A model generated the notes under the pieces. That model was not told where the DNA came from, ran no database searches, and saw nothing but the letters and a program-made list of their open reading frames with translations. Positions 1 through 64,000 of a stretch of DNA of 64,000 nt are shown here, piece after piece. A program made the translations under genes and the position numbers. This stretch comes from Myxococcota bacterium (GTDB lineage: Bacteria; Myxococcota_A; UBA9160; SMWR01). How positions within the stretch are numbered: the first letter of the stretch is position 1; each line of letters starts with the position of its first letter. Where the stretch lies: contig DATKND010000054.1 of NCBI GenBank assembly GCA_035541475.1, positions 4,069 through 68,068 of the forward strand, read 5' to 3'.

Positions 1-2025
1 CTGAGCTACTTCTTCGCCCCGCCGCGCTTTTCGTTTATGGTCGGGAATCGACAGGACGTCGTGGTGTTGGGCGCCTTCCTGATCGCCGCGCTCGTGACCA
101 CCCGGCTCGTAAACCGCTCGACACGAGCCGCACGGCTCTCGGAGGAGCGCGCTCGACTCCTCGATCTCACACACGACGCGGTCATCATCCGCGACATGCA
201 AAGCCGAATCGTCTACTGGAATCGCGGCGCCGAGCGGCTGTACGGATGGTCGGCCACCGAGACGCTCGGACGGTTCATGCACGAGTTCAGGATGGGGCCC
301 GAGTCGGCCGCCGACCGGGAGGCCAAGGCGCAGTTGCTGCAAACGGGCTCGTTGCAACGCGAGCTATGGCACACGACGCGCGACGGGAAGCGCCTGATGG
401 TCGAGGTCAGCGGCGCGCTCGAGCGCGACGAATCGGGGCGTCCCGTCGCGGTGCTCCTGACGTTGAACGACATCACCGAGCGCAAGCGCGCAGAAGATGC
501 ACTACGGAAGAGCGAGGAGCGCTGGCGAGCCGTCTTCGAGCACAACCCGACCATGTACTTCATGCTCGATCCCGCCGGGACGGTGATCTCCGTCAACCCG
601 TTCGGCGCCGAGCAGCTCGGCTACACCGTCGAGGAGCTGGTCGGTCGTTCCGTGCTGGACGTGTTCATCGAGAGCCATCGAGAGGCGGCCCGCCGGCACG
701 TCGCCGACTGCCTCGCGCATCCCGGTCAGGCCCTGAGCTGGGAGCTGCGCAAGCTGCGCCGCGATGGGACGATGCTCTGGGTGCGCGAGACGGCGAGAGC
801 GATGCGAACGGCGGACGACGAGGTCGTCGTCCTCGTCGTGTGCGAGGACATCACGCAGCGCAAGCGCGCCGAAGACGAGCTGCGCGCGAGCGAGACCCGC
901 TTCCGCACTTTGGTGGATCACGCGAGCGACGCGTTCTTCATGCACGACGAGCGAGGCACCCTGATCGACGTGAACCGCCAGGCCTGTGAGGGCCTCGGCT
1001 ACACCCGCGACGAGCTCGTCGGGATGTCCCGGGCCGATTTCATCTCGCGCCTCACAACCACCGACGACGAGGACGCGAAGGGGATCCGGGAGCGTTACGC
1101 GACGAGCGACATCGCCACGCTCGAAAGTCGCCACCGCCGAAAGGACGGGACCCTGTTCCCCGTCGAAGCTCGGATGCGCCAATTCCGCTCCGAGGACGGC
1201 CATCAGTTCGGCATCGCGCTCGTCCGGGACATTACGGATCGCAAGCAGGCGGAGCAGTCACTGCGGGAGGCGCAGGCGGCGTTGGCGCACGTGACGCGCG
1301 TGACCACGCTCGGCGAAGTGACGGCCTCCTTCGCGCACGAGCTGAACCAGCCGCTGGCCGCCATCGCCAACAACGCGAATGCGTGTCATGCGTTGCTCGC
1401 GGAGGGGATTTGGGAGGCGGACGAGCTGCGAGAAGCCCTGGCCGACATCGTGAGCGACGCCGAGCGGGCGAGCGCCATCATCGAGCGCGTGCGCGCCCTG
1501 GCGAAGCGCTCGGCGCCCGAGCGCACGGAGCTGCGGCTCGGCGAGGTCGTGCGGGACGTCCTGGCCCTGGCCGCGGCAGAGTCCGCGGCGCGCCAAGTGA
1601 CGATTCGTACGGACTTGGCCGCGGACCTCCCCGTCGTGATGGGCGACCGCGTGCAGCTCCAGCAGGTGCTGTTGAATCTGGTCGTGAACGCCATGGATGC
1701 GATGGCCGGCGTCGACGAGTCGGAGCGGCGGCTCGAGATTCGCGGGCAGCTCGACATGCAGGACGGACGCCCGGCGGTGACGATTCGCGTCGAGGACTGC
1801 GGTATTGGCCTGAAGGCGGAAGAGGCGGATCGGCTCTTCGAGCCGTTCTACACCACCAAGCCGCACGGCATGGGGCTCGGCCTCGCGATCAGCCGCTCGA
1901 TCCTCGAGGCGCACGGCGGCCGTCTGTGGGCCGAATCGAATCCCGGCCGCGGGGCCGTCTTCTCCTTCCTTCTTCCGGCTCGAGGCCGCTCGCCGCTGGA
2001 CGCCGGTCCTGGACCCGATCGCTGA
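1..2025 (+). CDS. PAS-domain sensor histidine kinase HK1 (5' end outside window)
   Basis: Frame 1 is open from nt 1 (LSYFFAPPRFSF, the end of a DUF4118/KdpD-type membrane module) into ORF 37..2025. Three PAS-like repeats: LLDLTHDAVIIRD..YWNRGAERLYGW, WRAVFEHNPTMYFMLDPAGTV, FRTLVDHASDAFFMHDERGTLIDVN. H-box FAHELNQPL. HATPase boxes LLNLVVNAMDAM, GIGL, TTKPHGMGLGLAISRSI. Confidence 0.9.
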   Translation: MSYFFAPPRFSFMVGNRQDVVVLGAFLIAALVTTRLVNRSTRAARLSEERARLLDLTHDAVIIRDMQSRIVYWNRGAERLYGWSATETLGRFMHEFRMGPESAADREAKAQLLQTGSLQRELWHTTRDGKRLMVEVSGALERDESGRPVAVLLTLNDITERKRAEDALRKSEERWRAVFEHNPTMYFMLDPAGTVISVNPFGAEQLGYTVEELVGRSVLDVFIESHREAARRHVADCLAHPGQALSWELRKLRRDGTMLWVRETARAMRTADDEVVVLVVCEDITQRKRAEDELRASETRFRTLVDHASDAFFMHDERGTLIDVNRQACEGLGYTRDELVGMSRADFISRLTTTDDEDAKGIRERYATSDIATLESRHRRKDGTLFPVEARMRQFRSEDGHQFGIALVRDITDRKQAEQSLREAQAALAHVTRVTTLGEVTASFAHELNQPLAAIANNANACHALLAEGIWEADELREALADIVSDAERASAIIERVRALAKRSAPERTELRLGEVVRDVLALAAAESAARQVTIRTDLAADLPVVMGDRVQLQQVLLNLVVNAMDAMAGVDESERRLEIRGQLDMQDGRPAVTIRVEDCGIGLKAEEADRLFEPFYTTKPHGMGLGLAISRSILEAHGGRLWAESNPGRGAVFSFLLPARGRSPLDAGPGPDR

Positions 2026-2031
2026 CTCGCA

Positions 2032-2051
2032 ACCTGTCCTTTAGGACAGGT
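2032..2051. promoter_or_regulatory. Palindrome ACCTGTCC-ttta-GGACAGGT (candidate activator site; could also be a hairpin)
   Basis: Read directly. It starts 7 nt after the HK1 stop. The identical 8-bp arms recur at 10547..10566. Confidence 0.5.
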
Positions 2052-2057
2052 GCTCGT

Positions 2058-2075
2058 GCTGTCCCAAAGGACAGC
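2058..2075. promoter_or_regulatory. Second palindrome GCTGTCC-caaa-GGACAGC
   Basis: Read directly. It shares the core TGTCC-N4-GGACA with 2032..2051; centres are 25 bp apart. Confidence 0.45.
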
Positions 2076-2093
2076 TGGGCACGCACGCCTGCA
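2076..2093 (+). promoter_or_regulatory. Sigma-54-like -24/-12 element with one extra spacer base
   Basis: tGGGCACgcacgcCTGCA. The GGCAC and CTGCA blocks match the good promoter at 10441..10458, but the spacer is 6 nt rather than 5 nt. It lies 54 nt upstream of the receiver gene ATG at 2147. Confidence 0.3.
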
Positions 2094-2146
2094 CCAGTAG
2101 GATGTTCCCCATGAGCCAAGCCGGACCGAAGAACGAAGGACGCGAG

Positions 2147-2554
2147 ATGGCAGAGCCGCACGGAGCGCTGGTAGCCGTCGTCGACGACGACACTTCCGTG
2201 CGGCTGTCGACCTGCCGGCTGATTCGCTCGTTCGGTCATCGCTGCGAGTCGTTCGGCTCGGGCGAGGAGTTCTTCGCCTCCGGCTTCGCCGAGCAGATCG
2301 CCTGCCTGGTGCTCGACGTGCGCATGCCGGACATGGACGGGCTGGAAGTCCAGCGCCGCCTCTTCGAGCGAGGCGCGCGCATTCCCATCCTCTTCGTCAC
2401 CGGCAGGGCCAGCGAGCAGGAAGAGGCGCGGGCGCGTGCGGCCGGAGCCGCCGCGTTCCTGCGCAAGCCGGTCAGTCAGGTGAGTCTGCGCGAGGCCCTC
2501 GATCACGCGTTGTCCGCATCCGGACGCGTTCAAGGAGACCGCGATGGCGAGTGA
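2147..2554 (+). CDS. Stand-alone CheY-like receiver domain protein
   Basis: ORF 2102..2554. The preferred ATG at 2147 has AAGGA 6 nt upstream. Receiver motifs: VAVVDDD, LVLDVRMPDMDG, FVTG, LRKP. No output domain. Confidence 0.85.
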   Translation: MAEPHGALVAVVDDDTSVRLSTCRLIRSFGHRCESFGSGEEFFASGFAEQIACLVLDVRMPDMDGLEVQRRLFERGARIPILFVTGRASEQEEARARAAGAAAFLRKPVSQVSLREALDHALSASGRVQGDRDGE

Positions 2555-3776
2555 ACTCTACGACCTGCAGGACCCGCGGGACCTCTACGGTTTCACGCGA
2601 GAGCCCTGGCGGCTGACCGCCGTCCTGGGCGGCGGCGCCGCGAGCCGGCGCGAGGACGCAGACGGCGCCCTCGATCCGCCGCCCGCCATCGCGAGGAGCC
2701 CCGTGCTCGAAGGGGTGGTCGGCCGCTCGCCCAGTCTGCGCGCAGCGCTGAACCGCGCGAGGAAGGTCGCGCCGACGGATTCGACGGTGCTCGTGACGGG
2801 TGAGACGGGAACCGGCAAGGAGCTGCTGGCACGCGCCCTCCACAAGTGGTCGCGGCGAGCCAACGGACCGTTCGTCAGCATCAATTGCGCGGCGACTCCG
2901 CCCACACTGATCGCGTCGGAGCTCTTCGGGCACGAGCGCGGCGCGTTCACGGGGGCACTCCAGCGGAGGCGGGGCGTCTTCGAGCTGGCGGCGGGTGGGA
3001 CGTTGTTCCTCGACGAGGTGGGCGAGCTGCCGGCAGAGACGCAGGTGGCGCTGCTGCGCGTGCTGCAGGAGCGCGAGTTCCAGCGAGTCGGAGGCACGGC
3101 GTCGCTGCGTGCCGACGTGCGCGTGATCGCGGCCACGCATCGCGATCTCGAGCAGGCCGTTCTGGAGGGGAACTTCCGCAGCGACCTCTACTACCGGCTC
3201 CACGTCTTCCCGCTCGAGATGCCGCCGCTGCGCGAGCGCTCCGGCGACATCCGCCTGCTCGTGGAGCACTTCGTCGAGAGTTACGCTCTGAGCGTTGGCA
3301 AGACCATCCGCGGCATCGAGCCGCGCACGCTCGAGCAGCTCGAGACGCATACGTGGCCCGGCAACGTGCGCGAGCTCCAGAACGTCGTGGAGCGCTCGCT
3401 GATCGTGTGCGACTCGGAGCTCTTCACGCTCGACGAGAGCTGGCTGCCGGCCGAAGCTCCGTCGTTCGCGCCGTCGCCTGCGAACGGGACAGCGGCTGCG
3501 CAGGCGGCGCCGACGACGATGCAGCGCACGCCCCTGCGCGCGACGCTCGACGAGATCCAGCGTGCCGCGATCCTCGAGGCGCTGCAGGCGTGCAACTGGG
3601 TCATCGGCGGGCCGCAGGGCGCCGCCGCGCTGCTGGGAATCAAGCGGACCACGCTCCAGGCCCGCATGCGGAAGCTCGGCATGTCACCGCTGCGAGCCGC
3701 CGCCAGCGCCGAAGCGCAGTCCACATCGATTCCTGACTGCGCCGGTCTCGCCCCGTTGCACGCGCATCCCCGGTGA
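2544..3776 (+). CDS. Sigma-54-dependent transcriptional activator (AAA+ plus Fis-type HTH, no sensory N-domain)
   Basis: AAGGAG lies 6 nt upstream of the ATG, and the start overlaps the receiver gene end by 11 nt. Walker A GETGTGKE, ELFGHERGAFTGA (GAFTGA loop), Walker B LFLDEVGEL, RVIAATHRDL. C-terminal HTH AAALLGIKRTTLQARMRKLG. Only about 60 aa precede the AAA+ core. Confidence 0.9.
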   Translation: MASELYDLQDPRDLYGFTREPWRLTAVLGGGAASRREDADGALDPPPAIARSPVLEGVVGRSPSLRAALNRARKVAPTDSTVLVTGETGTGKELLARALHKWSRRANGPFVSINCAATPPTLIASELFGHERGAFTGALQRRRGVFELAAGGTLFLDEVGELPAETQVALLRVLQEREFQRVGGTASLRADVRVIAATHRDLEQAVLEGNFRSDLYYRLHVFPLEMPPLRERSGDIRLLVEHFVESYALSVGKTIRGIEPRTLEQLETHTWPGNVRELQNVVERSLIVCDSELFTLDESWLPAEAPSFAPSPANGTAAAQAAPTTMQRTPLRATLDEIQRAAILEALQACNWVIGGPQGAAALLGIKRTTLQARMRKLGMSPLRAAASAEAQSTSIPDCAGLAPLHAHPR

Positions 3777-3803
3777 GCCCGTCCTCCCAGTCGCCAGCCC
3801 GCA

Positions 3804-4265
3804 GTGAAGCCGATGTCATCGCGATGCCTCGTAGTGTTCCTCGTCCTGAACCCGTTCGTCGTGTCGGGCTGCGCGACCATTCGACACGAGCGGGCACTCC
3901 AGCGGGAAGAGCTGCTCGCGCAGGCGGGCTTCGAGAAGAAGCTCGCCGAGAGCGAGGAGCAACGCCGAGAGCTGCGGCGTCTGCCGCCTCGCAAGCTCGT
4001 GCGCGTACCGCTCGGGACCGAGACACGGTACGTCTACGCTGACGCGGAGTACTGTCGGTGCTTGCATGCGGGGACAGAGGCGGCCTATGAGCAATTCCTC
4101 CACACGTTGACCCGCGAGTTCATCAACAACGAGTACCTGGACACCGCCACGCCGGATCCCGTCGTGTCGGCGCAGGAGATGACATGCTACGAGCATCTCG
4201 CGCGGGAGTCAGTCCCGGCCCCGTATGCCGATGCGTCGCTCGACTGGGAAGCCTGGGATCGATGA
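3804..4265 (+). CDS. Hypothetical lipoprotein
   Basis: GTG start. Signal peptide with lipobox FVVSGC. No family recognised. It has a decayed paralogue at 6188..6511. Confidence 0.7.
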   Translation: MKPMSSRCLVVFLVLNPFVVSGCATIRHERALQREELLAQAGFEKKLAESEEQRRELRRLPPRKLVRVPLGTETRYVYADAEYCRCLHAGTEAAYEQFLHTLTREFINNEYLDTATPDPVVSAQEMTCYEHLARESVPAPYADASLDWEAWDR

Positions 4266-5002
4266 CGTCCGCGACCTCTCCACCAGCACGGCACGCTGAC
4301 GCGAAGGGAGCTGCGCCGGTGAACCAGGTCGTCTTCCTGCTCGACGTCGACAACACGCTCCTCGACAACGATCGAGTCTCCCGGGATCTCGAACGCCACC
4401 TCGCGTGCGAGGTCGGGCCCGAGCGAGAACGACGTTACTGGGCCCTCTTCGAGGAGCTGCGCGCCGAGCTCGGCTACGCGGACTACCTCGGCGCGCTACA
4501 GCGCTACCGGGTCGAATACCCGCGCGACGTGCACCTGCTCGCGCTTTCGTCGTTCCTGGTCGACTACCCATTCGCGAACCGTCTGTTTCCGGAGTCGCTC
4601 GACGTGATCGAGCATCTCCACACCTGGGGCCCGACGGTCATCCTCTCCGACGGCGATGCTGTGTTCCAGCCGCGCAAGATCGAACGCTCCGGTCTGTCCG
4701 ACGCTGTCGATGGCCGCGTGCTGATCTACATCCACAAGGAGCGCGAGCTCGACGACGTCGCGCGGCGCTACCCGGCCCGTCACTACGTGGTGGTAGAGGA
4801 CAAGCTCCGCATCCTGACCGCCGCGAAGGCGCACTGGGGCTCGCGCCTCACCAGCGTCTTCGTCCGTCAAGGTCACTACGCGCGCGACCCCGGTGTGGCG
4901 AGCTACCCGCCGGCGGACCTGACCGTCGATCGGATCGGCGAGTTGCTCGGCTACGACCTGCCGGCGCTGCTGCGCGCAGGCAGTCCGAAGGCGACACCCT
5001 GA
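4262..5002 (+). CDS. HAD-superfamily hydrolase
   Basis: The ATG at 4262 overlaps the upstream TGA (ATGA). Motif I is FLLDVDNTLLDND, followed by SDGD...K. Part of ORF 4184..5002. Confidence 0.8.
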   Translation: MTSATSPPARHADAKGAAPVNQVVFLLDVDNTLLDNDRVSRDLERHLACEVGPERERRYWALFEELRAELGYADYLGALQRYRVEYPRDVHLLALSSFLVDYPFANRLFPESLDVIEHLHTWGPTVILSDGDAVFQPRKIERSGLSDAVDGRVLIYIHKERELDDVARRYPARHYVVVEDKLRILTAAKAHWGSRLTSVFVRQGHYARDPGVASYPPADLTVDRIGELLGYDLPALLRAGSPKATP

Positions 5003-5021
5003 AACGACGGATTTCCGCCGA

Positions 5022-5044
5022 GCGGATGCGGGCCGCACATCCGC
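5022..5044. terminator. Short GC hairpin between convergent genes
   Basis: GCGGATG-cgggccgca-CATCCGC, 7-bp arms, no U tract. Confidence 0.3.
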
Positions 5045-5057
5045 GACCCTCCCGGGC

Positions 5058-5995
5058 TCAAGGAGCGGGAGCCGGTACGGGACCCGCGACCTGCCATCCG
5101 CCACCGAGCGCCTTGTAGAGCGCGATCAGCTCGAGCGAGACGTCGCGCTCGCTCTGTGCAAGAGAGTCCTGCGCGGTGAAGAGCGTCTCCTCGGCAGTGA
5201 GCACGTTCAAGAAGTCGGTCAGGCCCTGCGTGTAGCTGCCGCGCGAGCTCGGCGGCGCGCTCGTCCGCGCGGACGGCTTCCTCGAGACGGATGCGCGTCA
5301 CCTGCTGGCGCTCGAATGCGACGAGCGCGTCTTCCACTTCGCGGAATGCCCCTAGGACCGCGGCTTCATACAGGGAGCGATCCGCGCGAACATCGCTCTC
5401 CAGAATGCTACGCAACAGGAGCTGCTCGCGGCGTGACGTACTAGAAGCCGACGTCACCGAACAAGCTGATGAGCGTCGCATCGCGATCCGCCTCGGTGGC
5501 CTCGAGACTCGCGTCGGCCGACTGGACCTCGCGGCGGATGCCGCCGAAGACATCGAGCTCCCAGCTGGCGTCGAAGCCCGCCGTGAAGACGTCCTCCCAG
5601 CGGTTGCCTGGGGTGCTGTCGTTCGAGCCGCGTTTGCTCTGCCGCTGCACGGCCACCGAGCCCGACGCATCGAGCGTCGGGTACAAGCCCGCCTCTGAGA
5701 TGCGTCGAGACGCGCGCGCCGCCAGCACGCGCGCCTCCGCCTGCCGCACATCGAGGTTTGCCCGCATCGCGCGCTCGATCAGCGAGGCGAGCTGCGTGTC
5801 GCCGAAGGTCGTCCACCAGGTTGCCGCGACCGGCTGCGGCATGGCCTCGGAGGTCTGGTCCGCGTCGGATCGCGTCTCGAGCTCGCCCCACGACGGCGAC
5901 TCCGGTTCCCTGGGCCGGAGATAGTCCGGCCCGACCATGCACCCCGACGCGCAGAGCAGCGCGAGAGCCGCGAACGCGGGTGCGCACCTCTTCAC
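5058..5995 (-). pseudogene. NodT-family outer-membrane efflux lipoprotein, internally deleted and frameshifted
   Basis: The N-terminal part is ORF 5441..6100 from GTG 5995 (lipobox LLCASGC, MVGPDYLRP, WWTTFGDTQL), and ends in TAG at 5441. The middle part lies in a second frame (AVLGAFREVEDALVAFERQQ). The C-terminus lies in a third frame (GLTDFLNVLTAEETLFTAQDSLAQSERDVSLELIALYKALGGGW, stop at 5058). About 312 codons remain, versus roughly 460-500 expected for this family. Confidence 0.8.
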
Positions 5996-6187
5996 GGCCG
6001 CCTCGCTGCGCGGAAGTCGACCGCACACGCGGTGCGCGTCACGCTGGCTCCGCCGCGCGTTCACGCGCGCTCCTCCAATGCCGACGCGGAGCGCGGACAT
6101 CTCGACGCCGGCTGGATCGAGCGGCTACCGAAGGGCGCCGCGCGAGCCGCCCCCATCCGCGTCGCCCTTTGCGTTGACGTGGTAGTT

Positions 6188-6511
6188 CTAGTCCGAGTTC
6201 TCCCTTTGGACGAGCCGCTCGTACGCCGAGTGCTCCTCGGGCCCACCGACGTAGACACATACGCACTCGTCGGGATCCGCGTAGCTGCAGACGAGCTGCC
6301 CATCCCGCGCCTGCGACACAAGCTTGCGAGGGGGCATCGCCTTCAGGTCCGCCAGCTCTTCGGCGTGTCGGCCGGTCTGGCCCGGAAGCCAGCTTCAAAG
6401 AGAAGCTCTTCTGTTCTCTGCGCCTCATCCCGCTGCAGCGCCGCGCAGCCCCCGAGCAGGCAAGACCGCGGCGAGCACGAGGACGCTCGGCGCAAGAACC
6501 ATTCCAGCCAT
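6188..6511 (-). pseudogene. Decayed paralogue of lipoprotein 3804..4265 (two frame changes)
   Basis: My own three-frame reading gives MAGMVLAPSVLVLAAV, then LLGGCAALQRDEAQRTEELLFEAGFRARPADT, then EELADLKAMPPRKLVSQARDGQLVCSYADPDECVCVYVGGPEEHSAYERLV. This aligns to QAGF..LPPRKLV..YADAEYCRCLHAGTEAAYEQF of 3804..4265. Confidence 0.7.
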
Positions 6512-6632
6512 CGCATTCGCCTCGCGCACCAGACCCCGCCGGCGGCCTCTTTCGTCCCTGTCCTGCCGACGTTTCGGCACATACGCCCGAGCATCGGCGC
6601 CGTCCGGTCGTCAGCGTTGTGCTCGTGCGTCT

Positions 6633-9629
6633 CTATTCGAGGACGAGGCTCTCCGCTGGACTGCGATCGTGCCCGGGGGCGGCGTTCTCCAGCGCGCCAG
6701 CTGGCGCCGGAAGGCAGAAGAAGAAGATTGCGCCGCGCCCGGAGTGGGATTCGGCCCCCAGCGTTCCGCCGTGCGCCTCGAGGATCGAGCGGCTGATCGC
6801 CAGGCCGAGGCCCATGCCGTGCGGCTTGGTGGTGTAGAAGGCCTCGAAGAGCCGCTGTGCATCCTCGGCACGCACGCCGACCCCGTGGTCGCGCACGCTG
6901 ATCCGCACGGCGGCGCGCCCCTCCAGCTCGGCGGGGCTCCCTCGGATCTCGACGGTGCGTTCCGGGTCGTCGATGTCGCTCATCGCGTCCATCGCGTTCA
7001 CGACCAGGTTCAAGAGCACCTGCTGAAGCTGCACGCGATCGGCGAGCACGAGCGACAGATGGTCCGGCACGTCGGTCCGGATCGTGATGCTTCGGGTATC
7101 CGCTTCCGCGGCCACTAGCGCCACGACCTCGCGCGCCACCTCCGAGAGCCGCACCGGCATGCGTTCCGGCTTCGACCGCTTTGCCAGCGCGCGCACGCGC
7201 TCGATGATGGCACTCGCCCGCTCGGCGTCGGCCACGATGTCGGAAAGCGCTCGTCGCCCCTCGTCCGCGCCGGGCTTCTCGCGGGGTAGCAGAGCCAGAC
7301 ACGCGTTCGCGTTGTTCGAGATCGCACCCAGCGGTTGATTCAGCTCGTGAGCCAACGAAGCGGTCACTTCCCCCACCGTCGCCACCCGCGTCACATGCGT
7401 AAGAGCCGCCTGTGTCTGCCGCAACGCCTCCTCGGCCTGCTTGCGCTCGGTGATGTCCATCATCGTCCCAACGGTCTCGATAGGTCGGCCGACCGCATCG
7501 AGGGCCGCATTGCTCACGATCTCGACGTGCCGGAGCGTCCCGTCCGGAAGAACGATCCGGAGCTCGCGAGCGTAGTTCGCTTCCTTGCGCTCGATGGCGT
7601 CGATGATCACGGCTCGATCCTCCGGGTGGATCCGCTCGAGCACCGCCTCGGTCGACGGAATTCCCTCGTCAGGATCGAATCCGTACATCCGGAACATCTC
7701 CGGAGACCAGTTCTTCAGCACCTCGGTCTCGAGGTCGAACACCCAGCTGCCCGTGCGACTGACGCGCTGCGCCTCCGACAGCCAGAACTCGTTTCGCCGC
7801 AGGGCTTCCTCCGCCTCGCGCCGGTCGTGGATGTCGACGGCGATGCCCATCCAGCGAACGATGCGCTCCTCGGTGTCGCGGACCGGCCGGGCCCGAATCA
7901 GGTGCCAGCGGTACTGGCCGTCTGCAGCCCGGCGCAGCGGCGCCTCGGCGTTCCATTCGCCACCCGACGCGACGGTCTGCTGCCACGACTCCGTGAGCCG
8001 GTCGCGGTGTTCCGGAGCGACGGCCGCGAACTCGGGTTCGCTCTCGTCCAGCGTGAGCCCCGTGTAGTCGCACCACCACTGGTTGACGAAGACGAGCTTT
8101 CCGTCGGCGTCCGCCATCCAGACCATCTGCGGCGACACTTCGATCAGCGCGCGATAGCGCTCCTCACTCTCCCGCAGCGCCATCTCGGCGCGCTTGCGCT
8201 CGGTGATGTCGCGCGCGAGCGTGAGACCGAGCGGACGCCCGTCGGGCGACGTGAATCCACGCGTGCGGACCTCGACTGGGACGGTCGTTCCGTCCTTGCG
8301 ACGGTTGCGGCTCTCGAACGTGACGATCGGTTCGCCCGCCTCGAAACGCTTGCCGATCGCCACGGGATCGAGATCCGGATCGATGTCGAATGCCGACATC
8401 CCGATCAGCTCGTCGCGCGTGTAGCCGAGGCTGTCGCAGGCCTGGCGGTTCACATCGATCAAGACGCCGTCCTCGCCGTGGAGGTAGATCCCGTCGGTCG
8501 CGTGGTCCACCAGCGTGCGGAAGCGGGTCTCGCTCGCCCGCAGCTCGTCCTCGGCGCGCTTGCGCGCGGTGATGTCCTCGCACGCGACGAGGACGATCGG
8601 ACCGCCATCCGTCCCCTGCATCGCCCGGGCCGTCTCGCGCACCCAGAGCGGGGTGCCGTCCTTGCGGGCCTTGCGCAGCTCCCAGCTCACGGCCTCCCCG
8701 GGATGTGCGAGGCAGGCGGCGACGTGGTCCTTCGCGGCCTGCCCGTCGTCTTCGTGGAAGACGCCGACAACTGAACGGCCGATCAGTTCCTCGACGGTGT
8801 AGCCGAGCTGCTCCGCGCCGTAGCGGTTCACCGAGAGCACGGTGCCCGCCGGATCGAGCATGAAGTACATGGTCGGGTTGTGCTCGAAGACGGCCCGCCA
8901 CTGCTCCTCGCTCCTCCGTAGCGCTTCCTCCGCTCGCTTGCGCTGCGTGATGTCGTTGGCCACCACGAGATGCGCGACGGGATTCCCCTCAGCGTCTCGC
9001 TGGAGCACGCTGCGAGCGGCGACCACGATCCGCTCCCCCGCGCGCGTCACATTGAAGAGCTCGCCCTGCCAGGAGCCGGTTCGGAGCAGCTGCCCTGCGA
9101 CGTTCGCGATTGGCTCGTGAGACGTCGTCTGGAGGAGCTCGTGCGCCATGCGGCCGATCGCTTCGTCGGCGCTCCAGCCGTACAGCTCCTCGGCGCCGCG
9201 ATTCCAATAGATGAGGCGATCGTCCATGCTGGTGATGCAGACCGCGTCGTGCGTCAGGTCGAGGAGCCCGGCGCGCTCGGCTACGCCCTGGTCCGAGCGC
9301 CGCGCGCGATCCACGACCCGGGTGATCACGAACGCGGTGAGGAGAAACGCGACCAGCTCGATCGTGTCGATCGGCGTCCCGCTCGTCCAACCGTTGGAAG
9401 GATGGAAGAAGGAGTTCAGACACGCGACCGCGAGGAGCGAGAGCGCTGCGAGCACAGCAAACGACACGGTCGACGACAGCAGCAGGATCGCGATCAGATA
9501 CAAGAACGCGGTGGGCGTCGAGTCGAATCGCAACGCGAAACACACCACGGTGACGAGTGCCAGAGCGGCGAGGCCCAGCGCGAGCTGCTTCGCCACCTGC
9601 CAGACCCGGGCGGCGGTATCTACCTTCAT
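6633..9629 (-). CDS. Membrane-anchored multi-PAS sensor histidine kinase HK2 (paralogue of HK1)
   Basis: ORF 6633..9779. The preferred ATG at 9629 gives MKVDTAARVW followed by hydrophobic DUF4118-like helices. Five PAS-like repeats. H-box LAHELNQPL. HATPase motifs (NLVVNAMDAM, TTKPHGMGLGLAISRSI). Long blocks are identical to HK1. Confidence 0.9.
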   Translation of the reverse strand: MKVDTAARVWQVAKQLALGLAALALVTVVCFALRFDSTPTAFLYLIAILLLSSTVSFAVLAALSLLAVACLNSFFHPSNGWTSGTPIDTIELVAFLLTAFVITRVVDRARRSDQGVAERAGLLDLTHDAVCITSMDDRLIYWNRGAEELYGWSADEAIGRMAHELLQTTSHEPIANVAGQLLRTGSWQGELFNVTRAGERIVVAARSVLQRDAEGNPVAHLVVANDITQRKRAEEALRRSEEQWRAVFEHNPTMYFMLDPAGTVLSVNRYGAEQLGYTVEELIGRSVVGVFHEDDGQAAKDHVAACLAHPGEAVSWELRKARKDGTPLWVRETARAMQGTDGGPIVLVACEDITARKRAEDELRASETRFRTLVDHATDGIYLHGEDGVLIDVNRQACDSLGYTRDELIGMSAFDIDPDLDPVAIGKRFEAGEPIVTFESRNRRKDGTTVPVEVRTRGFTSPDGRPLGLTLARDITERKRAEMALRESEERYRALIEVSPQMVWMADADGKLVFVNQWWCDYTGLTLDESEPEFAAVAPEHRDRLTESWQQTVASGGEWNAEAPLRRAADGQYRWHLIRARPVRDTEERIVRWMGIAVDIHDRREAEEALRRNEFWLSEAQRVSRTGSWVFDLETEVLKNWSPEMFRMYGFDPDEGIPSTEAVLERIHPEDRAVIIDAIERKEANYARELRIVLPDGTLRHVEIVSNAALDAVGRPIETVGTMMDITERKQAEEALRQTQAALTHVTRVATVGEVTASLAHELNQPLGAISNNANACLALLPREKPGADEGRRALSDIVADAERASAIIERVRALAKRSKPERMPVRLSEVAREVVALVAAEADTRSITIRTDVPDHLSLVLADRVQLQQVLLNLVVNAMDAMSDIDDPERTVEIRGSPAELEGRAAVRISVRDHGVGVRAEDAQRLFEAFYTTKPHGMGLGLAISRSILEAHGGTLGAESHSGRGAIFFFCLPAPAGALENAAPGHDRSPAESLVLE

Positions 9630-9660
9630 CGGACGTCCGGACGAATCGATTCTCGATGTG

Positions 9661-10415
9661 TCAAACGCGGGCCATGTTAACACCCGAAAGCTCGAGGACG
9701 CGGTCTGCCACGCGCGGGGTGTCGAAGCGAGCGCGCCGCGACGGCGCTCGGAGACGACAAGCTGCGACGTCGTCGGCACCGAGCAGCTTGCCGATCAGCT
9801 CGAGCGCGTCGCGATGGAAGAGGATCTGCATGTGTCCGATGCCGCGGAGCCGCAGCGCGCGCTGCCGCACCGCCGTCGCGATGCACGAGGAGCGTTCCGG
9901 CACAACGGCGTCACCGTCGCCCGTGATCGCGACGAGCTCCGATCCGCGTGGCACCGGACGCGCCGCGAGCCGGGCGAGGAAACGAGAGCCCGGGCGCAGC
10001 TGTCGCATGCACGGCGACAGCCCGAGGGTGGCGAGCGCGGCATAGCGCGCGAGCGGCACCCGCGGTGCGGTGTCCCCAACGTGATCACACGTCGGACTCG
10101 GGATCCGCGATCGATGTGCTTCAGGAGCACCGTCGCGACCAGGCCGCCGAGCGAGTGCCCGACGACGTCGACCGCGCCGAACCCCGCCGCTGCGATGGCG
10201 GCGTCGACGCACGTCGCAACGTTCAGGACGTCGCCCCAGCCGAAGCCGAGCGCCGGTCGCAGGACGGGACACTCGAGGCGGACGCGGATCTGCCGCGCGA
10301 GGAACGCGAGCATGCGCGGCGTGCTCGCGAAGCCGTGGAGCAGCACGACTGGCCGCGGCGGCATCTGCGGAAGGGCAGCGGTTCGAAGGATCGAGTCGAG
10401 CGCGACCGCGGCCAT
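9661..10415 (-). pseudogene. Alpha/beta hydrolase (lipase-like) with one apparent frameshift
   Basis: ATG 10415 is preceded by AAGGAGG. The sequence reads PVVLLHGF, nucleophile elbow VVGHSLGG and ITLGTPHRG in ORF 9795..10415. It then continues one frame over as VPLARYAA...VAITGDGDAVVPERSS...GIGHMQILFH to the stop at 9661. The break is near 10062. Confidence 0.7.
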
Positions 10416-10440
10416 CTCGATTTCCTCCTTCGGCGGCGCG

Positions 10441-10458
10441 TTGCAGCTTGCGTGCCAT
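10441..10458 (-). promoter_or_regulatory. Sigma-54 (-24/-12) promoter
   Basis: The minus strand reads aTGGCACgcaagCTGCAa. This matches TGGCAC-N5-TTGCA with correct spacing and one mismatch. It lies 26 nt upstream of ATG 10415, with the AAGGAGG RBS in between. Confidence 0.65.
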
Positions 10459-10546
10459 GCCCGGGAGCGGGCCCCATCGAGCGACGGCGCCCGCGCGCCG
10501 TTTCTCTGGCTCGATTGCCATTCGGTCGGCAGCGCACAAGGGCCGC

Positions 10547-10566
10547 ACCTGTCCTTCGGGACAGGT
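10547..10566. promoter_or_regulatory. Palindrome ACCTGTCC-ttcg-GGACAGGT (candidate upstream activator site)
   Basis: The arms are identical to 2032..2051. It sits about 100 bp upstream of the sigma-54 promoter at 10441..10458, and about 140 nt downstream of the FixJ-like gene stop. Confidence 0.5.
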
Positions 10567-10706
10567 TCACGTTCTGTCGAGTCCAGATGGGCTGAAGCGC
10601 TCGGATCGGTAGGAGGTGCGTATGCAGAAGCTCGGCTTTGCGGCGTAGCGGGCCGCAGGCATCGCCACCTCCTGAACGGAGCGGCGCGCGACGTGCATCG
10701 GCCTCT

Positions 10707-11360
10707 CTAGCCGGTCTCTGCGGGCGACGGGGCTCCCGGCCGCGGCAGCGGGATGCGGAGCTGTCCCGCCATCCTCACGAGTTCTGCGATCGACTCGGCC
10801 TCCATCTTCTTCATCAGGTGCGCGCGGTGGAACTTGATCGTGCGCTCGCTCGTGGACAGCTCGGCTGCAATCTGCTTGTTGAGGAGGCCTGCGACGGCGA
10901 ACGCCATGACCTCCCGCTCTCGCGGCGTGAGGCTCTCGTAGCGCTCACGCAGCGCTTCGTCGGCGAGGCGCGCGGCGATCCGCGAGCGTTCCCGCTCGAT
11001 CGCAGCACGGATCGCCGGCAGCAGCTCCTGCGAGCGGACCGGCTTCGTGAGGAACTCCGCCGCGCCCGCCTTCATCGCACGCACCGACATCGGGATGTCC
11101 CCGTGCCCGGTCACGAAGATGATCGGGATCTCGACCCCGGAGCGCGCGAGCTCGCGCTGGAGGTCGAGACCGCTCTGCCCGGGCAGCCGCACATCGAGGA
11201 CGAGACAGGCGGGGCCGTCGATGGGCGCGCTGTCGAGAAATGCCTGCGCGGACTCGAAGGTCCGCACCGCGAAACCCATCGAGCGCACCAGGCGCTCGGT
11301 CGACTTGCGGACCGATGCGTCGTCGTCGACGACGAAGACCGTGGGGGCCCTCTCGCTCAC
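10707..11360 (-). CDS. FixJ/LuxR-family two-component response regulator
   Basis: GTG start. Receiver motifs (VFVVDDD, LVLDVRLPGQSG, FVTGHGD, KAGAAEFLTKP) plus a LuxR-type HTH (LTPREREVMAFAVAGLLNKQIAAELSTSERTIKFHRAHLMKKM). Confidence 0.9.
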   Translation of the reverse strand: MSERAPTVFVVDDDASVRKSTERLVRSMGFAVRTFESAQAFLDSAPIDGPACLVLDVRLPGQSGLDLQRELARSGVEIPIIFVTGHGDIPMSVRAMKAGAAEFLTKPVRSQELLPAIRAAIERERSRIAARLADEALRERYESLTPREREVMAFAVAGLLNKQIAAELSTSERTIKFHRAHLMKKMEAESIAELVRMAGQLRIPLPRPGAPSPAETG

Positions 11361-11489
11361 GATGGTCCGAGGCTACCACCGCCGCCGTGCCAGCGTCCTC
11401 TGAGGCGCGCCGCGTTCGCAGTCAGATCCATTCTGTGCCGCTTGCCCTCTGACTCGCAGCCGGAGCTCGTGATGATCGTCATGATGCCG

Positions 11490-11880
11490 TCAACGCGAGC
11501 TCTTACGTGCGAAGCGCACAAGGGCGTTGCGCGCGGCGCGAATCTCGACCGCCTTCCGCTGGGCGAGTTCGCGAAGCTCCTCGCCCAGTACCTGGCCGGG
11601 GTCGTACTGCTTCATGCGCGCCCGGAACGCCCGCTCGATCTCTCGGTGTGAAGCGCGAGGAGGCACACCCAGCACCTCTCGCGTCCCACACCTTCGTCGG
11701 CTCCGCCGGACACTCGGGATCCGCAGTCGCTCTCGACGACGCCACAGTGTGTCGCTCGGCGCCGCGCAGACGCTCGCGCTCCGCCCGATCGGGGCGCTCT
11801 CTCTTCGACACCCCCGAGAAGAGAAACGCGTTGCCCGCGAGTCCCAGGGTCAGCCCCCCGATTCCGAGACCAATCGCCAA
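11490..11880 (-). pseudogene. Possible membrane-anchored J-domain-like protein with a frame change
   Basis: The ORF 11503..11880 frame gives an N-terminal TM helix (MAIGLGIGGLTLGLAGNAFLF). One frame over, ORF 11490..11675 gives VLGVPPRASHREIERAFRARMKQYDPG, which looks like J-domain helices I-II but has DPG instead of HPD. Confidence 0.3.
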
Positions 11881-11971
11881 GAGGAAGTCCCCATCCTAGA
11901 GGTTGCCTTCGTTCGCGGCGATCGGGCGTGATCGTCGACAAGCGCCGGTAGAACGCGGGACGCGAAACCCT

Positions 11972-12286
11972 TCAGGGCCTCTTCATCAGGAAGTACGCCA
12001 CCTCATCCCGCGAAGGGCGTGCATAGCAAGGACCACGCTTCTCGGGATGCAGCACGTGCGTGAACCCACGCGCTAGGTGGTCGACGACTTCGTGGTCCGG
12101 CACCCAGACACAAGACGTGGGGGCGATGCCAGGGACTGTGAAGTTCATCGGCACAAGCTCGGGCTGAGGAGGCGGCGGGTTGAGCTTCTTCTTCAGCCAG
12201 GCCCATGCATCGCTTCCCGCAGCACGGCCGAAGCCTGTGAGGAAGACAGTGGCAGCACCGAGTAGATAGGCCAGTACGATTTTCAC
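11972..12286 (-). CDS. Hypothetical membrane-anchored protein
   Basis: GTG 12286 with GGAGGG 6 nt upstream. TM helix VKIVLAYLLGAATVFLTGF, then a Pro-rich linker. Part of ORF 11972..12334. Confidence 0.5.
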   Translation of the reverse strand: MKIVLAYLLGAATVFLTGFGRAAGSDAWAWLKKKLNPPPPQPELVPMNFTVPGIAPTSCVWVPDHEVVDHLARGFTHVLHPEKRGPCYARPSRDEVAYFLMKRP

Positions 12287-12324
12287 TTGCGACCCTCCGC
12301 AGACGGACTCGCGCCGCTGTGAGG

Positions 12325-12819
12325 TCACCCCCAAGCGAACACCTCGCCTGGACGCCCGAGCTTGAACCGATCGCGACTATCGGCTCTGTAGATGACGATC
12401 TCGTCCGAGTGCACCAGTACCCTCGCTCCCTCGTACTCGCGGCTATAGGGCGCGAAGATCGAGAGAACCTTCAGGTACGCTGCAACGAAGACGTCACTGT
12501 TGATCGACTCACCGGGCAGGACGAACACGCCATGGCAGCGGTGGAACGGGAAGCGCCGGCGATCGAGAAAATCCCGGTCCTGGGTGAGGATGAAGCGGCG
12601 CTCGCGCCATGCGGCCATGAACACGTCGTGATCGTCGTGCCCACCGAGGCCCGCATCCGCCACGGTCTTCGCGTTCCATCCTCGCCTCCGCAGCGCGGCG
12701 GCCACTGACTCGCCTAGCGTCTCGTCGACGAGGAAGCGGACCTTCTTCCGGATCACGCGCATGAGGCGGTTGACCTCGCGAGCGTCGGGCACTTCGAGGC
12801 GCTCCCAGCCCATCTTCAT
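12325..12819 (-). CDS. DUF5615 (PIN-like/Mut7-C-type) domain protein, toxin-like
   Basis: The core VRFLVDETLGESVAAALRRRGWNAKTVADAGLGGHDDHDVFMAAWRERRFILTQDRDFL matches my memory of the DUF5615 pattern (FL.DE.L......L...G.....V...GL.G..D..I...A..E.R.L.T.D.DF). It is extended at both ends. Confidence 0.6.
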   Translation of the reverse strand: MKMGWERLEVPDAREVNRLMRVIRKKVRFLVDETLGESVAAALRRRGWNAKTVADAGLGGHDDHDVFMAAWRERRFILTQDRDFLDRRRFPFHRCHGVFVLPGESINSDVFVAAYLKVLSIFAPYSREYEGARVLVHSDEIVIYRADSRDRFKLGRPGEVFAWG

Positions 12820-12956
12820 GGCCTCGGCGTAGTCGACGGCGGCTTCGACTTGTCGGGTCGAGGCACATGGCCTCGGGTCGATCCTCGCCGCATCCGCATC
12901 GCGAACCGAGCTTCTTCGAGCCGCGCTCGGCGGGTCGCCTGGTCCTCACTCGCCAT
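12816..12956 (-). CDS. Small upstream ORF (46 aa), possible antitoxin-position gene
   Basis: MASEDQATRRARLEEARFAMRMRRGSTRGHVPRPDKSKPPSTTPRP. Its TGA overlaps the DUF5615 ATG (ATGA). No family recognised; it does not look like DUF433. Confidence 0.3.
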   Translation of the reverse strand: MASEDQATRRARLEEARFAMRMRRGSTRGHVPRPDKSKPPSTTPRP

Positions 12957-12966
12957 GTCGGGAACT

Positions 12967-13020
12967 CCCCCTCCGCGCCGCTTGGGGGGCGCCGGGTGGC
13001 AAGGGCGCGGCCGGAGGGGG
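12967..13020. repeat. GC-rich imperfect inverted repeat
   Basis: CCCCCTCCG (12967..12975) pairs with CGGAGGGGG (13012..13020). The inner segments CGCGCC/GGCGCG extend the stem with a bulge. Confidence 0.4.
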
Positions 13021-13169
13021 GAGGCCGACCGTTGGCTAGTTCCGGGGAAGTTTATCGACGGCAACGACACGGGCAAGCGTGGCGCTCCGTCGGTGACCGA
13101 CGCGATTCGGCGTGTTCCGACGCGATCCGACACGGTCGACGGCGGGGCCGGGCCCCGACGGCGATCACG

Positions 13170-13517
13170 TCATCGACGACGAGCTGCCACCGCGAGCCCG
13201 AGCAGCCCGACGCCGAGCAGCGCGGCGGTCGTCGGCTCGCGCGTCACTTGCAGCTCGGTCGTTACCGGAATCGTGACATCCGGCGGCGTCGCGAATGGCG
13301 AGGGTCGGGCGGCGCTCGTCGAGCAATGCGGATACCGATCCAATTCCAGCGGCGCGCCGGACATCGACCGCCGGTGAGTGGGTCTCGCCCGGCTTCCCGC
13401 GCAACGCCGAACTGTGTTTCGGCGGACTCGACCTTCTACAGGGTCAAGCAACGCGGCGAGAAGCTTATCCAGATCGAGTTCAGCCAGCAGGTCTAAGACC
13501 GATACCGGAGAGGTCAT
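13170..13517 (-). pseudogene. Fragment carrying a PEP-CTERM-type sorting signal
   Basis: The C-terminus TREPTTAALLGVGLLGLAVAARRR* has an EP motif, a hydrophobic helix and an Arg cluster. The N-terminal two thirds has no signal peptide and reads as non-native. Confidence 0.35.
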
Positions 13518-13549
13518 CGTCGAGAACCTGGAGGCGTGATCGAGAGGAG

Positions 13550-14602
13550 CTACCCCACCCGCTCCATCGCGGTCCTGAGAGAATCCAGGCCGAGGTTGAA
13601 GTAGCTCCGCTGGATTACCTCAAGGCTCGACCAACCGCCCAGACGGCGAATCACCTCAGCGTTTGCACCGGTCTCAGCGAGGGTCGTCGCCCAGGTGCGT
13701 CGGCAGACGTGGAGCCCGAGAGGCTCCATCCCAGCCCGCAGGTACGCCTTGCGAACGCGATCTTCGACGGTCCGAAGCTGCCCACCGTCGTTCGCGCGGA
13801 TGAAGAACCAGTCCTCGGGCTTCATCTGGCCGCGCTGGTGCTCAATGTAGTGTTGCAGGTAGCGAAGAAGCCGAGCGCCGATCGGTACTACACGCCGTTG
13901 CTTCGACTTCGGAGACCACCGTCTCCCGTCTTCGAGCACCTTCGCCCGCACATGGATCAAGCCGCGGAGATCCACGTCTCGGGCTTGCAGGGTGAGGGCC
14001 TCCCCGCGTCGAAGGCCCGCGTAGAGGCAGAGCGCGACGATCATCCGTAGCTGCGGATCGCAGGCCGCGAGGAGCTGGCCTTGCTCTTTCCGCGTGAGGA
14101 TGCGCGGGTCGCAGTCGTCTCGGACCGAGGTGAGCCCACTGAGTTCGAGCGGAGGGAGTCGTTCGATCAGTCCGCTTCGAAGGGCCCAATGGAGGGCAGC
14201 CTTGATCACCCTCAGATCCCGGTTGTAGCTGACGACCTGGGCGCCGCCGGATGCCCGGAACTCGCAATGCCGACGGATCGCTTCCATATCCAGCAGGACT
14301 AGGGGACAGGAAGCAAGGCCGGTCTTCTGAACCGCCTTGAGCACCTCCCGGTCGTTCCGGAGCGTGTCTTCTTTGACTGCCCCTCTCTTGCTGGTGGCAA
14401 TCCCAGCACACCGGGTCCGGTGCCAGCGCTGGAGTAGATCGCGAAGGACGAACGAGTGACCTGGCTTCGACTGCCCGGACTCCTCCCTCGCTAGCCACTG
14501 CTCAGCCTCGGCGTAGGTCGGGAAGACCTTCCGGAGACGGCCTCGGGCGGCCTTGGAATCAGCGATCCAAGTCCCGTTCGGACGCTTACGAATCGAGCCC
14601 AT
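13550..14602 (-). CDS. Tyrosine recombinase / phage-type integrase
   Basis: ORF 13550..14668. The preferred start gives MGSIRKRPNGTW. Catalytic-domain motifs: GLRRGEALTLQARDVDL, GLHVCRRTWAT (H-x-x-R), LGGWSSLEVIQRSY (catalytic Tyr). Confidence 0.85.
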   Translation of the reverse strand: MGSIRKRPNGTWIADSKAARGRLRKVFPTYAEAEQWLAREESGQSKPGHSFVLRDLLQRWHRTRCAGIATSKRGAVKEDTLRNDREVLKAVQKTGLASCPLVLLDMEAIRRHCEFRASGGAQVVSYNRDLRVIKAALHWALRSGLIERLPPLELSGLTSVRDDCDPRILTRKEQGQLLAACDPQLRMIVALCLYAGLRRGEALTLQARDVDLRGLIHVRAKVLEDGRRWSPKSKQRRVVPIGARLLRYLQHYIEHQRGQMKPEDWFFIRANDGGQLRTVEDRVRKAYLRAGMEPLGLHVCRRTWATTLAETGANAEVIRRLGGWSSLEVIQRSYFNLGLDSLRTAMERVG

Positions 14603-14765
14603 TTGCGTGCCTCTGGTGGTTCGCACCATGGCAACGATCGACTGTTCGATAGGCTCGCTTAAGTCCATACCGGTAAAGGCTTTTCAGCAACCGGCAACCA
14701 ATCGCGGACCTTTCGAGTCAGGCCCGTTCAACCGGACTCCGGCACCTCTCCGAAGGGCGCGGATT

Positions 14766-17000
14766 CTAGCGGCTTCGCGGTGCAGCGTGCGGCTTTCCGT
14801 CCGACTCCGCGCCGAACGCTTGCAGCGCTTGCTGGAGCTGCTCGTTTCCCGGATGCCGCGCGAGCGCCGCCTTCAGCACGTCGATGGACCGCTTCGCGTC
14901 GCCCGAGTCGTGGAGCGCGACGGCATACACGTAGGCGAAGCGAGCGTCGTCCGGCTCGATCGCCGCGGCGCGCTCGAAGTGCGCGAGCGCCTCCTCGGCG
15001 CGGCCCGCGCGCACGAGCGCGAGCCCCATCGCATGATGGAGGTCGGCGCTGCCGGGCTCGCGCGCGAGCGCGTCGGAGAGCACGCGGACACCCTCGGCGT
15101 CGCGCCCGGCGATGCGGTGGAGGTCCGCGAGATTCACCGACGCGGGCACGAAGTGCGGCTCGATCGCGAGCGCTGCCTCGTACTCGCGTTGCGCGCCGAC
15201 CAGGTCGCCCTGCGCGGCCGCGAGCACGCCCGCGGCGACGCGCGTCTCCGGCCGATCGGCGTCGCGCGCGAGCGCGCCCCGATACTCGGCCAGCGCGCGC
15301 TCGAAGTCGGAGCCGAGCGCCGCACGCGCGTCGGGCGGGAGCGACACCAGGGTGCGTGCCGACTGGATCCGCACCGCGCGCCGCGGATCCCGCAGCAGCG
15401 GCGCGGCGAGCTGCGAGCGCAGCGCGGGCGGCCACGGCTCGAGCGCCTCGAGCGCCGCCATGCGGACGAGCGGGTCGGCGTCGCCGAGGCCGGCCTGGAT
15501 GCTCGGCAGGACCTCGCGAGCGGGGTGGGTCGCGAGCTCGTGCAGCGCGGTCGCGCGCGCGATCGCCGGCTGCGAGACGTCACTCGCGAGCTCGGCGAGG
15601 GCCGCGCTCGCACCAGGCAGATCGCGGCGCGCGGCGTCGAGCGCGGACCCGAAGTGCGCGCGCGGCGGCGGACCGTCGCCACGCCAGCGCGCCACGGTGT
15701 CCGCGGCCCAGGCGTCTCCGCGCGCGGCATGGCATGCGCCGCACGCGTTCGGCGTGCCGAGCGCGACGGAGAGATCCGGGCGCGGCACGCGCAGCGAGTG
15801 GTCGCGGCGCACGTCGATCCGCATGTACGTGCGAGTCGGCATGTGGCACGAGACACAGCGCGCGCTCTCGCTGCCGGGCTCGTGGTGGTGGTGCGCGCGC
15901 GTCGCGAACACCTCGTCGCGGTGACACTTCGAGCAGACGGCGTCGGCGTCGACGGCGAGAGAATGCGGGTCATGGCAATCGCTGCACGTGACACCCGCCG
16001 CGAACATGCGGCTCTGGAGGAACGAGCCGTACTCGTAGACCTCGTCGTCGATCTGTCCGTCCGCGTGGTAGAGGCCCGCGTCGAGCAGCGCCGGCCGGTA
16101 GTGGTCGAGGAAGGCGTGACCGGGCTGCCAGCCGTCGGCGATCGTCGCGCGCCGCGCATGGCAGGGCGCGCAGACCTCGAGCTCCTGCGGCGCGCCAGCG
16201 GGCGGGTCGCGCTTCGCGATCGCGGCGCCGGGCGCGAAGCGGAAGGCGTGCTCGGCGCCGAGCTCGGCGGTGAGCCCCATCTCGAGCGCGCTCGGCCGCG
16301 CGCCTTCCTTCGCCCCGGCGTGCGTCGCCGCGCGCGCCCACTCGACGTGTCGCGATCCCGGACCGTGACACGCCTCGCAGCCGACGCCGAGCTCCGACCA
16401 GCGCGACTCGTAGCGATCCCCGCTCGCGACGTAGCCCTTCTCGTAGTCGGTGACGTGGCAGTCCGCGCACATCGCGTTCCACGTATGGCTCGGCCGCGAC
16501 CAGTGGAGCACGTCGTCCGGCGGGATCGCGTCGCGCTGGAGGTGGAACCAGCGCTCGCCGCCGGCCGAAGCGGGCCGCGTGTCCCACGCGGTGTCGAGCG
16601 ATTGCAGTCGGCCGCGCGGTCCTTCGACGAGGAGCTGCTGCAAGGGCCTCACGCCGAGCGCGTACGCGACCGCGTGCTCGCCGCCCTCCGTCTCCACGAC
16701 GAAGCGGCCGTCGCGCTGCCGGAAGCGCGACGACACGCCGAAGTGATCGAGCGCGGCGTCGGAGAAGTCGCCGCGCAGGCTGGCGGCGGTCGCCGTCTGC
16801 ATCGCCAGCGCGTGATCCGAGTCGCGCCAGCGCGCGCTCTCCGCGGCGTGGCATTCGGCGCAGCCCGCGCTGCCGACGTAGCGCGCTGTCTCGGGAGGCA
16901 CGGGCGGTGTCGCAGCGGTGCGCTCCTTGCCGCCGCAGCCCGACGCGAGCGCCAGCGCGAGCAGCGTTCGCACACCGAGAGAGGGCTTCGCGCCGCGCAC
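14766..17000 (-). CDS. Octaheme c-type cytochrome fused to HEAT/TPR repeats, lipoprotein
   Basis: GTG start. Lipobox LALASGC. Eight CxxCH motifs (CAECH, CADCH, CEACH, CAPCH, CSDCH, CSKCH, CVSCH, CGACH). The C-terminal third has TPR-like repeats (AEYRGALARD..., AQREYEAALAIEP..., ALAHFERAAAIEPDD...). Confidence 0.85.
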   Translation of the reverse strand: MRGAKPSLGVRTLLALALASGCGGKERTAATPPVPPETARYVGSAGCAECHAAESARWRDSDHALAMQTATAASLRGDFSDAALDHFGVSSRFRQRDGRFVVETEGGEHAVAYALGVRPLQQLLVEGPRGRLQSLDTAWDTRPASAGGERWFHLQRDAIPPDDVLHWSRPSHTWNAMCADCHVTDYEKGYVASGDRYESRWSELGVGCEACHGPGSRHVEWARAATHAGAKEGARPSALEMGLTAELGAEHAFRFAPGAAIAKRDPPAGAPQELEVCAPCHARRATIADGWQPGHAFLDHYRPALLDAGLYHADGQIDDEVYEYGSFLQSRMFAAGVTCSDCHDPHSLAVDADAVCSKCHRDEVFATRAHHHHEPGSESARCVSCHMPTRTYMRIDVRRDHSLRVPRPDLSVALGTPNACGACHAARGDAWAADTVARWRGDGPPPRAHFGSALDAARRDLPGASAALAELASDVSQPAIARATALHELATHPAREVLPSIQAGLGDADPLVRMAALEALEPWPPALRSQLAAPLLRDPRRAVRIQSARTLVSLPPDARAALGSDFERALAEYRGALARDADRPETRVAAGVLAAAQGDLVGAQREYEAALAIEPHFVPASVNLADLHRIAGRDAEGVRVLSDALAREPGSADLHHAMGLALVRAGRAEEALAHFERAAAIEPDDARFAYVYAVALHDSGDAKRSIDVLKAALARHPGNEQLQQALQAFGAESDGKPHAAPRSR

Positions 17001-17179
17001 GCGCGGAGACTGTCACGAATGCGCGGTCACCGGTAGCGCCGCCATCGATTCGGGCCTCGCTGGTCTGTGCGACGTTCGCGGGAGCGGCTAAGCTGCGCCC
17101 CCGATCGACCCGGGGCGTCGCTCCTGCGAGCGAACGACCTTGCGACGAGAGCCCGCGGTCGGAGGAGAATCAACCGAGC

Positions 17180-17419
17180 TTGGCGCGCGACGACCTCATC
17201 CAGGCAACCGGCACCGTGGACAAGATCCTCGGTGGCGGGCGCTACCAGGTCGCGCTCGACGGCGGGCAGTCGGTGACGGCGCAGCTCTCCGGACGCATGC
17301 GCCGTTTCCGCATCCGCGTGATTCCCGGCGACCGTGTCCAGGTCGGACTCTCGCCCTACGATCCGACGCACGGATTCATCACGTTCCGGCTGCGCGAAGG
17401 CCAGCAGGGCCCCGCCTAG
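17180..17419 (+). CDS. infA: Translation initiation factor IF-1
   Basis: TTG start 13 nt after GGAGGA. ARDDLIQATGTVDKILGGGRYQVALDGGQSVTAQLSGRMRRFRIRVIPGDRVQVGLSPYDPTHGFITFR matches the IF-1 S1 fold pattern (G.V......F.V.L.NG......SGKMR...IRILPGD.V.VE.SPYD...GRI..R). In frame within ORF 16907..17419. Confidence 0.85.
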   Translation: MARDDLIQATGTVDKILGGGRYQVALDGGQSVTAQLSGRMRRFRIRVIPGDRVQVGLSPYDPTHGFITFRLREGQQGPA

Positions 17420-17447
17420 TCTTGCCGGGCCTTCGCGCTCCGGGCTG

Positions 17448-18098
17448 ATGTCCTCGCGCGCGGTCCGGCTCACGCTCCAGGCGATCCAGGCCGCCGATCG
17501 CGCGCGCCTCGCCTGGCTGGTGCGACGCCACCCCGGGCTCGAGCTCGATCCCGCCGCGAGCACGAACTTTGCGGTCGCGCGATTCCTGCTCGCGCCCGGC
17601 GCCCGACTTCGCCTCGCGGCAGGTGCGGTCACGGATCGCGTGCCCGGCGCGCTCGTCTTCCTGATCGAGTCGGGCGCCGAAGTCGAGATCGGTCCCGGCA
17701 CGTGGCTTCGCACCGAGCTCGAGTCGGTGCGGATCGCGGCCTACACCGGCGCGCGGATCGCGACCGGCCCCGAGTGCCTGCTGAACGGCTGCCACCTCTC
17801 GTCCAAACGCGAGGTGCGGCTCGGACGCCGCGTGTGGGTCGGGCTCGGGACCCGCGTCTTCGACTCCGACCAGCACGACTACGACGACCTGCGCCCGATC
17901 CGCAGCGAGCCCGTCTCGATCGGCGACTTCACGTGGGTCGCCTCCGACGCGACCGTGATGAAGGGTGTCCGCATCGGCGAGCACTGCATCGTCGGCGCGC
18001 GCTCGCTCGTCACCTCCGACGTGCCGCCCCATACGCTGGTCTTCGGCCAGCCGGCGCGGCCGCGCGGGACCGTCGGCGATCGCAGTCGGGCGAGATAG
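17448..18098 (+). CDS. Left-handed beta-helix (hexapeptide-repeat) acyl/acetyltransferase
   Basis: ATG 17448 within ORF 17334..18098. C-terminal hexapeptide repeats: VWVGLGTRVFDSD...IGDFTWVASDATVMKGVRIGEHCIVGARSLVTSDVP. Confidence 0.75.
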   Translation: MSSRAVRLTLQAIQAADRARLAWLVRRHPGLELDPAASTNFAVARFLLAPGARLRLAAGAVTDRVPGALVFLIESGAEVEIGPGTWLRTELESVRIAAYTGARIATGPECLLNGCHLSSKREVRLGRRVWVGLGTRVFDSDQHDYDDLRPIRSEPVSIGDFTWVASDATVMKGVRIGEHCIVGARSLVTSDVPPHTLVFGQPARPRGTVGDRSRAR

Positions 18099-18108
18099 CA
18101 TCGCGCGC

Positions 18109-19029
18109 ATGCCGCTCCGCATCGCGCTCTTCGGACAGGCTCCGTTCGGCCGCGACACCCTCGTGCGTCTGCTCGAGGCGGGCCACGAGGTGGTCGGCGT
18201 CTACGCGCCGCCGGAGGGCGCGCGTCCCGACCCGCTGGCGGAGGAGGCGAAGAAGCGGGGCCTCCGCCTGCTTCGCCACGCGCGCTTCCGCGCGAAGGGC
18301 GCCGCCATTCCCGAGCTCGTCGCGGAGCACCACGCGCTCGGCGCCGACCTCAACGTGCTCGCCTTCGTGACCGTGATCCTGCCGCCGGAGATCGTCGATG
18401 CCCCGCGCCACGCCTCGCTCTGCTTCCATCCTTCTCTTCTTCCGCGTTTCCGCGGCGGCAACGCGCTGGCGTGGCAGATCCTGATGGGCGCGAAGGAGTC
18501 GGGAGTCACCGTGTTCCGGCCGGACTCCGGCGTCGACACGGGGCCGATCGTGGTGCAGAAGGGGCCGGTGTCGATCTCGGACACCGACACTGCCGCGACG
18601 CTCTACTTCGAGAAGCTCTACGGACTCGGCGTCGACGCGATCGCCGAGGCCGTGGCGGCGGTGGCCGATGGGAGCGCGCGTCCCGTCACGCAGGACGAGG
18701 AAGACGCGAGCCACCAGGATCTGGTGACGGACGAGGTGGCGCGGCTCGACTTCACGAAGGACGCCGCGACGCTCGATCGCTGGATCCGCGGCTGCGATCC
18801 GCAGCCCGGCGCCTGGGCGCTGCGCGGCGGCGAGAAGCTGCGGCTCTTCGATGCGAAGCCCGCGTCCGGCGATACGGGCGCCGCACCGGGTACGGTCGTC
18901 GCGGTGGATGCGGGTCGCGTACAGATCGCGGCGCGCGGCGGGCGGCTCGACGTCGGCCGCGCCCGCGCCGAGAATGGGGCGAAGGTCGCGGCAGCGGAGC
19001 TCTTTGCTCCCGGCGATCACCTCACCTAG
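18109..19029 (+). CDS. Formyltransferase-family protein (resembles the N-terminal hydrolase domain of 10-formyl-THF dehydrogenase / Fmt / ArnA-N)
   Basis: ATG 18109 within ORF 17965..19029. MPLRIALFGQAPFG, RFRAKGAAIPELV, LNVLAFVTVILPPEI, the signature HPSLLPRFRGGNALAWQI, DTGPIV, and a C-terminal formyl_trans_C-like WIRGCDPQPGAW. Confidence 0.8.
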   Translation: MPLRIALFGQAPFGRDTLVRLLEAGHEVVGVYAPPEGARPDPLAEEAKKRGLRLLRHARFRAKGAAIPELVAEHHALGADLNVLAFVTVILPPEIVDAPRHASLCFHPSLLPRFRGGNALAWQILMGAKESGVTVFRPDSGVDTGPIVVQKGPVSISDTDTAATLYFEKLYGLGVDAIAEAVAAVADGSARPVTQDEEDASHQDLVTDEVARLDFTKDAATLDRWIRGCDPQPGAWALRGGEKLRLFDAKPASGDTGAAPGTVVAVDAGRVQIAARGGRLDVGRARAENGAKVAAAELFAPGDHLT

Positions 19030-19045
19030 CAAGCGACGGTTGCGC

Positions 19046-19768
19046 ATGGATCTCGTTCGCCGCGTCGGGTCGCTGCTCGGCGCGGCCGGTCTCGATCTAC
19101 GCGGCGCGCTCTCGCCGTCGGTCTACGATGCGCTCGTCCCGCCGGGCTGGCGCTGCGACGCGCTGCTGACCGGTGCGCGCAGCGCGCTGGTGGTCGGGAG
19201 CGGGGGGCGGGCGCTCTGGCGCGCGGCACGCGAGTCGGGAGCGGCGGGCAGCGATCCGCTCGATCTCCACACGGCGCGAGCAATGCACGCGTGCGTCACC
19301 GAGCTGAGAGCGGCCGGTCACGCGGCTGTCGCAGTCTTCGCACACGAGCGCCGCGGCGGCACCTTCGCCGACTTCGTCGCGCTCGCACACGCGGCAGGTC
19401 TGGGCGCGCCGAGTCGCCTCGGCCTGCTCGTCCATCCCATCTACGGTCCGTGGCTCTCTTTGCGCGCGCTGCTCGTGAGCGAGCTCGCCTGGCCGGAGTC
19501 GACTCCGCTCCGGAGCTTCGACCCCTGCACGGGCTGTCCGGCGCCCTGCGCCACCGCCTGTCACGGCGCCGCGGTCGGGCGCTCGGGCTTCGACGTCCCG
19601 CGCTGCGCGGCGACGCGGCGGCGCGATCCGCGCTGCGCCCTTCGCTGCGGCGCGCGCCACGCCTGCGTGCTCGGCCGGGACCACGTCTACCTCGCGGAGG
19701 CCGAGGGCCATCACATGCGGAGCGTGTCCCCGCAGGCGCTGCTTGAAAGCCAGGGGGACCGAACCTAA
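19046..19768 (+). CDS. Hypothetical Cys-rich protein (possible Fe-S)
   Basis: ATG 19046 within ORF 18851..19768. C-terminal cluster CTGCPAPCATAC...C...C...C...C. No confident family call. Confidence 0.55.
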   Translation: MDLVRRVGSLLGAAGLDLRGALSPSVYDALVPPGWRCDALLTGARSALVVGSGGRALWRAARESGAAGSDPLDLHTARAMHACVTELRAAGHAAVAVFAHERRGGTFADFVALAHAAGLGAPSRLGLLVHPIYGPWLSLRALLVSELAWPESTPLRSFDPCTGCPAPCATACHGAAVGRSGFDVPRCAATRRRDPRCALRCGARHACVLGRDHVYLAEAEGHHMRSVSPQALLESQGDRT

Positions 19769-19965
19769 ACTCCGCCGCCCTGCCGACCGAACGAGTGGCG
19801 CGATTCGCGCTCGCTCGGGGCCGTTCCGGCGCGGCGGACCTTCCCCCATCCTAGGAGCGACGAGGATCCGCCCGGCACCCGGGATGGGCCGCCCCAGAGA
19901 GGTCGGCGCATTCCGGCCGGCGACCGGTGCAATCGCCTGCACCCTGCAACTCGCGAGGCACGTCC

Positions 19966-22053
19966 ATGTTGAATCTTCAGATGATCCGCAACATCGGCAT
20001 CAGCGCCCACATCGACTCGGGCAAGACGACGCTCACGGAGCGGATCCTCTTCTACACCAAGCGCATCCACCGCATCCACGAGGTCAAGGGCAAGGACGAG
20101 GTGGGCGCGACCATGGACTTCATGGAGCTCGAGCGCGAGCGCGGCATCACGATCGCGTCCGCCGCGACCTTCTGCGAGTGGCGCGGCCACCACGTGAACA
20201 TCATCGACACGCCCGGGCACGTCGACTTCACGATCGAGGTCGAGCGCTCGCTGCGCGTGCTCGACGGCGCGATCCTGGTGCTCTGCGGCGTGGCCGGCGT
20301 GCAGTCGCAGTCGCTGACCGTCGATCGCCAGATGCGGCGCTACAAGGTCCCGCGCCTCGCCTTCGTGAACAAGCTCGACCGCTCCGGCGCGAATCCCTTC
20401 CGCGTGGTCGAGCAGCTTCGCGACAAGCTGCGACACAACGCCGTGCTGATGCAGATCCCGATCGGGCTCGAGAGCAAGCACGAGGGCCTCGTGGACCTCG
20501 TCACGATGAAGGCCGTCTACTTCGACGGCCCGAACGGCGAGGCGATCCGGGTCGAGGAGATTCCCGCGGAGATGCGCGACGACGCGGCCGCCGCGCGCGA
20601 GACCATGCTCGACGCGGTGTCGCTCTATTCCGACGAGCTCACCGAGGCGATCCTCGAGGACAAGGTCACCGAGGAGCTGATCCACGACGCCGTCCGGCGC
20701 GGCACGCTCGCGCAGAGCCTGACTCCCGTCTTCATCGGCTCGGCCTACAAGAACAAGGGCGTGCAGCCGCTGCTCGACGCCGTCACGCGCTATTTGCCGA
20801 GCCCGCTCGACGTCGAGAACACCGCCGTCGACCTCTCGAACGACGAGGCGCCGATCACGCTCGCGGCCGACCCGAACAAGCCGCTCGTGGCGCTCGCCTT
20901 CAAGCTCGAGGACGGCCGCTATGGGCAGCTCACCTATCTCCGCGTCTACCAGGGGCGCATCGCGCGCGGCGTGTCGATCCTGAACGCGCGAACCAAGCGC
21001 CGCCACAAGGTCGGGCGCCTCGGCCGCATGCACGCCGATCAGATGGAGGAGATCGAGGAGGCGTTCGCCGGCGACATCGTCGCGATGTTCGGCATCGACT
21101 GCGCCTCGGGTGACACCTTCACGGACGAGTCGATCCAGGTCGCGATGAGCTCCATGCACGTGCCCGCGCCCGTGATCTCGCTCTCGATCAAGCCGGTCGA
21201 CAAGAAGGCGCAGGACAACATGGGCAAGGCGCTCGGTCGCTTCGTGCGCGAGGACCCGACCTTCCACTCCGCCGTCGACGGCGAGAGCGGCGAGACGGTG
21301 ATCTCGGGCATGGGCGAGCTGCACCTCGACGTCTACGTCGAGCGCATGAAGCGCGAGTACGGCGTGGTGGTCGAGACGGGCGCGCCGCAGGTGGCCTACC
21401 GCGAGGCCATCAGCCAGCGCGCGGAGTTCGTCACCACGCACAAGAAGCAGACCGGCGGATCCGGCCAGTACGCGAAGGTCGCGGGCTACGTCGAGCCCTT
21501 CCCCGACGGCGACTTCGAGTACCTGAACGAGGTGCGCGGCGGCAACGTGCCGAGCGAGTTCATTCCGTCGGTGGAGAAGGGCGTCCGCACCGCGCTCGAG
21601 AAGGGCACCTTGATCGGATTCCCGATCACCAACCTCCGCTTCGTGCTGAACGACGGACAGGCGCACAGCGTCGACTCGTCGGACATCGCCTTCCAGATCG
21701 CGGGCCGCAAGGCGCTGCGCGAGGTCTACCCGAGGGCGAAGCCCGTCGTGCTCGAGCCGGTGATGAAGCTCGAGGTCGAGAGCCCGGCCGAGTTCCAGGG
21801 CTCCATCCTCAAGACCGTGATGCAGCGCCGCGGCACGGTGGTCGGCACGACGGAGGAGGACGGCTTCTGCCGCGTGGAGGCGGAGGTGCCGCTCGCCGAG
21901 ATGTTCGGGTACTCGACGGATCTGCGTTCCTGCACCCAGGGCAAGGCCGAGTTCACCATGGAATTTTCACGGTATCTTCGCGTTCCCGGCGCGGTGCAGG
22001 ACGAGCTGATCAAGAAGTACGGCTCGCGCATCGTCAAGATCGAAGAGGAATAG
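19966..22053 (+). CDS. fusA: Elongation factor G paralogue (not in an rpsL-rpsG-fusA-tuf context)
   Basis: ATG 19966 with GAGG 7 nt upstream. GTPase motifs [22 protein letters not shown]. The full five-domain length is present (695 aa). Confidence 0.9.
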
Positions 22054-22062
22054 GGGGACGAT

Positions 22063-22752
22063 TTGCAGCGGAAGTTCCTGAACGCGCGAAGCCCGCTCCG
22101 ACTCCTCGAAAAGAACCTCCACGGCGGCCTCGGCCGCGGCAACGTCGGCATCGTCCTCGCCGGTCACGGGGTCGGCAAGACGTCGTTCCTCGTCGGTGTC
22201 GCGGTCGACGAGCTGCTGCGGCGCGGCCGCGTGTTGCACGTCTCGGCGGCGCACAGCGTCCCGCACGTGCGCGCCCACTACGACACGGTCTTCGACGAGC
22301 TCGCGAGCTCCACGCGCCTCGAGAACGAGGGACTGATCCGCGGCGAGATCGAGCGCAACCGCAGCATCCGCGTGTATCCGCCCAATACGGTCACCGCCGC
22401 CAAGCTGCGCGACGCCGTGAAGCTCGAGCGCGAGGCCGGCGGCGCGCCGTCCTTGCTCGTGCTCGAGGGTCTCGACCTCGGCGCCTTCGGCCGCCACGAC
22501 GTCGAGGACCTGCGCGCGCTCGCGCAGGAGCTCGACGCCGAGGTCTGGCTCGAGTCGGCCTGCAGCGACGAGCGCGAGGTCAGGATCCCGCCGCACGTGA
22601 AGGCGATCGAGGACCTGGTGTCGGTGATCCTGGCGCTCGAGCCCGGCGACGACGCCGTGCGGCTGCGCGCGCTCAAGGAGCACGACAACCGCGACCTCGC
22701 GGACCTGCACGTGAAGCTCGACCCGCGCACCCTGCTGCTGAAGCGGAGCTAG
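22063..22752 (+). CDS. KaiC/RecA-like P-loop ATPase, function unknown
   Basis: TTG start 9 nt after the EF-G stop, with GGGGGA upstream. Walker A LAGHGVGKTS. Walker B-like SLLVLEGLD. Confidence 0.65.
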   Translation: MQRKFLNARSPLRLLEKNLHGGLGRGNVGIVLAGHGVGKTSFLVGVAVDELLRRGRVLHVSAAHSVPHVRAHYDTVFDELASSTRLENEGLIRGEIERNRSIRVYPPNTVTAAKLRDAVKLEREAGGAPSLLVLEGLDLGAFGRHDVEDLRALAQELDAEVWLESACSDEREVRIPPHVKAIEDLVSVILALEPGDDAVRLRALKEHDNRDLADLHVKLDPRTLLLKRS

Positions 22753-22807
22753 TTCCGACCTTCGCTCGCCTTCGGCTCGCTGCGCGTCGCGCGAAGCGCA
22801 CGGCTTG

Positions 22808-23329
22808 CTAGCGCTTCTTGAACTCCGCCAGCCGCTCGCGATAGGCGGCGCGCAGCGCGTTGATCTCGGGCCGCGTGAAGCCGATCTCCTCGCCGATCGC
22901 GGCGATCTCGGCGCTCTCGACCGTCTCGATGATGCCGTCCGCGGCGGCGACCTCGAACAGACATTCGAGCAGGCGCGCGCGCTGCTCCGGGGTCGAGATG
23001 CTCTTGAACTCGCGCGTCACCACGTAGTTCTCGGTGCCGCCGAGGAGTCGCGCCTGTGACTTCGCGATCTCCACCACGAGCGCCGCCTCCGCGTCCGAGA
23101 GGCCCGCGCTGCCGCGGACGGCCTTCTCCATTGCGATCGTCTCGCTCTCGTCGATGTGGAGATCGGCCTGCGCGACGCGCGCGAGCACGTACGCGAAGGC
23201 GGCCAGGTACTTGGCCTGCGCGGGGTCGAGGCGATCGAGGCGCGCGGCGATGCGGCGCACCGTCTCGGTGTCACCCGCGCCGTCGCGCGACGCAGCGCGG
23301 ACTCCGAGGAAACGCAGCAGCGAGACCAC
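22808..23329 (-). CDS. TerB-family (tellurite-resistance-like) protein
   Basis: GTG 23329, 11 nt after the upstream TAA. Only the last 173 codons of ORF 22808..24805 read as native: AKYLAAFAYVLARVAQADLHIDESETIAMEKAV...LLECLFEVAAADGIIETVESAEIAAIGEEIG. Confidence 0.65.
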   Translation of the reverse strand: MVSLLRFLGVRAASRDGAGDTETVRRIAARLDRLDPAQAKYLAAFAYVLARVAQADLHIDESETIAMEKAVRGSAGLSDAEAALVVEIAKSQARLLGGTENYVVTREFKSISTPEQRARLLECLFEVAAADGIIETVESAEIAAIGEEIGFTRPEINALRAAYRERLAEFKKR

Positions 23330-23340
23330 GGCGACCGACG

Positions 23341-24876
23341 TTAGCGCCGCAGGCGCAGGTAGCGCCCGAACCAGCGCGCGATGCCGGGCGTGAAGCGGCT
23401 GCGCGTGTAGAAGCCGGCGGCGCGCTTGATGCCCTCGGCCTGTGTCGGATACGGGTGGATCGTGTTGCCGATCGCGGAGAGACCGAGGTCGGCGGTCATC
23501 GCGAGCGTCAGCTCGCCGATCATCTCGCCCGCGTGGCTCGCGACGATCGTCGCTCCGACGATGCGATCGCTGCCCCGCCGCAGGTGCACGCGCACGAGGC
23601 CTTGCTCCTCGCCGTCTAGGACGGCGCGATTGACCTGCGCGAGCGGCACGTCGAGGGTGTCGACCTCGATGCCCTGCTTCGCTGCCTCGGCCGCGTGCAG
23701 GCCCACGTGCGCGACCTCGGGGTCGGTGTAGGTGCACCAGGGCATGACGAGCGACGAGATCTTCTTGCGGCCGAGCGGGCCGAGCGAGAAGAGCGCGTTC
23801 TGCACCGCGATCTTCGCCGACGCGTCGGCCGCGTGCGTGAATTTCCAGTCGAGGCAGACGTCGCCCGCCGCGTAGATGCGCGGGTTGCTCGTGCGGAGCG
23901 CGTCGTCCACGCGCACGCCTTTGCGGTCGTAGGCGACGTCCGCCTGCTCGAGGCCGAGCCCCTCGACGTTCGGCGCGCGGCCGACGCCGACCAGGATCTC
24001 GTCGACCGCGACTTCCTCCGCTGCGCCGCCCGCTCGCGCGAAGTGCAGGCGCTTCGCGCCGTCCCGCAGCGAGACGCGCTCGAGCTTCGCGCCGTGCACG
24101 ACGCGGATGCCCTCCTCGGCGAAGCGGCGCTCCAGCAACGCCGCCACGTCGGCGTCCTCGCGCGGCAGCAGGTGCGCGTCGGCGTGCACCACCACGACCT
24201 CGGAGCCGAGTCGCCGGAAGGCCTGCGCCATCTCGCAGCCGATCGGGCCGGCACCGATCACGCCGAGACGCGGCGGCCGCGCGGTCAGGTTGAAGAGCGT
24301 CTCGTTGGTGAGGTAGCCCGCCTCGGCGAGACCCGGGATCGGCGGCGCGGAAGCGCGCGCGCCGGTCGCGACGATCGCGCGCGCGAACCGCAGCCTGCGG
24401 CCCTCCACCTCGATCTCGTCGCGCCCCGTGAAGCGCGCCTCGCCGAGAACCACCTCGACGCCGAGCTCGTCGCGATAGCGCGCAGCCGAGTCGTCGTGGC
24501 TGATGCGCGCGCGCACGACCCGCATGCGGCGCATCGCGGCGGCGAAGTCGGGCTGCGCCCCCGGCGCGAGCGCGAGCCCGATCTCCTTCTCGGCGCGCCG
24601 CGCCTCGGCGGCGAAGCGCGCGGCGCGGATCACGCCCTTCGACGGCACGCAGCCGACGTTCAGGCAGTCGCCACCGAGATAGTGTCGCTCGATCATCGCG
24701 ACCTTCGCGCCGAGACCGGCGCCGACCGCCGCCGAGATCAGGCCCGCGGTGCCGGCGCCGACGACCACGAGGTTGTAGCGGCCGGAGGGTTGCGGGTTCT
24801 GCCATGCGCGCGGGTGCACGTTCTCGAGGAGCGCGCGATTGGCCTCGTCCTGCGGCTCGATCGGGGGCAGCTCCAC
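23341..24876 (-). CDS. Class I pyridine-nucleotide-disulfide oxidoreductase (mercuric/glutathione-reductase-like)
   Basis: GTG start with GGAGG upstream. FAD site VVVGAGTAGLISA. Redox-active disulfide GGDCLNVGCVPSK. NAD(P) site GVIGAGPIGCEMA. C-terminal dimerisation region HPYPTQAE. Confidence 0.85.
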   Translation of the reverse strand: MELPPIEPQDEANRALLENVHPRAWQNPQPSGRYNLVVVGAGTAGLISAAVGAGLGAKVAMIERHYLGGDCLNVGCVPSKGVIRAARFAAEARRAEKEIGLALAPGAQPDFAAAMRRMRVVRARISHDDSAARYRDELGVEVVLGEARFTGRDEIEVEGRRLRFARAIVATGARASAPPIPGLAEAGYLTNETLFNLTARPPRLGVIGAGPIGCEMAQAFRRLGSEVVVVHADAHLLPREDADVAALLERRFAEEGIRVVHGAKLERVSLRDGAKRLHFARAGGAAEEVAVDEILVGVGRAPNVEGLGLEQADVAYDRKGVRVDDALRTSNPRIYAAGDVCLDWKFTHAADASAKIAVQNALFSLGPLGRKKISSLVMPWCTYTDPEVAHVGLHAAEAAKQGIEVDTLDVPLAQVNRAVLDGEEQGLVRVHLRRGSDRIVGATIVASHAGEMIGELTLAMTADLGLSAIGNTIHPYPTQAEGIKRAAGFYTRSRFTPGIARWFGRYLRLRR

Positions 24877-24902
24877 GGTTTCCTCCGACGCTCGGGTTCT
24901 CG

Positions 24903-25609
24903 TCAGTCGCTCGTCGCCTCGGCCAGCGCGCGGCGCGCGACGCGCGTCACGTACACCGTTGCGACGACCGTCGCGACCAGTCCGATGGCGAGCAGCGCGC
25001 TCTGGCCCGGTCCGCGCTCGGGCCGCGCGCCGCCGGCGAGCGCCGCGAGGTCGCCGACCACGCGGCCGAGATACACGTAGAGGAGCGTGCCCGGCAGCAT
25101 GCCGACGGCGGCCACCGTGTAGTCGCCGAAGCGCACGCGCGTCAGCCCGAGCGCGTAGTTCAGCAGGTTGAACGGGAAGACCGGGGAGAGCCGCAGCAGC
25201 AGCACGATCTTCCGCCCTTCCGCGCCGATCGCGCGATCGATCGCCGCGAAGCGGGGGTTGTCCGCGATGCGCCGCTCGACCGCGGCGCGCGCGAGATAGC
25301 GCGCGACGAGGAAGGCGGCGCAGCTCCCCAAGGTCGCGGCGACGAACACGTAGAGCGTCCCACGCGTGACTCCGAAGATCGCGCCGGCGGCCAGGGTCAT
25401 CAGCGACGCCGGCACGAAGGCCACGACGGCGAGCGCATAGCCTGCGACGAAGACGAGGGGCCCCCAGAATCCGAGCTGCTGGACCCAGGCGGCGAACGCG
25501 GGGATGCGGTCGCCGACGCTTCGTCCGATTGCGAAGAGCGCCGCCAGCGCGAGCGCACCGAGCGCGAGCTTCGCGAGGGGCGCGCGCGAGGCGGCGGTCT
25601 CCGTCGAGG

Positions 25610-25613
<4 letters not shown>
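24903..25613 (-). CDS. TVP38/TMEM64 (DedA-superfamily) membrane protein
   Basis: TTG 25613 overlaps the upstream TGA (cTTGAcc). GFWGPLVFVAGYALAVVAFVPASLMTLAAGAIFG..GTLYV..LGSCAAFLVARYL..LRLSPVFPFNLLNYALGLT. Confidence 0.8.
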
Positions 25614-26572
<959 letters not shown>

Positions 26573-26810
26573 GCACCGCGATGGTACGCCGGATGAACGC
26601 AGGCAGTCACGCGACGCGCTGCGAGGCGGGAGCGTGCTGCTATGCTGCGCCGCGGCCGCTTCGCGCGGCTGGCGCTCTGCCCCGCGATCCCCCCGGCGGT
26701 CACGCGGAAGCGACGCCCGACGACCTCCACCCCGCCGACGGCGAGCGCCTCGCGCCGACGCGTCGGCACCGATCCCGAGGGCCGCACGGCCCTCCATCCA
26801 GGAGACTCGA

Positions 26811-27722
26811 ATGAGCGACATTCGCTTCGACGGCCGCGTGGCCGTCATCACCGGCGCAGGCGGCGGCCTCGGCAAGACCTACGCGCTCGAGCTCGCCCGG
26901 CGCGGCGCCTCCATCGTCGTGAACGACCTCGGCGGCAAGGCCGACGGCACCGGCGCGGGTCACTCGATGGCCGACCTGACGGCGAAGGAGATCAACGAGG
27001 CCGGCGGCAAGGCCGTCGCGAACTACGACTCCGTCGCCACCCCCGAAGGCGGCAAGGGCATCATCAAGTCCGCGATCGACAACTTCGGCAAGGTCGACAT
27101 CCTCATCAACAACGCCGGCATCCTGCGCGACAAGAGCTTCCTGAAGCTCGAGCCGAAGGACCTCGACGCGGTCCTCGACGTGCACCTGAAGGGCGGCTTC
27201 TACGTGACGCAGCCCGCCTTCGCGGTGATGAAGGAGCAGGGCTACGGCCGCATCGTGATGGCGTCGTCCGGCGCGGGCATCTTCGGAAACTTCGGCCAGA
27301 CGAACTACGGCGCCGCGAAGATGGGACTGGTCGGGCTCATGAACGTGCTCGCGGTCGAGGGCGCGAAGTACAACATCAAGGTGAACACGATCGCGCCGAT
27401 CGCGAAGACGCGCCTCACGGAGCAGCTCCTCGGTGGCCTGGCCGACGCGCTCGACCCGAACTTCGTGACCCCGCTCGTCGTGTATCTCGCGTCCGAGCGC
27501 TGCGAGCTGACGCACGAGATCTTCGACGTCGGCGGCGGACGTTATGCCCGCATCTTCGTCGCCATGGGCAAGGGCTGGACCGCGCCGAAGGGCGGAATTC
27601 CCTCGGCCGAGGACATCTTCGATCACATCGACGTGATCCGCGATCAGAAGGGCTACGCCGTGCCCGAGAGCATCGCGGACGAGACGCGCGCGGTCGCCGA
27701 AGCGATCAAGGCGCGGGCGTAA
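26811..27722 (+). CDS. SDR, MFE-2-type (3R)-hydroxyacyl-CoA dehydrogenase
   Basis: ATG 26811 with GGAGA upstream. RVAVITGAGGGLGKTYALELARRGASIVVNDLGG, NNAGILRD, YGAAK. Confidence 0.85.
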   Translation: MSDIRFDGRVAVITGAGGGLGKTYALELARRGASIVVNDLGGKADGTGAGHSMADLTAKEINEAGGKAVANYDSVATPEGGKGIIKSAIDNFGKVDILINNAGILRDKSFLKLEPKDLDAVLDVHLKGGFYVTQPAFAVMKEQGYGRIVMASSGAGIFGNFGQTNYGAAKMGLVGLMNVLAVEGAKYNIKVNTIAPIAKTRLTEQLLGGLADALDPNFVTPLVVYLASERCELTHEIFDVGGGRYARIFVAMGKGWTAPKGGIPSAEDIFDHIDVIRDQKGYAVPESIADETRAVAEAIKARA

Positions 27723-27732
27723 GGAGGGAGCC

Positions 27733-28584
27733 ATGCCGATCGATCCCAACAAGGCGCGCGGCGCGAAGCTGCCCGACAGCGAGACCTCGTACGACCGCGA
27801 CCGGGTGATCCTCTACCACCTGGGCATCGGCGCGGGCGTGCCCCCCACCGACGCGAACGAGCTGCAGTACACGTACGAGAAGAATCTGAAGGTGCTGCCG
27901 AGCTTCGCCGTGATCCCCGGCTTCGGCTCGATGGGCGGCATCGCCAGCATCCCGGGTCTGCAGTTCAACTTCGCGATGCTGCTGCACGGCGAGCAGGAGG
28001 TGATCCTGCACAAGCCGCTGCCGCCGGCGCAGAAGCTGAAGACCTCGGCGCACGTCCCGGAGATCTACGACAAGGGCAAGGCGGCGCTCGTCATCCTCGA
28101 GGCCAACGCGCGCGACGAGTCGGGCGACAAGCTCTTCACCAATCGCATGTCGCTCTTCATCCGCGGCGAGGGCGGCTTCGGCGGCGACTCCGGCCCGAAG
28201 GTCGGCAACGCCGCGCCGGAGCGGAAGCCGGACGGCGTGATCACGCGCACGACCTTGCCGCAGCAGGCGCTGATCTATCGCCTGTCGGGTGACAAGAACC
28301 CGCTCCACTGCGACCCCGACTTCGCGAAGATGGCGGGCTTCGACAAGCCGATCATCCACGGGCTCTGCTCGTACGGGATCGCCTGCAAGGCGATCGTCGA
28401 CGAGGTGCTCGGCGGCGACGTCACGCAGGTGGCGCGCTACCAGGCGCGCTTCGCCGGTGTCGGGTTCCCGGGCGAGACCTATCAGGTCTCGTACTGGAAG
28501 CAGGGCAAGCAGATCCTGCTCGAGGCGAAGAGCGCGGAGCGCGGCGCGCCGATCATCTCGAACGCGGTGGTCGAGCTGCGCTGA
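27733..28584 (+). CDS. MaoC-like double hot-dog enoyl-CoA hydratase 2
   Basis: YRLSGDKNPLHCDPDFAKMAGFDKPIIHG. Length and position immediately after the SDR match a split MFE-2. Confidence 0.85.
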   Translation: MPIDPNKARGAKLPDSETSYDRDRVILYHLGIGAGVPPTDANELQYTYEKNLKVLPSFAVIPGFGSMGGIASIPGLQFNFAMLLHGEQEVILHKPLPPAQKLKTSAHVPEIYDKGKAALVILEANARDESGDKLFTNRMSLFIRGEGGFGGDSGPKVGNAAPERKPDGVITRTTLPQQALIYRLSGDKNPLHCDPDFAKMAGFDKPIIHGLCSYGIACKAIVDEVLGGDVTQVARYQARFAGVGFPGETYQVSYWKQGKQILLEAKSAERGAPIISNAVVELR

Positions 28585-28637
28585 GACTCCGACGTCCCTC
28601 TGCCGGCGAGATCGCGACGGCGCTCGGCGCGGAGAGC

Positions 28638-29159
28638 GTGTTCACCTACCCGGAGGTGGGGCTCTCCCGCGAGCTGGACTCGGCCGCCGCGCGCGAGCGT
28701 CTGGCCCGACGCTACGACGTCGATCGCCGCGAGTTCGCGCTCGGCAAGGGCCGCGACGTGTTCGAGCGGGCGCGGTCGGCGCTGCTTTCCTGGCGCCACT
28801 TCGAGGTTCCGTGGCTCACGTTCCACCGCTCGGGTCCGGTTGCGCAGGGGCAGGGCGTCGCGACGGTGCTCTCCATCGCGGGCATCTGGTTCGTGAACCC
28901 CTGCCGTGTCGTCTACACGGAGCTCGATCGGCCGGACCGGGTCGCGTTCGGGTACGGCACCTTGCGCGGACACGCGGAGTCGGGCGAAGAGCAGTTCCGG
29001 GTCTCGTTCGATCCGGTCACCGACCAAGTCAGCTACAGCCTCTCGGCGTTCTCCCGTCCCGCGCTCCTGGCGACGAGGGTCGCGTACCCGCTGGCCCGCC
29101 GCGTCCAGGCGCGCTTCGCGGCAGATTCCGCGCGCGCTCTGGCGCAGGCCTCCGCATGA
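28638..29159 (+). CDS. DUF1990-family protein
   Basis: GTG start. FTYPEVG...FALGKGRDVFERARSALLSWRHF...FGYGTLRGHAESGEEQF. The in-frame upstream stretch (PSAGEIATALGAES) also looks native but has no ATG/GTG/TTG, so the true start is uncertain. Confidence 0.65.
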   Translation: MFTYPEVGLSRELDSAAARERLARRYDVDRREFALGKGRDVFERARSALLSWRHFEVPWLTFHRSGPVAQGQGVATVLSIAGIWFVNPCRVVYTELDRPDRVAFGYGTLRGHAESGEEQFRVSFDPVTDQVSYSLSAFSRPALLATRVAYPLARRVQARFAADSARALAQASA

Positions 29160-29437
29160 GCGCGACCCGGCTGGCGGTGAAGGTCGTGCCCGGCGCTTCG
29201 CGAAGCGGCATCGCCGGGTGGCTCGGCGACACCTTGAAGGTTCGCGTGACCGCGCCGGCGGAGCAGGGCAAGGCGAACGCAGCCGTCGAGGCGCTCCTCG
29301 CCGACGCGCTCGGTGTACCGCGTGAGTGCGTGCGCATAGCGAGCGGGACGGCGTCACCGCGCAAGGTCGTCGAGATCGCGTGGCTCACCGATGCGGAGGC
29401 GCGGAGCCGGCTCGACCAGGCGTTGGACGCGCGATGA
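29156..29437 (+). CDS. DUF167 (YggU-like) protein
   Basis: ATGA overlap with the upstream gene. LAVKVVPGASRSGIAGWLGDTLKVRVTAPAEQGKANAAVEALLADALGV. Confidence 0.75.
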   Translation: MSATRLAVKVVPGASRSGIAGWLGDTLKVRVTAPAEQGKANAAVEALLADALGVPRECVRIASGTASPRKVVEIAWLTDAEARSRLDQALDAR

Positions 29438-29943
29438 CTCGATACGTGGTCAGCCTCGCGGTGGCCGTGCTCGTCTGCGCGCTCGCGTTCCCCGTGATCA
29501 TGAAGGTCTCCGCGTATCTCGCGGCGGGATGGGCGAGCGCGCTAGAGGTCGTCGTTGGCGCGCTCGCTCCGCAGGCCGATGTGCCGAAGTCCGACACCGG
29601 AGTTCCACCGCCGACGAGCGCGCCGGCGCGCGCTTGCGAGATCGACTCCCTGCTCTCGTCGCTGGAGCATCGAGATCCCGTCGCAGAGGCGAATGCGTCC
29701 GTCGCGCGTGAGAACTTCGTCCTGCTCGGAGTCCACTCGTCGGAGGTGCCGGGAGTCGAAGGCGATCCCGGATGCTGGGAACGCGAGCTCGGCGTCGTCT
29801 GGATTCCGGATACGAGCGACGCGCCCCGCTGCGCCGAGCACGGGCGCCTGCAGGGCGTCGCGCGCTCGTTCGCGGAGAAATACAACCGCCTCGTCGTCGA
29901 GTCCTATCTCCGCAGCGCGCACTCGGAGTGCGTTCGCTCGTGA
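29434..29943 (+). CDS. Hypothetical membrane-anchored protein
   Basis: ATGA overlap. N-terminal TM helix MTRYVVSLAVAVLVCALAFPVIM. No family recognised. Confidence 0.5.
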   Translation: MTRYVVSLAVAVLVCALAFPVIMKVSAYLAAGWASALEVVVGALAPQADVPKSDTGVPPPTSAPARACEIDSLLSSLEHRDPVAEANASVARENFVLLGVHSSEVPGVEGDPGCWERELGVVWIPDTSDAPRCAEHGRLQGVARSFAEKYNRLVVESYLRSAHSECVRS

Positions 29944-30224
29944 AGACCCTCCCGTCCGACGTCGCTCCGTATCGACGCACACCGGAGTTCACCGAGTCGA
30001 CCGTTCCCGACGCGCTAAGGCGTCACCACACGACGAAGGCCGGCGTCTGGGCGCGCATCCAGGTCCTCGAGGGATCGCTCCGCTACCGCATCCTCGAGCC
30101 GACGCGCGAGGAGCACGTGCTCACGCCCGAGCGTCCCGGCATCGTCGAGCCCGAGGTCCCGCACGAGGTCGAGCCGTTCGGCCGCGTGCGGTTCTTCGTG
30201 GAGTTCCTGCGGACCGCGCAGTAG
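29940..30224 (+). CDS. DUF1971 (YeaR / TehB-N-terminal-like) protein
   Basis: GTGA overlap. PYRRTPEFTESTVPDALRRHHTTKAGVWARIQVLEGSLRY...EPEVPHEVEP. Confidence 0.65.
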   Translation: MKTLPSDVAPYRRTPEFTESTVPDALRRHHTTKAGVWARIQVLEGSLRYRILEPTREEHVLTPERPGIVEPEVPHEVEPFGRVRFFVEFLRTAQ

Positions 30225-30315
30225 GGCCCTTCGTCTCGAGCACCTGAGATCTCGGGACAGGGATGCGTCACATCAGCCATTTGCTTTGCGCGATGTTCTC
30301 CGGAACAGTGACGGC

Positions 30316-30942
30316 GTGAAGACGGTGCGACACCTCGTGGTGCTGGCAGCACTGCTCGCGGCGACGTCGTGTCCCGGGTTCTCCGGCCCCGCTCTTACGC
30401 CGATCCGGGTGACCGGAACCTACGAACACCCCGGGTCGGCTCTGCGGTTTCCGGAGGCGGTTGGCAGCTTTCGCCGCGCCGATATCACACAGTTCGATCG
30501 TTCGGGCGAGAATATCGGGGTCGCTTACAACTACGAGGAACCCGATGCCTCGGTCGCGTTCACGGTCTACGTTCGAAGACAGATCGTCGCCGAGAGCGGC
30601 GAAGTCGCGAGTCTTGGGCGTCAGTTCGTGCTCGAACGAGATGCGATCCGTCAATATCACGGGAATGCATCGGAGGACTGGTCGCTGGAGGTCGAGTTCC
30701 TGGATTCGGACCGAACGCTTCCCGGGTACGCAGCCGGGTTTCACTACAGCCAGCCCTTCAATTTCTCGAACCAGGACGTCATCTCGTTTCTCTACCTGTT
30801 CGATCGCGACGGATGGGTCGTCAAATACAGAGTCACGTACGCCGAACGGCAGTCTTCCGCCGAGCACGTATTCGCGGATTTCCTGAAGGTGGCGCCGTGG
30901 GGAAGGTGCACGGACTACCGCTGCACCTGGGAGCGGCTGTGA
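30316..30942 (+). CDS. Hypothetical secreted protein / possible lipoprotein
   Basis: GTG 30316 within ORF 30286..30942. Signal-like VKTVRHLVVLAALLAATSC. Visibly lower GC than its neighbours. Confidence 0.5.
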   Translation: MKTVRHLVVLAALLAATSCPGFSGPALTPIRVTGTYEHPGSALRFPEAVGSFRRADITQFDRSGENIGVAYNYEEPDASVAFTVYVRRQIVAESGEVASLGRQFVLERDAIRQYHGNASEDWSLEVEFLDSDRTLPGYAAGFHYSQPFNFSNQDVISFLYLFDRDGWVVKYRVTYAERQSSAEHVFADFLKVAPWGRCTDYRCTWERL

Positions 30943-30957
30943 GCCGGGGAGCACGCA

Positions 30958-32505
30958 TCACCGCAACGCCGCGTCCATCTCCCGCGCGACCTCCGCGGGC
31001 GAGCGGCCGCCGGCGTCGACCTCGAGGTTGGCGCGGCGCATGGTGTCGGCGTCGATCGCGTGGTCGAGCTTCGAGAGCGACTGGATCAGCTCCGGACGCT
31101 CGCGCGCGAGGCGCGGGCTCGCGAGCAGGATCGCGTCGTAGGGCGGGATCACACCGCGGTCGTCCTCGAGCACGACGAGGCGATTCGCGGCGATGCGGCC
31201 GTCGGTCGAGAACGCGCTGATCACGTCGACCTGGTCCTGCGCGATCGCCTGCACCATCAGCGCCGGGTCCATGCTGCGCTCCTCGCGGAAGCGCAGGCCG
31301 TAGCGATCGCGCAGCGCGAGCCACTCGGGGCGCTGGAGGAACTCGTAGTCGCTGCCGAGCGCGAGCTCCGGAGCGACGCGCGCGAGATCCGAGATGCGCG
31401 CGATGCCGCGCGCGCGGGCGTCGTCCTCGCGCATCGCCAGTGCATACGTGTTCTCGAAGCCGAGCGCGCACACCACGCGGACGCCGTGCTCGTCCGCGAG
31501 GTAGCGCGTCACCTCCGCGAGCATGGCCTCGCGGCGCGGCGGCAACACATCGCGGTGCATGACGTTGGCCCACAAGGTCCCCGTGTAGTCGACGAAGAGA
31601 TCGATCTCGCCGCCTCGCAGCGCGTCGAACCCGACCGTCGAGCCGAGCGACGGCACGAGCCGCGGCGTGAAGCCCGCCGCCGCGACGCGGCGCGCGAGCA
31701 GCTCGGCGAGCACGTACTGCTCCGTGAAGACCTTCGAGCCGATCGCGACCTCGCGCGCGCGGTCGCCGCGCGAGAAGCCGAACGAGACGGCCGTCGCGAT
31801 CGCGAGGAGCGCCAGCGCCGCGGACGCCGCCGCGATCGGCGCCGCGCGGCGGGTGCGAAGCCCGCGCTCGAGCAATCGGATCGACGCGTCGAGCCCGAGT
31901 GCCAGCGCGGCCGAGGCGACGCAGCCAACGAGCACGGCCGTATCGTTGCGCGTGGCAAGCCCGCTGAAGATGAAGTTCCCGAGGCTGGTCGCGCCGACCG
32001 GTGTCGACAGAGTCGCGGTTCCCACGACCCACACCGCGGAGGTGCGCACGCCCGCGACGATCACGGGCAGCGCGAGCGGCAGCTCGACGCGAAGCAGGCG
32101 CTGTCGCCGAGTCATGCCGACCGCGCGCGCTGCCTCGATCACGGAGGGATCGACGCCGTGCAGACCCGCGACGGTGTTGCGGAGGATCGGCAGCACCGAG
32201 TATATCGAGAGCGCGAGCAGCGCCGGGAGATAGCCGATGCCGCGCAGCGGAATTCCGAAGCGCGCGAGCAGAGCGCCCGCCGCCGCGAGCAGCGGCACCG
32301 CGATCGCGAGGAGTGCGAGCGACGGGATCGTCTGGAGCGCAGACGCCACGCCGAGCGCGCCCGGCTCGAGGCGGGGCCGGCGCGCGAGCGCGATGCCGAG
32401 CGGAATCGAGACGCCGATCCCGATCGCGAGCGCGACCAGCGAGAGCTGGAGGTGCGCGATCGCGTAGCCCGGCAGCAGCGCGAGCTGCTGGCGCAACGCG
32501 GTCAA
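30958..32505 (-). CDS. Osmoprotectant (glycine betaine/choline-type) ABC transporter, fused permease and substrate-binding domain
   Basis: TTG 32505 overlaps the upstream TGA (cTTGAcc). Permease helices come first, then an OpuAC-like domain (GSKVFTEQYVLAELLA...DYTGTLWANV). Confidence 0.8.
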   Translation of the reverse strand: MTALRQQLALLPGYAIAHLQLSLVALAIGIGVSIPLGIALARRPRLEPGALGVASALQTIPSLALLAIAVPLLAAAGALLARFGIPLRGIGYLPALLALSIYSVLPILRNTVAGLHGVDPSVIEAARAVGMTRRQRLLRVELPLALPVIVAGVRTSAVWVVGTATLSTPVGATSLGNFIFSGLATRNDTAVLVGCVASAALALGLDASIRLLERGLRTRRAAPIAAASAALALLAIATAVSFGFSRGDRAREVAIGSKVFTEQYVLAELLARRVAAAGFTPRLVPSLGSTVGFDALRGGEIDLFVDYTGTLWANVMHRDVLPPRREAMLAEVTRYLADEHGVRVVCALGFENTYALAMREDDARARGIARISDLARVAPELALGSDYEFLQRPEWLALRDRYGLRFREERSMDPALMVQAIAQDQVDVISAFSTDGRIAANRLVVLEDDRGVIPPYDAILLASPRLARERPELIQSLSKLDHAIDADTMRRANLEVDAGGRSPAEVAREMDAALR

Positions 32506-33269
32506 GCGCCACCGGGGGCGAGCAGCGCGTCGACCGCCGCGGCCTGGCGCCGCGGCGTGGCGAAGAGCTCCGTCACGAGCGCATCGGCGGGGCTCCGCAT
32601 CAGCTCCGCCGGCGCGCCGACTTGCACGAGGCGCCCGGCGTCGAGCACCGCGATCCGGTCCGCGAGCAGCAGCGCCTCGACCAGATCGTGCGTCACGAAG
32701 AGCACGGTGAGTCCGAGCTCGCGCCGGATGCGCGCGAAGGTCTGCTGGAGCCGGTCGCGCGTCGGCGGGTCGAGCGCGGCGAAAGGCTCGTCGAGCAGCA
32801 GCACCTCCGGCTCGGCCGCGAGCGCGCGCGCGAGCCCGACGCGCTGCGCCTGACCGCCGGAGAGCTCTTGCGGGCGGCGGTCCCGAAATAGGTCCGGCTC
32901 GAGCTCGAGCTGCGCGAGCAGCGCGTCGACGCGCGCGCGGATCCGCGACGCATCCCAGCCGAGGAGCTGCGGCGTGATCGCGACGTTCTCCGCGACGCTC
33001 ATGTGCGGGAAGAGACCGACGTGCTGGAAGGCATAGCCGATCCGCCGTCGCAGGCTCGGGCCGTCGAGCTCCCGCGTGTCGCGACCGCGCAGCCGCACGC
33101 GGCCCTCGCTCGGCGCGATCAGCCGGTTCACCATCTTGAGCGTCGTCGTCTTGCCGGAGCCCGAGCCACCGCATAACACGAGCAGCTCGCCCGTCTCGAC
33201 GCGCAGGTCTAGCGGACCGACGACCGTGCGCTCGCCGTAGCGTTTGCCGAGCCGCTCGAGCTCGATCAC
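32502..33269 (-). CDS. ABC transporter ATP-binding protein
   Basis: GTGA overlap with the GT2 gene. Walker A GGSGSGKTT, signature LSGGQAQRV, Walker B LLLDEPF. Confidence 0.85.
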   Translation of the reverse strand: MIELERLGKRYGERTVVGPLDLRVETGELLVLCGGSGSGKTTTLKMVNRLIAPSEGRVRLRGRDTRELDGPSLRRRIGYAFQHVGLFPHMSVAENVAITPQLLGWDASRIRARVDALLAQLELEPDLFRDRRPQELSGGQAQRVGLARALAAEPEVLLLDEPFAALDPPTRDRLQQTFARIRRELGLTVLFVTHDLVEALLLADRIAVLDAGRLVQVGAPAELMRSPADALVTELFATPRRQAAAVDALLAPGGA

Positions 33270-34030
33270 GCGCGCGCCCGCGCGAAGAGCTTCGCGTACT
33301 TCATCCACGCGTAGTGCGCGGTGAGGCCCGCGAGCAGAAAGCCCCGCCAGCCGTCGAGGCAGCCGCGCCGCCACAGATAGAAGTCGAGGAAGCGAAGGGG
33401 AGGGCGCAGCAGCAGGTCGTGCGCGTGCGCGCGGCGACCGTCGGCGAAGAGCTGCTCGGCCATGAGGGTCGTGTAGCGGTCGATCGTGGCGAGGTGCTCG
33501 GCGAAGTCCCGATACGGCTCGTGGAGCAGATCGCTCGCGAGGCGTCGCGTCGCGCCCTCGACCTCGACGCGGTCGTGCGGATCGCGGCCGCCCCAGCGCC
33601 CGCGGCGGCGATCGAAGAGGCGGAGCTTCCAGTCCGGATACCAGGTGCCGTGGCGGATCTCGCGGCCGAGGTAGCGCGAGAGACGCGGAAAAGCGTAGCC
33701 GGCGCAGCCGTCGAAGCCGGCGTCGCGCAGCCGCGCGATCTCGCCCGCGAGCGCGGGCGACACGCGCTCGTCGGCGTCGAGGCACAGCACCCAGTCGTGT
33801 CGCGCCGTACGGATCGCGAACTCCTTCTGCGCGACGTGCCCGGGCCAGTCGCGCTCGACCACGCGCGCGCCGCGCGCCGCGGCGAGCTCGCGCGTGCGAT
33901 CGCGCGAGTGCGAGTCGACGACCAGGATCTCGTCGCAGAAGGCGAGCGAGTCGAGGCAGGCCGGCAGCCGGTCCTCCTCGTCGCGAGCGACGATGCAGGC
34001 GCTGATCGCCGGCCGCGTCGCGGAGTCCAC
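33266..34030 (-). CDS. Family 2 glycosyltransferase
   Basis: GTG 34030 within ORF 33266..34282. ISACIVARDEEDRLPACLDSL...ILVVDSHSRDRT...CLDADE. Confidence 0.75.
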   Translation of the reverse strand: MDSATRPAISACIVARDEEDRLPACLDSLAFCDEILVVDSHSRDRTRELAAARGARVVERDWPGHVAQKEFAIRTARHDWVLCLDADERVSPALAGEIARLRDAGFDGCAGYAFPRLSRYLGREIRHGTWYPDWKLRLFDRRRGRWGGRDPHDRVEVEGATRRLASDLLHEPYRDFAEHLATIDRYTTLMAEQLFADGRRAHAHDLLLRPPLRFLDFYLWRRGCLDGWRGFLLAGLTAHYAWMKYAKLFARARA

Positions 34031-34047
34031 CGGCAGGCGCCGCCCGG

Positions 34048-34530
34048 CTACGACTTCGCCCCGAGCAGCGCGTCGAGCCTGGGCCAGTCGATCGAGTGCT
34101 GCGCCGCGAAGGCGCGCAGCAGGAGGTCGCGGTCGGGGTCGTCGTCCTTCGCGAGGAACTTCTCCACCGCGCCCTTCAGCTTCTTCTCGGCGGGCTCCGC
34201 GGGCGCGTCCTCCTCGAGCGAGCCCTCCTTGTGGGCGAGCCCGATCCCATCGAGCCACTCGACCAGCAGCTCCTTGCGGCACTCGAGGAAGTAGATCGCG
34301 AGGAGCTCGTCGGCGACCGGGTTCGCCGCCACCTTCGCGAAGGTCCGGCGCACCGCCTCGGCCCGCTTCTCGAAGGGCTGATTGCGCAGGTACACGGGCC
34401 GCGCCTTCATCACGACGGCCGCCGCGTCGACCGCCTGGCGGAACATCGCCGGCGCCTGCTTCTGCAATCCGCGCATCACCGCGACCGCGCGCTCGGGCGT
34501 CATGGCGGCGAACACCTGGTACGAGCGCAT
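34048..34530 (-). CDS. Hypothetical protein (160 aa)
   Basis: ATG 34530. Native-looking composition (MRSYQVFAAMTPERAVAVMRGLQKQAPAMF...). It is the C-terminal part of ORF 34048..36594. No family recognised. Confidence 0.55.
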   Translation of the reverse strand: MRSYQVFAAMTPERAVAVMRGLQKQAPAMFRQAVDAAAVVMKARPVYLRNQPFEKRAEAVRRTFAKVAANPVADELLAIYFLECRKELLVEWLDGIGLAHKEGSLEEDAPAEPAEKKLKGAVEKFLAKDDDPDRDLLLRAFAAQHSIDWPRLDALLGAKS

Positions 34531-34577
34531 GCGGGCCCTCCGGAGCGCCGTAGTTTGGGGCGCGGCGCGCGGAGCCG

Positions 34578-36644
34578 CTAGGGGCGCGCGCCCGTGTCCG
34601 CCTGCGGTGCAGCGCTCGACGCGGTCTGTGCGCGCGGGCCGAGCAGGTGGCGCTCGAAGAAGGACGCGAGCTTCGTGTAGAAGTCGATCGCGTTGCGCTC
34701 GTCGATGAAGCCGTGGACCTCGTCCGCGTAGAGAACGGACTCGACCTCGTGGCCGGACTTTTCGAGCGCGTCGATCATGTGGTTCGCCTGGTTCACGTGC
34801 ACGATCGGATCCTGGGTGCCGTGGGCGATCAGGACCGGCGCGCGGATCCGGTCGGCGTGGCGCGCGGGCGAGACAGCCGCGAGCTGGTCGCGGTCCCTCC
34901 AGCTGTCGCCGACGGTGGGCGTGTTGAAATCCGAGCACGCGTACGCGGCCTCGTTGTCGAGCATCTCGATGATGTCGCTCACTCCCGCGAGGCTCGCGCC
35001 CGCCTGGAAGAGCTCCGGTGTCTTGACCAGCGCCATCAGCGCCGCGTAGCCGCCGTAGCTCGCGCCGTAGATGCCGAGGCGTTGAGGGTCCGCGATGCCC
35101 TGCGCGATCGCCCACTGCGCCGCGTCCGTGATGTCGTCCTGCATCGCGAGTCCCCACTGGCGGTAGCCGGCCACACGGTGATGCGTGCCGTAGCCGGTCG
35201 AGCCGCGGAAGTTGACCTGGAGCACCGCGAAGCCGCGGCTGGCGAGGAACTGCACCTCGGGGTCCCAGCCCCAGACGTCGCGCGAGCTCGGACCGCCGTG
35301 CGGGTGGAGGATCGTTGGCAACGGACCGGGCGGCGCGTTCCGCGGGCGCGTCAGATAGCCATGCATCGTGAGGCCGTCGCGCGCCTGGAAGGAGATCGCC
35401 TTCATCGGCGACATCGCGTCCGCGTGCAGGTCGGGGTAGGCGTCGAAGAACGGGTGCAAGGTGTGATTCGCGCGGTCGTAGAAGAAATAACGAGGTGCCA
35501 CGACGTCGGAAGACGCGACCACGAGAGCCACGCGCTCGTCGCGGTCCATGTCGACGATCTCGTTCCAGGTGCCGGGCAGCGCCGCGTCGATCGCGGCCTG
35601 CTCGCGCGCCATGGCCTGATCGAAGAAATACCAATGCGGTCGATCCGTCGTGTACCGGACCGCGATCAGGTGGCCGTCGCGCTGCGAGGTCCAGATGCAG
35701 CAATCGAGGTCCACCTCGGGGTGCGCATACACGAGAGGACCCATCGCGCGGTGCGCGAGATCGTAGGTGTAGAGCCCTCGCAAATCTCCGTCTCTGTTCG
35801 ACCACACGTAGATCTGATCGGGTCGCTCGCTGAAGGCCGCGAACTCGAAGCCCGGCTCGTGGAAAGCGTCGTAGCGGACGATCTCCTCGAAGCGATCGCT
35901 CGGGCTCAGCCGCGCGACGGTGAAGAGCTGCGTGCCGGTGCGCGAGACGCCGCTGCCGACGAGCACTTGGCCCAGGTAGTTCGCGTGCCAGCGCCGCATG
36001 TCGAGCTGGGCGCGCGCCTCGGTCTCCAGGCTGCCGCTGTCGAGGTTCACGCGGCGCGCGCTGACGCCATTCTGATCGGGCTGCCACCAGTTGAGCAGGA
36101 TGTGATCGGGGTCGTCCGGCAGGCGCCACGCGATCACGTCGTCCTGGTAGTTCGAGTACGCCTGGAACGGCCACTTCTTGCCGAGGTAGCTCACGCGGCC
36201 GGACCGCAGATCGACCACCATGAGCCGCGTCTGCCGCGCGCGCACGCCGATTGGCCCCATGAGCTGCGGGCTCTCGAGGCTCACGACGATGCGCTGGTCG
36301 CCGCCCCAGCCGAGCGCGCGGATATCCGTGCTGCCTCGGTACTCCGTCCGCTCGAGCTTGCCGACGGGCTTGATGTCGCGTCCCGCGACGGGTCGCACGA
36401 ACACGACCTCGATGCCGCCACGCTCGATGATCCCGGCGAGGTTCTTGCCGTCGGGCGAGAGCGCGGGATGCTCGACGAGCGGCGAGCGGAAGAAGGCGGC
36501 GGCCGTCGGCCGACCCTGCTCGTCGAAGGGAGCGGTCGAGACGTGCTGCCTCGCCGCGAGAACTTCCGTACGGCAATCGGAGATCGCGGTGCATACCGCC
36601 GCGAGCAAGAGAACAGCAATCCGCCTTCCCAGAGCGGCCCGCAT
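34578..36644 (-). CDS. S9-family serine peptidase (prolyl oligopeptidase/DPP-like)
   Basis: Signal peptide, beta-propeller-length N-terminal region, nucleophile GASYGGYA, and a late D...H (HGTQDPIV, DEVHGF). Confidence 0.85.
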   Translation of the reverse strand: MRAALGRRIAVLLLAAVCTAISDCRTEVLAARQHVSTAPFDEQGRPTAAAFFRSPLVEHPALSPDGKNLAGIIERGGIEVVFVRPVAGRDIKPVGKLERTEYRGSTDIRALGWGGDQRIVVSLESPQLMGPIGVRARQTRLMVVDLRSGRVSYLGKKWPFQAYSNYQDDVIAWRLPDDPDHILLNWWQPDQNGVSARRVNLDSGSLETEARAQLDMRRWHANYLGQVLVGSGVSRTGTQLFTVARLSPSDRFEEIVRYDAFHEPGFEFAAFSERPDQIYVWSNRDGDLRGLYTYDLAHRAMGPLVYAHPEVDLDCCIWTSQRDGHLIAVRYTTDRPHWYFFDQAMAREQAAIDAALPGTWNEIVDMDRDERVALVVASSDVVAPRYFFYDRANHTLHPFFDAYPDLHADAMSPMKAISFQARDGLTMHGYLTRPRNAPPGPLPTILHPHGGPSSRDVWGWDPEVQFLASRGFAVLQVNFRGSTGYGTHHRVAGYRQWGLAMQDDITDAAQWAIAQGIADPQRLGIYGASYGGYAALMALVKTPELFQAGASLAGVSDIIEMLDNEAAYACSDFNTPTVGDSWRDRDQLAAVSPARHADRIRAPVLIAHGTQDPIVHVNQANHMIDALEKSGHEVESVLYADEVHGFIDERNAIDFYTKLASFFERHLLGPRAQTASSAAPQADTGARP

Positions 36645-36680
36645 CGCGGGGCGCAGTCTACAGCCGCATGCGTCGGAGAC

Positions 36681-37592
36681 TCAAGCGGCGCGGCGATCCG
36701 CCCACGCCTCGCGCAGCGACCACACGACCATCAGCACCAGCAGCGCGGCGAGTGCCGAGTGGAGCGCGGTGATCTCGACGGGAATGCCGAGACGCACGTT
36801 CGCGACGCCGACCGCGACCTGCGCGAGCGCGAGCGCCGCCGCCAGCCGGAGGCTTCGTCCGACGCGCGGGTCGTCACGCAAGCGCCACGCGGACGCGCAG
36901 AGCGAGGCCAGCAGCAGGTAGCCGTTGCTGCGGTGCATGAGGTGCAGGCCGACCGGGCCGCGCCACGACGGAAACCAGAGGCCACCGTTGCAGGTCGGCC
37001 ACTCGGGACAGGCCATGCCCGCGAAGCGCGACGACACCTGCCCGCCGAGCACGAGCTGGAAGAAGAGCAGCAGCGCGACGAGCGCGAGCCAGCGGCGCGC
37101 GGCGTCCGAGGCGGGCGCACGCGGCGCGCGCTCGCGCAGCGAGGCCGAAGTAAGGAGCAACGTGGATGCGAACGCGTTGCCGGTCACGAGGTGCGCGGTG
37201 ACGGTCCACGACGCGAGCAGATGCCAGACGGTCAGCGCGCCGAGCAGGATCTGGAGCATCAGCAGCGCGGCGCCCGTCGCGATACAGCGCCGTGCCGCCG
37301 CGCTCGCGCCGCGCCGCCACGCGACGATCGAGAGAGCCACGAACGCGAGCGAGACGCTGCCCGCGAGCACGCGGTGCGAGTACTCGAAGGCGATGCGCAG
37401 ATCCATCTCGGGCACGAGTCGCCCGAAGCAGAGCGGCCAGTCGGGACAAGCGAGCCCCGCGGAGTGCGCGCGCACCAGCGCGCCGAGCACGATCAGGCAG
37501 ACGCTCACGCCGCACAGCGCGGCGAAGCCGGTGCCGATCGCGTGCGTGTCGGCTGAGTGCGCGGCGTCACGGAAGGTCGAGGTAGCGGCCAC
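36681..37592 (-). CDS. ctaA: Heme A synthase (COX15/CtaA family)
   Basis: GTG start. Multi-TM protein with GLACPDWPLCFG, EYSHRVLAG, a second GMACPEWPTCNG and MHRSNGYLL. Confidence 0.8.
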   Translation of the reverse strand: MAATSTFRDAAHSADTHAIGTGFAALCGVSVCLIVLGALVRAHSAGLACPDWPLCFGRLVPEMDLRIAFEYSHRVLAGSVSLAFVALSIVAWRRGASAAARRCIATGAALLMLQILLGALTVWHLLASWTVTAHLVTGNAFASTLLLTSASLRERAPRAPASDAARRWLALVALLLFFQLVLGGQVSSRFAGMACPEWPTCNGGLWFPSWRGPVGLHLMHRSNGYLLLASLCASAWRLRDDPRVGRSLRLAAALALAQVAVGVANVRLGIPVEITALHSALAALLVLMVVWSLREAWADRRAA

Positions 37593-37688
37593 GGGGCGCA
37601 GGCTAGCGGCCCCGCGCTGGCCCTACAGCCCGAGGCGAAATTCGTCGATAGTGCATTCGTGGCCTCTCCGACCCAGAATGTCTCGACC

Positions 37689-38099
37689 ATGGACGACCCG
37701 CGCCGCCTGCGTGAGATCCTCGATCGCGCGCTCGACCTCGCCGGTCGCCACTCGCTCACCTCGGTGCTCGTCGGGATCGCCGGCCGCGAAGGGGATCGGC
37801 TCTTCCCCGAGATCGTGGCCTACGTGGAGAGCGGTCTCCGCATGGACGACTCGGTCTTCCGCATGACGCGCGAGCGCGCGGTGCTGCTGCTGACCGACGT
37901 AGACGCCGAGCAGGCCGAGAAGATCGTGCGGCGCCTGCTCGCGGAGTTCTGCGATCACTTCCCCGCCGCGCGCGAGCCCGAGGTTGCGGTCGCGAGCTTC
38001 GAGGTCGCGCCGAGCTCGATCGAGCTGACGCTCAAGCAGGTGCTGCCGCGATTGTTTCCGGGTCCGGGCGACGAGAGCCGGGGGCCCGACGAGAGCTAG
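37689..38099 (+). CDS. Hypothetical protein
   Basis: ATG 37689 within ORF 37557..38099. It bears only a weak resemblance to the C-terminal half of a degenerate GGDEF fold (DSVFRMTRERAVLLLTDVDAEQAEKIVRRL). Confidence 0.5.
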   Translation: MDDPRRLREILDRALDLAGRHSLTSVLVGIAGREGDRLFPEIVAYVESGLRMDDSVFRMTRERAVLLLTDVDAEQAEKIVRRLLAEFCDHFPAAREPEVAVASFEVAPSSIELTLKQVLPRLFPGPGDESRGPDES

Positions 38100-38222
38100 G
38101 CGTCTCGATCGCGGTTTCGTCGCCGTGCGAGCGCGGCGAGCAGCGCGATGCCGAGTGCCCGCGGCAGGACTCGCGGCCGCCTCGATTTCCTGCGAGCCTC
38201 CTCGCGCCCCAGAGGAGCGGTC

Positions 38223-39029
38223 GTGACGAGCTTCGGAGAGTTCCTGCGAGTCGCGCTGCTCGCGATCCTCGCCGCGCTCGCGGCGCCCGTCCGCGCGGAG
38301 ACTGCGAGGGCGCCGAGCGACGCGGAGGTGCGCGAGCTGACGTGGCGGCTCGAAGCGATGAACAAGCAGATCGACAACCTCGAGGCCGCGACGAACGAGG
38401 CGGTACGCCAGACGATCATGCAATGGCACTGGCTGGCCATGCAGGACTACATGGGCTGGATGCACAGCCGCTTCGGAGCCGGCGCGCCCTGGATGATGGA
38501 TCCGGACTCGAGAGGAGGCCCTGGAGCATCGGCGTGCCCGATGTTAGGCGGCGACGGCGCCGCGTGGACCCTGCCCGAAGGCGTGAGCCCGAAGCAGTAC
38601 GGCGAGCAGATGCGCGCGCACCTACGAACGCTGAACGACCAGATGAGCCGGATCGCCCAGACGACCGATCCCGCCGAGCGTCAACGCCTCTCGCAGGAGC
38701 ACTGGCAGACCATGTACCGAGACATGCAGGGCATGCGCGGGCTGGGCTGGATGTGGCGCGCCGGCGCGATGGGCAACGCTCCGGAACCAGGGACCGGCGA
38801 GGCGAAGCCGTTGCCGGATCCGGACTCGGCGGGCGCAAAGCTCGTCTCGCATTACTGCGTCCAGTGTCACGCGACGCCCTCGCCGACGCTGCTCACGAGC
38901 GCAGATTGGGGACACGTGGTCAACCGGATGCACGTGCGAATCGAAGGCCGCGTTTCGCCGATCGAGACGCCGAGCGAGGAAGAGATGAAGACGATCCTCG
39001 TCTACATGAAGCAGTACGCGCAGAAGTAG
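38223..39029 (+). CDS. Secreted Met/His/Trp-rich protein with a C-terminal monoheme cytochrome c motif
   Basis: GTG 38223 within ORF 38148..39029. Signal peptide ending PVRA-ET. Met-rich stretches QTIMQWHWLAMQDYMGWMHSRF, PWMMDP, MYRDMQGMRGLGWMW. Heme site YCVQCH. Confidence 0.65.
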   Translation: MTSFGEFLRVALLAILAALAAPVRAETARAPSDAEVRELTWRLEAMNKQIDNLEAATNEAVRQTIMQWHWLAMQDYMGWMHSRFGAGAPWMMDPDSRGGPGASACPMLGGDGAAWTLPEGVSPKQYGEQMRAHLRTLNDQMSRIAQTTDPAERQRLSQEHWQTMYRDMQGMRGLGWMWRAGAMGNAPEPGTGEAKPLPDPDSAGAKLVSHYCVQCHATPSPTLLTSADWGHVVNRMHVRIEGRVSPIETPSEEEMKTILVYMKQYAQK

Positions 39030-39088
39030 CGCCGCCGCGCTCGGCGCCTTCTCTTCGACCTCGGCGCTCTCGCGGGCCCCGCCGAGTC

Positions 39089-40012
39089 CTACGGGATCGT
39101 CAGCTCCGCCTCGAGCGCCGGCGCGAGAGCGGGATATGCGAAGCCATAGTCCCTCTCTCGTGCCGCGCGCGGCGCGACGCGGCGGCTGCCGAGCAGCTCG
39201 CTCGCGAGGTCGCCGAGCGCGACGCGCAGGACGAAGGCGGGCACCGGCAGGATCGCCGGTCGATCGACGGCGCGCGCGAGCGCCTGCGTGAAATCGGCGT
39301 TGCGCACGCACTCGGGCGCGACCGCGGCGACCGCGCCGCAGCAGTCCTCGCGCACGATCGCCGTTCGCGCGAGACCGACCGCGTCGTCGACGTGCACCCA
39401 CGGAAACCACTGTCGTCCGCTGCCGACGCGGCCTCCGAGCCCGAGCCGGAAGATGCGCGAGAGCATCGCGAGCGCCCCACCGTCGCGCGCGAGCACGACG
39501 CCGAAGCGCAGGCTCACGCGTCGCACCGCGAGCGCCTCGACCTCCGCCGCGGCGGCCTCCCACTCGACGCAGAGATCCGCGAGAAATCCCTCGCCCGGCG
39601 GCGACGACTCGTCGAGCGTCTCCTCGCCGCGGTCGCCGTAGTAGCCGACCGCGGACGCGCACACGAGGATGCGCGGTCGCTCGCCAGGCGACAGCGCGCC
39701 GATCGCGCGCGCGATCGCGCGCGTCGAGTCGACGCGGCTCTCCCATATGCGTCGCCTGCGCTCGGAGGTCGGGAGCCCGCCGAAGATCGGCTCGCCGGCG
39801 AGATGCACGACGGCGTCGACGCCGCGCAGCGCGCCCGGCTCGACGTGTCGACCGTCCCAACGCGTGTAGGTGACACCTGCTTGCGGCGCCTGGCGCTGCG
39901 GTGAGCGCGTCGGCGCGGTGACCGTCGCGCCGTCGCGGAGGAGCGCGTCGACCAATCGCCGGCCGACGAGGCCGGTGGCGCCGGTGACGAGCACCTGCCG
40001 CGACGCCGACAC
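39089..40012 (-). CDS. TIGR01777-type NAD-dependent epimerase/dehydratase-family protein (YfcH-like)
   Basis: GTG start. VLVTGATGLVGRRL. C-terminal DUF1731-like region. Confidence 0.75.
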   Translation of the reverse strand: MSASRQVLVTGATGLVGRRLVDALLRDGATVTAPTRSPQRQAPQAGVTYTRWDGRHVEPGALRGVDAVVHLAGEPIFGGLPTSERRRRIWESRVDSTRAIARAIGALSPGERPRILVCASAVGYYGDRGEETLDESSPPGEGFLADLCVEWEAAAAEVEALAVRRVSLRFGVVLARDGGALAMLSRIFRLGLGGRVGSGRQWFPWVHVDDAVGLARTAIVREDCCGAVAAVAPECVRNADFTQALARAVDRPAILPVPAFVLRVALGDLASELLGSRRVAPRAARERDYGFAYPALAPALEAELTIP

Positions 40013-40019
40013 CGCGCGG

Positions 40020-40790
40020 CTACTGCGGCGCCATGCGCAGCGCGCCGTCCAGCCGGATCACCTCGCCGTTCAGCATGGCGTTCTCGAGGATGTGGCAGGC
40101 GAGCGCCGCGTACTCCGGCGGATTGCCGAGGCGCGGCGGGAAAGGAATCGTCCTGCCGAGCGCCTCCCGTGCCGCCTCGGGGAGCGTCGCCAGCAGCGGC
40201 GTTTCGAAGAGGCCCGGCGCGATCGTGCAGACGCGGATCCCGTGGCGCGCGAGATCGCGCGCGACCGGCAACGTCAGTCCCACCACGCCGCCCTTCGAGG
40301 CCGAGTAGGCGGCCTGTCCGATCTGCCCGTCGAACGCGGCGATCGACGCGGTGTTGACGATCGCGCCGCGCTCGCCGCCCGCGTCGGGCTCGTTCTTCAC
40401 CATGCGCGCGGCCGCGAGCCGGATCGCGTTGAAGGTGCCGATCAGGTTCACATTGATGGTGCGCGTGAAGACGTCGAGCCGGAAGGGTTCGCCGTCCTTG
40501 CCGACCGTGCGCATGGCGCTGCCGATGCCCGCGCAATTCACGAGCGCGCGCAGCGGGCCGAAGGCGTCGATCGCCTGGTCGAGCGCCGACGCGAGCGCCG
40601 CCTCGTCGGTGACGTCGCCCGGCAGGAAGCGCGCGGCCCCGCGCATCTCCTTCTCGAGCTCCGCGCCCTTCGAGCGCGGAAGGTCGTAGATCGCGACGCG
40701 CGCACCGCGCTCGGCGAGAAGACGCGCGGTCGCGGCGCCGAGCCCCGAGGCGCCTCCGGTGACGAAGGCCGTGATTCCCTGGATCTGCAT
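40020..40790 (-). CDS. SDR, 3-hydroxyacyl-CoA dehydrogenase type II-like
   Basis: [49 protein letters not shown]. Confidence 0.85.
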
Positions 40791-40817
40791 GCGGTCCTCC
40801 AGCGATGACGGCGCAAG

Positions 40818-41602
40818 TTAGTCGCGGGCGAGCGCGTCCGCGAGCCGCGCCGCCCACGGATGCGACGCGTCGCCGACGGGCACGCCGTCGAGCCGCACGA
40901 TCGGGCGCGCGCCGCGCACCGCGTTGACCGCGAAGAGCGCACGCGCCGTTCGCAGCGCGGGCATGCGCGCGTCGCGGAAATGGATCGGCACGCGCTCGCG
41001 CAGCACCTCGAGCGCGACACCCGCGACCGCGCCGCGCGCGAGCGGCGGCGAGAGCAGGCGATCCTCCTCGTCGACCCACAGCACGTTGCTGCGCGACGCT
41101 TCCACGAGTCGCCCCTCGCCGTCGAAGAGCAGCGCCTCGTCCGCGCCGGCCGCGCGCGCGGACTCGGCCGCGAGCGCGAGCACGAGACGGCTGGTCAGCT
41201 TGTGACCGCCGGGCACGGGCGGCGGCTCGTGGCGCTGCGGTGCCGTGATCGCGCTCCAGCGCGGCGGATCCTCGCCGAGCCCGCGCGCGACGCCGGTGAG
41301 CCGCAGCCCGCGGCGGTCGCGCGAGAGCTGGAGCCGCACCGCGCCTTCGCCTTCCGGCAGCGACGCCGCGGCGAGCTCGCGCAGCGCGCGCCGCGCGCGC
41401 TCCGGATCGAAGCGGCCGAGCGAGAGCGCGTCGGCGCCGCGCGCGAGGCGGCGAAGGTGGCGGGCCTCGAAGCGCGGTCGGCCCTTCTCGATGCGCACGC
41501 TGGTGTAGCAGCCGCGGCCCTCGGCGAAGGCGCTGTCGTCGCCCGCGATCGGCGCTTCCGCTCGCTCTACGAGTCGATCGCCGAACCAGCACGGGCCGGC
41601 GC

Positions 41603-41606
<4 letters not shown>
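40818..41606 (-). CDS. Class IV aminotransferase / aminodeoxychorismate-lyase-like protein
   Basis: GTGA overlap with the citrate synthase stop, with AAGGAG upstream. GRGCYTSVRI, GGHKLTSRL, EASRSNVLWV. Confidence 0.7.
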
Positions 41607-42898
<1,292 letters not shown>

Positions 42899-43070
42899 GG
42901 CTCTCACTCCAATTGGCGCGACGCGACGCGGGGTTCCGACGGACGCCGCAGTCTAGCGGACGGCCTATTCCGTCGATAGACGAGCCCCGTCGCGCACCGA
43001 TCCCGCTCGTGCTCTCCACATCCCTCCCGATGCCGAGTACCCTGGGGTCGGACCTCTCTGGAGCGACACC

Positions 43071-43694
43071 ATGCGGATGTCGGCACCCGGCGACGAGCTC
43101 GTCGGCAGACTCGGCGATCCCCACGTCGACCGCGACGCGATCGCGTCCTTCCTCGACTCGCTCTCGCACGCGCAGCGCGTCGAGGCGACGCGCGCGCTTG
43201 GTCGCGGCGAGCAGCGCCGGCTCTACGCGGTCGTGGACGGCTTCCTGCCCGTCGAGCTCGCCGAGCTGGTGCCGGCCTCCGTCGCGGATCTCGCGCAGGT
43301 CCGCCACTTCGGCCGCAACACCTTGCCGGCCTTCACCCTATTCGAGAAGCGCTTCTGCCGGCCCAAAGGAGCGGACCCGCGAAAACCCGATGCGCTCTAC
43401 GGCTACAACTTCCAGTCGCTCTCGCCGCTCACGGGTCCCGGCTACTTCGTCGCGCGGCCGGTACCTGGGCGACCCGAGGTCGACATCGACTACCGCGAGC
43501 TCCCGCCGGCGCGTCCGCCCACGTGGCCCGCGATCCGGAGCAACGAGCGCGGCCTCGGCCGCTTCGTCTACGGCTTCATGGTCGACACCTTGCGCCGTGT
43601 CTCGCTACACGTGACGATCGGATCGGCGGCGCGCGGCGGAAAGGCGATCGGCTCCTGGTTCGTGCTGGTGCGCGAGGACCCGATCGGCGCGTGA
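43071..43694 (+). CDS. Hypothetical protein
   Basis: Native-looking 207-aa ORF, translationally coupled (GTGA) to the next gene. No family recognised. Confidence 0.55.
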   Translation: MRMSAPGDELVGRLGDPHVDRDAIASFLDSLSHAQRVEATRALGRGEQRRLYAVVDGFLPVELAELVPASVADLAQVRHFGRNTLPAFTLFEKRFCRPKGADPRKPDALYGYNFQSLSPLTGPGYFVARPVPGRPEVDIDYRELPPARPPTWPAIRSNERGLGRFVYGFMVDTLRRVSLHVTIGSAARGGKAIGSWFVLVREDPIGA

Positions 43695-44473
43695 AGGCCC
43701 CGGGCCTCTTCGATCTGCGCGGGCGCACCGCGCTCGTCACGGGCGGCGGACGCGGGCTCGGCCGCCACATCGCGCTCGGACTCGCGGAGGCCGGCGCCGA
43801 TGTGATCGTCGCGTCGCGCAAGCGCGCGAGCTGCGAGGAGACGGTGCGCGCGATCGAGGCCTGCGGCCGACGCGGCGTTGCCTTCGAGGTGGATCTCGCG
43901 CGCGAGGAGCAGGTGGCGCGGCTGGCCGAGCAGGCGATCGCCGCGGCCGGACGCCTCCACATCCTCGTCAACAACGCGGGCGTCGTGTGGGGCGCGCCGA
44001 CGCTCGAGTACCCGCTCGCCGGCTGGGACAAGGTCTTCGCGGTGAACGTGCGCGCGCTCTGGCAGCTCTCGCAACAGGTCGCGCGTCACATGAAGGAGCA
44101 GGGCGGCGGCGCGATCCTCCACATCTCCTCGATCTCGGGCTTCCGCGGCTCGCTCGAGGAGAAGGAGCCGGCGATCGCGTACAACGCCGCGAAGGGCGCC
44201 GTCAACACGCTGACGAAGGACATGGCGGTGAAGCTCGCGTCGCACCGGATCCGCGTGAACGCGATCGCGCCCGGCGCCTTCGACACCGACATGATGGACT
44301 ACGTGAAGGGCGATTCCGAGACGCTGCGCCGCTTCCTCGAGCAGATCCCGCAGCGGCGCCCTGGCGGCGAGGACGACATCAAGGGCGCAGCCGTCTTCCT
44401 GTGTAGCGACGCCGCAGCCTACGTGACGGGGCAGGTGCTCGTCGTCGACGGCGGCTGGCTGGTGCGCGGCTGA
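43691..44473 (+). CDS. SDR-family oxidoreductase (FabG/gluconate-5-dehydrogenase-like)
   Basis: GTG 43691 within ORF 43523..44473. ALVTGGGRGLGRHIA, NNAGV, YNAAKGAV, VDGGW. Confidence 0.85.
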   Translation: MKAPGLFDLRGRTALVTGGGRGLGRHIALGLAEAGADVIVASRKRASCEETVRAIEACGRRGVAFEVDLAREEQVARLAEQAIAAAGRLHILVNNAGVVWGAPTLEYPLAGWDKVFAVNVRALWQLSQQVARHMKEQGGGAILHISSISGFRGSLEEKEPAIAYNAAKGAVNTLTKDMAVKLASHRIRVNAIAPGAFDTDMMDYVKGDSETLRRFLEQIPQRRPGGEDDIKGAAVFLCSDAAAYVTGQVLVVDGGWLVRG

Positions 44474-44492
44474 CGCGCTTCGGAGGACTGTC

Positions 44493-45197
44493 ATGCTGCG
44501 AGCTCTCGACGTGGCGACCTCGGTCGGGGCGACGCTTGCGCGCGTCGGGCTCGGCGGGCGCGTCGGCCCGCTCGGCCCGCGCCCGGAGAAGACGCTCGAG
44601 CTCTACGAGTTCGAGGCCTGTCCCTTCTGTCGCAAGGTGCGCGAGGCGCTCTCGCTCCTCGACCTCGACGCGCTCGTCTTCCCGTGTCCGCGCGGCGGGC
44701 CGCGCTACCGCGAGGCGGTGAAGGCGCGAGGCGGCAAGTACCAGTTTCCCTATCTCGTCGATCCGAACACGGTCGAGGCGATGTACGAGTCCGACGAGAT
44801 CGTCGCGTACCTCTTCCGTCGCTACGGAGCGGGCGAGCCGCCGGCGCTGCTGCGCGCGCCGGTCCTCACCGACCTCTCCAGCGCGCTCGCCTCGGCCTGG
44901 CGGCCAGGCTCCGGCAGGCGCTACCGGAAGGCGCGGGCGCCCGCCGAGCCGCTCGAGCTCTACAGCTACGAGGCGTCGCCCTTCTCGCGCCTCGCCCGCG
45001 AGGCGCTCTGCGAGCTCGAGCTGCCCTACCGGCTGCACAACGTCGCGCACGGCAGTCCGAAGCGAGACGCGTTCGTCGCGCGCTCGGGAAGGATGCAGGT
45101 GCCCTATCTGATCGATCCGAATACTGGCGCCTCGATGTTCGAGTCGGCCGACATCGTGCGGTACCTGCGCAGCACGTACGAGATCGACCGAGGGTGA
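44493..45197 (+). CDS. Tandem glutaredoxin/GST-N-like thioredoxin-fold protein
   Basis: Two repeats: LELYEFEACPFCRKVREAL...QFPYLVDPNT...ESDEIVAYL and LELYSYEASPFSRLAREAL...QVPYLIDPNT...ESADIVRYL. Only the first keeps CPFC. Confidence 0.75.
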   Translation: MLRALDVATSVGATLARVGLGGRVGPLGPRPEKTLELYEFEACPFCRKVREALSLLDLDALVFPCPRGGPRYREAVKARGGKYQFPYLVDPNTVEAMYESDEIVAYLFRRYGAGEPPALLRAPVLTDLSSALASAWRPGSGRRYRKARAPAEPLELYSYEASPFSRLAREALCELELPYRLHNVAHGSPKRDAFVARSGRMQVPYLIDPNTGASMFESADIVRYLRSTYEIDRG

Positions 45198-46876
45198 GGT
45201 TCTTCGGAAGCGTTGCCCCGATCACGCGGAACGAAATCGCGCGCGAGGGCGTGGCGGCCCTCTCCCTCGCGTCGATGAACGTGCCCCAGGTGCTCGGCTA
45301 TACGCGCATCGCGGGCACGCCGCTCGTCACGGGGCTCTACACCGCACTGTTTCCTGTGCTGGCGTTCGCGCTCCTCGGCTCGTCGCGACACCTGGTGGTC
45401 GCGGCCGACTCGGCGACCGCGGCGCTGCTGTTCGGGTCGCTCTCTCACATCGCCGAGCCCGAGACTCCCCGGTACATGGCGCTGGTGGAGATCGTGGCGC
45501 TCTGGACCGCCGGTCTCCTGCTCGTCGCGCGGATCTTCCGGCTGGGATTCCTGGCGGACTTCCTCTCGCGCACCGTGCTGGTGGGCTTCCTCACCGGAGT
45601 CGGATTCCAGGTGGCCATCGCGATGCTCGGTGGAATGTCCGGCATCGCGTTCCGATCGTCGCGCACGGTCGCGCAGCTCGCGGAGCTGCTGCCCGCCCTC
45701 CCGCGGCTCCAGGCTCCGACGCCTGCGCTCTCCGCATTCGTCGCGGCCAGCATCCTCCTCGGTCGACGCCTGGTCCCGCGCTTTCCCGTCGCGCTGCTCG
45801 TGGTGGCCGGAACGATCTTCGCGAGCGCCGTCTTCGACCTCGGCGCCCGCGGCATCGCGGTCGTCGGCCCGGTACCGGGAGGCCTCCCGTCGTTCGTGCT
45901 GCCGAGCGCGACCTGGCACGATTGCTTCGCCGTCCTGCCGGTCGCGGCCTCGTGCTTCGTGATCATCATCGCGCAGAGCGCCGCGACGTCCCGCGCCTTT
46001 GCAGCCCGACACCAGGAGCGGGTCGACGAGGATGCCGACATCCTCGGGCTCTCGGTCGCGAATGCGGCGGCTGCCTTGAGCGGAGCCTTCGTCGTCAACG
46101 GCAGCCCGACGCAGACGGCGATGGCCGAGCGCGCGGGAGCGCGGAGCCAGCTCGCTCAGATCTTCTTCGCGGGCATCGTGCTGGTGGTGTTGCTCCTCCT
46201 GACGGGCGTGCTCGAGCATCTGCCGCGCTGCGTGCTCGCGAGCATCGTCTTCACAATCGCGGTGGGCATGATCGACTTGTCCGCGCTCCGGAGCATCCGT
46301 CGGGAGAGCCCGGGCGAGTTCCGCCTCGCGATGTTCACCGCGGCCGCGGTGATCGGGATGGGCGTCGAGGTCGGCGTCCTGCTGGCGATCGGTCTCTCAC
46401 TCCTTCGGCACGTGCGCCACAGCTATCGCCCGCACACGTCGATCGTCGTCTGGGACGACGCAGGACGGGCGAACCCCTTGGCCGTCGCTCCCGGCAGCGT
46501 GTCCGAGCCGGGGTTGATCGTCTACCGCTTCGGCGCCGATCTCTTCTACGCGAACGAAGCGCGTTTCGTCGACGAGCTGCGCGCCCTCGTGGAGCATGCG
46601 CCCGAGCCGGTGCGCTGGGTCGTCGTCGACGCGAGCGCGATCACCAACATCGACTACTCGGCCGCAGGGTCGGTCCGCGAGCTGATCGCCGACCTCTCGC
46701 AGCGAGGCGTCGGTCTCGTGTTCGGGCGCGTCTCTCCGGGCCTCCGCGCCGACCTCGAGCGCCACCGCGTGGTCGAGGCGCTCGGCGAGCATTGCGTGTT
46801 CGCCACGCTACACGAGGCGGTGGCTCGGGCGCGAGGCGAGGGCGCGTCTCATCCCCCCGCTCGCTTGACGGTGTAG
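45194..46876 (+). CDS. SulP-family anion transporter with a C-terminal STAS domain
   Basis: GTGA overlap with the upstream gene. VPQVLGYTRIAGTPLVTGLYTALFPVLAFALLGSSRHL. STAS region (VYRFGADLFYANE...VVVDASAITNIDYSA). Confidence 0.85.
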   Translation: MRFFGSVAPITRNEIAREGVAALSLASMNVPQVLGYTRIAGTPLVTGLYTALFPVLAFALLGSSRHLVVAADSATAALLFGSLSHIAEPETPRYMALVEIVALWTAGLLLVARIFRLGFLADFLSRTVLVGFLTGVGFQVAIAMLGGMSGIAFRSSRTVAQLAELLPALPRLQAPTPALSAFVAASILLGRRLVPRFPVALLVVAGTIFASAVFDLGARGIAVVGPVPGGLPSFVLPSATWHDCFAVLPVAASCFVIIIAQSAATSRAFAARHQERVDEDADILGLSVANAAAALSGAFVVNGSPTQTAMAERAGARSQLAQIFFAGIVLVVLLLLTGVLEHLPRCVLASIVFTIAVGMIDLSALRSIRRESPGEFRLAMFTAAAVIGMGVEVGVLLAIGLSLLRHVRHSYRPHTSIVVWDDAGRANPLAVAPGSVSEPGLIVYRFGADLFYANEARFVDELRALVEHAPEPVRWVVVDASAITNIDYSAAGSVRELIADLSQRGVGLVFGRVSPGLRADLERHRVVEALGEHCVFATLHEAVARARGEGASHPPARLTV

Positions 46877-47202
46877 CCGCGCGCCTCGAGCTCCGCGACG
46901 AGCAGGTCGCGGTGGTCGCCCTGGATCTCGATCACGCCGTCCTTGACCGAGCCGCCGGTGCCGCAGCGACGCTTCAGCTCGCTCCCGAGCTCGCGCAGCG
47001 CGTCGTCGGCGAGGCCGACGCCCGAGACCGTCGTGACCGTCTTGCCGTTGCGGCCCTTCACCTCGCGCCGCACGCGCACGACGCCGTCGCCGCGCGCCGC
47101 GCGCGGATTCGCCGTGCAGCTGCACTGCGCGACGGGCTTCGCGCAACGCGGGCACATGCGGCCGTGCGAGCTCGAGTAGACGATGCGATCGCGCCCGCTC
47201 AC
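46849..47202 (-). CDS. yciH: SUI1/YciH-family translation initiation factor-like protein
   Basis: GTGA overlap with the upstream gene. RIVYSSSHG...VRVRREVKGRNGKTVTTVSGV...LKRRCGTGGSVKDGVIEIQGDHRD. Confidence 0.8.
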   Translation of the reverse strand: MSGRDRIVYSSSHGRMCPRCAKPVAQCSCTANPRAARGDGVVRVRREVKGRNGKTVTTVSGVGLADDALRELGSELKRRCGTGGSVKDGVIEIQGDHRDLLVAELEARGYTVKRAGG

Positions 47203-47636
47203 GCGGGTCCCCGAGCCGCGTCGCCGATCAGGCGGCGATGCTCGACCATGATGCAGCGGTCCTGCACCACCGCGATGCCCGCCGCCTCGAGCCGCGCGGC
47301 GGAGGCGTCGTCGCGGATTCCCTCCTGGAGCCAGACGACGCGCGGCTTCCACCCGAGCGCCAGGATCTCGTCGGTGTGGGCCGGCAGGTGCGCTGGCGCG
47401 CGGAACACGTCGATCAGATCGGCCGGCGTGTCGAGCTCCGCGAGGCGCGGCACGCAGCGCTCGCCGAGCACCGACTCGAGCTTCGGGCTGACGGGCAGGA
47501 CGCGATAGCCGTGGCGCGTCAGATAGTGCGGCACGCGGTAGGCGTCGTCCTGCTCGCCCGCCTTGATGCCGAGCACCGCGATCGTGCGCGCGGATCCGAG
47601 CAGGCGGCGGAGCCCGGCGTCGTCGTCCACGGGCAT
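47199..47636 (-). CDS. CoA-binding domain protein (YccU/YneT-like)
   Basis: TIAVLGIKAGEQDDAYRVPHYLTRHGYRVLPVSP...DVFR...VWLQEG. Confidence 0.8.
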   Translation of the reverse strand: MPVDDDAGLRRLLGSARTIAVLGIKAGEQDDAYRVPHYLTRHGYRVLPVSPKLESVLGERCVPRLAELDTPADLIDVFRAPAHLPAHTDEILALGWKPRVVWLQEGIRDDASAARLEAAGIAVVQDRCIMVEHRRLIGDAARGPA

Positions 47637-47713
47637 GTCGTTCCTCGAAGAAGGGCTCGAGTGACTCGAGCGCGCCTCGACACCCCCGGAGCCGGCCCCT
47701 ACTGTACCGCGCC

Positions 47714-49081
47714 ATGCAAGCGACCCGGCGCGCGGCGCTGATTTTCCTCGGCGCGTGCTTCGCGCTTGCCAGCCCCGCCGCTCACGCGCTCGACGATCCG
47801 GCCGCGCACACGCGCGTGACGACTCTCGAGAACGGGCTCACCGTGCTGACCCTGGTCGACGACACCACGCCGGTGGTCTCGTTCCAGATGTGGGCGCACG
47901 TCGGCTCGCGCGACGAGACGCGTTATACCGGCCTCGCCCATCTCTTCGAGCACATGATGTTCGGCGGCTCGAAGAACGTCCCGGCCGAGGGACACGCACA
48001 GCTGCTCGGCGCGCGCGGCGGCGAGGTCAACGCGTACACGACGAACGACTACACCGTCTACTTCGACGACGTGACGACCGAGTCCATGCCGCTCGTGATC
48101 GACCTCGAGCACGAGCGCGTCGCGCACCTCGACATCGACGAGCCGACCCTGGCGCGCGAGCGCAAGGTGGTGCTGGAGGAGCGGCGCCTGCGCACCGAGG
48201 ACTCGCCGATGGGGCGCGCCTACGAGAACCTCTTCTCGCTGGTCTTCCAGGCGCTGCCCTATCGATGGCCGGTGATCGGCTGGCGCAGCGACATCGAGAA
48301 GGCCACGGTCGACGTCTGCCGGGGGTTCTTCGACCAGTACTACGTGCCGAACAATCTGGTGCTCGCGATCGTCGGCTCCTTCGACGAGGAGGCCGCGCTC
48401 GACCGCATCCGCCGCACCTTCGGCACGCTGAAGCCCGTGCCGAACATCCCGCGCAGTCCGACCGAGGAGCCGAAGCAGCAGGGCGAGCGTCGCGCGACGG
48501 TGTATTTCGATCTGCGGGCGCCGATCCTGGCGGCCGGATGGCACGCCCCGCCGACGGGACATCCCGACGGAGAGGCGCTCGACGTGCTCTCGACGATCCT
48601 CTCCGAGGGCCGCTCGAGCCGGCTCTACCGCAGCCTCGTCTACGACGCGCAGCAGGCCCTCTCCGCCGAGGGCGGCTACTGGGAGCTCGAGGAGGCCGGC
48701 GTGTTCCTCGCCTTCGCCTCGGTGCGTCCCGACGCCTCCATCGACCGCGTCGAGAAGCTCTTCTTCGACGAGATCGAGCGCCTGAAGCGCGAGCCCCCCA
48801 CCGCGGACGAGCTCGACAAGGCCAAGCGACAGCTCGAGGTGTCGCTAGTCGACGGGCTCGATACGAACCACGAGCTAGCCGAGCGCATCGGCCGCGACTA
48901 CACGACCCTCGGCCGCATCCGCCCGCTCGACGAGCGGCTCGAGCGCATCCGCGCCGTGACCGCGGAGGACGTGCGGCGCGTCGCGCAGACCTATCTGGTG
49001 AAGGACCAGCGAAGCGTCGTGCACATCGTGCCGGCGCCGAAGGGCGTCCCGCCCGCCGGCGCGGGCGAGAGCACACCGTGA
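47714..49081 (+). CDS. M16 (pitrilysin-family) zinc peptidase, active-site subunit
   Basis: Signal peptide. Inverted zinc motif GLAHLFEHMMFGG (HxxEH). Confidence 0.85.
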   Translation: MQATRRAALIFLGACFALASPAAHALDDPAAHTRVTTLENGLTVLTLVDDTTPVVSFQMWAHVGSRDETRYTGLAHLFEHMMFGGSKNVPAEGHAQLLGARGGEVNAYTTNDYTVYFDDVTTESMPLVIDLEHERVAHLDIDEPTLARERKVVLEERRLRTEDSPMGRAYENLFSLVFQALPYRWPVIGWRSDIEKATVDVCRGFFDQYYVPNNLVLAIVGSFDEEAALDRIRRTFGTLKPVPNIPRSPTEEPKQQGERRATVYFDLRAPILAAGWHAPPTGHPDGEALDVLSTILSEGRSSRLYRSLVYDAQQALSAEGGYWELEEAGVFLAFASVRPDASIDRVEKLFFDEIERLKREPPTADELDKAKRQLEVSLVDGLDTNHELAERIGRDYTTLGRIRPLDERLERIRAVTAEDVRRVAQTYLVKDQRSVVHIVPAPKGVPPAGAGESTP

Positions 49082-50508
49082 AGCGACGCCTCGCGCTCGG
49101 CATCGCGCTCGTGCAGATCCTCGCCTGCGCGAATGGGCACTGGCCCTTCGCGGAGAAGCCGGCCTGGGAGCTGCCCGCTCCGCCGCCGCCCGAGACGCCG
49201 ATCGTCCCGCCCGGTCACCTTCACCGCGCGGCGCTCGAGAACGGGCTCCACGTGCTGATCCTCGAGGACCCGCGGCTGCCGCGCGTGGTGCTCGGCATGG
49301 CCTTCCGGCGCGGCGAGAGCAGCGTCCCGCCGGAGACCGCAGGGCTCGCCTCCTTCACGGCCGACCTGATGGAGCGCGGCGCCGGCGATCGCGACGCACT
49401 CGCGATGGCCGAAGCGATCGATCACCTCGGCGCGTCGCTCTCGGTGGCCGCCGGCTGGGACTCGCTGACGGTCGTGACGAGCGGCCTCTCGCGCGATCAG
49501 GAGGCGCTGTTCGACCTGCTGGCCGACGTGGTGCTGCGCCCGCGCTTCGACGCGGCCGAGGCGACGCGCGCGCGCGGCGAGTCGCTCGCAGCGCTCGAGC
49601 GCGCGCGCAACGACCCGTCCACCTTGACGAGCCGGTACACCGCGAGCGCGGTCTACGCGGGGCACCGCTTCGGGCTGCCGCTCTCCGGCACTCCGGAGAC
49701 GGTCGCGCGCTTCGACGCTGCCGCCGCGCGCGACTTCCACCGGCGCGTCGCGCTGCCGAACGACGCGATCTTCTTCGCGTCGGGCGACGTGAACGTCGAC
49801 GAGATGCTCGCGAAGGTGCGCGAGCACTTCGGCGACTGGGCGCAGGGCAGCATCGTCGACGTCGGCGCGCCGCCCCCCGCGCCCGCGCCGCCCGCGCGCC
49901 GCATCGTGCTGGTCGATCGCCCCGAGATGGTGCAGGCGCGCATCACGCTCTCGCACGACGGCATCGCGCGCAGCTCACCGGACAGGATCCCGGTGTCGCT
50001 GATGAACTCGGTTCTCGGCGGCAGCGGCTTCTCCTCGCGCCTGATGGAGACCTTGCGGACCTCGTCGGGTCTGACCTACAGCGTGTGGTCGGACTTCGCG
50101 CTGCGGCGGAGCCCCGGCCCCTTCGTGGTCTCGACCTTCACGGTGGTGCCCGAGACGCGCAAGGTGATCGACCTGCTGCTCGCCGAGCTCGCGCGCGGGC
50201 GCGACGAGCCGCCCGGCGAGGACGAGCTCTCGTGGGCGCGCACGCTCGCGATCGGGCAGTTCGCGATGGGTCTCGAGACCTCGACCGCGGTCGTGCAGAG
50301 CCTCGTCGATCTCGACATCTACGACCTGCCCCAGGACTCGCTCGACACGTTCCGCTCGCGCGTGCGCGCGGTGACACCGGCAGACGTCGAACGGGTGGCG
50401 CGCGAGTACCTGCATCCGGACCGCGCGGCCGTCATCGTGGTGGGACCCGCGAAGGACATCGCGCCGCAGCTCGAAGGGCTCGGCAAGGTGGAGATCGTGA
50501 AGCCGTAG
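49078..50508 (+). CDS. M16-family peptidase, non-catalytic-type partner
   Basis: GTGA overlap. Lipobox-like VQILAC. M16 fold length, but no HxxEH (FTADLMERGAG). Confidence 0.8.
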   Translation: MKRRLALGIALVQILACANGHWPFAEKPAWELPAPPPPETPIVPPGHLHRAALENGLHVLILEDPRLPRVVLGMAFRRGESSVPPETAGLASFTADLMERGAGDRDALAMAEAIDHLGASLSVAAGWDSLTVVTSGLSRDQEALFDLLADVVLRPRFDAAEATRARGESLAALERARNDPSTLTSRYTASAVYAGHRFGLPLSGTPETVARFDAAAARDFHRRVALPNDAIFFASGDVNVDEMLAKVREHFGDWAQGSIVDVGAPPPAPAPPARRIVLVDRPEMVQARITLSHDGIARSSPDRIPVSLMNSVLGGSGFSSRLMETLRTSSGLTYSVWSDFALRRSPGPFVVSTFTVVPETRKVIDLLLAELARGRDEPPGEDELSWARTLAIGQFAMGLETSTAVVQSLVDLDIYDLPQDSLDTFRSRVRAVTPADVERVAREYLHPDRAAVIVVGPAKDIAPQLEGLGKVEIVKP

Positions 50509-50549
50509 TCTGTTCGGGAACGCTGGAGATACGGCCAGACACTTGCTCC

Positions 50550-51737
50550 TCATCCCGCGGCGTCGCTGGCGCTGTCGGGACTCGACACGGGCCGCGGCAC
50601 CACGTCGATTCGGACGGGCGGTGTCAGCTCCTCGCGGCCGCCCGCGCCGAGCTCGCGCAGCTTGCGCGCCTGCGGCAGCACGCGCGACTCGAAGGAGCCG
50701 ACCGCCGTGTTGAAGTGCGCGACGGAGCGCTCGAGCGCGCCGCCGAGACGGCCGAGGTGCCCCGTCAGTCCCACGAGCCGATGCTCCATCTCGCGGGCGA
50801 GCTCGAGGACCTGGCGCGCGCCGTCGGCGAGACGCTGCTCGCGCCAGCCGTGCGCGACCGCGGCGAGCAGCGCGTAGAGCGTCGCCGGCGTCGCGACCAC
50901 GACGCCGCGCGCGAGCGCATCGGCGACGAGCGCGCTGTCGTGCTCGACGGCGGCGCCGAGGAAGCCCTCGTGCGGCAGGAAGAGCACCACGAACTCGGGG
51001 CTGCGCTCGAGCCGCTCGGCGTAGCCGCGCCCGGCGAGCGCCTCGACGTGGCGCTTCACGTGACCCGCGTGGCGCGCGAGCGCCCGCTCGCGCTCTTCGG
51101 GCCCCTTTGCCTCCACCGCCTCGAGGTAGGCGTCGAGCGGCGCCTTCGCGTCGACCGCGATTTCGCGGCCGCCCGGCAGCCGCACCAGCAGATCGGGCCG
51201 CGCGGCGCCGGCGCCCGCGCCGAGCGAGACCTGCTCGGCGAAGTCGCAGTGCGCGGACAGCCCCGCGAGCTCGACGGTGCGCCGCAACGTCAGCTCGCCC
51301 CAGCGGCCGCGCGAGCCCGGCGCGCGCAGCGCGTGCGCGAGGTCGGAGGTCTGCGCTGCGAGCGCGCGCAGCTGCTCGCTCATCTGACCGCCGTGCAGCG
51401 CGCGCAGCCGCTCGACCTCCTGAGCCTCGCGCTGGTAGTGCGCGAGCGCGTCGCGGAGCGGTGTCACCACGTCCTCGATCGACTGGCGCCGCCCGCTCCA
51501 GTCCGCGGTCGAGGCGTCCTGGAGCGCGCGGAAGCGCTCGGCCGCGAGCGCGAGGAAGCCCTCGTTGTTCTGGCGCAGCGCCTCCGCCGCGACGGCCTGG
51601 AAGGCGTCGCGCAGCGCGTGCCGTCGTCGCGCGGCGAGCCACACCGCCGTGGCGCTCGTCGCGACCACCGCGACAGCCAGCCCGATGAAGAGGGCCGGAA
51701 ATCCCCCGGCCGCGATCTCCGTCCAGAGCGTCTGCAT
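50550..51737 (-). CDS. rmuC: DNA recombination protein RmuC
   Basis: ATG 51737 with GGGAGGA 6 nt upstream. N-terminal TM helix, a coiled region, then RGRWGELTLRR..., RPDLLVRLPGGREIAVDAKAP, FVVLFLPHEGF. Confidence 0.85.
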   Translation of the reverse strand: MQTLWTEIAAGGFPALFIGLAVAVVATSATAVWLAARRRHALRDAFQAVAAEALRQNNEGFLALAAERFRALQDASTADWSGRRQSIEDVVTPLRDALAHYQREAQEVERLRALHGGQMSEQLRALAAQTSDLAHALRAPGSRGRWGELTLRRTVELAGLSAHCDFAEQVSLGAGAGAARPDLLVRLPGGREIAVDAKAPLDAYLEAVEAKGPEERERALARHAGHVKRHVEALAGRGYAERLERSPEFVVLFLPHEGFLGAAVEHDSALVADALARGVVVATPATLYALLAAVAHGWREQRLADGARQVLELAREMEHRLVGLTGHLGRLGGALERSVAHFNTAVGSFESRVLPQARKLRELGAGGREELTPPVRIDVVPRPVSSPDSASDAAG

Positions 51738-51807
51738 GGCGAATCCTCCCCGAGATGTCCGGCGGAGAGGATCGGGCGGGGGTGTGACAGATCCGGTCAC
51801 AGAGGCG

Positions 51808-51867
51808 GGGCGAGGCAGAGGCCCCGAAGAGGAACCCATGGCCGCCGCAGGGGCCTCTGCCTCGCCC
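51808..51867 (-). terminator. Perfect 18-bp inverted repeat, probable operon terminator hairpin
   Basis: GGGCGAGGCAGAGGCCCC (51808..51825) pairs with GGGGCCTCTGCCTCGCCC (51850..51867), with a 24-nt loop. It begins 17 nt after the CoA-transferase stop. No U tract. Confidence 0.5.
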
Positions 51868-51884
51868 AGCCCGGTGGTCCGCCC

Positions 51885-53111
51885 TCAGAGGATCGCGCCG
51901 CTCTCCTTGGCGCGGAGGATGTCGTCCCACTCGAGCCCGAGACCGAGCAGCACCTCTTCGGTGTGCTGACCGTGCTCGGGCGCGGCGCCGATCTGCGGCA
52001 CCTGCTCGTCGAATTGCACCGGCGCCGCCACGAGCTGACACGTCGAGCCGTTCGCGAGTTCCACGTCGGCGAGATATCCGTTCGCGATCGCCTGGGGATC
52101 GTCGTAGAGCTCGCCGGGGTACTGCACCGGCGCCCACACGCCGTCGGTCGTGGCGAGCTTCTTCTTCCAGATCTCGAGGTTGTGCTCCGCGAAGATCGCG
52201 TCGAGCGTCCGCACGCACTCGGCCTTGTTCGCCGCGCGCGCGGCGGCATTCGCGAAGCGCGGGTCGTCGATCAGGTCCTCGCGCCCGAGGTGACGGCAGA
52301 GGTCGGGCCAGTTGCGGTCCGATTGCAGCATCACAAGCATGATCCAGCGTTTGTCCTTCGTCGGATACGCGTTCACGATCGGGTTCGGCGCCTGCGTCCG
52401 GTCCATCTTCGGCATGCCCTTGCCGAGGCCGAGCGCCGCGAGCGCGCGCGCCATCGTGATGTCGGCCGAGATGTTCCACATTGCCGTGGAGAGCAGCGAG
52501 ATGTCGACGACGGATCCGACTCCCGTGCGCTCGCGGCGGAAGAGCGCGGTCGCGATGCCGCCCGCGATCGTCATGCCGCCGATGCTGTCGCCGAAGGCGG
52601 GCCGCTGGCTGACGGGCGGATCCTCGCTGCCCGCGCCGCTGATCGCGGCGCCGATGCCTCCGCGCGCCCAGTAGCTCGCGGCGTCGTAGCCGCCGCGCTC
52701 GGCGTCGGGACCGCGCACGCCCTGGCCGGAGCCGCGCGCGTAGACGATGCGGGAATTCACGCGCCGGATGTCGTCCACGTCGATCGCGAGCCGGCGCCGC
52801 GCGTCCGGCAGGAAGCTGGTCAGGAAGACGTCGCTCTTCGCGGCCAGCTTGTAGAGGAGCTCGCGGCCCGTGTCGGTGCGGATGTCGAGCGCGACGCTCT
52901 TCTTGCCGCGGTTCGGCTGCTCCCACATGAAGTTGAAGCCGCCCTGCGGCAGCAGCCCCGAGGTGACGAGTCCGCGCTGCGGATCGCCCGTCTTCGGGTG
53001 CTCGATCTTGATGACCTCGGCGCCCCAGTCCGCGAGGATCGCGCCCGCGGAAGGCACGAACCACCACTGCGCCACCTCGAGCACCCGGATTCCGTCGAGC
53101 GGTCTCTCCAT
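51885..53111 (-). CDS. Family III CoA-transferase (CaiB/BaiF-like)
   Basis: The preferred ATG 53111 has GGAGG 7 nt upstream; an alternative ATG lies at 53117. MERPLDGIRVLEVAQWWFVPSAGAILADWGAEVIKIE. Confidence 0.85.
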   Translation of the reverse strand: MERPLDGIRVLEVAQWWFVPSAGAILADWGAEVIKIEHPKTGDPQRGLVTSGLLPQGGFNFMWEQPNRGKKSVALDIRTDTGRELLYKLAAKSDVFLTSFLPDARRRLAIDVDDIRRVNSRIVYARGSGQGVRGPDAERGGYDAASYWARGGIGAAISGAGSEDPPVSQRPAFGDSIGGMTIAGGIATALFRRERTGVGSVVDISLLSTAMWNISADITMARALAALGLGKGMPKMDRTQAPNPIVNAYPTKDKRWIMLVMLQSDRNWPDLCRHLGREDLIDDPRFANAAARAANKAECVRTLDAIFAEHNLEIWKKKLATTDGVWAPVQYPGELYDDPQAIANGYLADVELANGSTCQLVAAPVQFDEQVPQIGAAPEHGQHTEEVLLGLGLEWDDILRAKESGAIL

Positions 53112-53131
53112 CGCCATTCCTCCCAGGCTCG

Positions 53132-54799
53132 TCAGCGCGCGGCGCCAGATTCCGAACGGAGTCGCGCGCGGAGATCGACCTTGCGGATCTTGCCCGAGGC
53201 CGTCCTCGGGAAGTCCGTCACGAATTGCAGCTCCTCGGGCCACTTCTGCCGCGCGAGCCCGACTCCGGACAAATGCGCGGTGACCACAGCGAGTGTCACG
53301 GGAGCGACGCCTGGCAGCATGCGCACGATCGCGCACGCGTGCTCGCCGAGGCGCGCGTCGGGCGCGGCCACCACGGCGACCTCGGCGACACCGGGCAGCG
53401 TGTGCAGCGCCTGCTCGATCTCGGCCGCGGAGAGGTTCTCGCCGCCGCGAATGATGATGTCCTTCATCCGGTCGGTGATGGTCAGGAAGCCGCCCTCGTC
53501 GAGTACGCCGACGTCGCCGGTGTGGTACCAGCCCTCGTCGTCGAACGCCGCGGCGGTGAGCGCCGGGTCCGTGTACCCGAGGCAGAGATCCGGGCCGCGC
53601 GAGAGGATCTCTCCGGGCGTGCCGGGCGGTACGTCGGCGCCGCCCTGGTCGACGAGGCGCAGCTCGACGCGAGGACACGCGCGCCCGTCGGTGCGGTGGC
53701 GGCGGTCCGCCAGATCCTCGAAGGTGCAGCCCGTCGTCGACGGATGCTCCGTCGATCCGTACGAGCGGATCAGGGTGATGCCGTGCGAGGCCGCCCGCTC
53801 GGCGAGCGCGATCGGCACGGGCGCGCCGCCGAGCCCGATCCGGCGCATCAGCGCGGCGTGCGCGGGCGTGAAGTCCGGGTGATCGAGCAGGCTCGCGAGG
53901 AAGACCGAGGCGCCGCTGCCCGAGCCGATGCGCGCCTCGAGCATCACCTCGAGCGCGTGCGCCGGATCCCAGCGGTCGATCAGGTGGATGTCCCCGCCCG
54001 TCGCGAGCGGACCGAGCACCGCGCCGAGCATCCCCGTCGCATGCGTGACCGGCGAGCCGATCAGATTCGGCTTGCCGGGCGTCATCCAGCTCTTCATGTG
54101 GCGGAGCTCGGCGAGCATCGTGCGGTGATCGTGGATCACGCCCTTCGGATCCGCGGTGGTGCCGGAGGTGTAGGCGAGCACCGCGACCTCGTCGGGCTCC
54201 ACGACCGGGAGATCGGTCGCTGGTGTCCGCTGCGCACACGCCGACCAGCCGATGCGCGTGACGCCGTGGGGGATCGGAGGCGCTTCACGGTCTTCTCCGA
54301 TCACGACGTGCAGCCGGAGCGAGCGCGGAGCCGCGGTCGCGACGATCGCGTCGTAGTCGACATGGCCGTACGCGGGCGGCGAGATGTAGGCCACCGCGCC
54401 GCTCTGCTCGAGGATGAAGCCGACCTCCTTGCGGCCGTAGATGTGGACGATCGGCACCAGCACGTAGCCGCCGAGGGCCAGCGCCGCGAACGACACCACG
54501 GCCTCGCGCCAGTTAGGGAGCTGGAAGGCGACGGCCTCGCCGGGCTGCACGCCCATCTCGCGCAGCAGCGCGACCAATCGCCGCGCCTCGGCGTCGACGT
54601 CCGCATAGCGACCCCGCCAGCCGCGCGAGCGCGACCACACGGCGATCGTCGCATCGGGATGCGCGGCGAGCCGGCGAGCGACCATCGCGCCCAGGGTGTC
54701 GTGGATCCACCACCCGGTGTCGACGTACGCCTTCTCGAGGTCGGGCGGGACCCGGCGCACGCGGAAGCGACCGGCCGCGCGATCCCGATCGACGCGCAT
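53132..54799 (-). CDS. AMP-dependent acyl-CoA synthetase/ligase
   Basis: LAYTSGTTADPKGV, YGSTE, GWYHTGD, and the ASGKIRK C-terminal motif. Confidence 0.85.
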   Translation of the reverse strand: MRVDRDRAAGRFRVRRVPPDLEKAYVDTGWWIHDTLGAMVARRLAAHPDATIAVWSRSRGWRGRYADVDAEARRLVALLREMGVQPGEAVAFQLPNWREAVVSFAALALGGYVLVPIVHIYGRKEVGFILEQSGAVAYISPPAYGHVDYDAIVATAAPRSLRLHVVIGEDREAPPIPHGVTRIGWSACAQRTPATDLPVVEPDEVAVLAYTSGTTADPKGVIHDHRTMLAELRHMKSWMTPGKPNLIGSPVTHATGMLGAVLGPLATGGDIHLIDRWDPAHALEVMLEARIGSGSGASVFLASLLDHPDFTPAHAALMRRIGLGGAPVPIALAERAASHGITLIRSYGSTEHPSTTGCTFEDLADRRHRTDGRACPRVELRLVDQGGADVPPGTPGEILSRGPDLCLGYTDPALTAAAFDDEGWYHTGDVGVLDEGGFLTITDRMKDIIIRGGENLSAAEIEQALHTLPGVAEVAVVAAPDARLGEHACAIVRMLPGVAPVTLAVVTAHLSGVGLARQKWPEELQFVTDFPRTASGKIRKVDLRARLRSESGAAR

Positions 54800-54800
54800 G

Positions 54801-56402
54801 TCAGGCGAGATCCGCCGCGGCGCGCGCGCGCAGCTCGTCCTTCACGACCTTGCCGGTCGCGTTGGTGGGCAGGGCTGGCACGGCCACCACGTGCCGCGGG
54901 ACCTTGTAGTTCGCGAGTCGCTCGCGCGCCCAGCCGATGATCGCGGCGGCGTCGACGGAGCGCCCCGGCGCGGCGACGACGTACGCCATCGCGACCTCGC
55001 CCATGCGCGCGTCGGGCACGCCGATCACCGCGACCTGACCGATGGACTCGTGCGCGAGCAGCGCATTCTCGACCTCGGCCGGGTACACGTTGAAGCCGCC
55101 GACGATCAGCATGTCCTTCGAACGCCCGACGATGCGGACGTAGCCGCGCTCGTCCATCGTCGCCAGATCACCCGTGTGCAGGAAGCCGCGCGCGTCGATG
55201 GCCGCGGCCGTCGCCTCCGGATCGTCGAGGTAGCCCTGCATCACGCTGTAGCCGCGGACGAGCAGCTCGCCCGTCGTCCCGCGCTCTACTTCCTCTCCCT
55301 TCGTGTCGGCCACGAGGATCTCGAGGCCGTCCATCGCGCGCCCGGCCGTCGTCGCGATCGTCTCGGCGTCGTCATCCGGTCTCGACCCCGTGCACGTGCC
55401 GGCCTCGGTGAGCCCGTAGCCGGTGAGGATCGAGCGGAACGGCAGCTCCGCGCGCATCTCGCGGATCAGCTCGACGGGGATGTCGGCCGCACCGGTGACG
55501 GCGACCCGCAAGGTGCGGAGGTCGAACTTCTTGCGGTCGCGGTGGTCGAGGATCGAGCGGTAGACGGTGGGTGCCCCGGGCAGCACGGTGATTCGCTCCT
55601 TCTCGACCAGGGACAGGACTTCGGGAACGTCGAAGACGGGAACCGGGACGATCGTCGCGCCTCGCAAGAGACACGCGAGCCACCCTGCCTTGTACCCGAA
55701 CATGTGGAAGAACGGGTTTACGATCAGATAGCGATCGTCCCGACGGAGCCCGGCGAAATCGCACCACTGCCGGAACTGCTCGACGGTCTGGCCGTGGGTC
55801 ATGACGACGCCCTTCGGTCGGCCCGTCGTGCCGGACGTGAACAGCACGTCGCTCGGGTCGCCTGGTCGGACGCCGGCCCGGCGCTCCGCATGCGCGGCGG
55901 CGGAGACTTCGCGCGCGCGCGCCGTGAAGACGTGCCAGCTCACGACCTCGACACCCTTCGGCGCCTCCCCGGCGCGCGCCGAGCCGTCGAGCAGCACGAT
56001 CCGGCGCAGGTGGGGAAGCGGCGCGCCGACCGCGCCTAGCATCGCGACCGGATCGATGCCGAGGAAGCCGATCGTCGTGACGAGCAGCATCGCCTTCGAA
56101 GCCGACAGCACGTACGCCGCTTCCGCGCCCTTGAAGCGCATGTTGATCGGCACGAGCGACGCGCCGGCGGATTGCGCGCCGAGCGCGGCCACGATCCAGC
56201 CGAGCCCGTTCGGCGCCTGGATCGCGACGCGATCTCCCGGCTGCACGCCGGCCGCGATCATCGCGCGCGTCGAGATGCTCACGAGCTCGCCGAGCTCGCG
56301 GTAGGTGACGCGTCGAGCGCGCTCCACGACGGCCTCGGCATCGGGCCGCGCCGCGATGCTCGCCGCCACGGCGCCGGGGATCGTCTCCTGCTCGCTCCTC
56401 AC
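54801..56402 (-). CDS. AMP-dependent acyl-CoA synthetase/ligase (FadD3-like)
   Basis: GTGA overlap with the thiolase stop. VLFTSGTTGRPKGV, GYGLTE, GFLHTGD, ATGKVVK. Confidence 0.85.
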   Translation of the reverse strand: MRSEQETIPGAVAASIAARPDAEAVVERARRVTYRELGELVSISTRAMIAAGVQPGDRVAIQAPNGLGWIVAALGAQSAGASLVPINMRFKGAEAAYVLSASKAMLLVTTIGFLGIDPVAMLGAVGAPLPHLRRIVLLDGSARAGEAPKGVEVVSWHVFTARAREVSAAAHAERRAGVRPGDPSDVLFTSGTTGRPKGVVMTHGQTVEQFRQWCDFAGLRRDDRYLIVNPFFHMFGYKAGWLACLLRGATIVPVPVFDVPEVLSLVEKERITVLPGAPTVYRSILDHRDRKKFDLRTLRVAVTGAADIPVELIREMRAELPFRSILTGYGLTEAGTCTGSRPDDDAETIATTAGRAMDGLEILVADTKGEEVERGTTGELLVRGYSVMQGYLDDPEATAAAIDARGFLHTGDLATMDERGYVRIVGRSKDMLIVGGFNVYPAEVENALLAHESIGQVAVIGVPDARMGEVAMAYVVAAPGRSVDAAAIIGWARERLANYKVPRHVVAVPALPTNATGKVVKDELRARAAADLA

Positions 56403-57541
56403 AGCGACAGGATCGACACGCCCGCGACGCCGGGAGCGCCGTACAGCTGCGTGTAGCCGACCTTCGGATCGCCGGGCACCTGTCGCTCACCCGCGCGTCC
56501 GCGGAGCTGGAGCACGACCTCGTGCACCTGGCGCAGCCCCGACGCGCCGATCGGCTCGCCGTTCGCGAGGAGACCCCCGTCGGTGTTGACCGGCAGCCCG
56601 CCGCCGATCTCGAGCTCGCCTTCCGCCACCAGCTTCTCCTGCTCGCCGTCGGCGCAGAAGCCGTTCTCGGCGAGGTGGATCACCTCGGCGCCGGCGTCCG
56701 TGTCCTGGAGCTGGATCACGTCCACGTCCTCGGGACCGATCCCGGCCGTCTCGTAGGCCGCGCGCGACGCGTCGACGGTCGGGCCCGACGTCTCCTCGAT
56801 CGGCAGCCACGGGCTGTGCACCTCGAAGGCCCCGAGCCGGCGCGTGCGGACCGCGCTGGCGCGGAGGTAGATCGGCTTGTCGGTGTAGCGGTGTGCGCGG
56901 TCGGCGCGGCACAGCACGACGGCCGCGGCGCCCTCGTCGGGGCTGCAGAACATGTACTGCGTGAGCGGATGGTTCAGCATCCGCGATCCGAGGATCTCCG
57001 CCTCCGAGAGCGGCTTGCGGCGGAAGGCGTTCGGGTTGAGAGCGCCGTTGCGGTAGCTCTTCGCGGCGACGCGCGCGAGCGTCGCCTGCGAGATGCCGTG
57101 GTCGTGCATGTACTTGTTGATCTTCATCCCGAAGAACTTGGTCGTGACGAACTGACCGAGCTCCCCGTACCACGACGGACACGCGTACAGGCGCGGATCG
57201 GAGCTGAAGGCGCCGGGCGGATGCTTGTCCATGCCGACGGCGATTCCGAGGTCGGAGTCGCCGAGCCGGATCGTGCTCGCCGCCAGATTCAGCACGCTCG
57301 CCGCGGTCGCGCAGCCGTTGTAGACGTTGTTGAACGGGATACCCGTGAGGCCGAGCAGCGCGACCACCGCGTCCGGGTTGTCGATCTCGTAGCTCCCGGC
57401 GAACGCGAACTGGATGTCGCGCCACGCGACGCCGGCGTCGGCGAGCGCGCGGCGGATCGCGATGGCGCCCATCTCGATGCCGGTCACGTCCTTGAAACGG
57501 CCGAACGGATGCAGCCCGACTCCGACGATCGCGACGTCCAC
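56399..57541 (-). CDS. Thiolase-fold lipid-transfer (SCP-x/Ltp-type) protein
   Basis: MDVAIVGVGLHPFGRF, NNVYNGCATAA, and a C-terminal GEPIGASGLRQ. Confidence 0.8.
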   Translation of the reverse strand: MDVAIVGVGLHPFGRFKDVTGIEMGAIAIRRALADAGVAWRDIQFAFAGSYEIDNPDAVVALLGLTGIPFNNVYNGCATAASVLNLAASTIRLGDSDLGIAVGMDKHPPGAFSSDPRLYACPSWYGELGQFVTTKFFGMKINKYMHDHGISQATLARVAAKSYRNGALNPNAFRRKPLSEAEILGSRMLNHPLTQYMFCSPDEGAAAVVLCRADRAHRYTDKPIYLRASAVRTRRLGAFEVHSPWLPIEETSGPTVDASRAAYETAGIGPEDVDVIQLQDTDAGAEVIHLAENGFCADGEQEKLVAEGELEIGGGLPVNTDGGLLANGEPIGASGLRQVHEVVLQLRGRAGERQVPGDPKVGYTQLYGAPGVAGVSILSL

Positions 57542-57562
57542 TCCGAGACCTCCCTGATTCGA

Positions 57563-57979
57563 CTAGCTCACCGGCCGGAACGCGAAGGTGACGACTTCGT
57601 TGCCGTCGCCGTCGGTGCGGAACGGCACGACCACGAGCTCCATGTCCATGCCGATGCGGAGCCCGTCCGCCTGGGTGAGGCGCGCTTCGACCCGCACCTC
57701 GTCGCCGAGCTCGACGTAGCCGACGCCGTACGGCACGAACGCGTCGCCCGTCGGCCCCGCGTAGGGTGGCGACGGCGGCGGAAAGTCCTGCGTGGTCCAG
57801 GCCCAGAGCCGTCCGCGCCGGGGCAGCAGGCGCTCGGCCATCTCGGTCGACGCGCAGCGCGGACAGGAGTCCTGCGCGGGGAAGGTCACGATGCCGCACG
57901 CGGCGCACCGGCTCCCGATCAGCTGCGGATCGTCAGCGGGCCAGGTGAACACGCCCTTCGCCACGGGGATTCGCGCCAT
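57563..57979 (-). CDS. DUF35 Zn-ribbon/OB-fold protein (thiolase/aldolase partner)
   Basis: The ATG shares 1 nt with the upstream TGA. Zn ribbon CAACGIVTFPAQDSCPRC followed by an OB-fold-length tail. Confidence 0.8.
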   Translation of the reverse strand: MARIPVAKGVFTWPADDPQLIGSRCAACGIVTFPAQDSCPRCASTEMAERLLPRRGRLWAWTTQDFPPPSPPYAGPTGDAFVPYGVGYVELGDEVRVEARLTQADGLRIGMDMELVVVPFRTDGDGNEVVTFAFRPVS

Positions 57980-58812
57980 CACTTCTTCTTCCACAGATCC
58001 GGATCGTTCCACGCGCGGTCGAGCGGCCGCATGCCGCCGCCGTATGCCGTGAACTGCGTCATGCCGAGAAGCTCCATCGTCTGTCCGTACCCCAGGTCGT
58101 TGACCGCGGCGCGCTTGAACTCCTGGACGAAGGTCCGGCGCGTGTGGCGGAGCACCATCGGCGAGAAGCGCAGCAGATAGCGCGCGATCTCCCAGGCGCG
58201 ATCCATCAGCGCCGCCCGCGGCAGCACCTCGTTCACCGCGCCCCACTCGTGCGCCATCTGCGCCGTGATCTTCTGTCCCATCAGCTGCGCATAGCGCCAG
58301 CGATTGCGGCCCAGCACCAGCGGCCAGATGTTCTGGATGCCGTCGCCGGGAGAGAGGTTCCGCGGGAAGTGCGCCATGTCCTGGAACCACGCGTCGTCGG
58401 AGGCGAGCACGATGTCGCACATCAGCGCCAGTTCGGAGTGGATGTTCGACGGCCCGTTCACCGCCGCGATCATGATGGCATCGATCTCCAGCAGATTGAT
58501 GTGCCGGAGCCGCCCGTACCATCCCATCTCCTCCGCCCACTCGGGCGGACCCGCGAACGCTGGCCGATTGCTCTCGCGTCCCCACGTCGCGTTGAACGTG
58601 TCGCCGGTGCCGGTGTAGATGACGACGCGCACGTCGCGATCGCCCGCGACGTCGTTGAAGAGATTCGCGATGTCGTGATGCGTGCGCTCGTCCCACACCG
58701 CGGGGCCGCCGTCGCGGTGCATGCGCATCAGCAGGATGCCATCGTCGGTCTTCTCGAGCGCGAAGTCGGGGTACCGGTCGCGGTACTCCTCGAAGCGGGT
58801 CAGGCGCGGCAC
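57979..58812 (-). CDS. Enoyl-CoA hydratase/isomerase (crotonase) family protein
   Basis: GTG start. VRVVIYTGTGDTFNA, then the crotonase-fold length. Confidence 0.75.
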   Translation of the reverse strand: MPRLTRFEEYRDRYPDFALEKTDDGILLMRMHRDGGPAVWDERTHHDIANLFNDVAGDRDVRVVIYTGTGDTFNATWGRESNRPAFAGPPEWAEEMGWYGRLRHINLLEIDAIMIAAVNGPSNIHSELALMCDIVLASDDAWFQDMAHFPRNLSPGDGIQNIWPLVLGRNRWRYAQLMGQKITAQMAHEWGAVNEVLPRAALMDRAWEIARYLLRFSPMVLRHTRRTFVQEFKRAAVNDLGYGQTMELLGMTQFTAYGGGMRPLDRAWNDPDLWKKK

Positions 58813-58831
58813 GGGCGGGATCTCCTCGCGG

Positions 58832-59167
58832 TCACGGGCGCGGCTCGCGGATGCGGTCGATGCGTGCGGATCCGCAATCGACGACTTCCGGCTGTCGCCA
58901 CACTTCCACCGCGTACGACACCATGAGCAACGAGTGCAGGAGCTGGAGCAGGCGCAGGGCGTCGGCCGGCAGGTCGTCGAGCGGGAAGCGTTCGCACCAG
59001 GCGATCGCCTCCTCGGCGCGCGGGAAGAAGGCGTCGTAGAAGGCCTGCAGCTCCGGCATCGGGCTCGCGAGGCGACGCGCCCAGCGCTCGGGCTCCGTCG
59101 CCAGACACCACGTGCGCGCCCACGGCTCGAGCGCCGCGAAGGCGGCCGGAAGGAGGGCGTCGCTCAT
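58832..59167 (-). CDS. Small conserved partner of Rieske oxygenase 1 (111 aa, unknown family)
   Basis: ATGA overlap with the Rieske stop. It is a clear paralogue of 62633..62971, sharing WCL..EP.R.A.RLAS.M.E.Q.FYDA..PRAEEAI.....FP.DDLP.DALRLL.LL.SL......VE.WRQP. Confidence 0.7.
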   Translation of the reverse strand: MSDALLPAAFAALEPWARTWCLATEPERWARRLASPMPELQAFYDAFFPRAEEAIAWCERFPLDDLPADALRLLQLLHSLLMVSYAVEVWRQPEVVDCGSARIDRIREPRP

Positions 59168-60432
59168 CGCGTCGCCTCCGCGGCGCGTTCGCGCCAGGCC
59201 TCGACCCAGTCGCCGACCGTCTTGTGGAAGTGGCGGACCAGGATCTCCTGGTCGCAGAGCGGGAACTCGGCGAACGCGCGCTGCTCGAGCCCCATCTGCG
59301 TGCCGTCGAGCGTGCCGCAGTCTCGCAGGCCGTACTCCTTGAACGTCAGCGCGGCGTACTCGTGCGCGAGCCGCTCGCGAGCCGTGCGCGCCGGCGCGAA
59401 GTGGAGATCGCCCTCGAAGACGTGCGTGTGGTGCGACGTCGGCCAGTAGCGATACGTGACGTACCAGCCGCGCTCGTAGATCAGCATCTCGAGATTCGGG
59501 AAGACCTGGAAGTTGTCGATGCCCCAGCGCGACGTGCCCGACGGGTTGACACCGGCGAGCGGGCCGAGATCCGGCGCGTCCCATGGGCCCGTGTTCCCGC
59601 TGCGCGTCAGCGCCTCGGCCGGGTAGAGGTGCTCCTTCGGCCAGGTGTGCTTGTGCGTGCCGCTCGTCGACACCATGCGGTGAGGGCCGTCGATCTGGTA
59701 GTGCGCGGCCTCGAACGGGTACTCCGGGTTCCGCGCCTCCGGGGTCGGGCCGAGCTGGTGCGTGTGCAGCGGCGCGACGTGGTAGTACTCCTGGAAGGCG
59801 TCGACGAAGATCTTCCAGTTGCTCCCGTTCTCCGCGCGGAACGAGTAGCGCTCGGTCATCCGCTCGAAGGGATAGCCCTCGAGCGCGCCGACCATCGGCC
59901 CGAGGTAGTCGCGCAGGCTCCACTCCGGCTCGCGGGCCAGGTTCACGAAGATGAAGCCGGCCCACGTGTCGCAGTGGACCGGCGCGAGGCCGAGCGCGTC
60001 CTTGCGCAGCCCGAAGAACTCGTTCTCCTGGTGCACGTAGGTGCAGACGCCGTCGAGGCCGTAGCGCCAGCCGTGGTACCGACAGACGAGCTGGCGCGCG
60101 CGGCCGCACGCCTCGCCTCGCGGCGTGCCGTCCCACACCAGCTTGTTGCCGCGGTGGCGACACACGTTGTGCAACGCGCGGATCCGACCGTCCGCCGCAC
60201 GGGTCACGAGGATCGACGTCCCGACACCGGGCAGATCCTTCGTGAAGAACGTCCCGTCCCGATCGAGCTGCTCGACGCGACCGACGTTCAGCCAGGCCCG
60301 CTTGAAGATCGCCTCGCGCTCCTGCTCGAAGAACGCGGGCGAAACCGAGTCCTCGAACGAGACGAGGCCCGTGCCGAGCTCGGGATGGTGCGCCGTCCAG
60401 CTGCCCTCCGGCGGCCTCGCGAAACGCGCCAT
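59164..60432 (-). CDS. Rieske [2Fe-2S] non-heme-iron oxygenase, alpha-type subunit (copy 1)
   Basis: ATG with GGAGG 5 nt upstream. Rieske motif CRHRGNKLVW...CRYHGWRY. Catalytic-domain motif DAFQEYYHVAPLH. Confidence 0.85.
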   Translation of the reverse strand: MARFARPPEGSWTAHHPELGTGLVSFEDSVSPAFFEQEREAIFKRAWLNVGRVEQLDRDGTFFTKDLPGVGTSILVTRAADGRIRALHNVCRHRGNKLVWDGTPRGEACGRARQLVCRYHGWRYGLDGVCTYVHQENEFFGLRKDALGLAPVHCDTWAGFIFVNLAREPEWSLRDYLGPMVGALEGYPFERMTERYSFRAENGSNWKIFVDAFQEYYHVAPLHTHQLGPTPEARNPEYPFEAAHYQIDGPHRMVSTSGTHKHTWPKEHLYPAEALTRSGNTGPWDAPDLGPLAGVNPSGTSRWGIDNFQVFPNLEMLIYERGWYVTYRYWPTSHHTHVFEGDLHFAPARTARERLAHEYAALTFKEYGLRDCGTLDGTQMGLEQRAFAEFPLCDQEILVRHFHKTVGDWVEAWRERAAEATR

Positions 60433-60498
60433 CCTCGCCTCCGCGTCCCGTGGCCGTCACGCCGCCGGGAATGCCATTCTCTCGTTCCGAGAACATTG

Positions 60499-60528
60499 TT
60501 GCATAGACGGTCGCGCCTGGTCCATAAT
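60499..60528 (+). promoter_or_regulatory. Sigma-70-like promoter candidate
   Basis: TTGCAT-N18-CATAAT in the 133-bp divergent intergenic region. The -10 element ends 37 nt before GTG 60566. Confidence 0.35.
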
Positions 60529-60565
60529 CGCGCGACCGCAACGCATCGGGGGCAGCGGAGGCAGC

Positions 60566-61315
60566 GTGGGCGACCGGGTCGCGGTGGTGACGGGGGCCGC
60601 GTCGGGCATGGGGCTCGCGATCGCCCGGCACTTCGCGGCGCTCGGCGATCGCGTCGGCCTGCTCGACCGCGACGGCGACGCGGCGCTGCGCGCGGCCAAG
60701 GATCTGCGCGAGGCGGGCGCCTCCGCGCTCGCCATCGAGACCGATGTCACCGACCGCTGCGCCGTCGACGCCGCCTTCGACGAGGTGCGCGCGCAGCTCG
60801 GACCCGTCGCGATCGCGGTCACGAGCGCGGGCCTCGATGCGTTCGAGCCATTCACGAAGATCTCGCCGGAGAGCTGGGAGCGCGTCGTCGCCGTCAACCT
60901 GACCGGCACGTTCCACTGCCTCCAGGCCGCGGTGCCCGACATGCTCGCGGCCCGCTGGGGCCGCATGGTCACGATCGCGTCGTCGAGCGCGCAGTCGGGC
61001 GCCGCGCGCATGGCGCACTACGTCGCGTCCAAGGCGGGTGTGATCGGGCTGACGAAGGCGCTCGCACTCGAGCTCGCGCCGTTCGGGATCACCGTCAACA
61101 CGATTCCGCCGGGCATGATCGACACGCCGATGCTGCGGCGCGCCGAGGCCGCCGGCGACGTGATGAAGCTCGAGAAGCTCGTCCCGCGCATGATCCCGGT
61201 CGGACGAGCCGGAACTCCCGAGGACATCGCGGCGACGTGCGGCTTCCTCTGCTCGGACGAGGCGGGCTTCATCACCGGTCAGGTCGTCGGCGTCAACGGC
61301 GGGATGGTCCTTTGA
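60566..61315 (+). CDS. SDR-family oxidoreductase (FabG-like)
   Basis: GTG 60566 with GGAG 5 nt upstream. VAVVTGAASGMGLAIA, YVASKAGVIGLTKALALE, VNGGM. Confidence 0.85.
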   Translation: MGDRVAVVTGAASGMGLAIARHFAALGDRVGLLDRDGDAALRAAKDLREAGASALAIETDVTDRCAVDAAFDEVRAQLGPVAIAVTSAGLDAFEPFTKISPESWERVVAVNLTGTFHCLQAAVPDMLAARWGRMVTIASSSAQSGAARMAHYVASKAGVIGLTKALALELAPFGITVNTIPPGMIDTPMLRRAEAAGDVMKLEKLVPRMIPVGRAGTPEDIAATCGFLCSDEAGFITGQVVGVNGGMVL

Positions 61316-61331
61316 ACGAGGAGGCGCGGAG

Positions 61332-62636
61332 ATGTCCGAAGCCCTGAAGGTCCCGAAGCAAGCGGCGAGGCAATACCCGAAGCCTCCCGAGGGAAGCTGG
61401 ACGGAGCATTATTCCGAGCTCGACACCGATCCGGTGTCGTACGAGAGCTCGATCTCTCCCAAGTTCTTCGAGCTCGAGCGCGAGGCGATCTTCAAGCGGG
61501 CCTGGCTGAACGTCGGGCGGGTCGAGCAGCTGCGGCGCAAGGGCAGCTACTTCACGCGGGAGCTCGCGGTGGCGAAGGCCTCGCTGATCATCGTCCGGGG
61601 CATGGACGACGAGATCCGCGCCTTCCACAACGTGTGCCGCCACCGAGGCAACAAGCTGGTCTGGAGCGAGGACCCGCGCGTGGAGACGAGCGGCAGCTGC
61701 CGCCAGTTCGCGTGCAAGTACCACGGCTGGCGGTACGAGCTCGATGGGAAGCTCTCGTTCGTGCTCCAGGAGGGCGAGTTCTTCGGGATCGACAAGAGCC
61801 GGTACGGCCTGGTGTCGGTCCACTGCGCGGTGTGGAAGGGGTTCATTTTCGTGAACCTCGCCGAGCAGCCGGCCCAGTCGCTGCGCGAGTACCTCGGACC
61901 GATGATCACCGCGATCGACTATCCGTTCGAGAAGCTGACACAGCGGTACTACTACCGAGGCGACATCCGCAGCAACTGGAAGGTCTTTCTCGACGCGTTC
62001 CAGGAGTTCTACCACCCGCCGATCCTCCACGGGCGGCAGAACCCGGTCATGCGTCAGGCCGACTACCGCGACAAGGGCTTCTACACGAGTCACTTCCAGA
62101 TCGACGGCCCGCATCGCGTCGGCTCCACGAGCGGAGGCGCGGGCGGCAAGCTGGTGCCGGAGTTCTACAACCCGATCGAGCAGGTGATGCGTAGCGGCCT
62201 GTTCGGTCCCTGGGACGCGTCCGAGATCGTGACCGGCCAGCTGCCGCCGGGTCTCAATCCGGGCAAGAAGAAGAACTGGGGTCTCGACTCGTTCCAGATC
62301 TTCCCGAACTTCGCGATCGTGTTCTGGGAGACGGGCTGGTACCTCACCTATCACTACTGGCCCGTCGCGCACGATCGGCTGATCTTCGAGGCGAACGCCT
62401 ACTTCACGCCGCCGCGCAATGTGCGCGAACGCCTCGCCCAGCAGCTCGGCATCGCGACCATCAAGGAGTACGCGCTCGAGGACTGCGGCACGCTCGAGGC
62501 GACGCAGATGGGGCTCGAATCGCGCGTGGTCTCGACCTTCCCGCTCGGCGACCAGGAGTTCATGTGCCGACACCTGAACCGGGTCGTCCACAACTGGGTC
62601 GAGGACTACCAGCGAAAGCAGGCGGAGGGCCGATGA
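61332..62636 (+). CDS. Rieske [2Fe-2S] non-heme-iron oxygenase, alpha-type subunit (copy 2)
   Basis: CRHRGNKLVW...CKYHGWRY and DAFQEFYHPPILH. Collinear with copy 1 over its full length. Confidence 0.85.
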   Translation: MSEALKVPKQAARQYPKPPEGSWTEHYSELDTDPVSYESSISPKFFELEREAIFKRAWLNVGRVEQLRRKGSYFTRELAVAKASLIIVRGMDDEIRAFHNVCRHRGNKLVWSEDPRVETSGSCRQFACKYHGWRYELDGKLSFVLQEGEFFGIDKSRYGLVSVHCAVWKGFIFVNLAEQPAQSLREYLGPMITAIDYPFEKLTQRYYYRGDIRSNWKVFLDAFQEFYHPPILHGRQNPVMRQADYRDKGFYTSHFQIDGPHRVGSTSGGAGGKLVPEFYNPIEQVMRSGLFGPWDASEIVTGQLPPGLNPGKKKNWGLDSFQIFPNFAIVFWETGWYLTYHYWPVAHDRLIFEANAYFTPPRNVRERLAQQLGIATIKEYALEDCGTLEATQMGLESRVVSTFPLGDQEFMCRHLNRVVHNWVEDYQRKQAEGR

Positions 62637-62971
62637 TGGGCGCTGCGCGGCTGCCGGCCGAGTTCTCCGATCTCGAGCGCTTCGTCCACGACTGGTGCCT
62701 CGACGGCGAGCCCCAGCGCTACGCCAAGCGCCTCGCCAGCACGATGGACGAGATCCAGGAGTTCTACGACGCGATCATGCCGCGCGCCGAGGAAGCGATC
62801 CGCTATCTCGAGAAGTTCCCGATCGACGATCTTCCGGACGACGCGCTCCGGCTGCTCAAGCTGCTGTACTCGCTGATCGTGATCTCGTTTCCCGTCGAGA
62901 TCTGGCGGCAGCCCCAGATCCCGGATACGCACCTGGCCCAGTTCGAGCTGAAGATCGAACCGCTCCCGTGA
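62633..62971 (+). CDS. Small conserved partner of Rieske oxygenase 2 (112 aa, unknown family)
   Basis: ATGA overlap with the Rieske stop. Paralogue of 58832..59167. Confidence 0.7.
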   Translation: MMGAARLPAEFSDLERFVHDWCLDGEPQRYAKRLASTMDEIQEFYDAIMPRAEEAIRYLEKFPIDDLPDDALRLLKLLYSLIVISFPVEIWRQPQIPDTHLAQFELKIEPLP

Positions 62972-63414
62972 GCGGCAACCCGCAGCGGATCGCCGACCTC
63001 GTCGAGATCCACGCGCTGTGCGCGCGCTACATGGCGTACGCGAGTCGCTTCGTGCTCGACCGCTGGCTCGACGTCTTCACGCCGGACATCGAATACAGCG
63101 CCTTCGGCACGGCGTTCACGCTCGAGCGCTTTCCCGCGCTGCTGGAAGCGGCGCCGCGCGGCCAGTTCATCGGCAACATGCCGGTGGTCGAGCTCGACGG
63201 CGATCGCGCGACCGGCACGCAGCACTTCGTGTTCATCGACCAGCGGACGCACGCGATGCGCCTCGGCTGGTATCGCGACGAGTACGTGCGCACGGCGGAC
63301 GGATGGCGAATCCGTCGGCGCGCGACCACGTTCCTGCGCAAGCACGGCGGAGTCGACTCTGGGCGGCAGCACGATCCGCTCGCGGCGCCCGAGCCGGGAC
63401 GAGACGACGGCTGA
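62968..63414 (+). CDS. SnoaL/NTF2-like fold protein
   Basis: GTGA overlap. IADLVEIHALCARYMAYASRFVLDRWLDVFTPDIEY...TGTQHFVFID...YRDEYVRTADGWRI. Confidence 0.65.
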   Translation: MSGNPQRIADLVEIHALCARYMAYASRFVLDRWLDVFTPDIEYSAFGTAFTLERFPALLEAAPRGQFIGNMPVVELDGDRATGTQHFVFIDQRTHAMRLGWYRDEYVRTADGWRIRRRATTFLRKHGGVDSGRQHDPLAAPEPGRDDG

Positions 63415-63417
63415 CGC

Positions 63418-64000
63418 GTGTCGCGAACGGCGGTGATCACCGGAGCGGGCGGCGGCATCGGGCTCGCCTGCGCGCGCCGGCTCGGCGCGAGCGGACACCG
63501 ATTGGTGCTGGCCGAGGTGGACGCGCAGCGACTCACAGCGGCCGGGAGCGAACTCGAGAAGGCGGGTCTCTCCGTCGACGGGGTTGGCTGCGACGTCACG
63601 GACGCCGAGGCCGTGCGGCGGCTGGCCGAAGCCTCGTCGGCGGCGGGCGAGCTCGGCTGCCTCGTCCACACGGCCGGCCTCTCGCCGGCCATGGCGTCCG
63701 GCGCTCGCATCCTCGACGTGAACCTCGTCGGAACGGCGCGACTGCTCGAGGCGTTCCTGCCGCTCGCCGAGCGGGGATCGGTGGCGGTCTGCGTCGCGTC
63801 GCAGGCCGGCCATCTCGCGGCCGCCGCCGCCACTCCCGCGATCGACGCGGTGCTCGACGATCCGCTGCGTCCCGACTTCGCGTCGCGCTTCGCGGCGCTC
63901 GGCGCCGCGCTCTCCGAGCCCGCCCCGGCCTACGCCCTGTCGAAGCGCGGCGTGATCCGGCTGGCGTCGCGCTCGGCGCCGGCCTGGGGAGCTCGCGGTG
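63418..64000 (+). CDS. SDR-family oxidoreductase (3' end outside window)
   Basis: My own translation from GTG 63418 gives VSRTAVITGAGGGIGLACARRLG...VHTAGL...YALSKRGV. The frame is open to the window end and is not in the ORF track. Confidence 0.75.
   Translation, partial: MSRTAVITGAGGGIGLACARRLGASGHRLVLAEVDAQRLTAAGSELEKAGLSVDGVGCDVTDAEAVRRLAEASSAAGELGCLVHTAGLSPAMASGARILDVNLVGTARLLEAFLPLAERGSVAVCVASQAGHLAAAAATPAIDAVLDDPLRPDFASRFAALGAALSEPAPAYALSKRGVIRLASRSAPAWGARG

Follow-up and report, generated by a model that had tools for sequence, protein, structure and literature searches.

Multi-PAS kinases and palindromic operators upstream of the regulated promoter are features of the StyS/StyR and TodS/TodT systems, and the HTH domains that recognise lux boxes are of the GerE type. 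The lux box of V. fischeri, ACCTGTAGGATCGTACAGGT, has the outer hexamers ACCTGT...ACAGGT (PMC4444344), and that of V. fluvialis reads AACTGTTCGATCGGACAGGT (PMC9166416). In the FixL/FixJ system, FixJ protects two neighbouring stretches of the fixK upstream DNA, -69/-44 and -57/-31, and in addition activates nifA, which encodes a sigma-54 activator (PMC4999443).

The DNA analysed here, a stretch of 64 kb (hereafter the window), carries proteins and sites that resemble parts of these systems, arranged in two loci. On balance, comparison with related loci points to two adjacent elements with different owners upstream of a hydrolase gene in locus 2, namely a sigma-54 promoter and the relic operator of a receiver and activator operon, the latter with a FixJ-like regulator as its putative binder. 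The genes and sites of the two loci are as follows.

Locus 1
37..2025, plus strand: HK1, a FixL-like multi-PAS histidine kinase (Pfam), whose stop codon stands 6 nt before site A
2032..2076, plus strand: intact operator, with site A at 2032-2051 and site B at 2057-2076
2098..2103, plus strand: -10-like hexamer TAGGAT, 7 nt before ATG 2111, without a Shine-Dalgarno sequence
2111..2554, plus strand: receiver-only (REC) protein (NCBIfam), its gene sharing its last 11 nt with the beginning of the activator gene
2544..3776, plus strand: REC-less sigma-54 activator, AAA+ with GAFTGA and a Fis-type HTH (Pfam Sigma54_activat, 7.6e-72, and HTH_8)

Locus 2
6633..9629, minus strand: HK2, a DUF4118 and multi-PAS histidine kinase (Pfam; gene call in L001)
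9661..10415 (intact reading), minus strand: alpha/beta-hydrolase gene (Pfam Abhydrolase_6, PGAP1)
10424..10430, minus strand: Shine-Dalgarno sequence AAGGAGG, read from the sequence, 8 nt before ATG 10415
10441..10458, minus strand: putative sigma-54 (-24/-12) promoter aTGGCACgcaagCTGCAa, with GG at 10456-10455, GC at 10444-10443 and a predicted TSS at ~10432
10547..10566, no strand assigned: operator site A, a lux-box-like 20-bp dyad, ACCTGTCC-ttcg-GGACAGGT
10573..10589, plus strand: decayed operator site B', TCTGTC---GAGTCCAGATG, which compared with GCTGTCCcaaaGGACAGCTG lacks 3 nt and carries several substitutions
10598..10648, plus strand: vestige of a divergent promoter and gene start, with CGCTCGGATCGGTAGGAg at 10598-10615, ATG at 10622 and TAG at 10646-10648
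10707..11360, minus strand: FixJ/StyR-like response regulator, REC and GerE HTH (Pfam), candidate binder of sites A and B

Scored with NCBIfam models, HK1 reached 303 bits for FixL, which is below the cut-off, the FixJ-like regulator 217 bits for FixJ (under the cut-off of 255), and the activator 357 bits for its nearest model, NifA, against a cut-off of 529. Among PDB structures, the FixJ-like regulator matched StyR (1yio, 4.8e-56) and FixJ (5xso, 1e-46). The receiver-only protein, whose gene starts at the conserved ATG 2111 and not at 2102, is 49% identical to the REC domain of this regulator, and the two kinases HK2 and HK1 share 61-70% identity. The activator, which has a 100% identical counterpart in a Myxococcota MAG, was the only protein with both Sigma54_activat and HTH_8 among the 38 window ORFs scanned, and its earlier description as the sole activator in the window was upheld in that scan. 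Neither rpoN nor further regulators besides the local ones were present among these 38 ORFs, and Rfam and tRNA scans of the region returned nothing.

The hydrolase gene carries a 1-nt deletion near 10057-10062, where the alignment with L172 shows the missing base and where tblastn with homologues of about 250 aa switches frame (at ~10057); the annotated ORF 9795..10415 therefore ends out of frame. The frameshift may be an assembly error or mark a real pseudogene. HK2, listed among the ORFs as 6633..9779, begins at ATG 9629 as second gene of the operon, 31 nt past the stop codon of the intact hydrolase reading.

The probable sigma-54 promoter upstream of the hydrolase gene

The minus strand from 10458 to 10441 (TGGCACgcaagCTGCA) agrees with TGGCAC-N5-TTGCA at 10 of the 11 consensus positions, its GG-N10-GC spacing is exact, and the gap between the motif and the hydrolase ATG (10415-10413, minus strand) measures 25 nt. 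The near-consensus element with one mismatch and correct GG/GC spacing, and AAGGAGG between it and ATG 10415, had both been reported in the sequence-only reading and were found again on re-reading, the latter at 10430-10424. By itself such a match is not significant, since at least one was obtained in 24 of 100 shuffles; with at most one mismatch to the consensus, the 64-kb window holds one match against 0.26 expected.

The element recurs at orthologous genes. In over 25 loci from MAGs and metagenomes of Myxococcota, TGGCA(C/T)-N5-nTGCA stands 25-150 nt before the start of the hydrolase orthologue. In close relatives, the -24/-12 elements are TGGCATccggtATGCA (L002, L089), TGGCATccggcATGCA (L005), TGGCATccgtcGTGCA (L090), TGGCATgggacGTGCA (L091), TGGCATcggacGTGCA (L173) and TGGCATcgggcGTGCA (L006), all of them located 25-47 nt upstream of the start codon. 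More distant Myxococcota hydrolase loci carry TGGCACatgcaTTGCA, TGGCACacggcTTGCA and TGGCACgccgcTTGCT, among others, and two of these loci have a perfect TGGCAC-N5-TTGCA. Matches at 9 or more of the 11 positions within the 380-nt upstream window were recorded at 8 of 17 unique genome loci, against ~0.5 expected; the background, with GG and GC required, amounted to 28 such matches per 368 kb-strand, or ~0.03 per 380-nt upstream window. The intergenic sequence flanking the element is poorly conserved between hydrolase loci. The upstream windows of actinobacterial hydrolase homologues contained no sigma-54-type match, Actinobacteria being, to our knowledge, a phylum without sigma-54.

Furthermore, a gene of the activator family adjoins the hydrolase gene in close relatives, in tandem in L002/L003 and L089 and divergently in L173, L005 and the P0004 contig, the last of which carries the closest relatives of both window proteins, activator and hydrolase. 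Because the element is conserved at orthologues and the activator and hydrolase genes are syntenic, we accept the promoter at 10458->10441, as proposed in the sequence-only reading, as very probably genuine and as the one that would drive the hydrolase-HK2 operon, with 2544..3776 as its probable activator.

The two-site operator module

With at most three mismatches allowed, the palindrome has three matches in the window against 0.14 expected, and none of 100 shuffles reached three. The arms of the dyad at 10547-10566 recur at 2032-2051, which bears out the earlier statement that this 20-bp palindrome is repeated at the activator locus. It is followed there by site B, TGCTGTCC-caaa-GGACAGCT. 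The centres of the two locus 1 sites are 25 bp apart and lie at -69.5 (A) and -44.5 (B) from ATG 2111.

Regions upstream of receiver-only genes were aligned (alignment A4) and yielded eight modules, i.e. locus 1 of the window, L169, L170 (twice), L002, L005, L173 and L090. The common layout is site A, ~6 nt (4-7), site B, ~25 nt, TAnnnT, 6-7 nt and ATG, where site A reads (A/C)CCTGTCC-N4-GGACAG(G)(T) and site B GCTG(T/C)(C/A)C-CAA(A/G)-(G/A)G(A/C)CAGCTG. The TAnnnT hexamer (TAGGAT or TACTGT) is present 6-7 nt before ATG in all eight modules, without a Shine-Dalgarno sequence. Among the 16 sites, columns 3-5 (CTG) and 16-17 (CA) are invariant and column 18 (G) is kept in 15, the centre and the inner arms being variable. 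A PWM built from these 16 A and B sites scored the three window copies at 25.7, 25.7 and 23.7, the next best score in the 64 kb being 11.1. We take the palindrome to be a real, sequence-specific operator, of a form that would fit a dimeric protein. A palindrome with one mismatch ~120 nt upstream of the sigma-54 promoter of L011 was set aside as a chance occurrence; it runs into the start codon of a divergently oriented gene, and base composition alone would yield ~5 one-mismatch palindromes in the scanned 1.33 Mb.

The gene upstream of the module varies: HK1 precedes it in the window, an unrelated DUF3237 gene in L169 and the FixJ-like gene in L002, L005, L170 and L173, while in L090 the module sits between divergent genes and has no upstream gene. 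Site A and the stop codon of the FixJ-like gene overlap in L002, L005 and L173; in L170 the site is located ~60 nt downstream of that codon. Given the unrelated gene in L169 and the divergent genes in L090, the module does not represent the tail of whichever gene precedes it.

Since the -10-like hexamer stands 7 nt before ATG 2111 and no Shine-Dalgarno sequence is present, the receiver and activator operon is predicted to be leaderless and to have a promoter of the sigma-70 type, whose -35 region would be adjoined by an operator of the activator type. A sigma-54 promoter was also considered for this operon and rejected, as the window sequence CTGGGCACGCACGCCTGCA is GG-N11-GC, which is the wrong spacing, and the corresponding operons of L002, L005, L169 and L170 have no properly placed GC.

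At locus 2, the 20-mer of site A is identical to site A of L169. It is located 88 nt from the -24 element. Counted from the predicted TSS (~10432), its centre is at about -124.5, on roughly the same helix face as the promoter. Alignment A4 shows that the module, a plus-strand one of the receiver and activator type, faces away from the hydrolase gene. The vestige that follows has 17 nt identical to L169, and its -10 hexamer is changed from TAGGAT to TAGGAG; an E. coli-type promoter scan of 9700-11500 gave no match. The frame opened by ATG 10622 comprises eight codons in all, closed by TAG at 10646-10648, and is a stump of the receiver-only gene, downstream of which the FixJ-like gene lies in convergent orientation. 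The broken site B, the mutated -10 and the eight-codon stump mark the module as a relic of a divergent promoter. By comparison with L090 and the P0004 contig, locus 2 looks like a former divergent intergenic region from which the receiver and activator genes have been lost. Site A is intact beside the decayed site B, 6 nt away, and could still be under selection, e.g. as an enhancer.

Candidate binders of the operator

The FixJ-like regulator is a candidate binder because it is the only GerE-type HTH protein nearby and its gene accompanies the module, adjoining it in L002, L005, L169, L170, L173 and the P0004 contig. The CTG-N10-CAG form of the sites and their position at -69.5/-44.5, ahead of a -10-like hexamer, fit a FixJ/LuxR-type regulator with a GerE HTH at least as well as an enhancer-binding protein. 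Rhizobial FixJ sites differ in sequence; weighing all candidates, and by analogy with the action of FixJ on nifA, we regard the FixJ/StyR-like regulator as the likeliest binder, with a confidence that is about even.

Under the preferred reading of two elements with different owners, the ancestral layout would have been a receiver and activator operon transcribed away from the operator on one side and a sigma-54 promoter reading into hydrolase and kinase on the other, the intact copy of the operator now residing at locus 1. The FixJ/StyR-like regulator 10707..11360 would bind operator sites A and B. The NifA-like REC-less activator 2544..3776, presumably controlled via the co-translated receiver-only protein (2111..2554) and the FixL-like kinase, would open the RpoN-dependent promoter at 10458->10441, which would in turn drive the frameshifted hydrolase gene and HK2. 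We infer that regulation would run from the kinase to the FixJ-like regulator, from there to the receiver and activator operon and finally to the sigma-54 hydrolase-kinase operon.

According to the sequence-only reading, the palindrome is the site of the activator. In this alternative, 2544..3776 would bind the palindrome as a sigma-54 upstream activator sequence and autoregulate its own operon via 2032-2076. TGT...ACA-type dyads are common as sites of enhancer-binding proteins, which can act at a distance, and the operator in relatives could serve in this way; the centre of the dyad at about -124.5 is within the usual enhancer range (~80-150 bp upstream). The same dyad is present at the activator's own operon, and at locus 2 site A stayed intact though the neighbouring elements decayed. 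Beyond it, the 250-nt intergenic region holds no other strong dyad. The window lacks the blocks that are conserved in the L002 clade, and no alternative upstream activator site was found there.

Against this stand the related promoters. Within 350 nt upstream of the sigma-54 promoter, no A/B-like site is present in L002, L005, L006, L089, L091 and L173 (best PWM score at most 3.0), although the recognition helix IKRTTLQARMxKLG is essentially identical among the activators of these loci. An AraC-linked paralogue in L171, with the same helix, likewise has no A/B-like site near its sigma-54 promoter. In relatives, the sites keep the fixed positions -69.5/-44.5 before a sigma-70-type -10, not before -24/-12, and only the window and L090 have a site near the sigma-54 promoter, both cases being explained by the adjacent, or formerly adjacent, receiver and activator promoter. 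Moreover, sigma-54 enhancers usually comprise two or more sites, and locus 2 has a single intact one. With six lineages lacking the site despite the same activator helix, the dyad is not a conserved part of the sigma-54 promoter. The palindrome's absence at the six promoters, and its place in the receiver and activator operator, leave the assignment as activator site weakly supported, and we consider it rather unlikely.

Other upstream sequences were considered as activator sites. The clade blocks AGCGGTCGGCGGCGACTGCCCAGA, GTCGACACGGC..TCGA and TCGTTAGGCGCGAC (L002/L005/L089/L090/L173) do not occur in the window, and a weak dyad within the conserved blocks of the L002 clade is not preserved in L089 or L173. 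The 8-mer CGGTCGGC, common to six upstream regions, occurs 20 times in the window, and its enrichment is marginal. By reading, no NifA-type TGT-N10-ACA site was seen upstream of the promoter. The distant hydrolase loci have a different conserved upstream block, TTGCAACTTCTACAAG, and are therefore uninformative on the palindrome.

A variant of the same idea, which in our judgement is decidedly improbable, is that the REC-less activator, a 'split NtrC' under trans control by the co-translated receiver, itself binds lux-box-like dyads. If so, the activator would regulate its own leaderless operon through the dyads, and these would double as a movable enhancer of the sigma-54 promoter of hydrolase and kinase. 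Competition or cooperation at the dyads would be the part of the FixJ-like regulator, giving a four-protein feedback circuit with two sigma factors that is conserved in uncultured soil Myxococcota.

We attach still less likelihood to a dimeric regulator encoded outside the window, e.g. a LuxR solo or a CRP/FNR-type protein, that would bind the operator and make bystanders of the local regulators. The core TGTCC-N4-GGACA (5-4-5) has the format of an FNR box and CTG-N10-CAG that of a lux box, and the visible part of the genome amounts to 64 kb; however, the module is invariably accompanied by the FixJ-like, receiver and activator genes, and the 38 window ORFs included no other regulator.

It is very unlikely, too, that the -24/-12 match is fortuitous and that transcription of hydrolase-HK2 starts at an unrecognised sigma-70 promoter or reaches these genes by read-through of the FixJ-like gene. 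The frequency of such matches in shuffles of 64 kb would allow it, and a terminator scan of 9700-11500 placed none between the FixJ-like gene and the hydrolase gene, but GG-N10-GC is conserved in place across many divergent loci whose flanks are not, and the hydrolase gene is linked to an activator gene in close relatives.

Finally, an RNA hairpin at the 3' end of the FixJ-like or HK1 transcript (an intrinsic terminator or attenuator), to which the GC-rich 8-bp stem with tetraloop, the location 6 nt past the HK1 stop and over the FixJ-like stop codon in L002, L005 and L173, and the good folding of the tandem hairpins at locus 1 (z = -3.7) would lend themselves, can be dismissed as extremely improbable, since no copy is followed by a U/T tract, the terminator scan found none in 9700-11500, the hairpin context at locus 2 is unremarkable (z = -0.9), inner pairs break without compensation so that stem sequence and not pairing is kept (87 of 500 shuffles reached the covariation score), and the site follows an unrelated gene in L169 and sits between divergent genes in L090. 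The possibility, raised in the sequence-only reading, that the palindrome acts merely as the 3' end of the FixJ-like transcript is thus not borne out.

Comparison with known systems

The biology proposed here is conventional, i.e. a sigma-54 promoter and a two-component cascade with ordinary regulatory wiring. What the analysis offers is a wiring diagram, open to testing, of a signalling module that is uncharacterised and turns up repeatedly in uncultured soil Myxococcota. The FixL-like PAS kinase is joined in this module by the FixJ/StyR-like regulator, the receiver-only protein and the REC-less sigma-54 activator, and its last part is the hydrolase-kinase operon driven by sigma-54. The analysis also illustrates the risk of misassignment by position only: a dyad ~100 bp upstream of -24/-12 looked like an enhancer, and in the comparative data it looks like the surviving half of a defunct neighbouring promoter.

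The NtrC enhancer at glnAp2 has in common with locus 2 the -24/-12 element, an AAA+ activator that carries GAFTGA and an HTH of the Fis type, and a dyad ~100-140 bp upstream. In contrast to glnAp2, the dyad here is not co-conserved with the promoter and is present in one intact copy, derived from a decayed divergent module of the sigma-70 type.

As in the lux box, the sites are 20-bp dyads with CTG at positions 3-5 and CAG at 16-18, centred next to the predicted -35 region; the outer hexamers of the V. fischeri box are identical to those of site A, and 14 of the 16 arm bases of the V. fluvialis box are the same as in site A. This likeness is to the sites of AHL-type LuxR proteins, not to those of response regulators. 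No AHL-type LuxR/LuxI is present here, the candidate binder would be controlled by phosphorylation, and the sites are two in tandem.

With regard to StyS/StyR and TodS/TodT, the structure closest to the FixJ-like regulator is that of StyR (1yio); the operator sequence and the regulated genes are different, and the operon regulated here would encode a sigma-54 activator.

The pathway from FixL/FixJ to nifA and fixK is likewise similar in that a PAS kinase is present together with a REC-GerE regulator, and in that this regulator would turn on a gene for a NifA-like activator, through two adjacent sites at roughly -80 to -35 of a proposed sigma-70-type promoter. It differs in its sites, TAAGTAATTTCCCTTA for rhizobial FixJ as against the CTG-N10-CAG dyads here, and in its activator, which in our case has neither GAF nor REC domains, a separate receiver-only protein being co-translated with it. 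The NCBIfam scores of the present proteins for FixJ, FixL and NifA are all below cut-offs, and the final target would be the hydrolase-kinase operon of an uncultured Myxococcota and not nif/fix.

Conserved blocks upstream of sigma-54 promoters

Upstream of the sigma-54 promoter of the hydrolase gene, the related loci of one clade share three conserved blocks, AGCGGTCGGCGGCGACTGCCCAGA, GTCGACACGGC..TCGA and TCGTTAGGCGCGAC, which are candidates for the true activator or IHF sites; these blocks are absent in the window and in the related locus L091. More distant hydrolase homologues carry a separate conserved block, TTGCAACTTCTACAAG, located 5' of promoters of the form TGGCACgc.gcTTGCT, and this block is probably an enhancer for some other activator.

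L002 4837-4860; L005 1486-1510; L089; L090 160-185; L173 1460-1485: three-block region
L104, L116, L117, L121, L122, L126-L128 and L130: TTGCAACTTCTACAAG block, preceding the -24 element by about 60 nt

In the window itself, an imperfect inverted repeat of high GC content, GCGGGCGCCGTCG-ct-CGATGGGGCCCGC, was observed at 10467-10494, abutting the -24 element and centred at about -48. It should also be added that in the related locus L171 an AraC/GAF (MimR_N-like) regulator and a paralogue of the REC-less activator adjoin a strong sigma-54 promoter, where an 8-bp palindrome is situated about 60 nt 5' of the -24 element and about 85 nt from the predicted transcription start site.

L171 6691-6706, minus strand: sigma-54 promoter TGGCACgtgagTTGCT
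L171 6770-6790: palindrome TGTCGACA

Hydrolase frame and a possible third locus

9661-10415, minus strand: hydrolase gene, with a 1-nt loss at 10057-10062

One G is missing at window positions 10057-10062 in comparison with L172 (about 2197), a locus of the window's strain, and the same loss, which shifts the frame beyond residue ~120, was present in the independent Logan assembly L001. The L172 hydrolase bears a different change, a 1-nt insertion farther downstream; the homologues of ~250 aa are all intact. These changes would reflect either gene decay in the window lineage or assembly errors in both cases.

L169, from the same sample as L172, shares an identical 20-mer and 17-mer with the hydrolase-HK2 locus (L169 3054-3112; window 10547-10615), the rest being diverged. 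One possibility is that L169 represents a third paralogous locus in the window's genome, with gene conversion; alternatively, the shared blocks may be under constraint.

Neighbouring genes

5441-6100, minus strand: fragment of an outer-membrane efflux protein (OEP), located between both signalling loci
13550-14668, minus strand: phage-integrase-family gene, about 2 kb past the FixJ-like gene

A short C-terminal OEP remnant, flanked by two duplicated operator pairs, was also seen in the related locus L170 (1767-1889), and together with the OEP fragment of the window it hints at repeated rearrangement around the signalling modules. No tRNA gene was found anywhere in the 64-kb window.

Translation starts and the receiver-activator pair

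The receiver-only gene (window 2098-2113; L169 4640-4676) and probably the FixJ-like gene (window 11370-11375) have a TAnnnT hexamer 6-10 nt 5' of the start codon and lack a Shine-Dalgarno sequence, which points to mRNAs that are leaderless, or nearly so, in this Myxococcota lineage.

The receiver-only and REC-less activator genes overlap by 11 nt in the window (2544-2554); in L169 the overlap is 1 nt. The same 'split NtrC' pair was present in L002, L005, L169, L170, L173 and the contig of P0004.

Follow-up and report, generated by a model that had tools for sequence, protein, structure and literature searches.

Two Rieske oxygenase alpha genes in a Myxococcota bacterium are each followed by a small gene of about 111 codons, which raises the question of what a second protein, different from the known beta subunits, contributes to an oxygenase of this kind. 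Rieske oxygenases are major bacterial enzymes against aromatic and recalcitrant compounds and are widely engineered as biocatalysts, and to our knowledge textbooks describe only alpha-only and alpha/beta oxygenase components. From comparison of sequences, we assign a probability of roughly 0.5 to the reading that the small protein serves one Rieske oxygenase subfamily as a dedicated accessory subunit.

Two alpha genes, each coupled to a small gene

The window, by which we mean the whole 64,000-nt stretch analysed, carries two alpha genes arranged divergently around an SDR gene (Table 1). The four open reading frames of the two pairs lie where the original prediction had placed them, and the two alphas are paralogues as it claimed (53% identity over 421 residues, E = 2e-168). 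A window-wide motif scan found Rieske motifs in these two genes only. The Rieske ligands of copy 2 (C102, H104, C128 and H131) are invariant in 78 homologues and in distant pairs, as are H228, H233, D384 and E225 in the homologue alignments, with D384 as the presumed carboxylate iron ligand. Its AlphaFold model (pLDDT 78, pTM 0.85) has the canonical alpha fold. A CxH...CxxH domain, a 2-His-1-carboxylate site and a bridging acidic residue are all present as in other Rieske alpha subunits. Foldseek matched the model with a probability of 1.00 to the alpha chains of Stc2, CntA, BPDO and TPADO; a class assignment, alpha-only or alpha/beta, was dropped because the E-values of both classes are nearly equal.

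The coupling proposed for both pairs is visible in the DNA: stop and start codons overlap as ATGA at each junction, and a GGAGG lies 5–7 nt 5' of each small-ORF ATG. The two small proteins align over their full length without gaps (56% identity, E = 2e-37), in agreement with the consensus string from which their collinearity had been claimed. Small ORF 2 encodes the same sequence (100% identity) as VMW19_07670, a hypothetical protein from a Myxococcota MAG.

Table 1. Features of the oxygenase locus, in window coordinates
Feature	Position	Strand	Details
Two acyl-CoA synthetase (AMP-binding) genes	53132..56402	-	PF00501 1.9e-86 and 1.9e-60
Thiolase-like (SCP-x/Ltp type) protein	56399..57541	-	Thiolase_C_1 1e-33
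ChsH2-type zinc-ribbon/OB (DUF35) protein	57563..57979	-	PF01796, PF12172
Enoyl-CoA hydratase, 19 nt after small ORF 1	57979..58812	-	277 aa; ECH_1 4.1e-23
Small helical (predicted) partner, copy 1	58832..59167	-	111 aa; ATGA overlap with alpha copy 1 stop
Rieske oxygenase alpha subunit, copy 1	59164..60432	-	422 aa; PF00355 6.5e-14, PF00848 4.5e-39; Rieske motif CRH...CRYH
SDR, directly upstream of alpha copy 2, between the divergent alphas	60566..61315	+	249 aa; adh_short_C2 1.7e-63
Rieske oxygenase alpha subunit, copy 2	61332..62636	+	434 aa; PF00355 and PF00848
Small helical (predicted) partner, copy 2	62633..62971	+	112 aa; ATGA overlap with alpha copy 2 stop
SnoaL_4 protein (putative NTF2 fold)	62968..63414	+	148 aa; PF13577 5e-20; GTGA overlap with small ORF 2 stop
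Second SDR, cut by the window end	63418..64000	+	tblastn SDR match 63421..63813; 277-aa gene call

The enoyl-CoA hydratase gene is conserved behind copy-1 alpha–small pairs. Together, the ligase, Rieske, thiolase-like and DUF35 genes suggest that a CoA thioester may be oxygenated and its side chain then removed. This set resembles, by gene types alone, the ibuprofen/arylalkanoyl-CoA route (IpfF ligase, IpfAB dioxygenase, IpfD thiolase-like protein and IpfE DUF35 protein), in which IpfAB is a classical alpha/beta enzyme.

A conserved, unnamed protein family

Homologues of the small proteins are far more numerous and more constant in length than chance would give: 1,011 were found for small ORF 2 and 2,014 for small ORF 1, the latter almost all 111 aa long. 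The family forms 1,268 clusters at 50% identity, is present in at least 572 species genomes, and spans Myxococcota, Actinomycetota and Pseudomonadota as well as MAGs labelled Limnocylindria, Spirochaetales and Thermodesulfobacteriota. Its members are annotated as 'hypothetical' or, wrongly, as 'Xaa-Pro dipeptidase'. Sequence searches of Pfam, NCBIfam and the PDB returned no match, and a Foldseek search of the PDB with the four-helix model found no similar solved fold, which bears out the claim of an unrecognised type; no account of a Rieske oxygenase partner like this turned up in full-text literature searches. The small protein is a real, conserved and unnamed family. The PicB 'four-component' oxygenase is a classical ferredoxin/reductase/large/small system.

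The AlphaFold model of small protein 2 (pLDDT 84) consists of four helices and no strands. Neither the two window proteins nor 60 diverse members of the family matched PF00866, the NTF2 clan or any other Pfam entry at E ≤ 1, and at 111 aa with an all-helical prediction the protein is, as first proposed, not a classical beta subunit. The C-terminal tail (residues 92–112) is modelled with low confidence yet conserved among close relatives, as expected of a segment that becomes ordered on a partner; this conservation is lost in the wide family. There, conservation is confined to hydrophobic, aromatic and proline residues plus R29 and R33. Conserved positions include L7, P8, F11, L14, W21, F44 and Y45. 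No cysteine or histidine is conserved family-wide (the single cysteine, C22, varies), and the protein thus lacks the Cys or Cys/His cluster ligands of a ferredoxin or other electron-transfer protein.

The small gene accompanies one alpha clade

The small family is tightly and specifically adjacent to one alpha clade, with translational coupling present. The original prediction required that small-gene homologues lie beside related Rieske genes, and an alpha gene adjoins the small gene at 165 of 169 places, upstream at 164 and downstream at one, a Cupriavidus plasmid; of the other four, two have no upstream sequence at all and two are short partial matches. Of 142 pairs, 73 have their genes overlapping by 4 nt (a gap of −4 nt), and nearly all the rest have a gap of 1–11 nt. 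Within the same 142 pairs, small-1-type proteins accompany alpha-1 in 53 and small-2-type proteins accompany alpha-2 in 80, leaving nine discordant. On plasmids, every alpha homologue with E ≤ 1e-44, down to 31% identity, has the small partner (15/15), whereas none of the four more distant ones examined (E 1e-31 to 1e-40) does. Conservation of the small protein is about that of the alpha subunit.

The pathway context varies among lineages while the alpha–small pair persists. The pair sits in a CoA pathway in Myxococcota, with amidohydrolase, TauD and Fer2 ferredoxin genes in Mycobacterium, and in an indole-monooxygenase-like cluster in Acinetobacter; Rhodococcus has the order alpha–small–PDR reductase and Cupriavidus the flipped order small–alpha–PDR reductase. 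In Sphingobium RSMS the alpha–small unit stands alone, flanked by two IS21 copies. An SDR gene recurs beside the pair in most lineages.

Several further lines were pursued and set aside. Long metagenomic matches to both Ring_hydroxyl_A and the small protein, which might have been natural fusions, are artefacts of frameshifts and contain Arg-rich stretches read out of frame, and P0465 (549 aa) is an alpha with an N-terminal extension. Mirror-tree correlations of pairwise identities are high between alpha and small proteins (r 0.92–0.94), but the adjoining SDR at the same loci correlates with alpha equally well (r 0.96), so co-divergence does not discriminate and was rejected as a sign of contact. 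Six alpha residues that seemed partner-specific (L30, H99, P180, N309, R367 and R413) were likewise not used, because the contrast consists of three partner-less sequences and is too thin.

NTF2-like genes and electron donors

Behind small ORF 2 and coupled to it lies a SnoaL_4 gene that the original prediction omitted. SnoaL_4 belongs to the NTF2 clan, and the protein has faint similarity to PF00866 (E = 0.12; 12.8 bits, cut-off 27) and to AndAd (E = 6e-06; 25.9 bits, cut-off 230). Myxococcota and related MAGs have the gene conserved after small genes of type 2, the order alpha–small–SnoaL_4 also occurs in Acinetobacter and Variovorax, and in Novosphingobium, Sphingomonas, Paroceanicella and Azospirillum the pair has an NTF2-like gene no more than 3 kb away. 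Family-wide, such a gene is facultative: none was found in the locus at 130 of 169 places, nor by gene-by-gene annotation of the M. triplex locus, and it is missing from copy 1 here, from minimal alpha–small–reductase units and from the IS-flanked alpha–small unit. The NTF2 proteins of separate lineages are barely similar to one another.

The claim that no ferredoxin or reductase accompanies the oxygenases stands within the window, where five tblastn probes gave no match and a plant-type ferredoxin motif in an 83-aa ORF, picked up by the motif scan, was judged spurious; it does not extend to the contig, which encodes an FNR/Fer2 reductase 6.8 kb past the window. Elsewhere the donors near the pair are PDR/VanB fusions, FNR/Fer2 fusions, a separate Fer2 ferredoxin, or a Rieske ferredoxin with a reductase.

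Comparison with known oxygenase systems

The beta subunit (PF00866) of alpha3beta3 enzymes offers a parallel in gene order. Its gene lies immediately 3' of alpha and is often translationally coupled, and like the small protein it has no cofactor and a presumed structural role. Unlike the beta subunit, an alpha+beta cone of about 150–190 aa, the small protein is 111 aa long and predicted to be all-helical, and some loci encode it together with an NTF2-like protein.

Among solved structures, those nearest to the alphas belong to the group of CntA, Stc2 and GbcA (PDB 6y9c, 3vca), in sequence (E 8e-25 to 2e-23) as well as in fold (Foldseek E ~1e-20). The alphas and this group both have a Glu three residues ahead of the first His ligand, E225 of copy 2 aligning with the Glu of CntA 'MECYH', and the FNR/Fer2-type reductase on the contig recalls CntB and GbcB, which are of the same type. 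However, identity to this group is only ~20%, the gene neighbourhoods do not point to quaternary-amine metabolism, and the alphas score 102–117 bits against the GbcA NCBIfam model, whose cut-off is 670. A conserved second gene is attached, which sets the present enzymes apart from alpha-only oxygenases; CntA and Stc2 are stable alpha3 trimers, and we know of no small partner for CntA, Stc2 or GbcA.

A Rieske oxygenase complex that requires an additional protein, neither NTF2-like nor catalytic, has a precedent in the caffeine N7-demethylase NdmCDE, whose structural subunit NdmE is GST-like. NdmE differs in its glutathione-S-transferase fold, in being about twice the size and in serving a single pathway, and it has no sequence or fold similarity to the small protein. 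Diiron monooxygenases likewise have small operon-encoded, cofactor-less accessories of ~90–140 aa that bind the hydroxylase, including the effectors MmoB and DmpM, DmpK and MmoD, and PaaB. These serve another enzyme superfamily, no homology was detected, and the analogy is one of role.

Discussion

Adjacency, clade specificity, persistence of the pair across contexts and the absence of a Cys/His motif together point to a dedicated partner of alpha, most likely a stoichiometric structural subunit. Judging from sequence features, we infer alpha binding, stoichiometry and the structural role as follows. The small protein would be synthesised in step with alpha through the stop/start overlap and the internal Shine-Dalgarno site, and its four-helix unit would bind alpha, probably 1:1, to give an oxygenase of alpha3-gamma3 type. 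There it would fill the role of the NTF2 beta subunit in alpha3beta3 enzymes, holding the trimer together, shaping the catalytic domain, or both, and would itself carry no electrons and do no chemistry; electrons would come from the separate FNR/plant-ferredoxin fusion reductase. The two pairs, the SDR and the CoA-ligase, hydratase and thiolase–DUF35 genes would then form a catabolic cluster whose substrate is probably CoA-activated. Two observations sit less easily with a structural subunit: CntA and Stc2 are stable without a partner, so the structural need is not obvious, and where the gene behind the small ORF is NTF2-like, as in copy 2 and some distant lineages, its product may already act as the beta subunit does and the job of the small protein may be a different one.

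The stability of CntA and Stc2 also bears on an assembly or maturation factor that would bind nascent alpha, aid folding, Fe-S/Fe(II) loading or trimerisation, and be absent from the mature enzyme, as DmpK and MmoD exemplify for diiron monooxygenases. Such a factor fits the adjacency, coupling and clade specificity equally well, fits the lack of a cofactor motif, and accords with the closest solved relatives requiring no permanent partner. Chaperone-like factors, however, are usually sub-stoichiometric and tend to be less conserved, whereas stop/start coupling favours equimolar synthesis and the small protein is conserved nearly as well as alpha; we regard transient assistance as unlikely, though not far-fetched. 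An effector or adaptor that docks on alpha and gates substrate or O2 access, or mediates docking of the reductase or ferredoxin and so improves coupling, in the manner of MmoB and DmpM, seems rather more doubtful. The variety of electron donors near the pair speaks for it, and coexistence with an NTF2-like protein leaves room for a non-structural role, but a reductase adaptor should co-vary with the reductase type, the small family is unchanged with every type, and we know of no Rieske oxygenase that uses an effector protein.

The occurrence of alpha–small–SnoaL_4 order in very distant lineages, the nearby NTF2-like genes in four further genera and the faint beta-subunit likeness of the window protein would suit a three-subunit oxygenase of alpha, small protein and NTF2-like beta, the last encoded elsewhere in the genome where it is not adjacent. 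This has little probability given the 130 loci and the M. triplex locus at which no NTF2-like ORF was found, its absence from copy 1, minimal units and the IS-flanked unit, and the dissimilarity of the NTF2 proteins between lineages. Equally improbable is an independent pathway enzyme or binding protein, such as an isomerase or a substrate or product carrier, merely co-transcribed with alpha. An activity is conceivable for a protein of no recognisable family with two conserved polar residues, R29 and R33, but these are too few for an active site, the pair is kept where the pathway is wholly different, the unit occurs by itself between IS elements, and no small gene was seen apart from alpha among the 169 places beyond those with missing upstream sequence or partial matches.

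On a further-reaching reading, to which we give somewhat less than an even chance, there would be a third Rieske architecture beside alpha-n and alpha-n-beta-n enzymes, in which an all-helical subunit of new fold is obligatory (alpha3-gamma3) and some lineages add an NTF2-like protein (alpha-beta-gamma). An entire branch of Rieske oxygenases would then probably have been expressed and annotated incompletely, which would explain failed activity with alpha and reductase alone. The small protein would offer a new fold and interface for study, and its gene a simple genomic marker of a large subfamily that at least 570 species carry, many environmental mycobacteria among them.

Two coupled gene pairs in a divergent cluster

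The original prediction placed two collinear Rieske oxygenase alpha-subunit paralogues around an SDR gene, each ATGA-coupled to a small ORF, and both coordinates and alignments bear this layout out. The alpha subunits share 53% identity (E 2e-168), their small partners can be aligned gap-free with 56% identity (E 2e-37), and GGAGG lies 5–7 nt 5' of the ATG in both small ORFs. That description did not include the SnoaL_4 (NTF2-fold) ORF that follows small ORF 2, whose product resembles oxygenase beta subunits only faintly (PF00866, E 0.12; AndAd, 6e-06; both far under the cut-off). Upstream of the catabolic cluster are two apparently unrelated genes, one of the RmuC family and one whose product has a C-terminal SUI1 domain.

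Features of the window and of related loci (L-numbers are collected loci; L102 is the record of the window's own contig that reaches past the window end)
Feature	Record	Coordinates	Strand	Remarks
SUI1-domain protein	window	46849..47715	minus	C-terminal domain
RmuC-family gene	window	50550..51839	minus	
Small ORF 1	window	58832..59167		111 aa; ATG inside ATGA at alpha copy 1 end
Alpha copy 1	window	59164..60432	minus	422 aa; Rieske and ring-hydroxylating catalytic domains
SDR	window	60566..61315	plus	between the divergent alpha genes, same direction as copy 2
Alpha copy 2	window	61332..62636	plus	434 aa; domains as copy 1
Alpha copy 2 loop	window	~62187..62285		residues ~286-318; RSGLFGPWD...GLNP...WGxD
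Small ORF 2	window	62633..62971		112 aa; ATG inside ATGA at alpha copy 2 end
SnoaL_4 ORF	window	62968..63414	plus	148 aa; GTGA overlap with small ORF 2 stop
Second SDR	window	63418..64000	plus	directly 3' of SnoaL_4 ORF; cut by window end; 277 aa in L102
Reductase, FAD_binding_6/NAD_binding_1/Fer2	L102	17163..18176		337 aa
Conserved block	L102	11628..13908		COX4_pro-like and COX3-like genes, two ORFs (~235 aa each) without Pfam match
Conserved block	L005	8818..11284		same content
Conserved block	L008	634..2980		same content
Genes between two pairs	L005	1133..5831		AveC_like, CbbQ/MoxR-type AAA, VWA, 3beta-HSD/epimerase
Genes between two pairs	L010	1011..5781		same content
IS21-flanked pair	L107	525..6449		Sphingobium sp. 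RSMS plasmid pRSMS1

The window was also predicted to encode neither ferredoxin nor reductase, and this holds: five probes for such proteins gave zero tblastn matches in the window, and a motif scan confined Rieske motifs to the two alpha genes. The scan's sole plant-type ferredoxin motif, in an 83-aa ORF, was judged spurious. An FNR-type Fer2 reductase encoded ~6.8 kb past window position 62971, outside the window, is the likely electron donor of both oxygenases.

Both alpha subunits retain the full ligand set (C102/H104/C128/H131 and H228/H233/D384), with Glu225 three residues ahead of the first His, as in CntA; among solved structures, CntA, Stc2 and 3n0q are nearest in sequence (E about 1e-24). 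Copy 2 as modelled by AlphaFold (pLDDT 78, pTM 0.85) has the canonical fold, and its Foldseek matches to alpha3-only enzymes (about 1e-20) and alpha3beta3 enzymes (1e-19 to 1e-18) are almost equal, so structure assigns it to neither class. A loop strongly conserved in the clade, modelled at modest confidence without secondary structure, is our guess at a candidate docking surface. N309 occurs in 13/13 partner-bearing alpha sequences compared and in 0/3 partner-less ones.

A widespread family tied to one oxygenase clade

The small protein belongs to a real, widespread family. In a collection clustered at 90%, one copy has 1,011 homologues and the other 2,014, nearly all of exactly 111 aa, and a profile search of a 50%-clustered library returned 1,268 clusters at E <= 0.001 (741 at E <= 1e-10). 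The gene is encoded in at least 572 species genomes. Its carriers range over Myxococcota, many Mycobacterium, Mycolicibacterium, Nocardia and Actinomadura, Acidimicrobiia, MAGs labelled Limnocylindria and Thermodesulfobacteriota, and plasmids of Rhodococcus, Streptomyces, sphingomonads, Cupriavidus and Acinetobacter. Neither Pfam-A nor NCBIfam matched either window protein or any of 60 diverse family members, narrow and broad family profiles matched no PDB sequence, and full-text literature searching found no description of the partner. NCBI names it 'hypothetical protein'; the UniRef label 'Xaa-Pro dipeptidase' on some mycobacterial members of 108-109 aa (Mycolicibacterium, e.g. WP_088305530.1) is spurious and probably derives from the adjacent amidohydrolase gene. 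Six metagenome-predicted 'fusions' (P0253, P0291, P0299, P0264, P0325 and P0257), which join the alpha C-terminus, the small protein or neighbouring genes, were rejected as frameshift artefacts with Arg-rich out-of-frame stretches.

Scanning 113 related loci with the family HMM gave 169 occurrences; in 164 of them the next gene upstream, on the same strand, encodes a Rieske alpha subunit. Cupriavidus pinatubonensis has the flipped order, alpha directly downstream; the other four comprise two at contig ends and two short partial matches. Of 142 reconstructed pairs, 73 have a stop-to-start spacing of -4 nt and nearly all others one of 1-11 nt. Where genomes hold two pairs, small-1 types come after alpha-1 types and small-2 types after alpha-2 types (133 concordant, 9 discordant pairs), and the window's entire divergent two-pair cluster is found again in MAGs classified in other phyla. 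Some Myxococcota-type contigs carry additional genes between the two pairs.

The partner is clade-specific. All 15 plasmid alpha homologues at tblastn E <= 1e-44 (31-57% identity) have it (HMM E 1e-23 to 1e-48), and 0/4 examined at E 1e-31 to 1e-40 have it inside 3 kb: Acaryochloris, Diaphorobacter (alpha-PDR), Rhodococcus USK13 and Sphingobium TKS, the last with its alpha gene truncated by IS6100. Conservation of the small protein is close to that of alpha; mirror-tree correlation between them (r 0.92-0.94) is matched by an SDR control (r 0.96) and is therefore mute on contact.

A confident AlphaFold model of the small protein from a 150-sequence alignment (pLDDT 84, pTM 0.71) has four helices (9-21, 26-35, 38-59 and 69-91) and a low-confidence tail; no Foldseek match in the PDB is better than E 3. 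Across the wide family (median 41% identity), L7, P8, F11, L14, W21, R29, R33, F44, Y45, A47, P50, P68, L74 and L77 are at least 80% conserved, the lone Cys is not, and a Cys/His pattern is absent. Such a pattern is that of a fold or interface rather than of a redox centre or active site.

Changing neighbourhoods

The pair persists although its neighbours change entirely between lineages: ECH, DUF35, thiolase and CoA-ligase genes in Myxococcota; amidohydrolase, MarR, Fer2 ferredoxin, TauD and CMD in Mycobacterium triplex; formamidase and StyA-like monooxygenase in Acinetobacter; and a bare alpha-small-PDR/VanB reductase unit in Rhodococcus. On pRSMS1 a lone pair between two IS21-family copies (ISRsp3) looks like a composite-transposon-like minimal unit. 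Nearby electron donors vary among PDR/VanB fusions, a separate Fer2 ferredoxin, and a Rieske ferredoxin with reductase. An SDR gene adjoins or is near the pair in most lineages, which fits a diol dehydrogenase step after the oxygenase. The putative pathway of the window's CoA-ligase, thiolase-like and DUF35 genes resembles routes of the ibuprofen-CoA type. A block with COX4_pro-like and COX3-like genes is conserved beside the cluster in three lineages.

Discussion

The small gene is genomically associated with the alpha gene. The pair is kept across unrelated pathways and electron donors, also as a minimal mobile unit, and the partner is restricted to one alpha clade, tightly coupled, conserved nearly as well as alpha and devoid of a cofactor or catalytic signature. 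Taken together, these features speak for a function within the oxygenase component itself and against a pathway-specific enzyme or carrier; an independent enzyme of any kind seems improbable. We therefore prefer a stoichiometric structural accessory subunit that would bind alpha, at a probability of roughly 0.5 for inferred binding, ratio and role together. It is like a beta subunit in gene position and presumed role, but it fails every defining feature of one: size, fold and profile. A structural partner outside the NTF2 fold has a precedent in NdmE of caffeine demethylase, which is unrelated to the small protein.

Chief among the alternatives are a transient assembly factor, which we consider unlikely, and an effector or adaptor, which is somewhat less likely still; diiron monooxygenases have small proteins of both kinds, which are comparable in role only. 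A three-subunit alpha/small/NTF2 enzyme everywhere has little probability. The order alpha-small-NTF2 recurs on plasmids of Acinetobacter and Variovorax, where the alpha genes share only ~32-34% identity with those of the window. Of the 169 places, 18 (window copy 2, Acinetobacter and Variovorax included) have an NTF2/SnoaL-like gene no more than 60 nt from the small gene, and 11 more have one within 3 kb. It was not found in the locus for 130 of the 169, and it is missing from window copy 1, the pairs of mycobacteria and the minimal units on plasmids; this neighbour is facultative.

As far as genomics reaches, the original prediction of an accessory partner is supported, with two corrections: the SnoaL_4 gene and the reductase encoded beyond the window. 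The oxygenase itself is of a known kind, and the helical partner that defines its clade is a variant of oxygenase architecture that had gone unrecognised.
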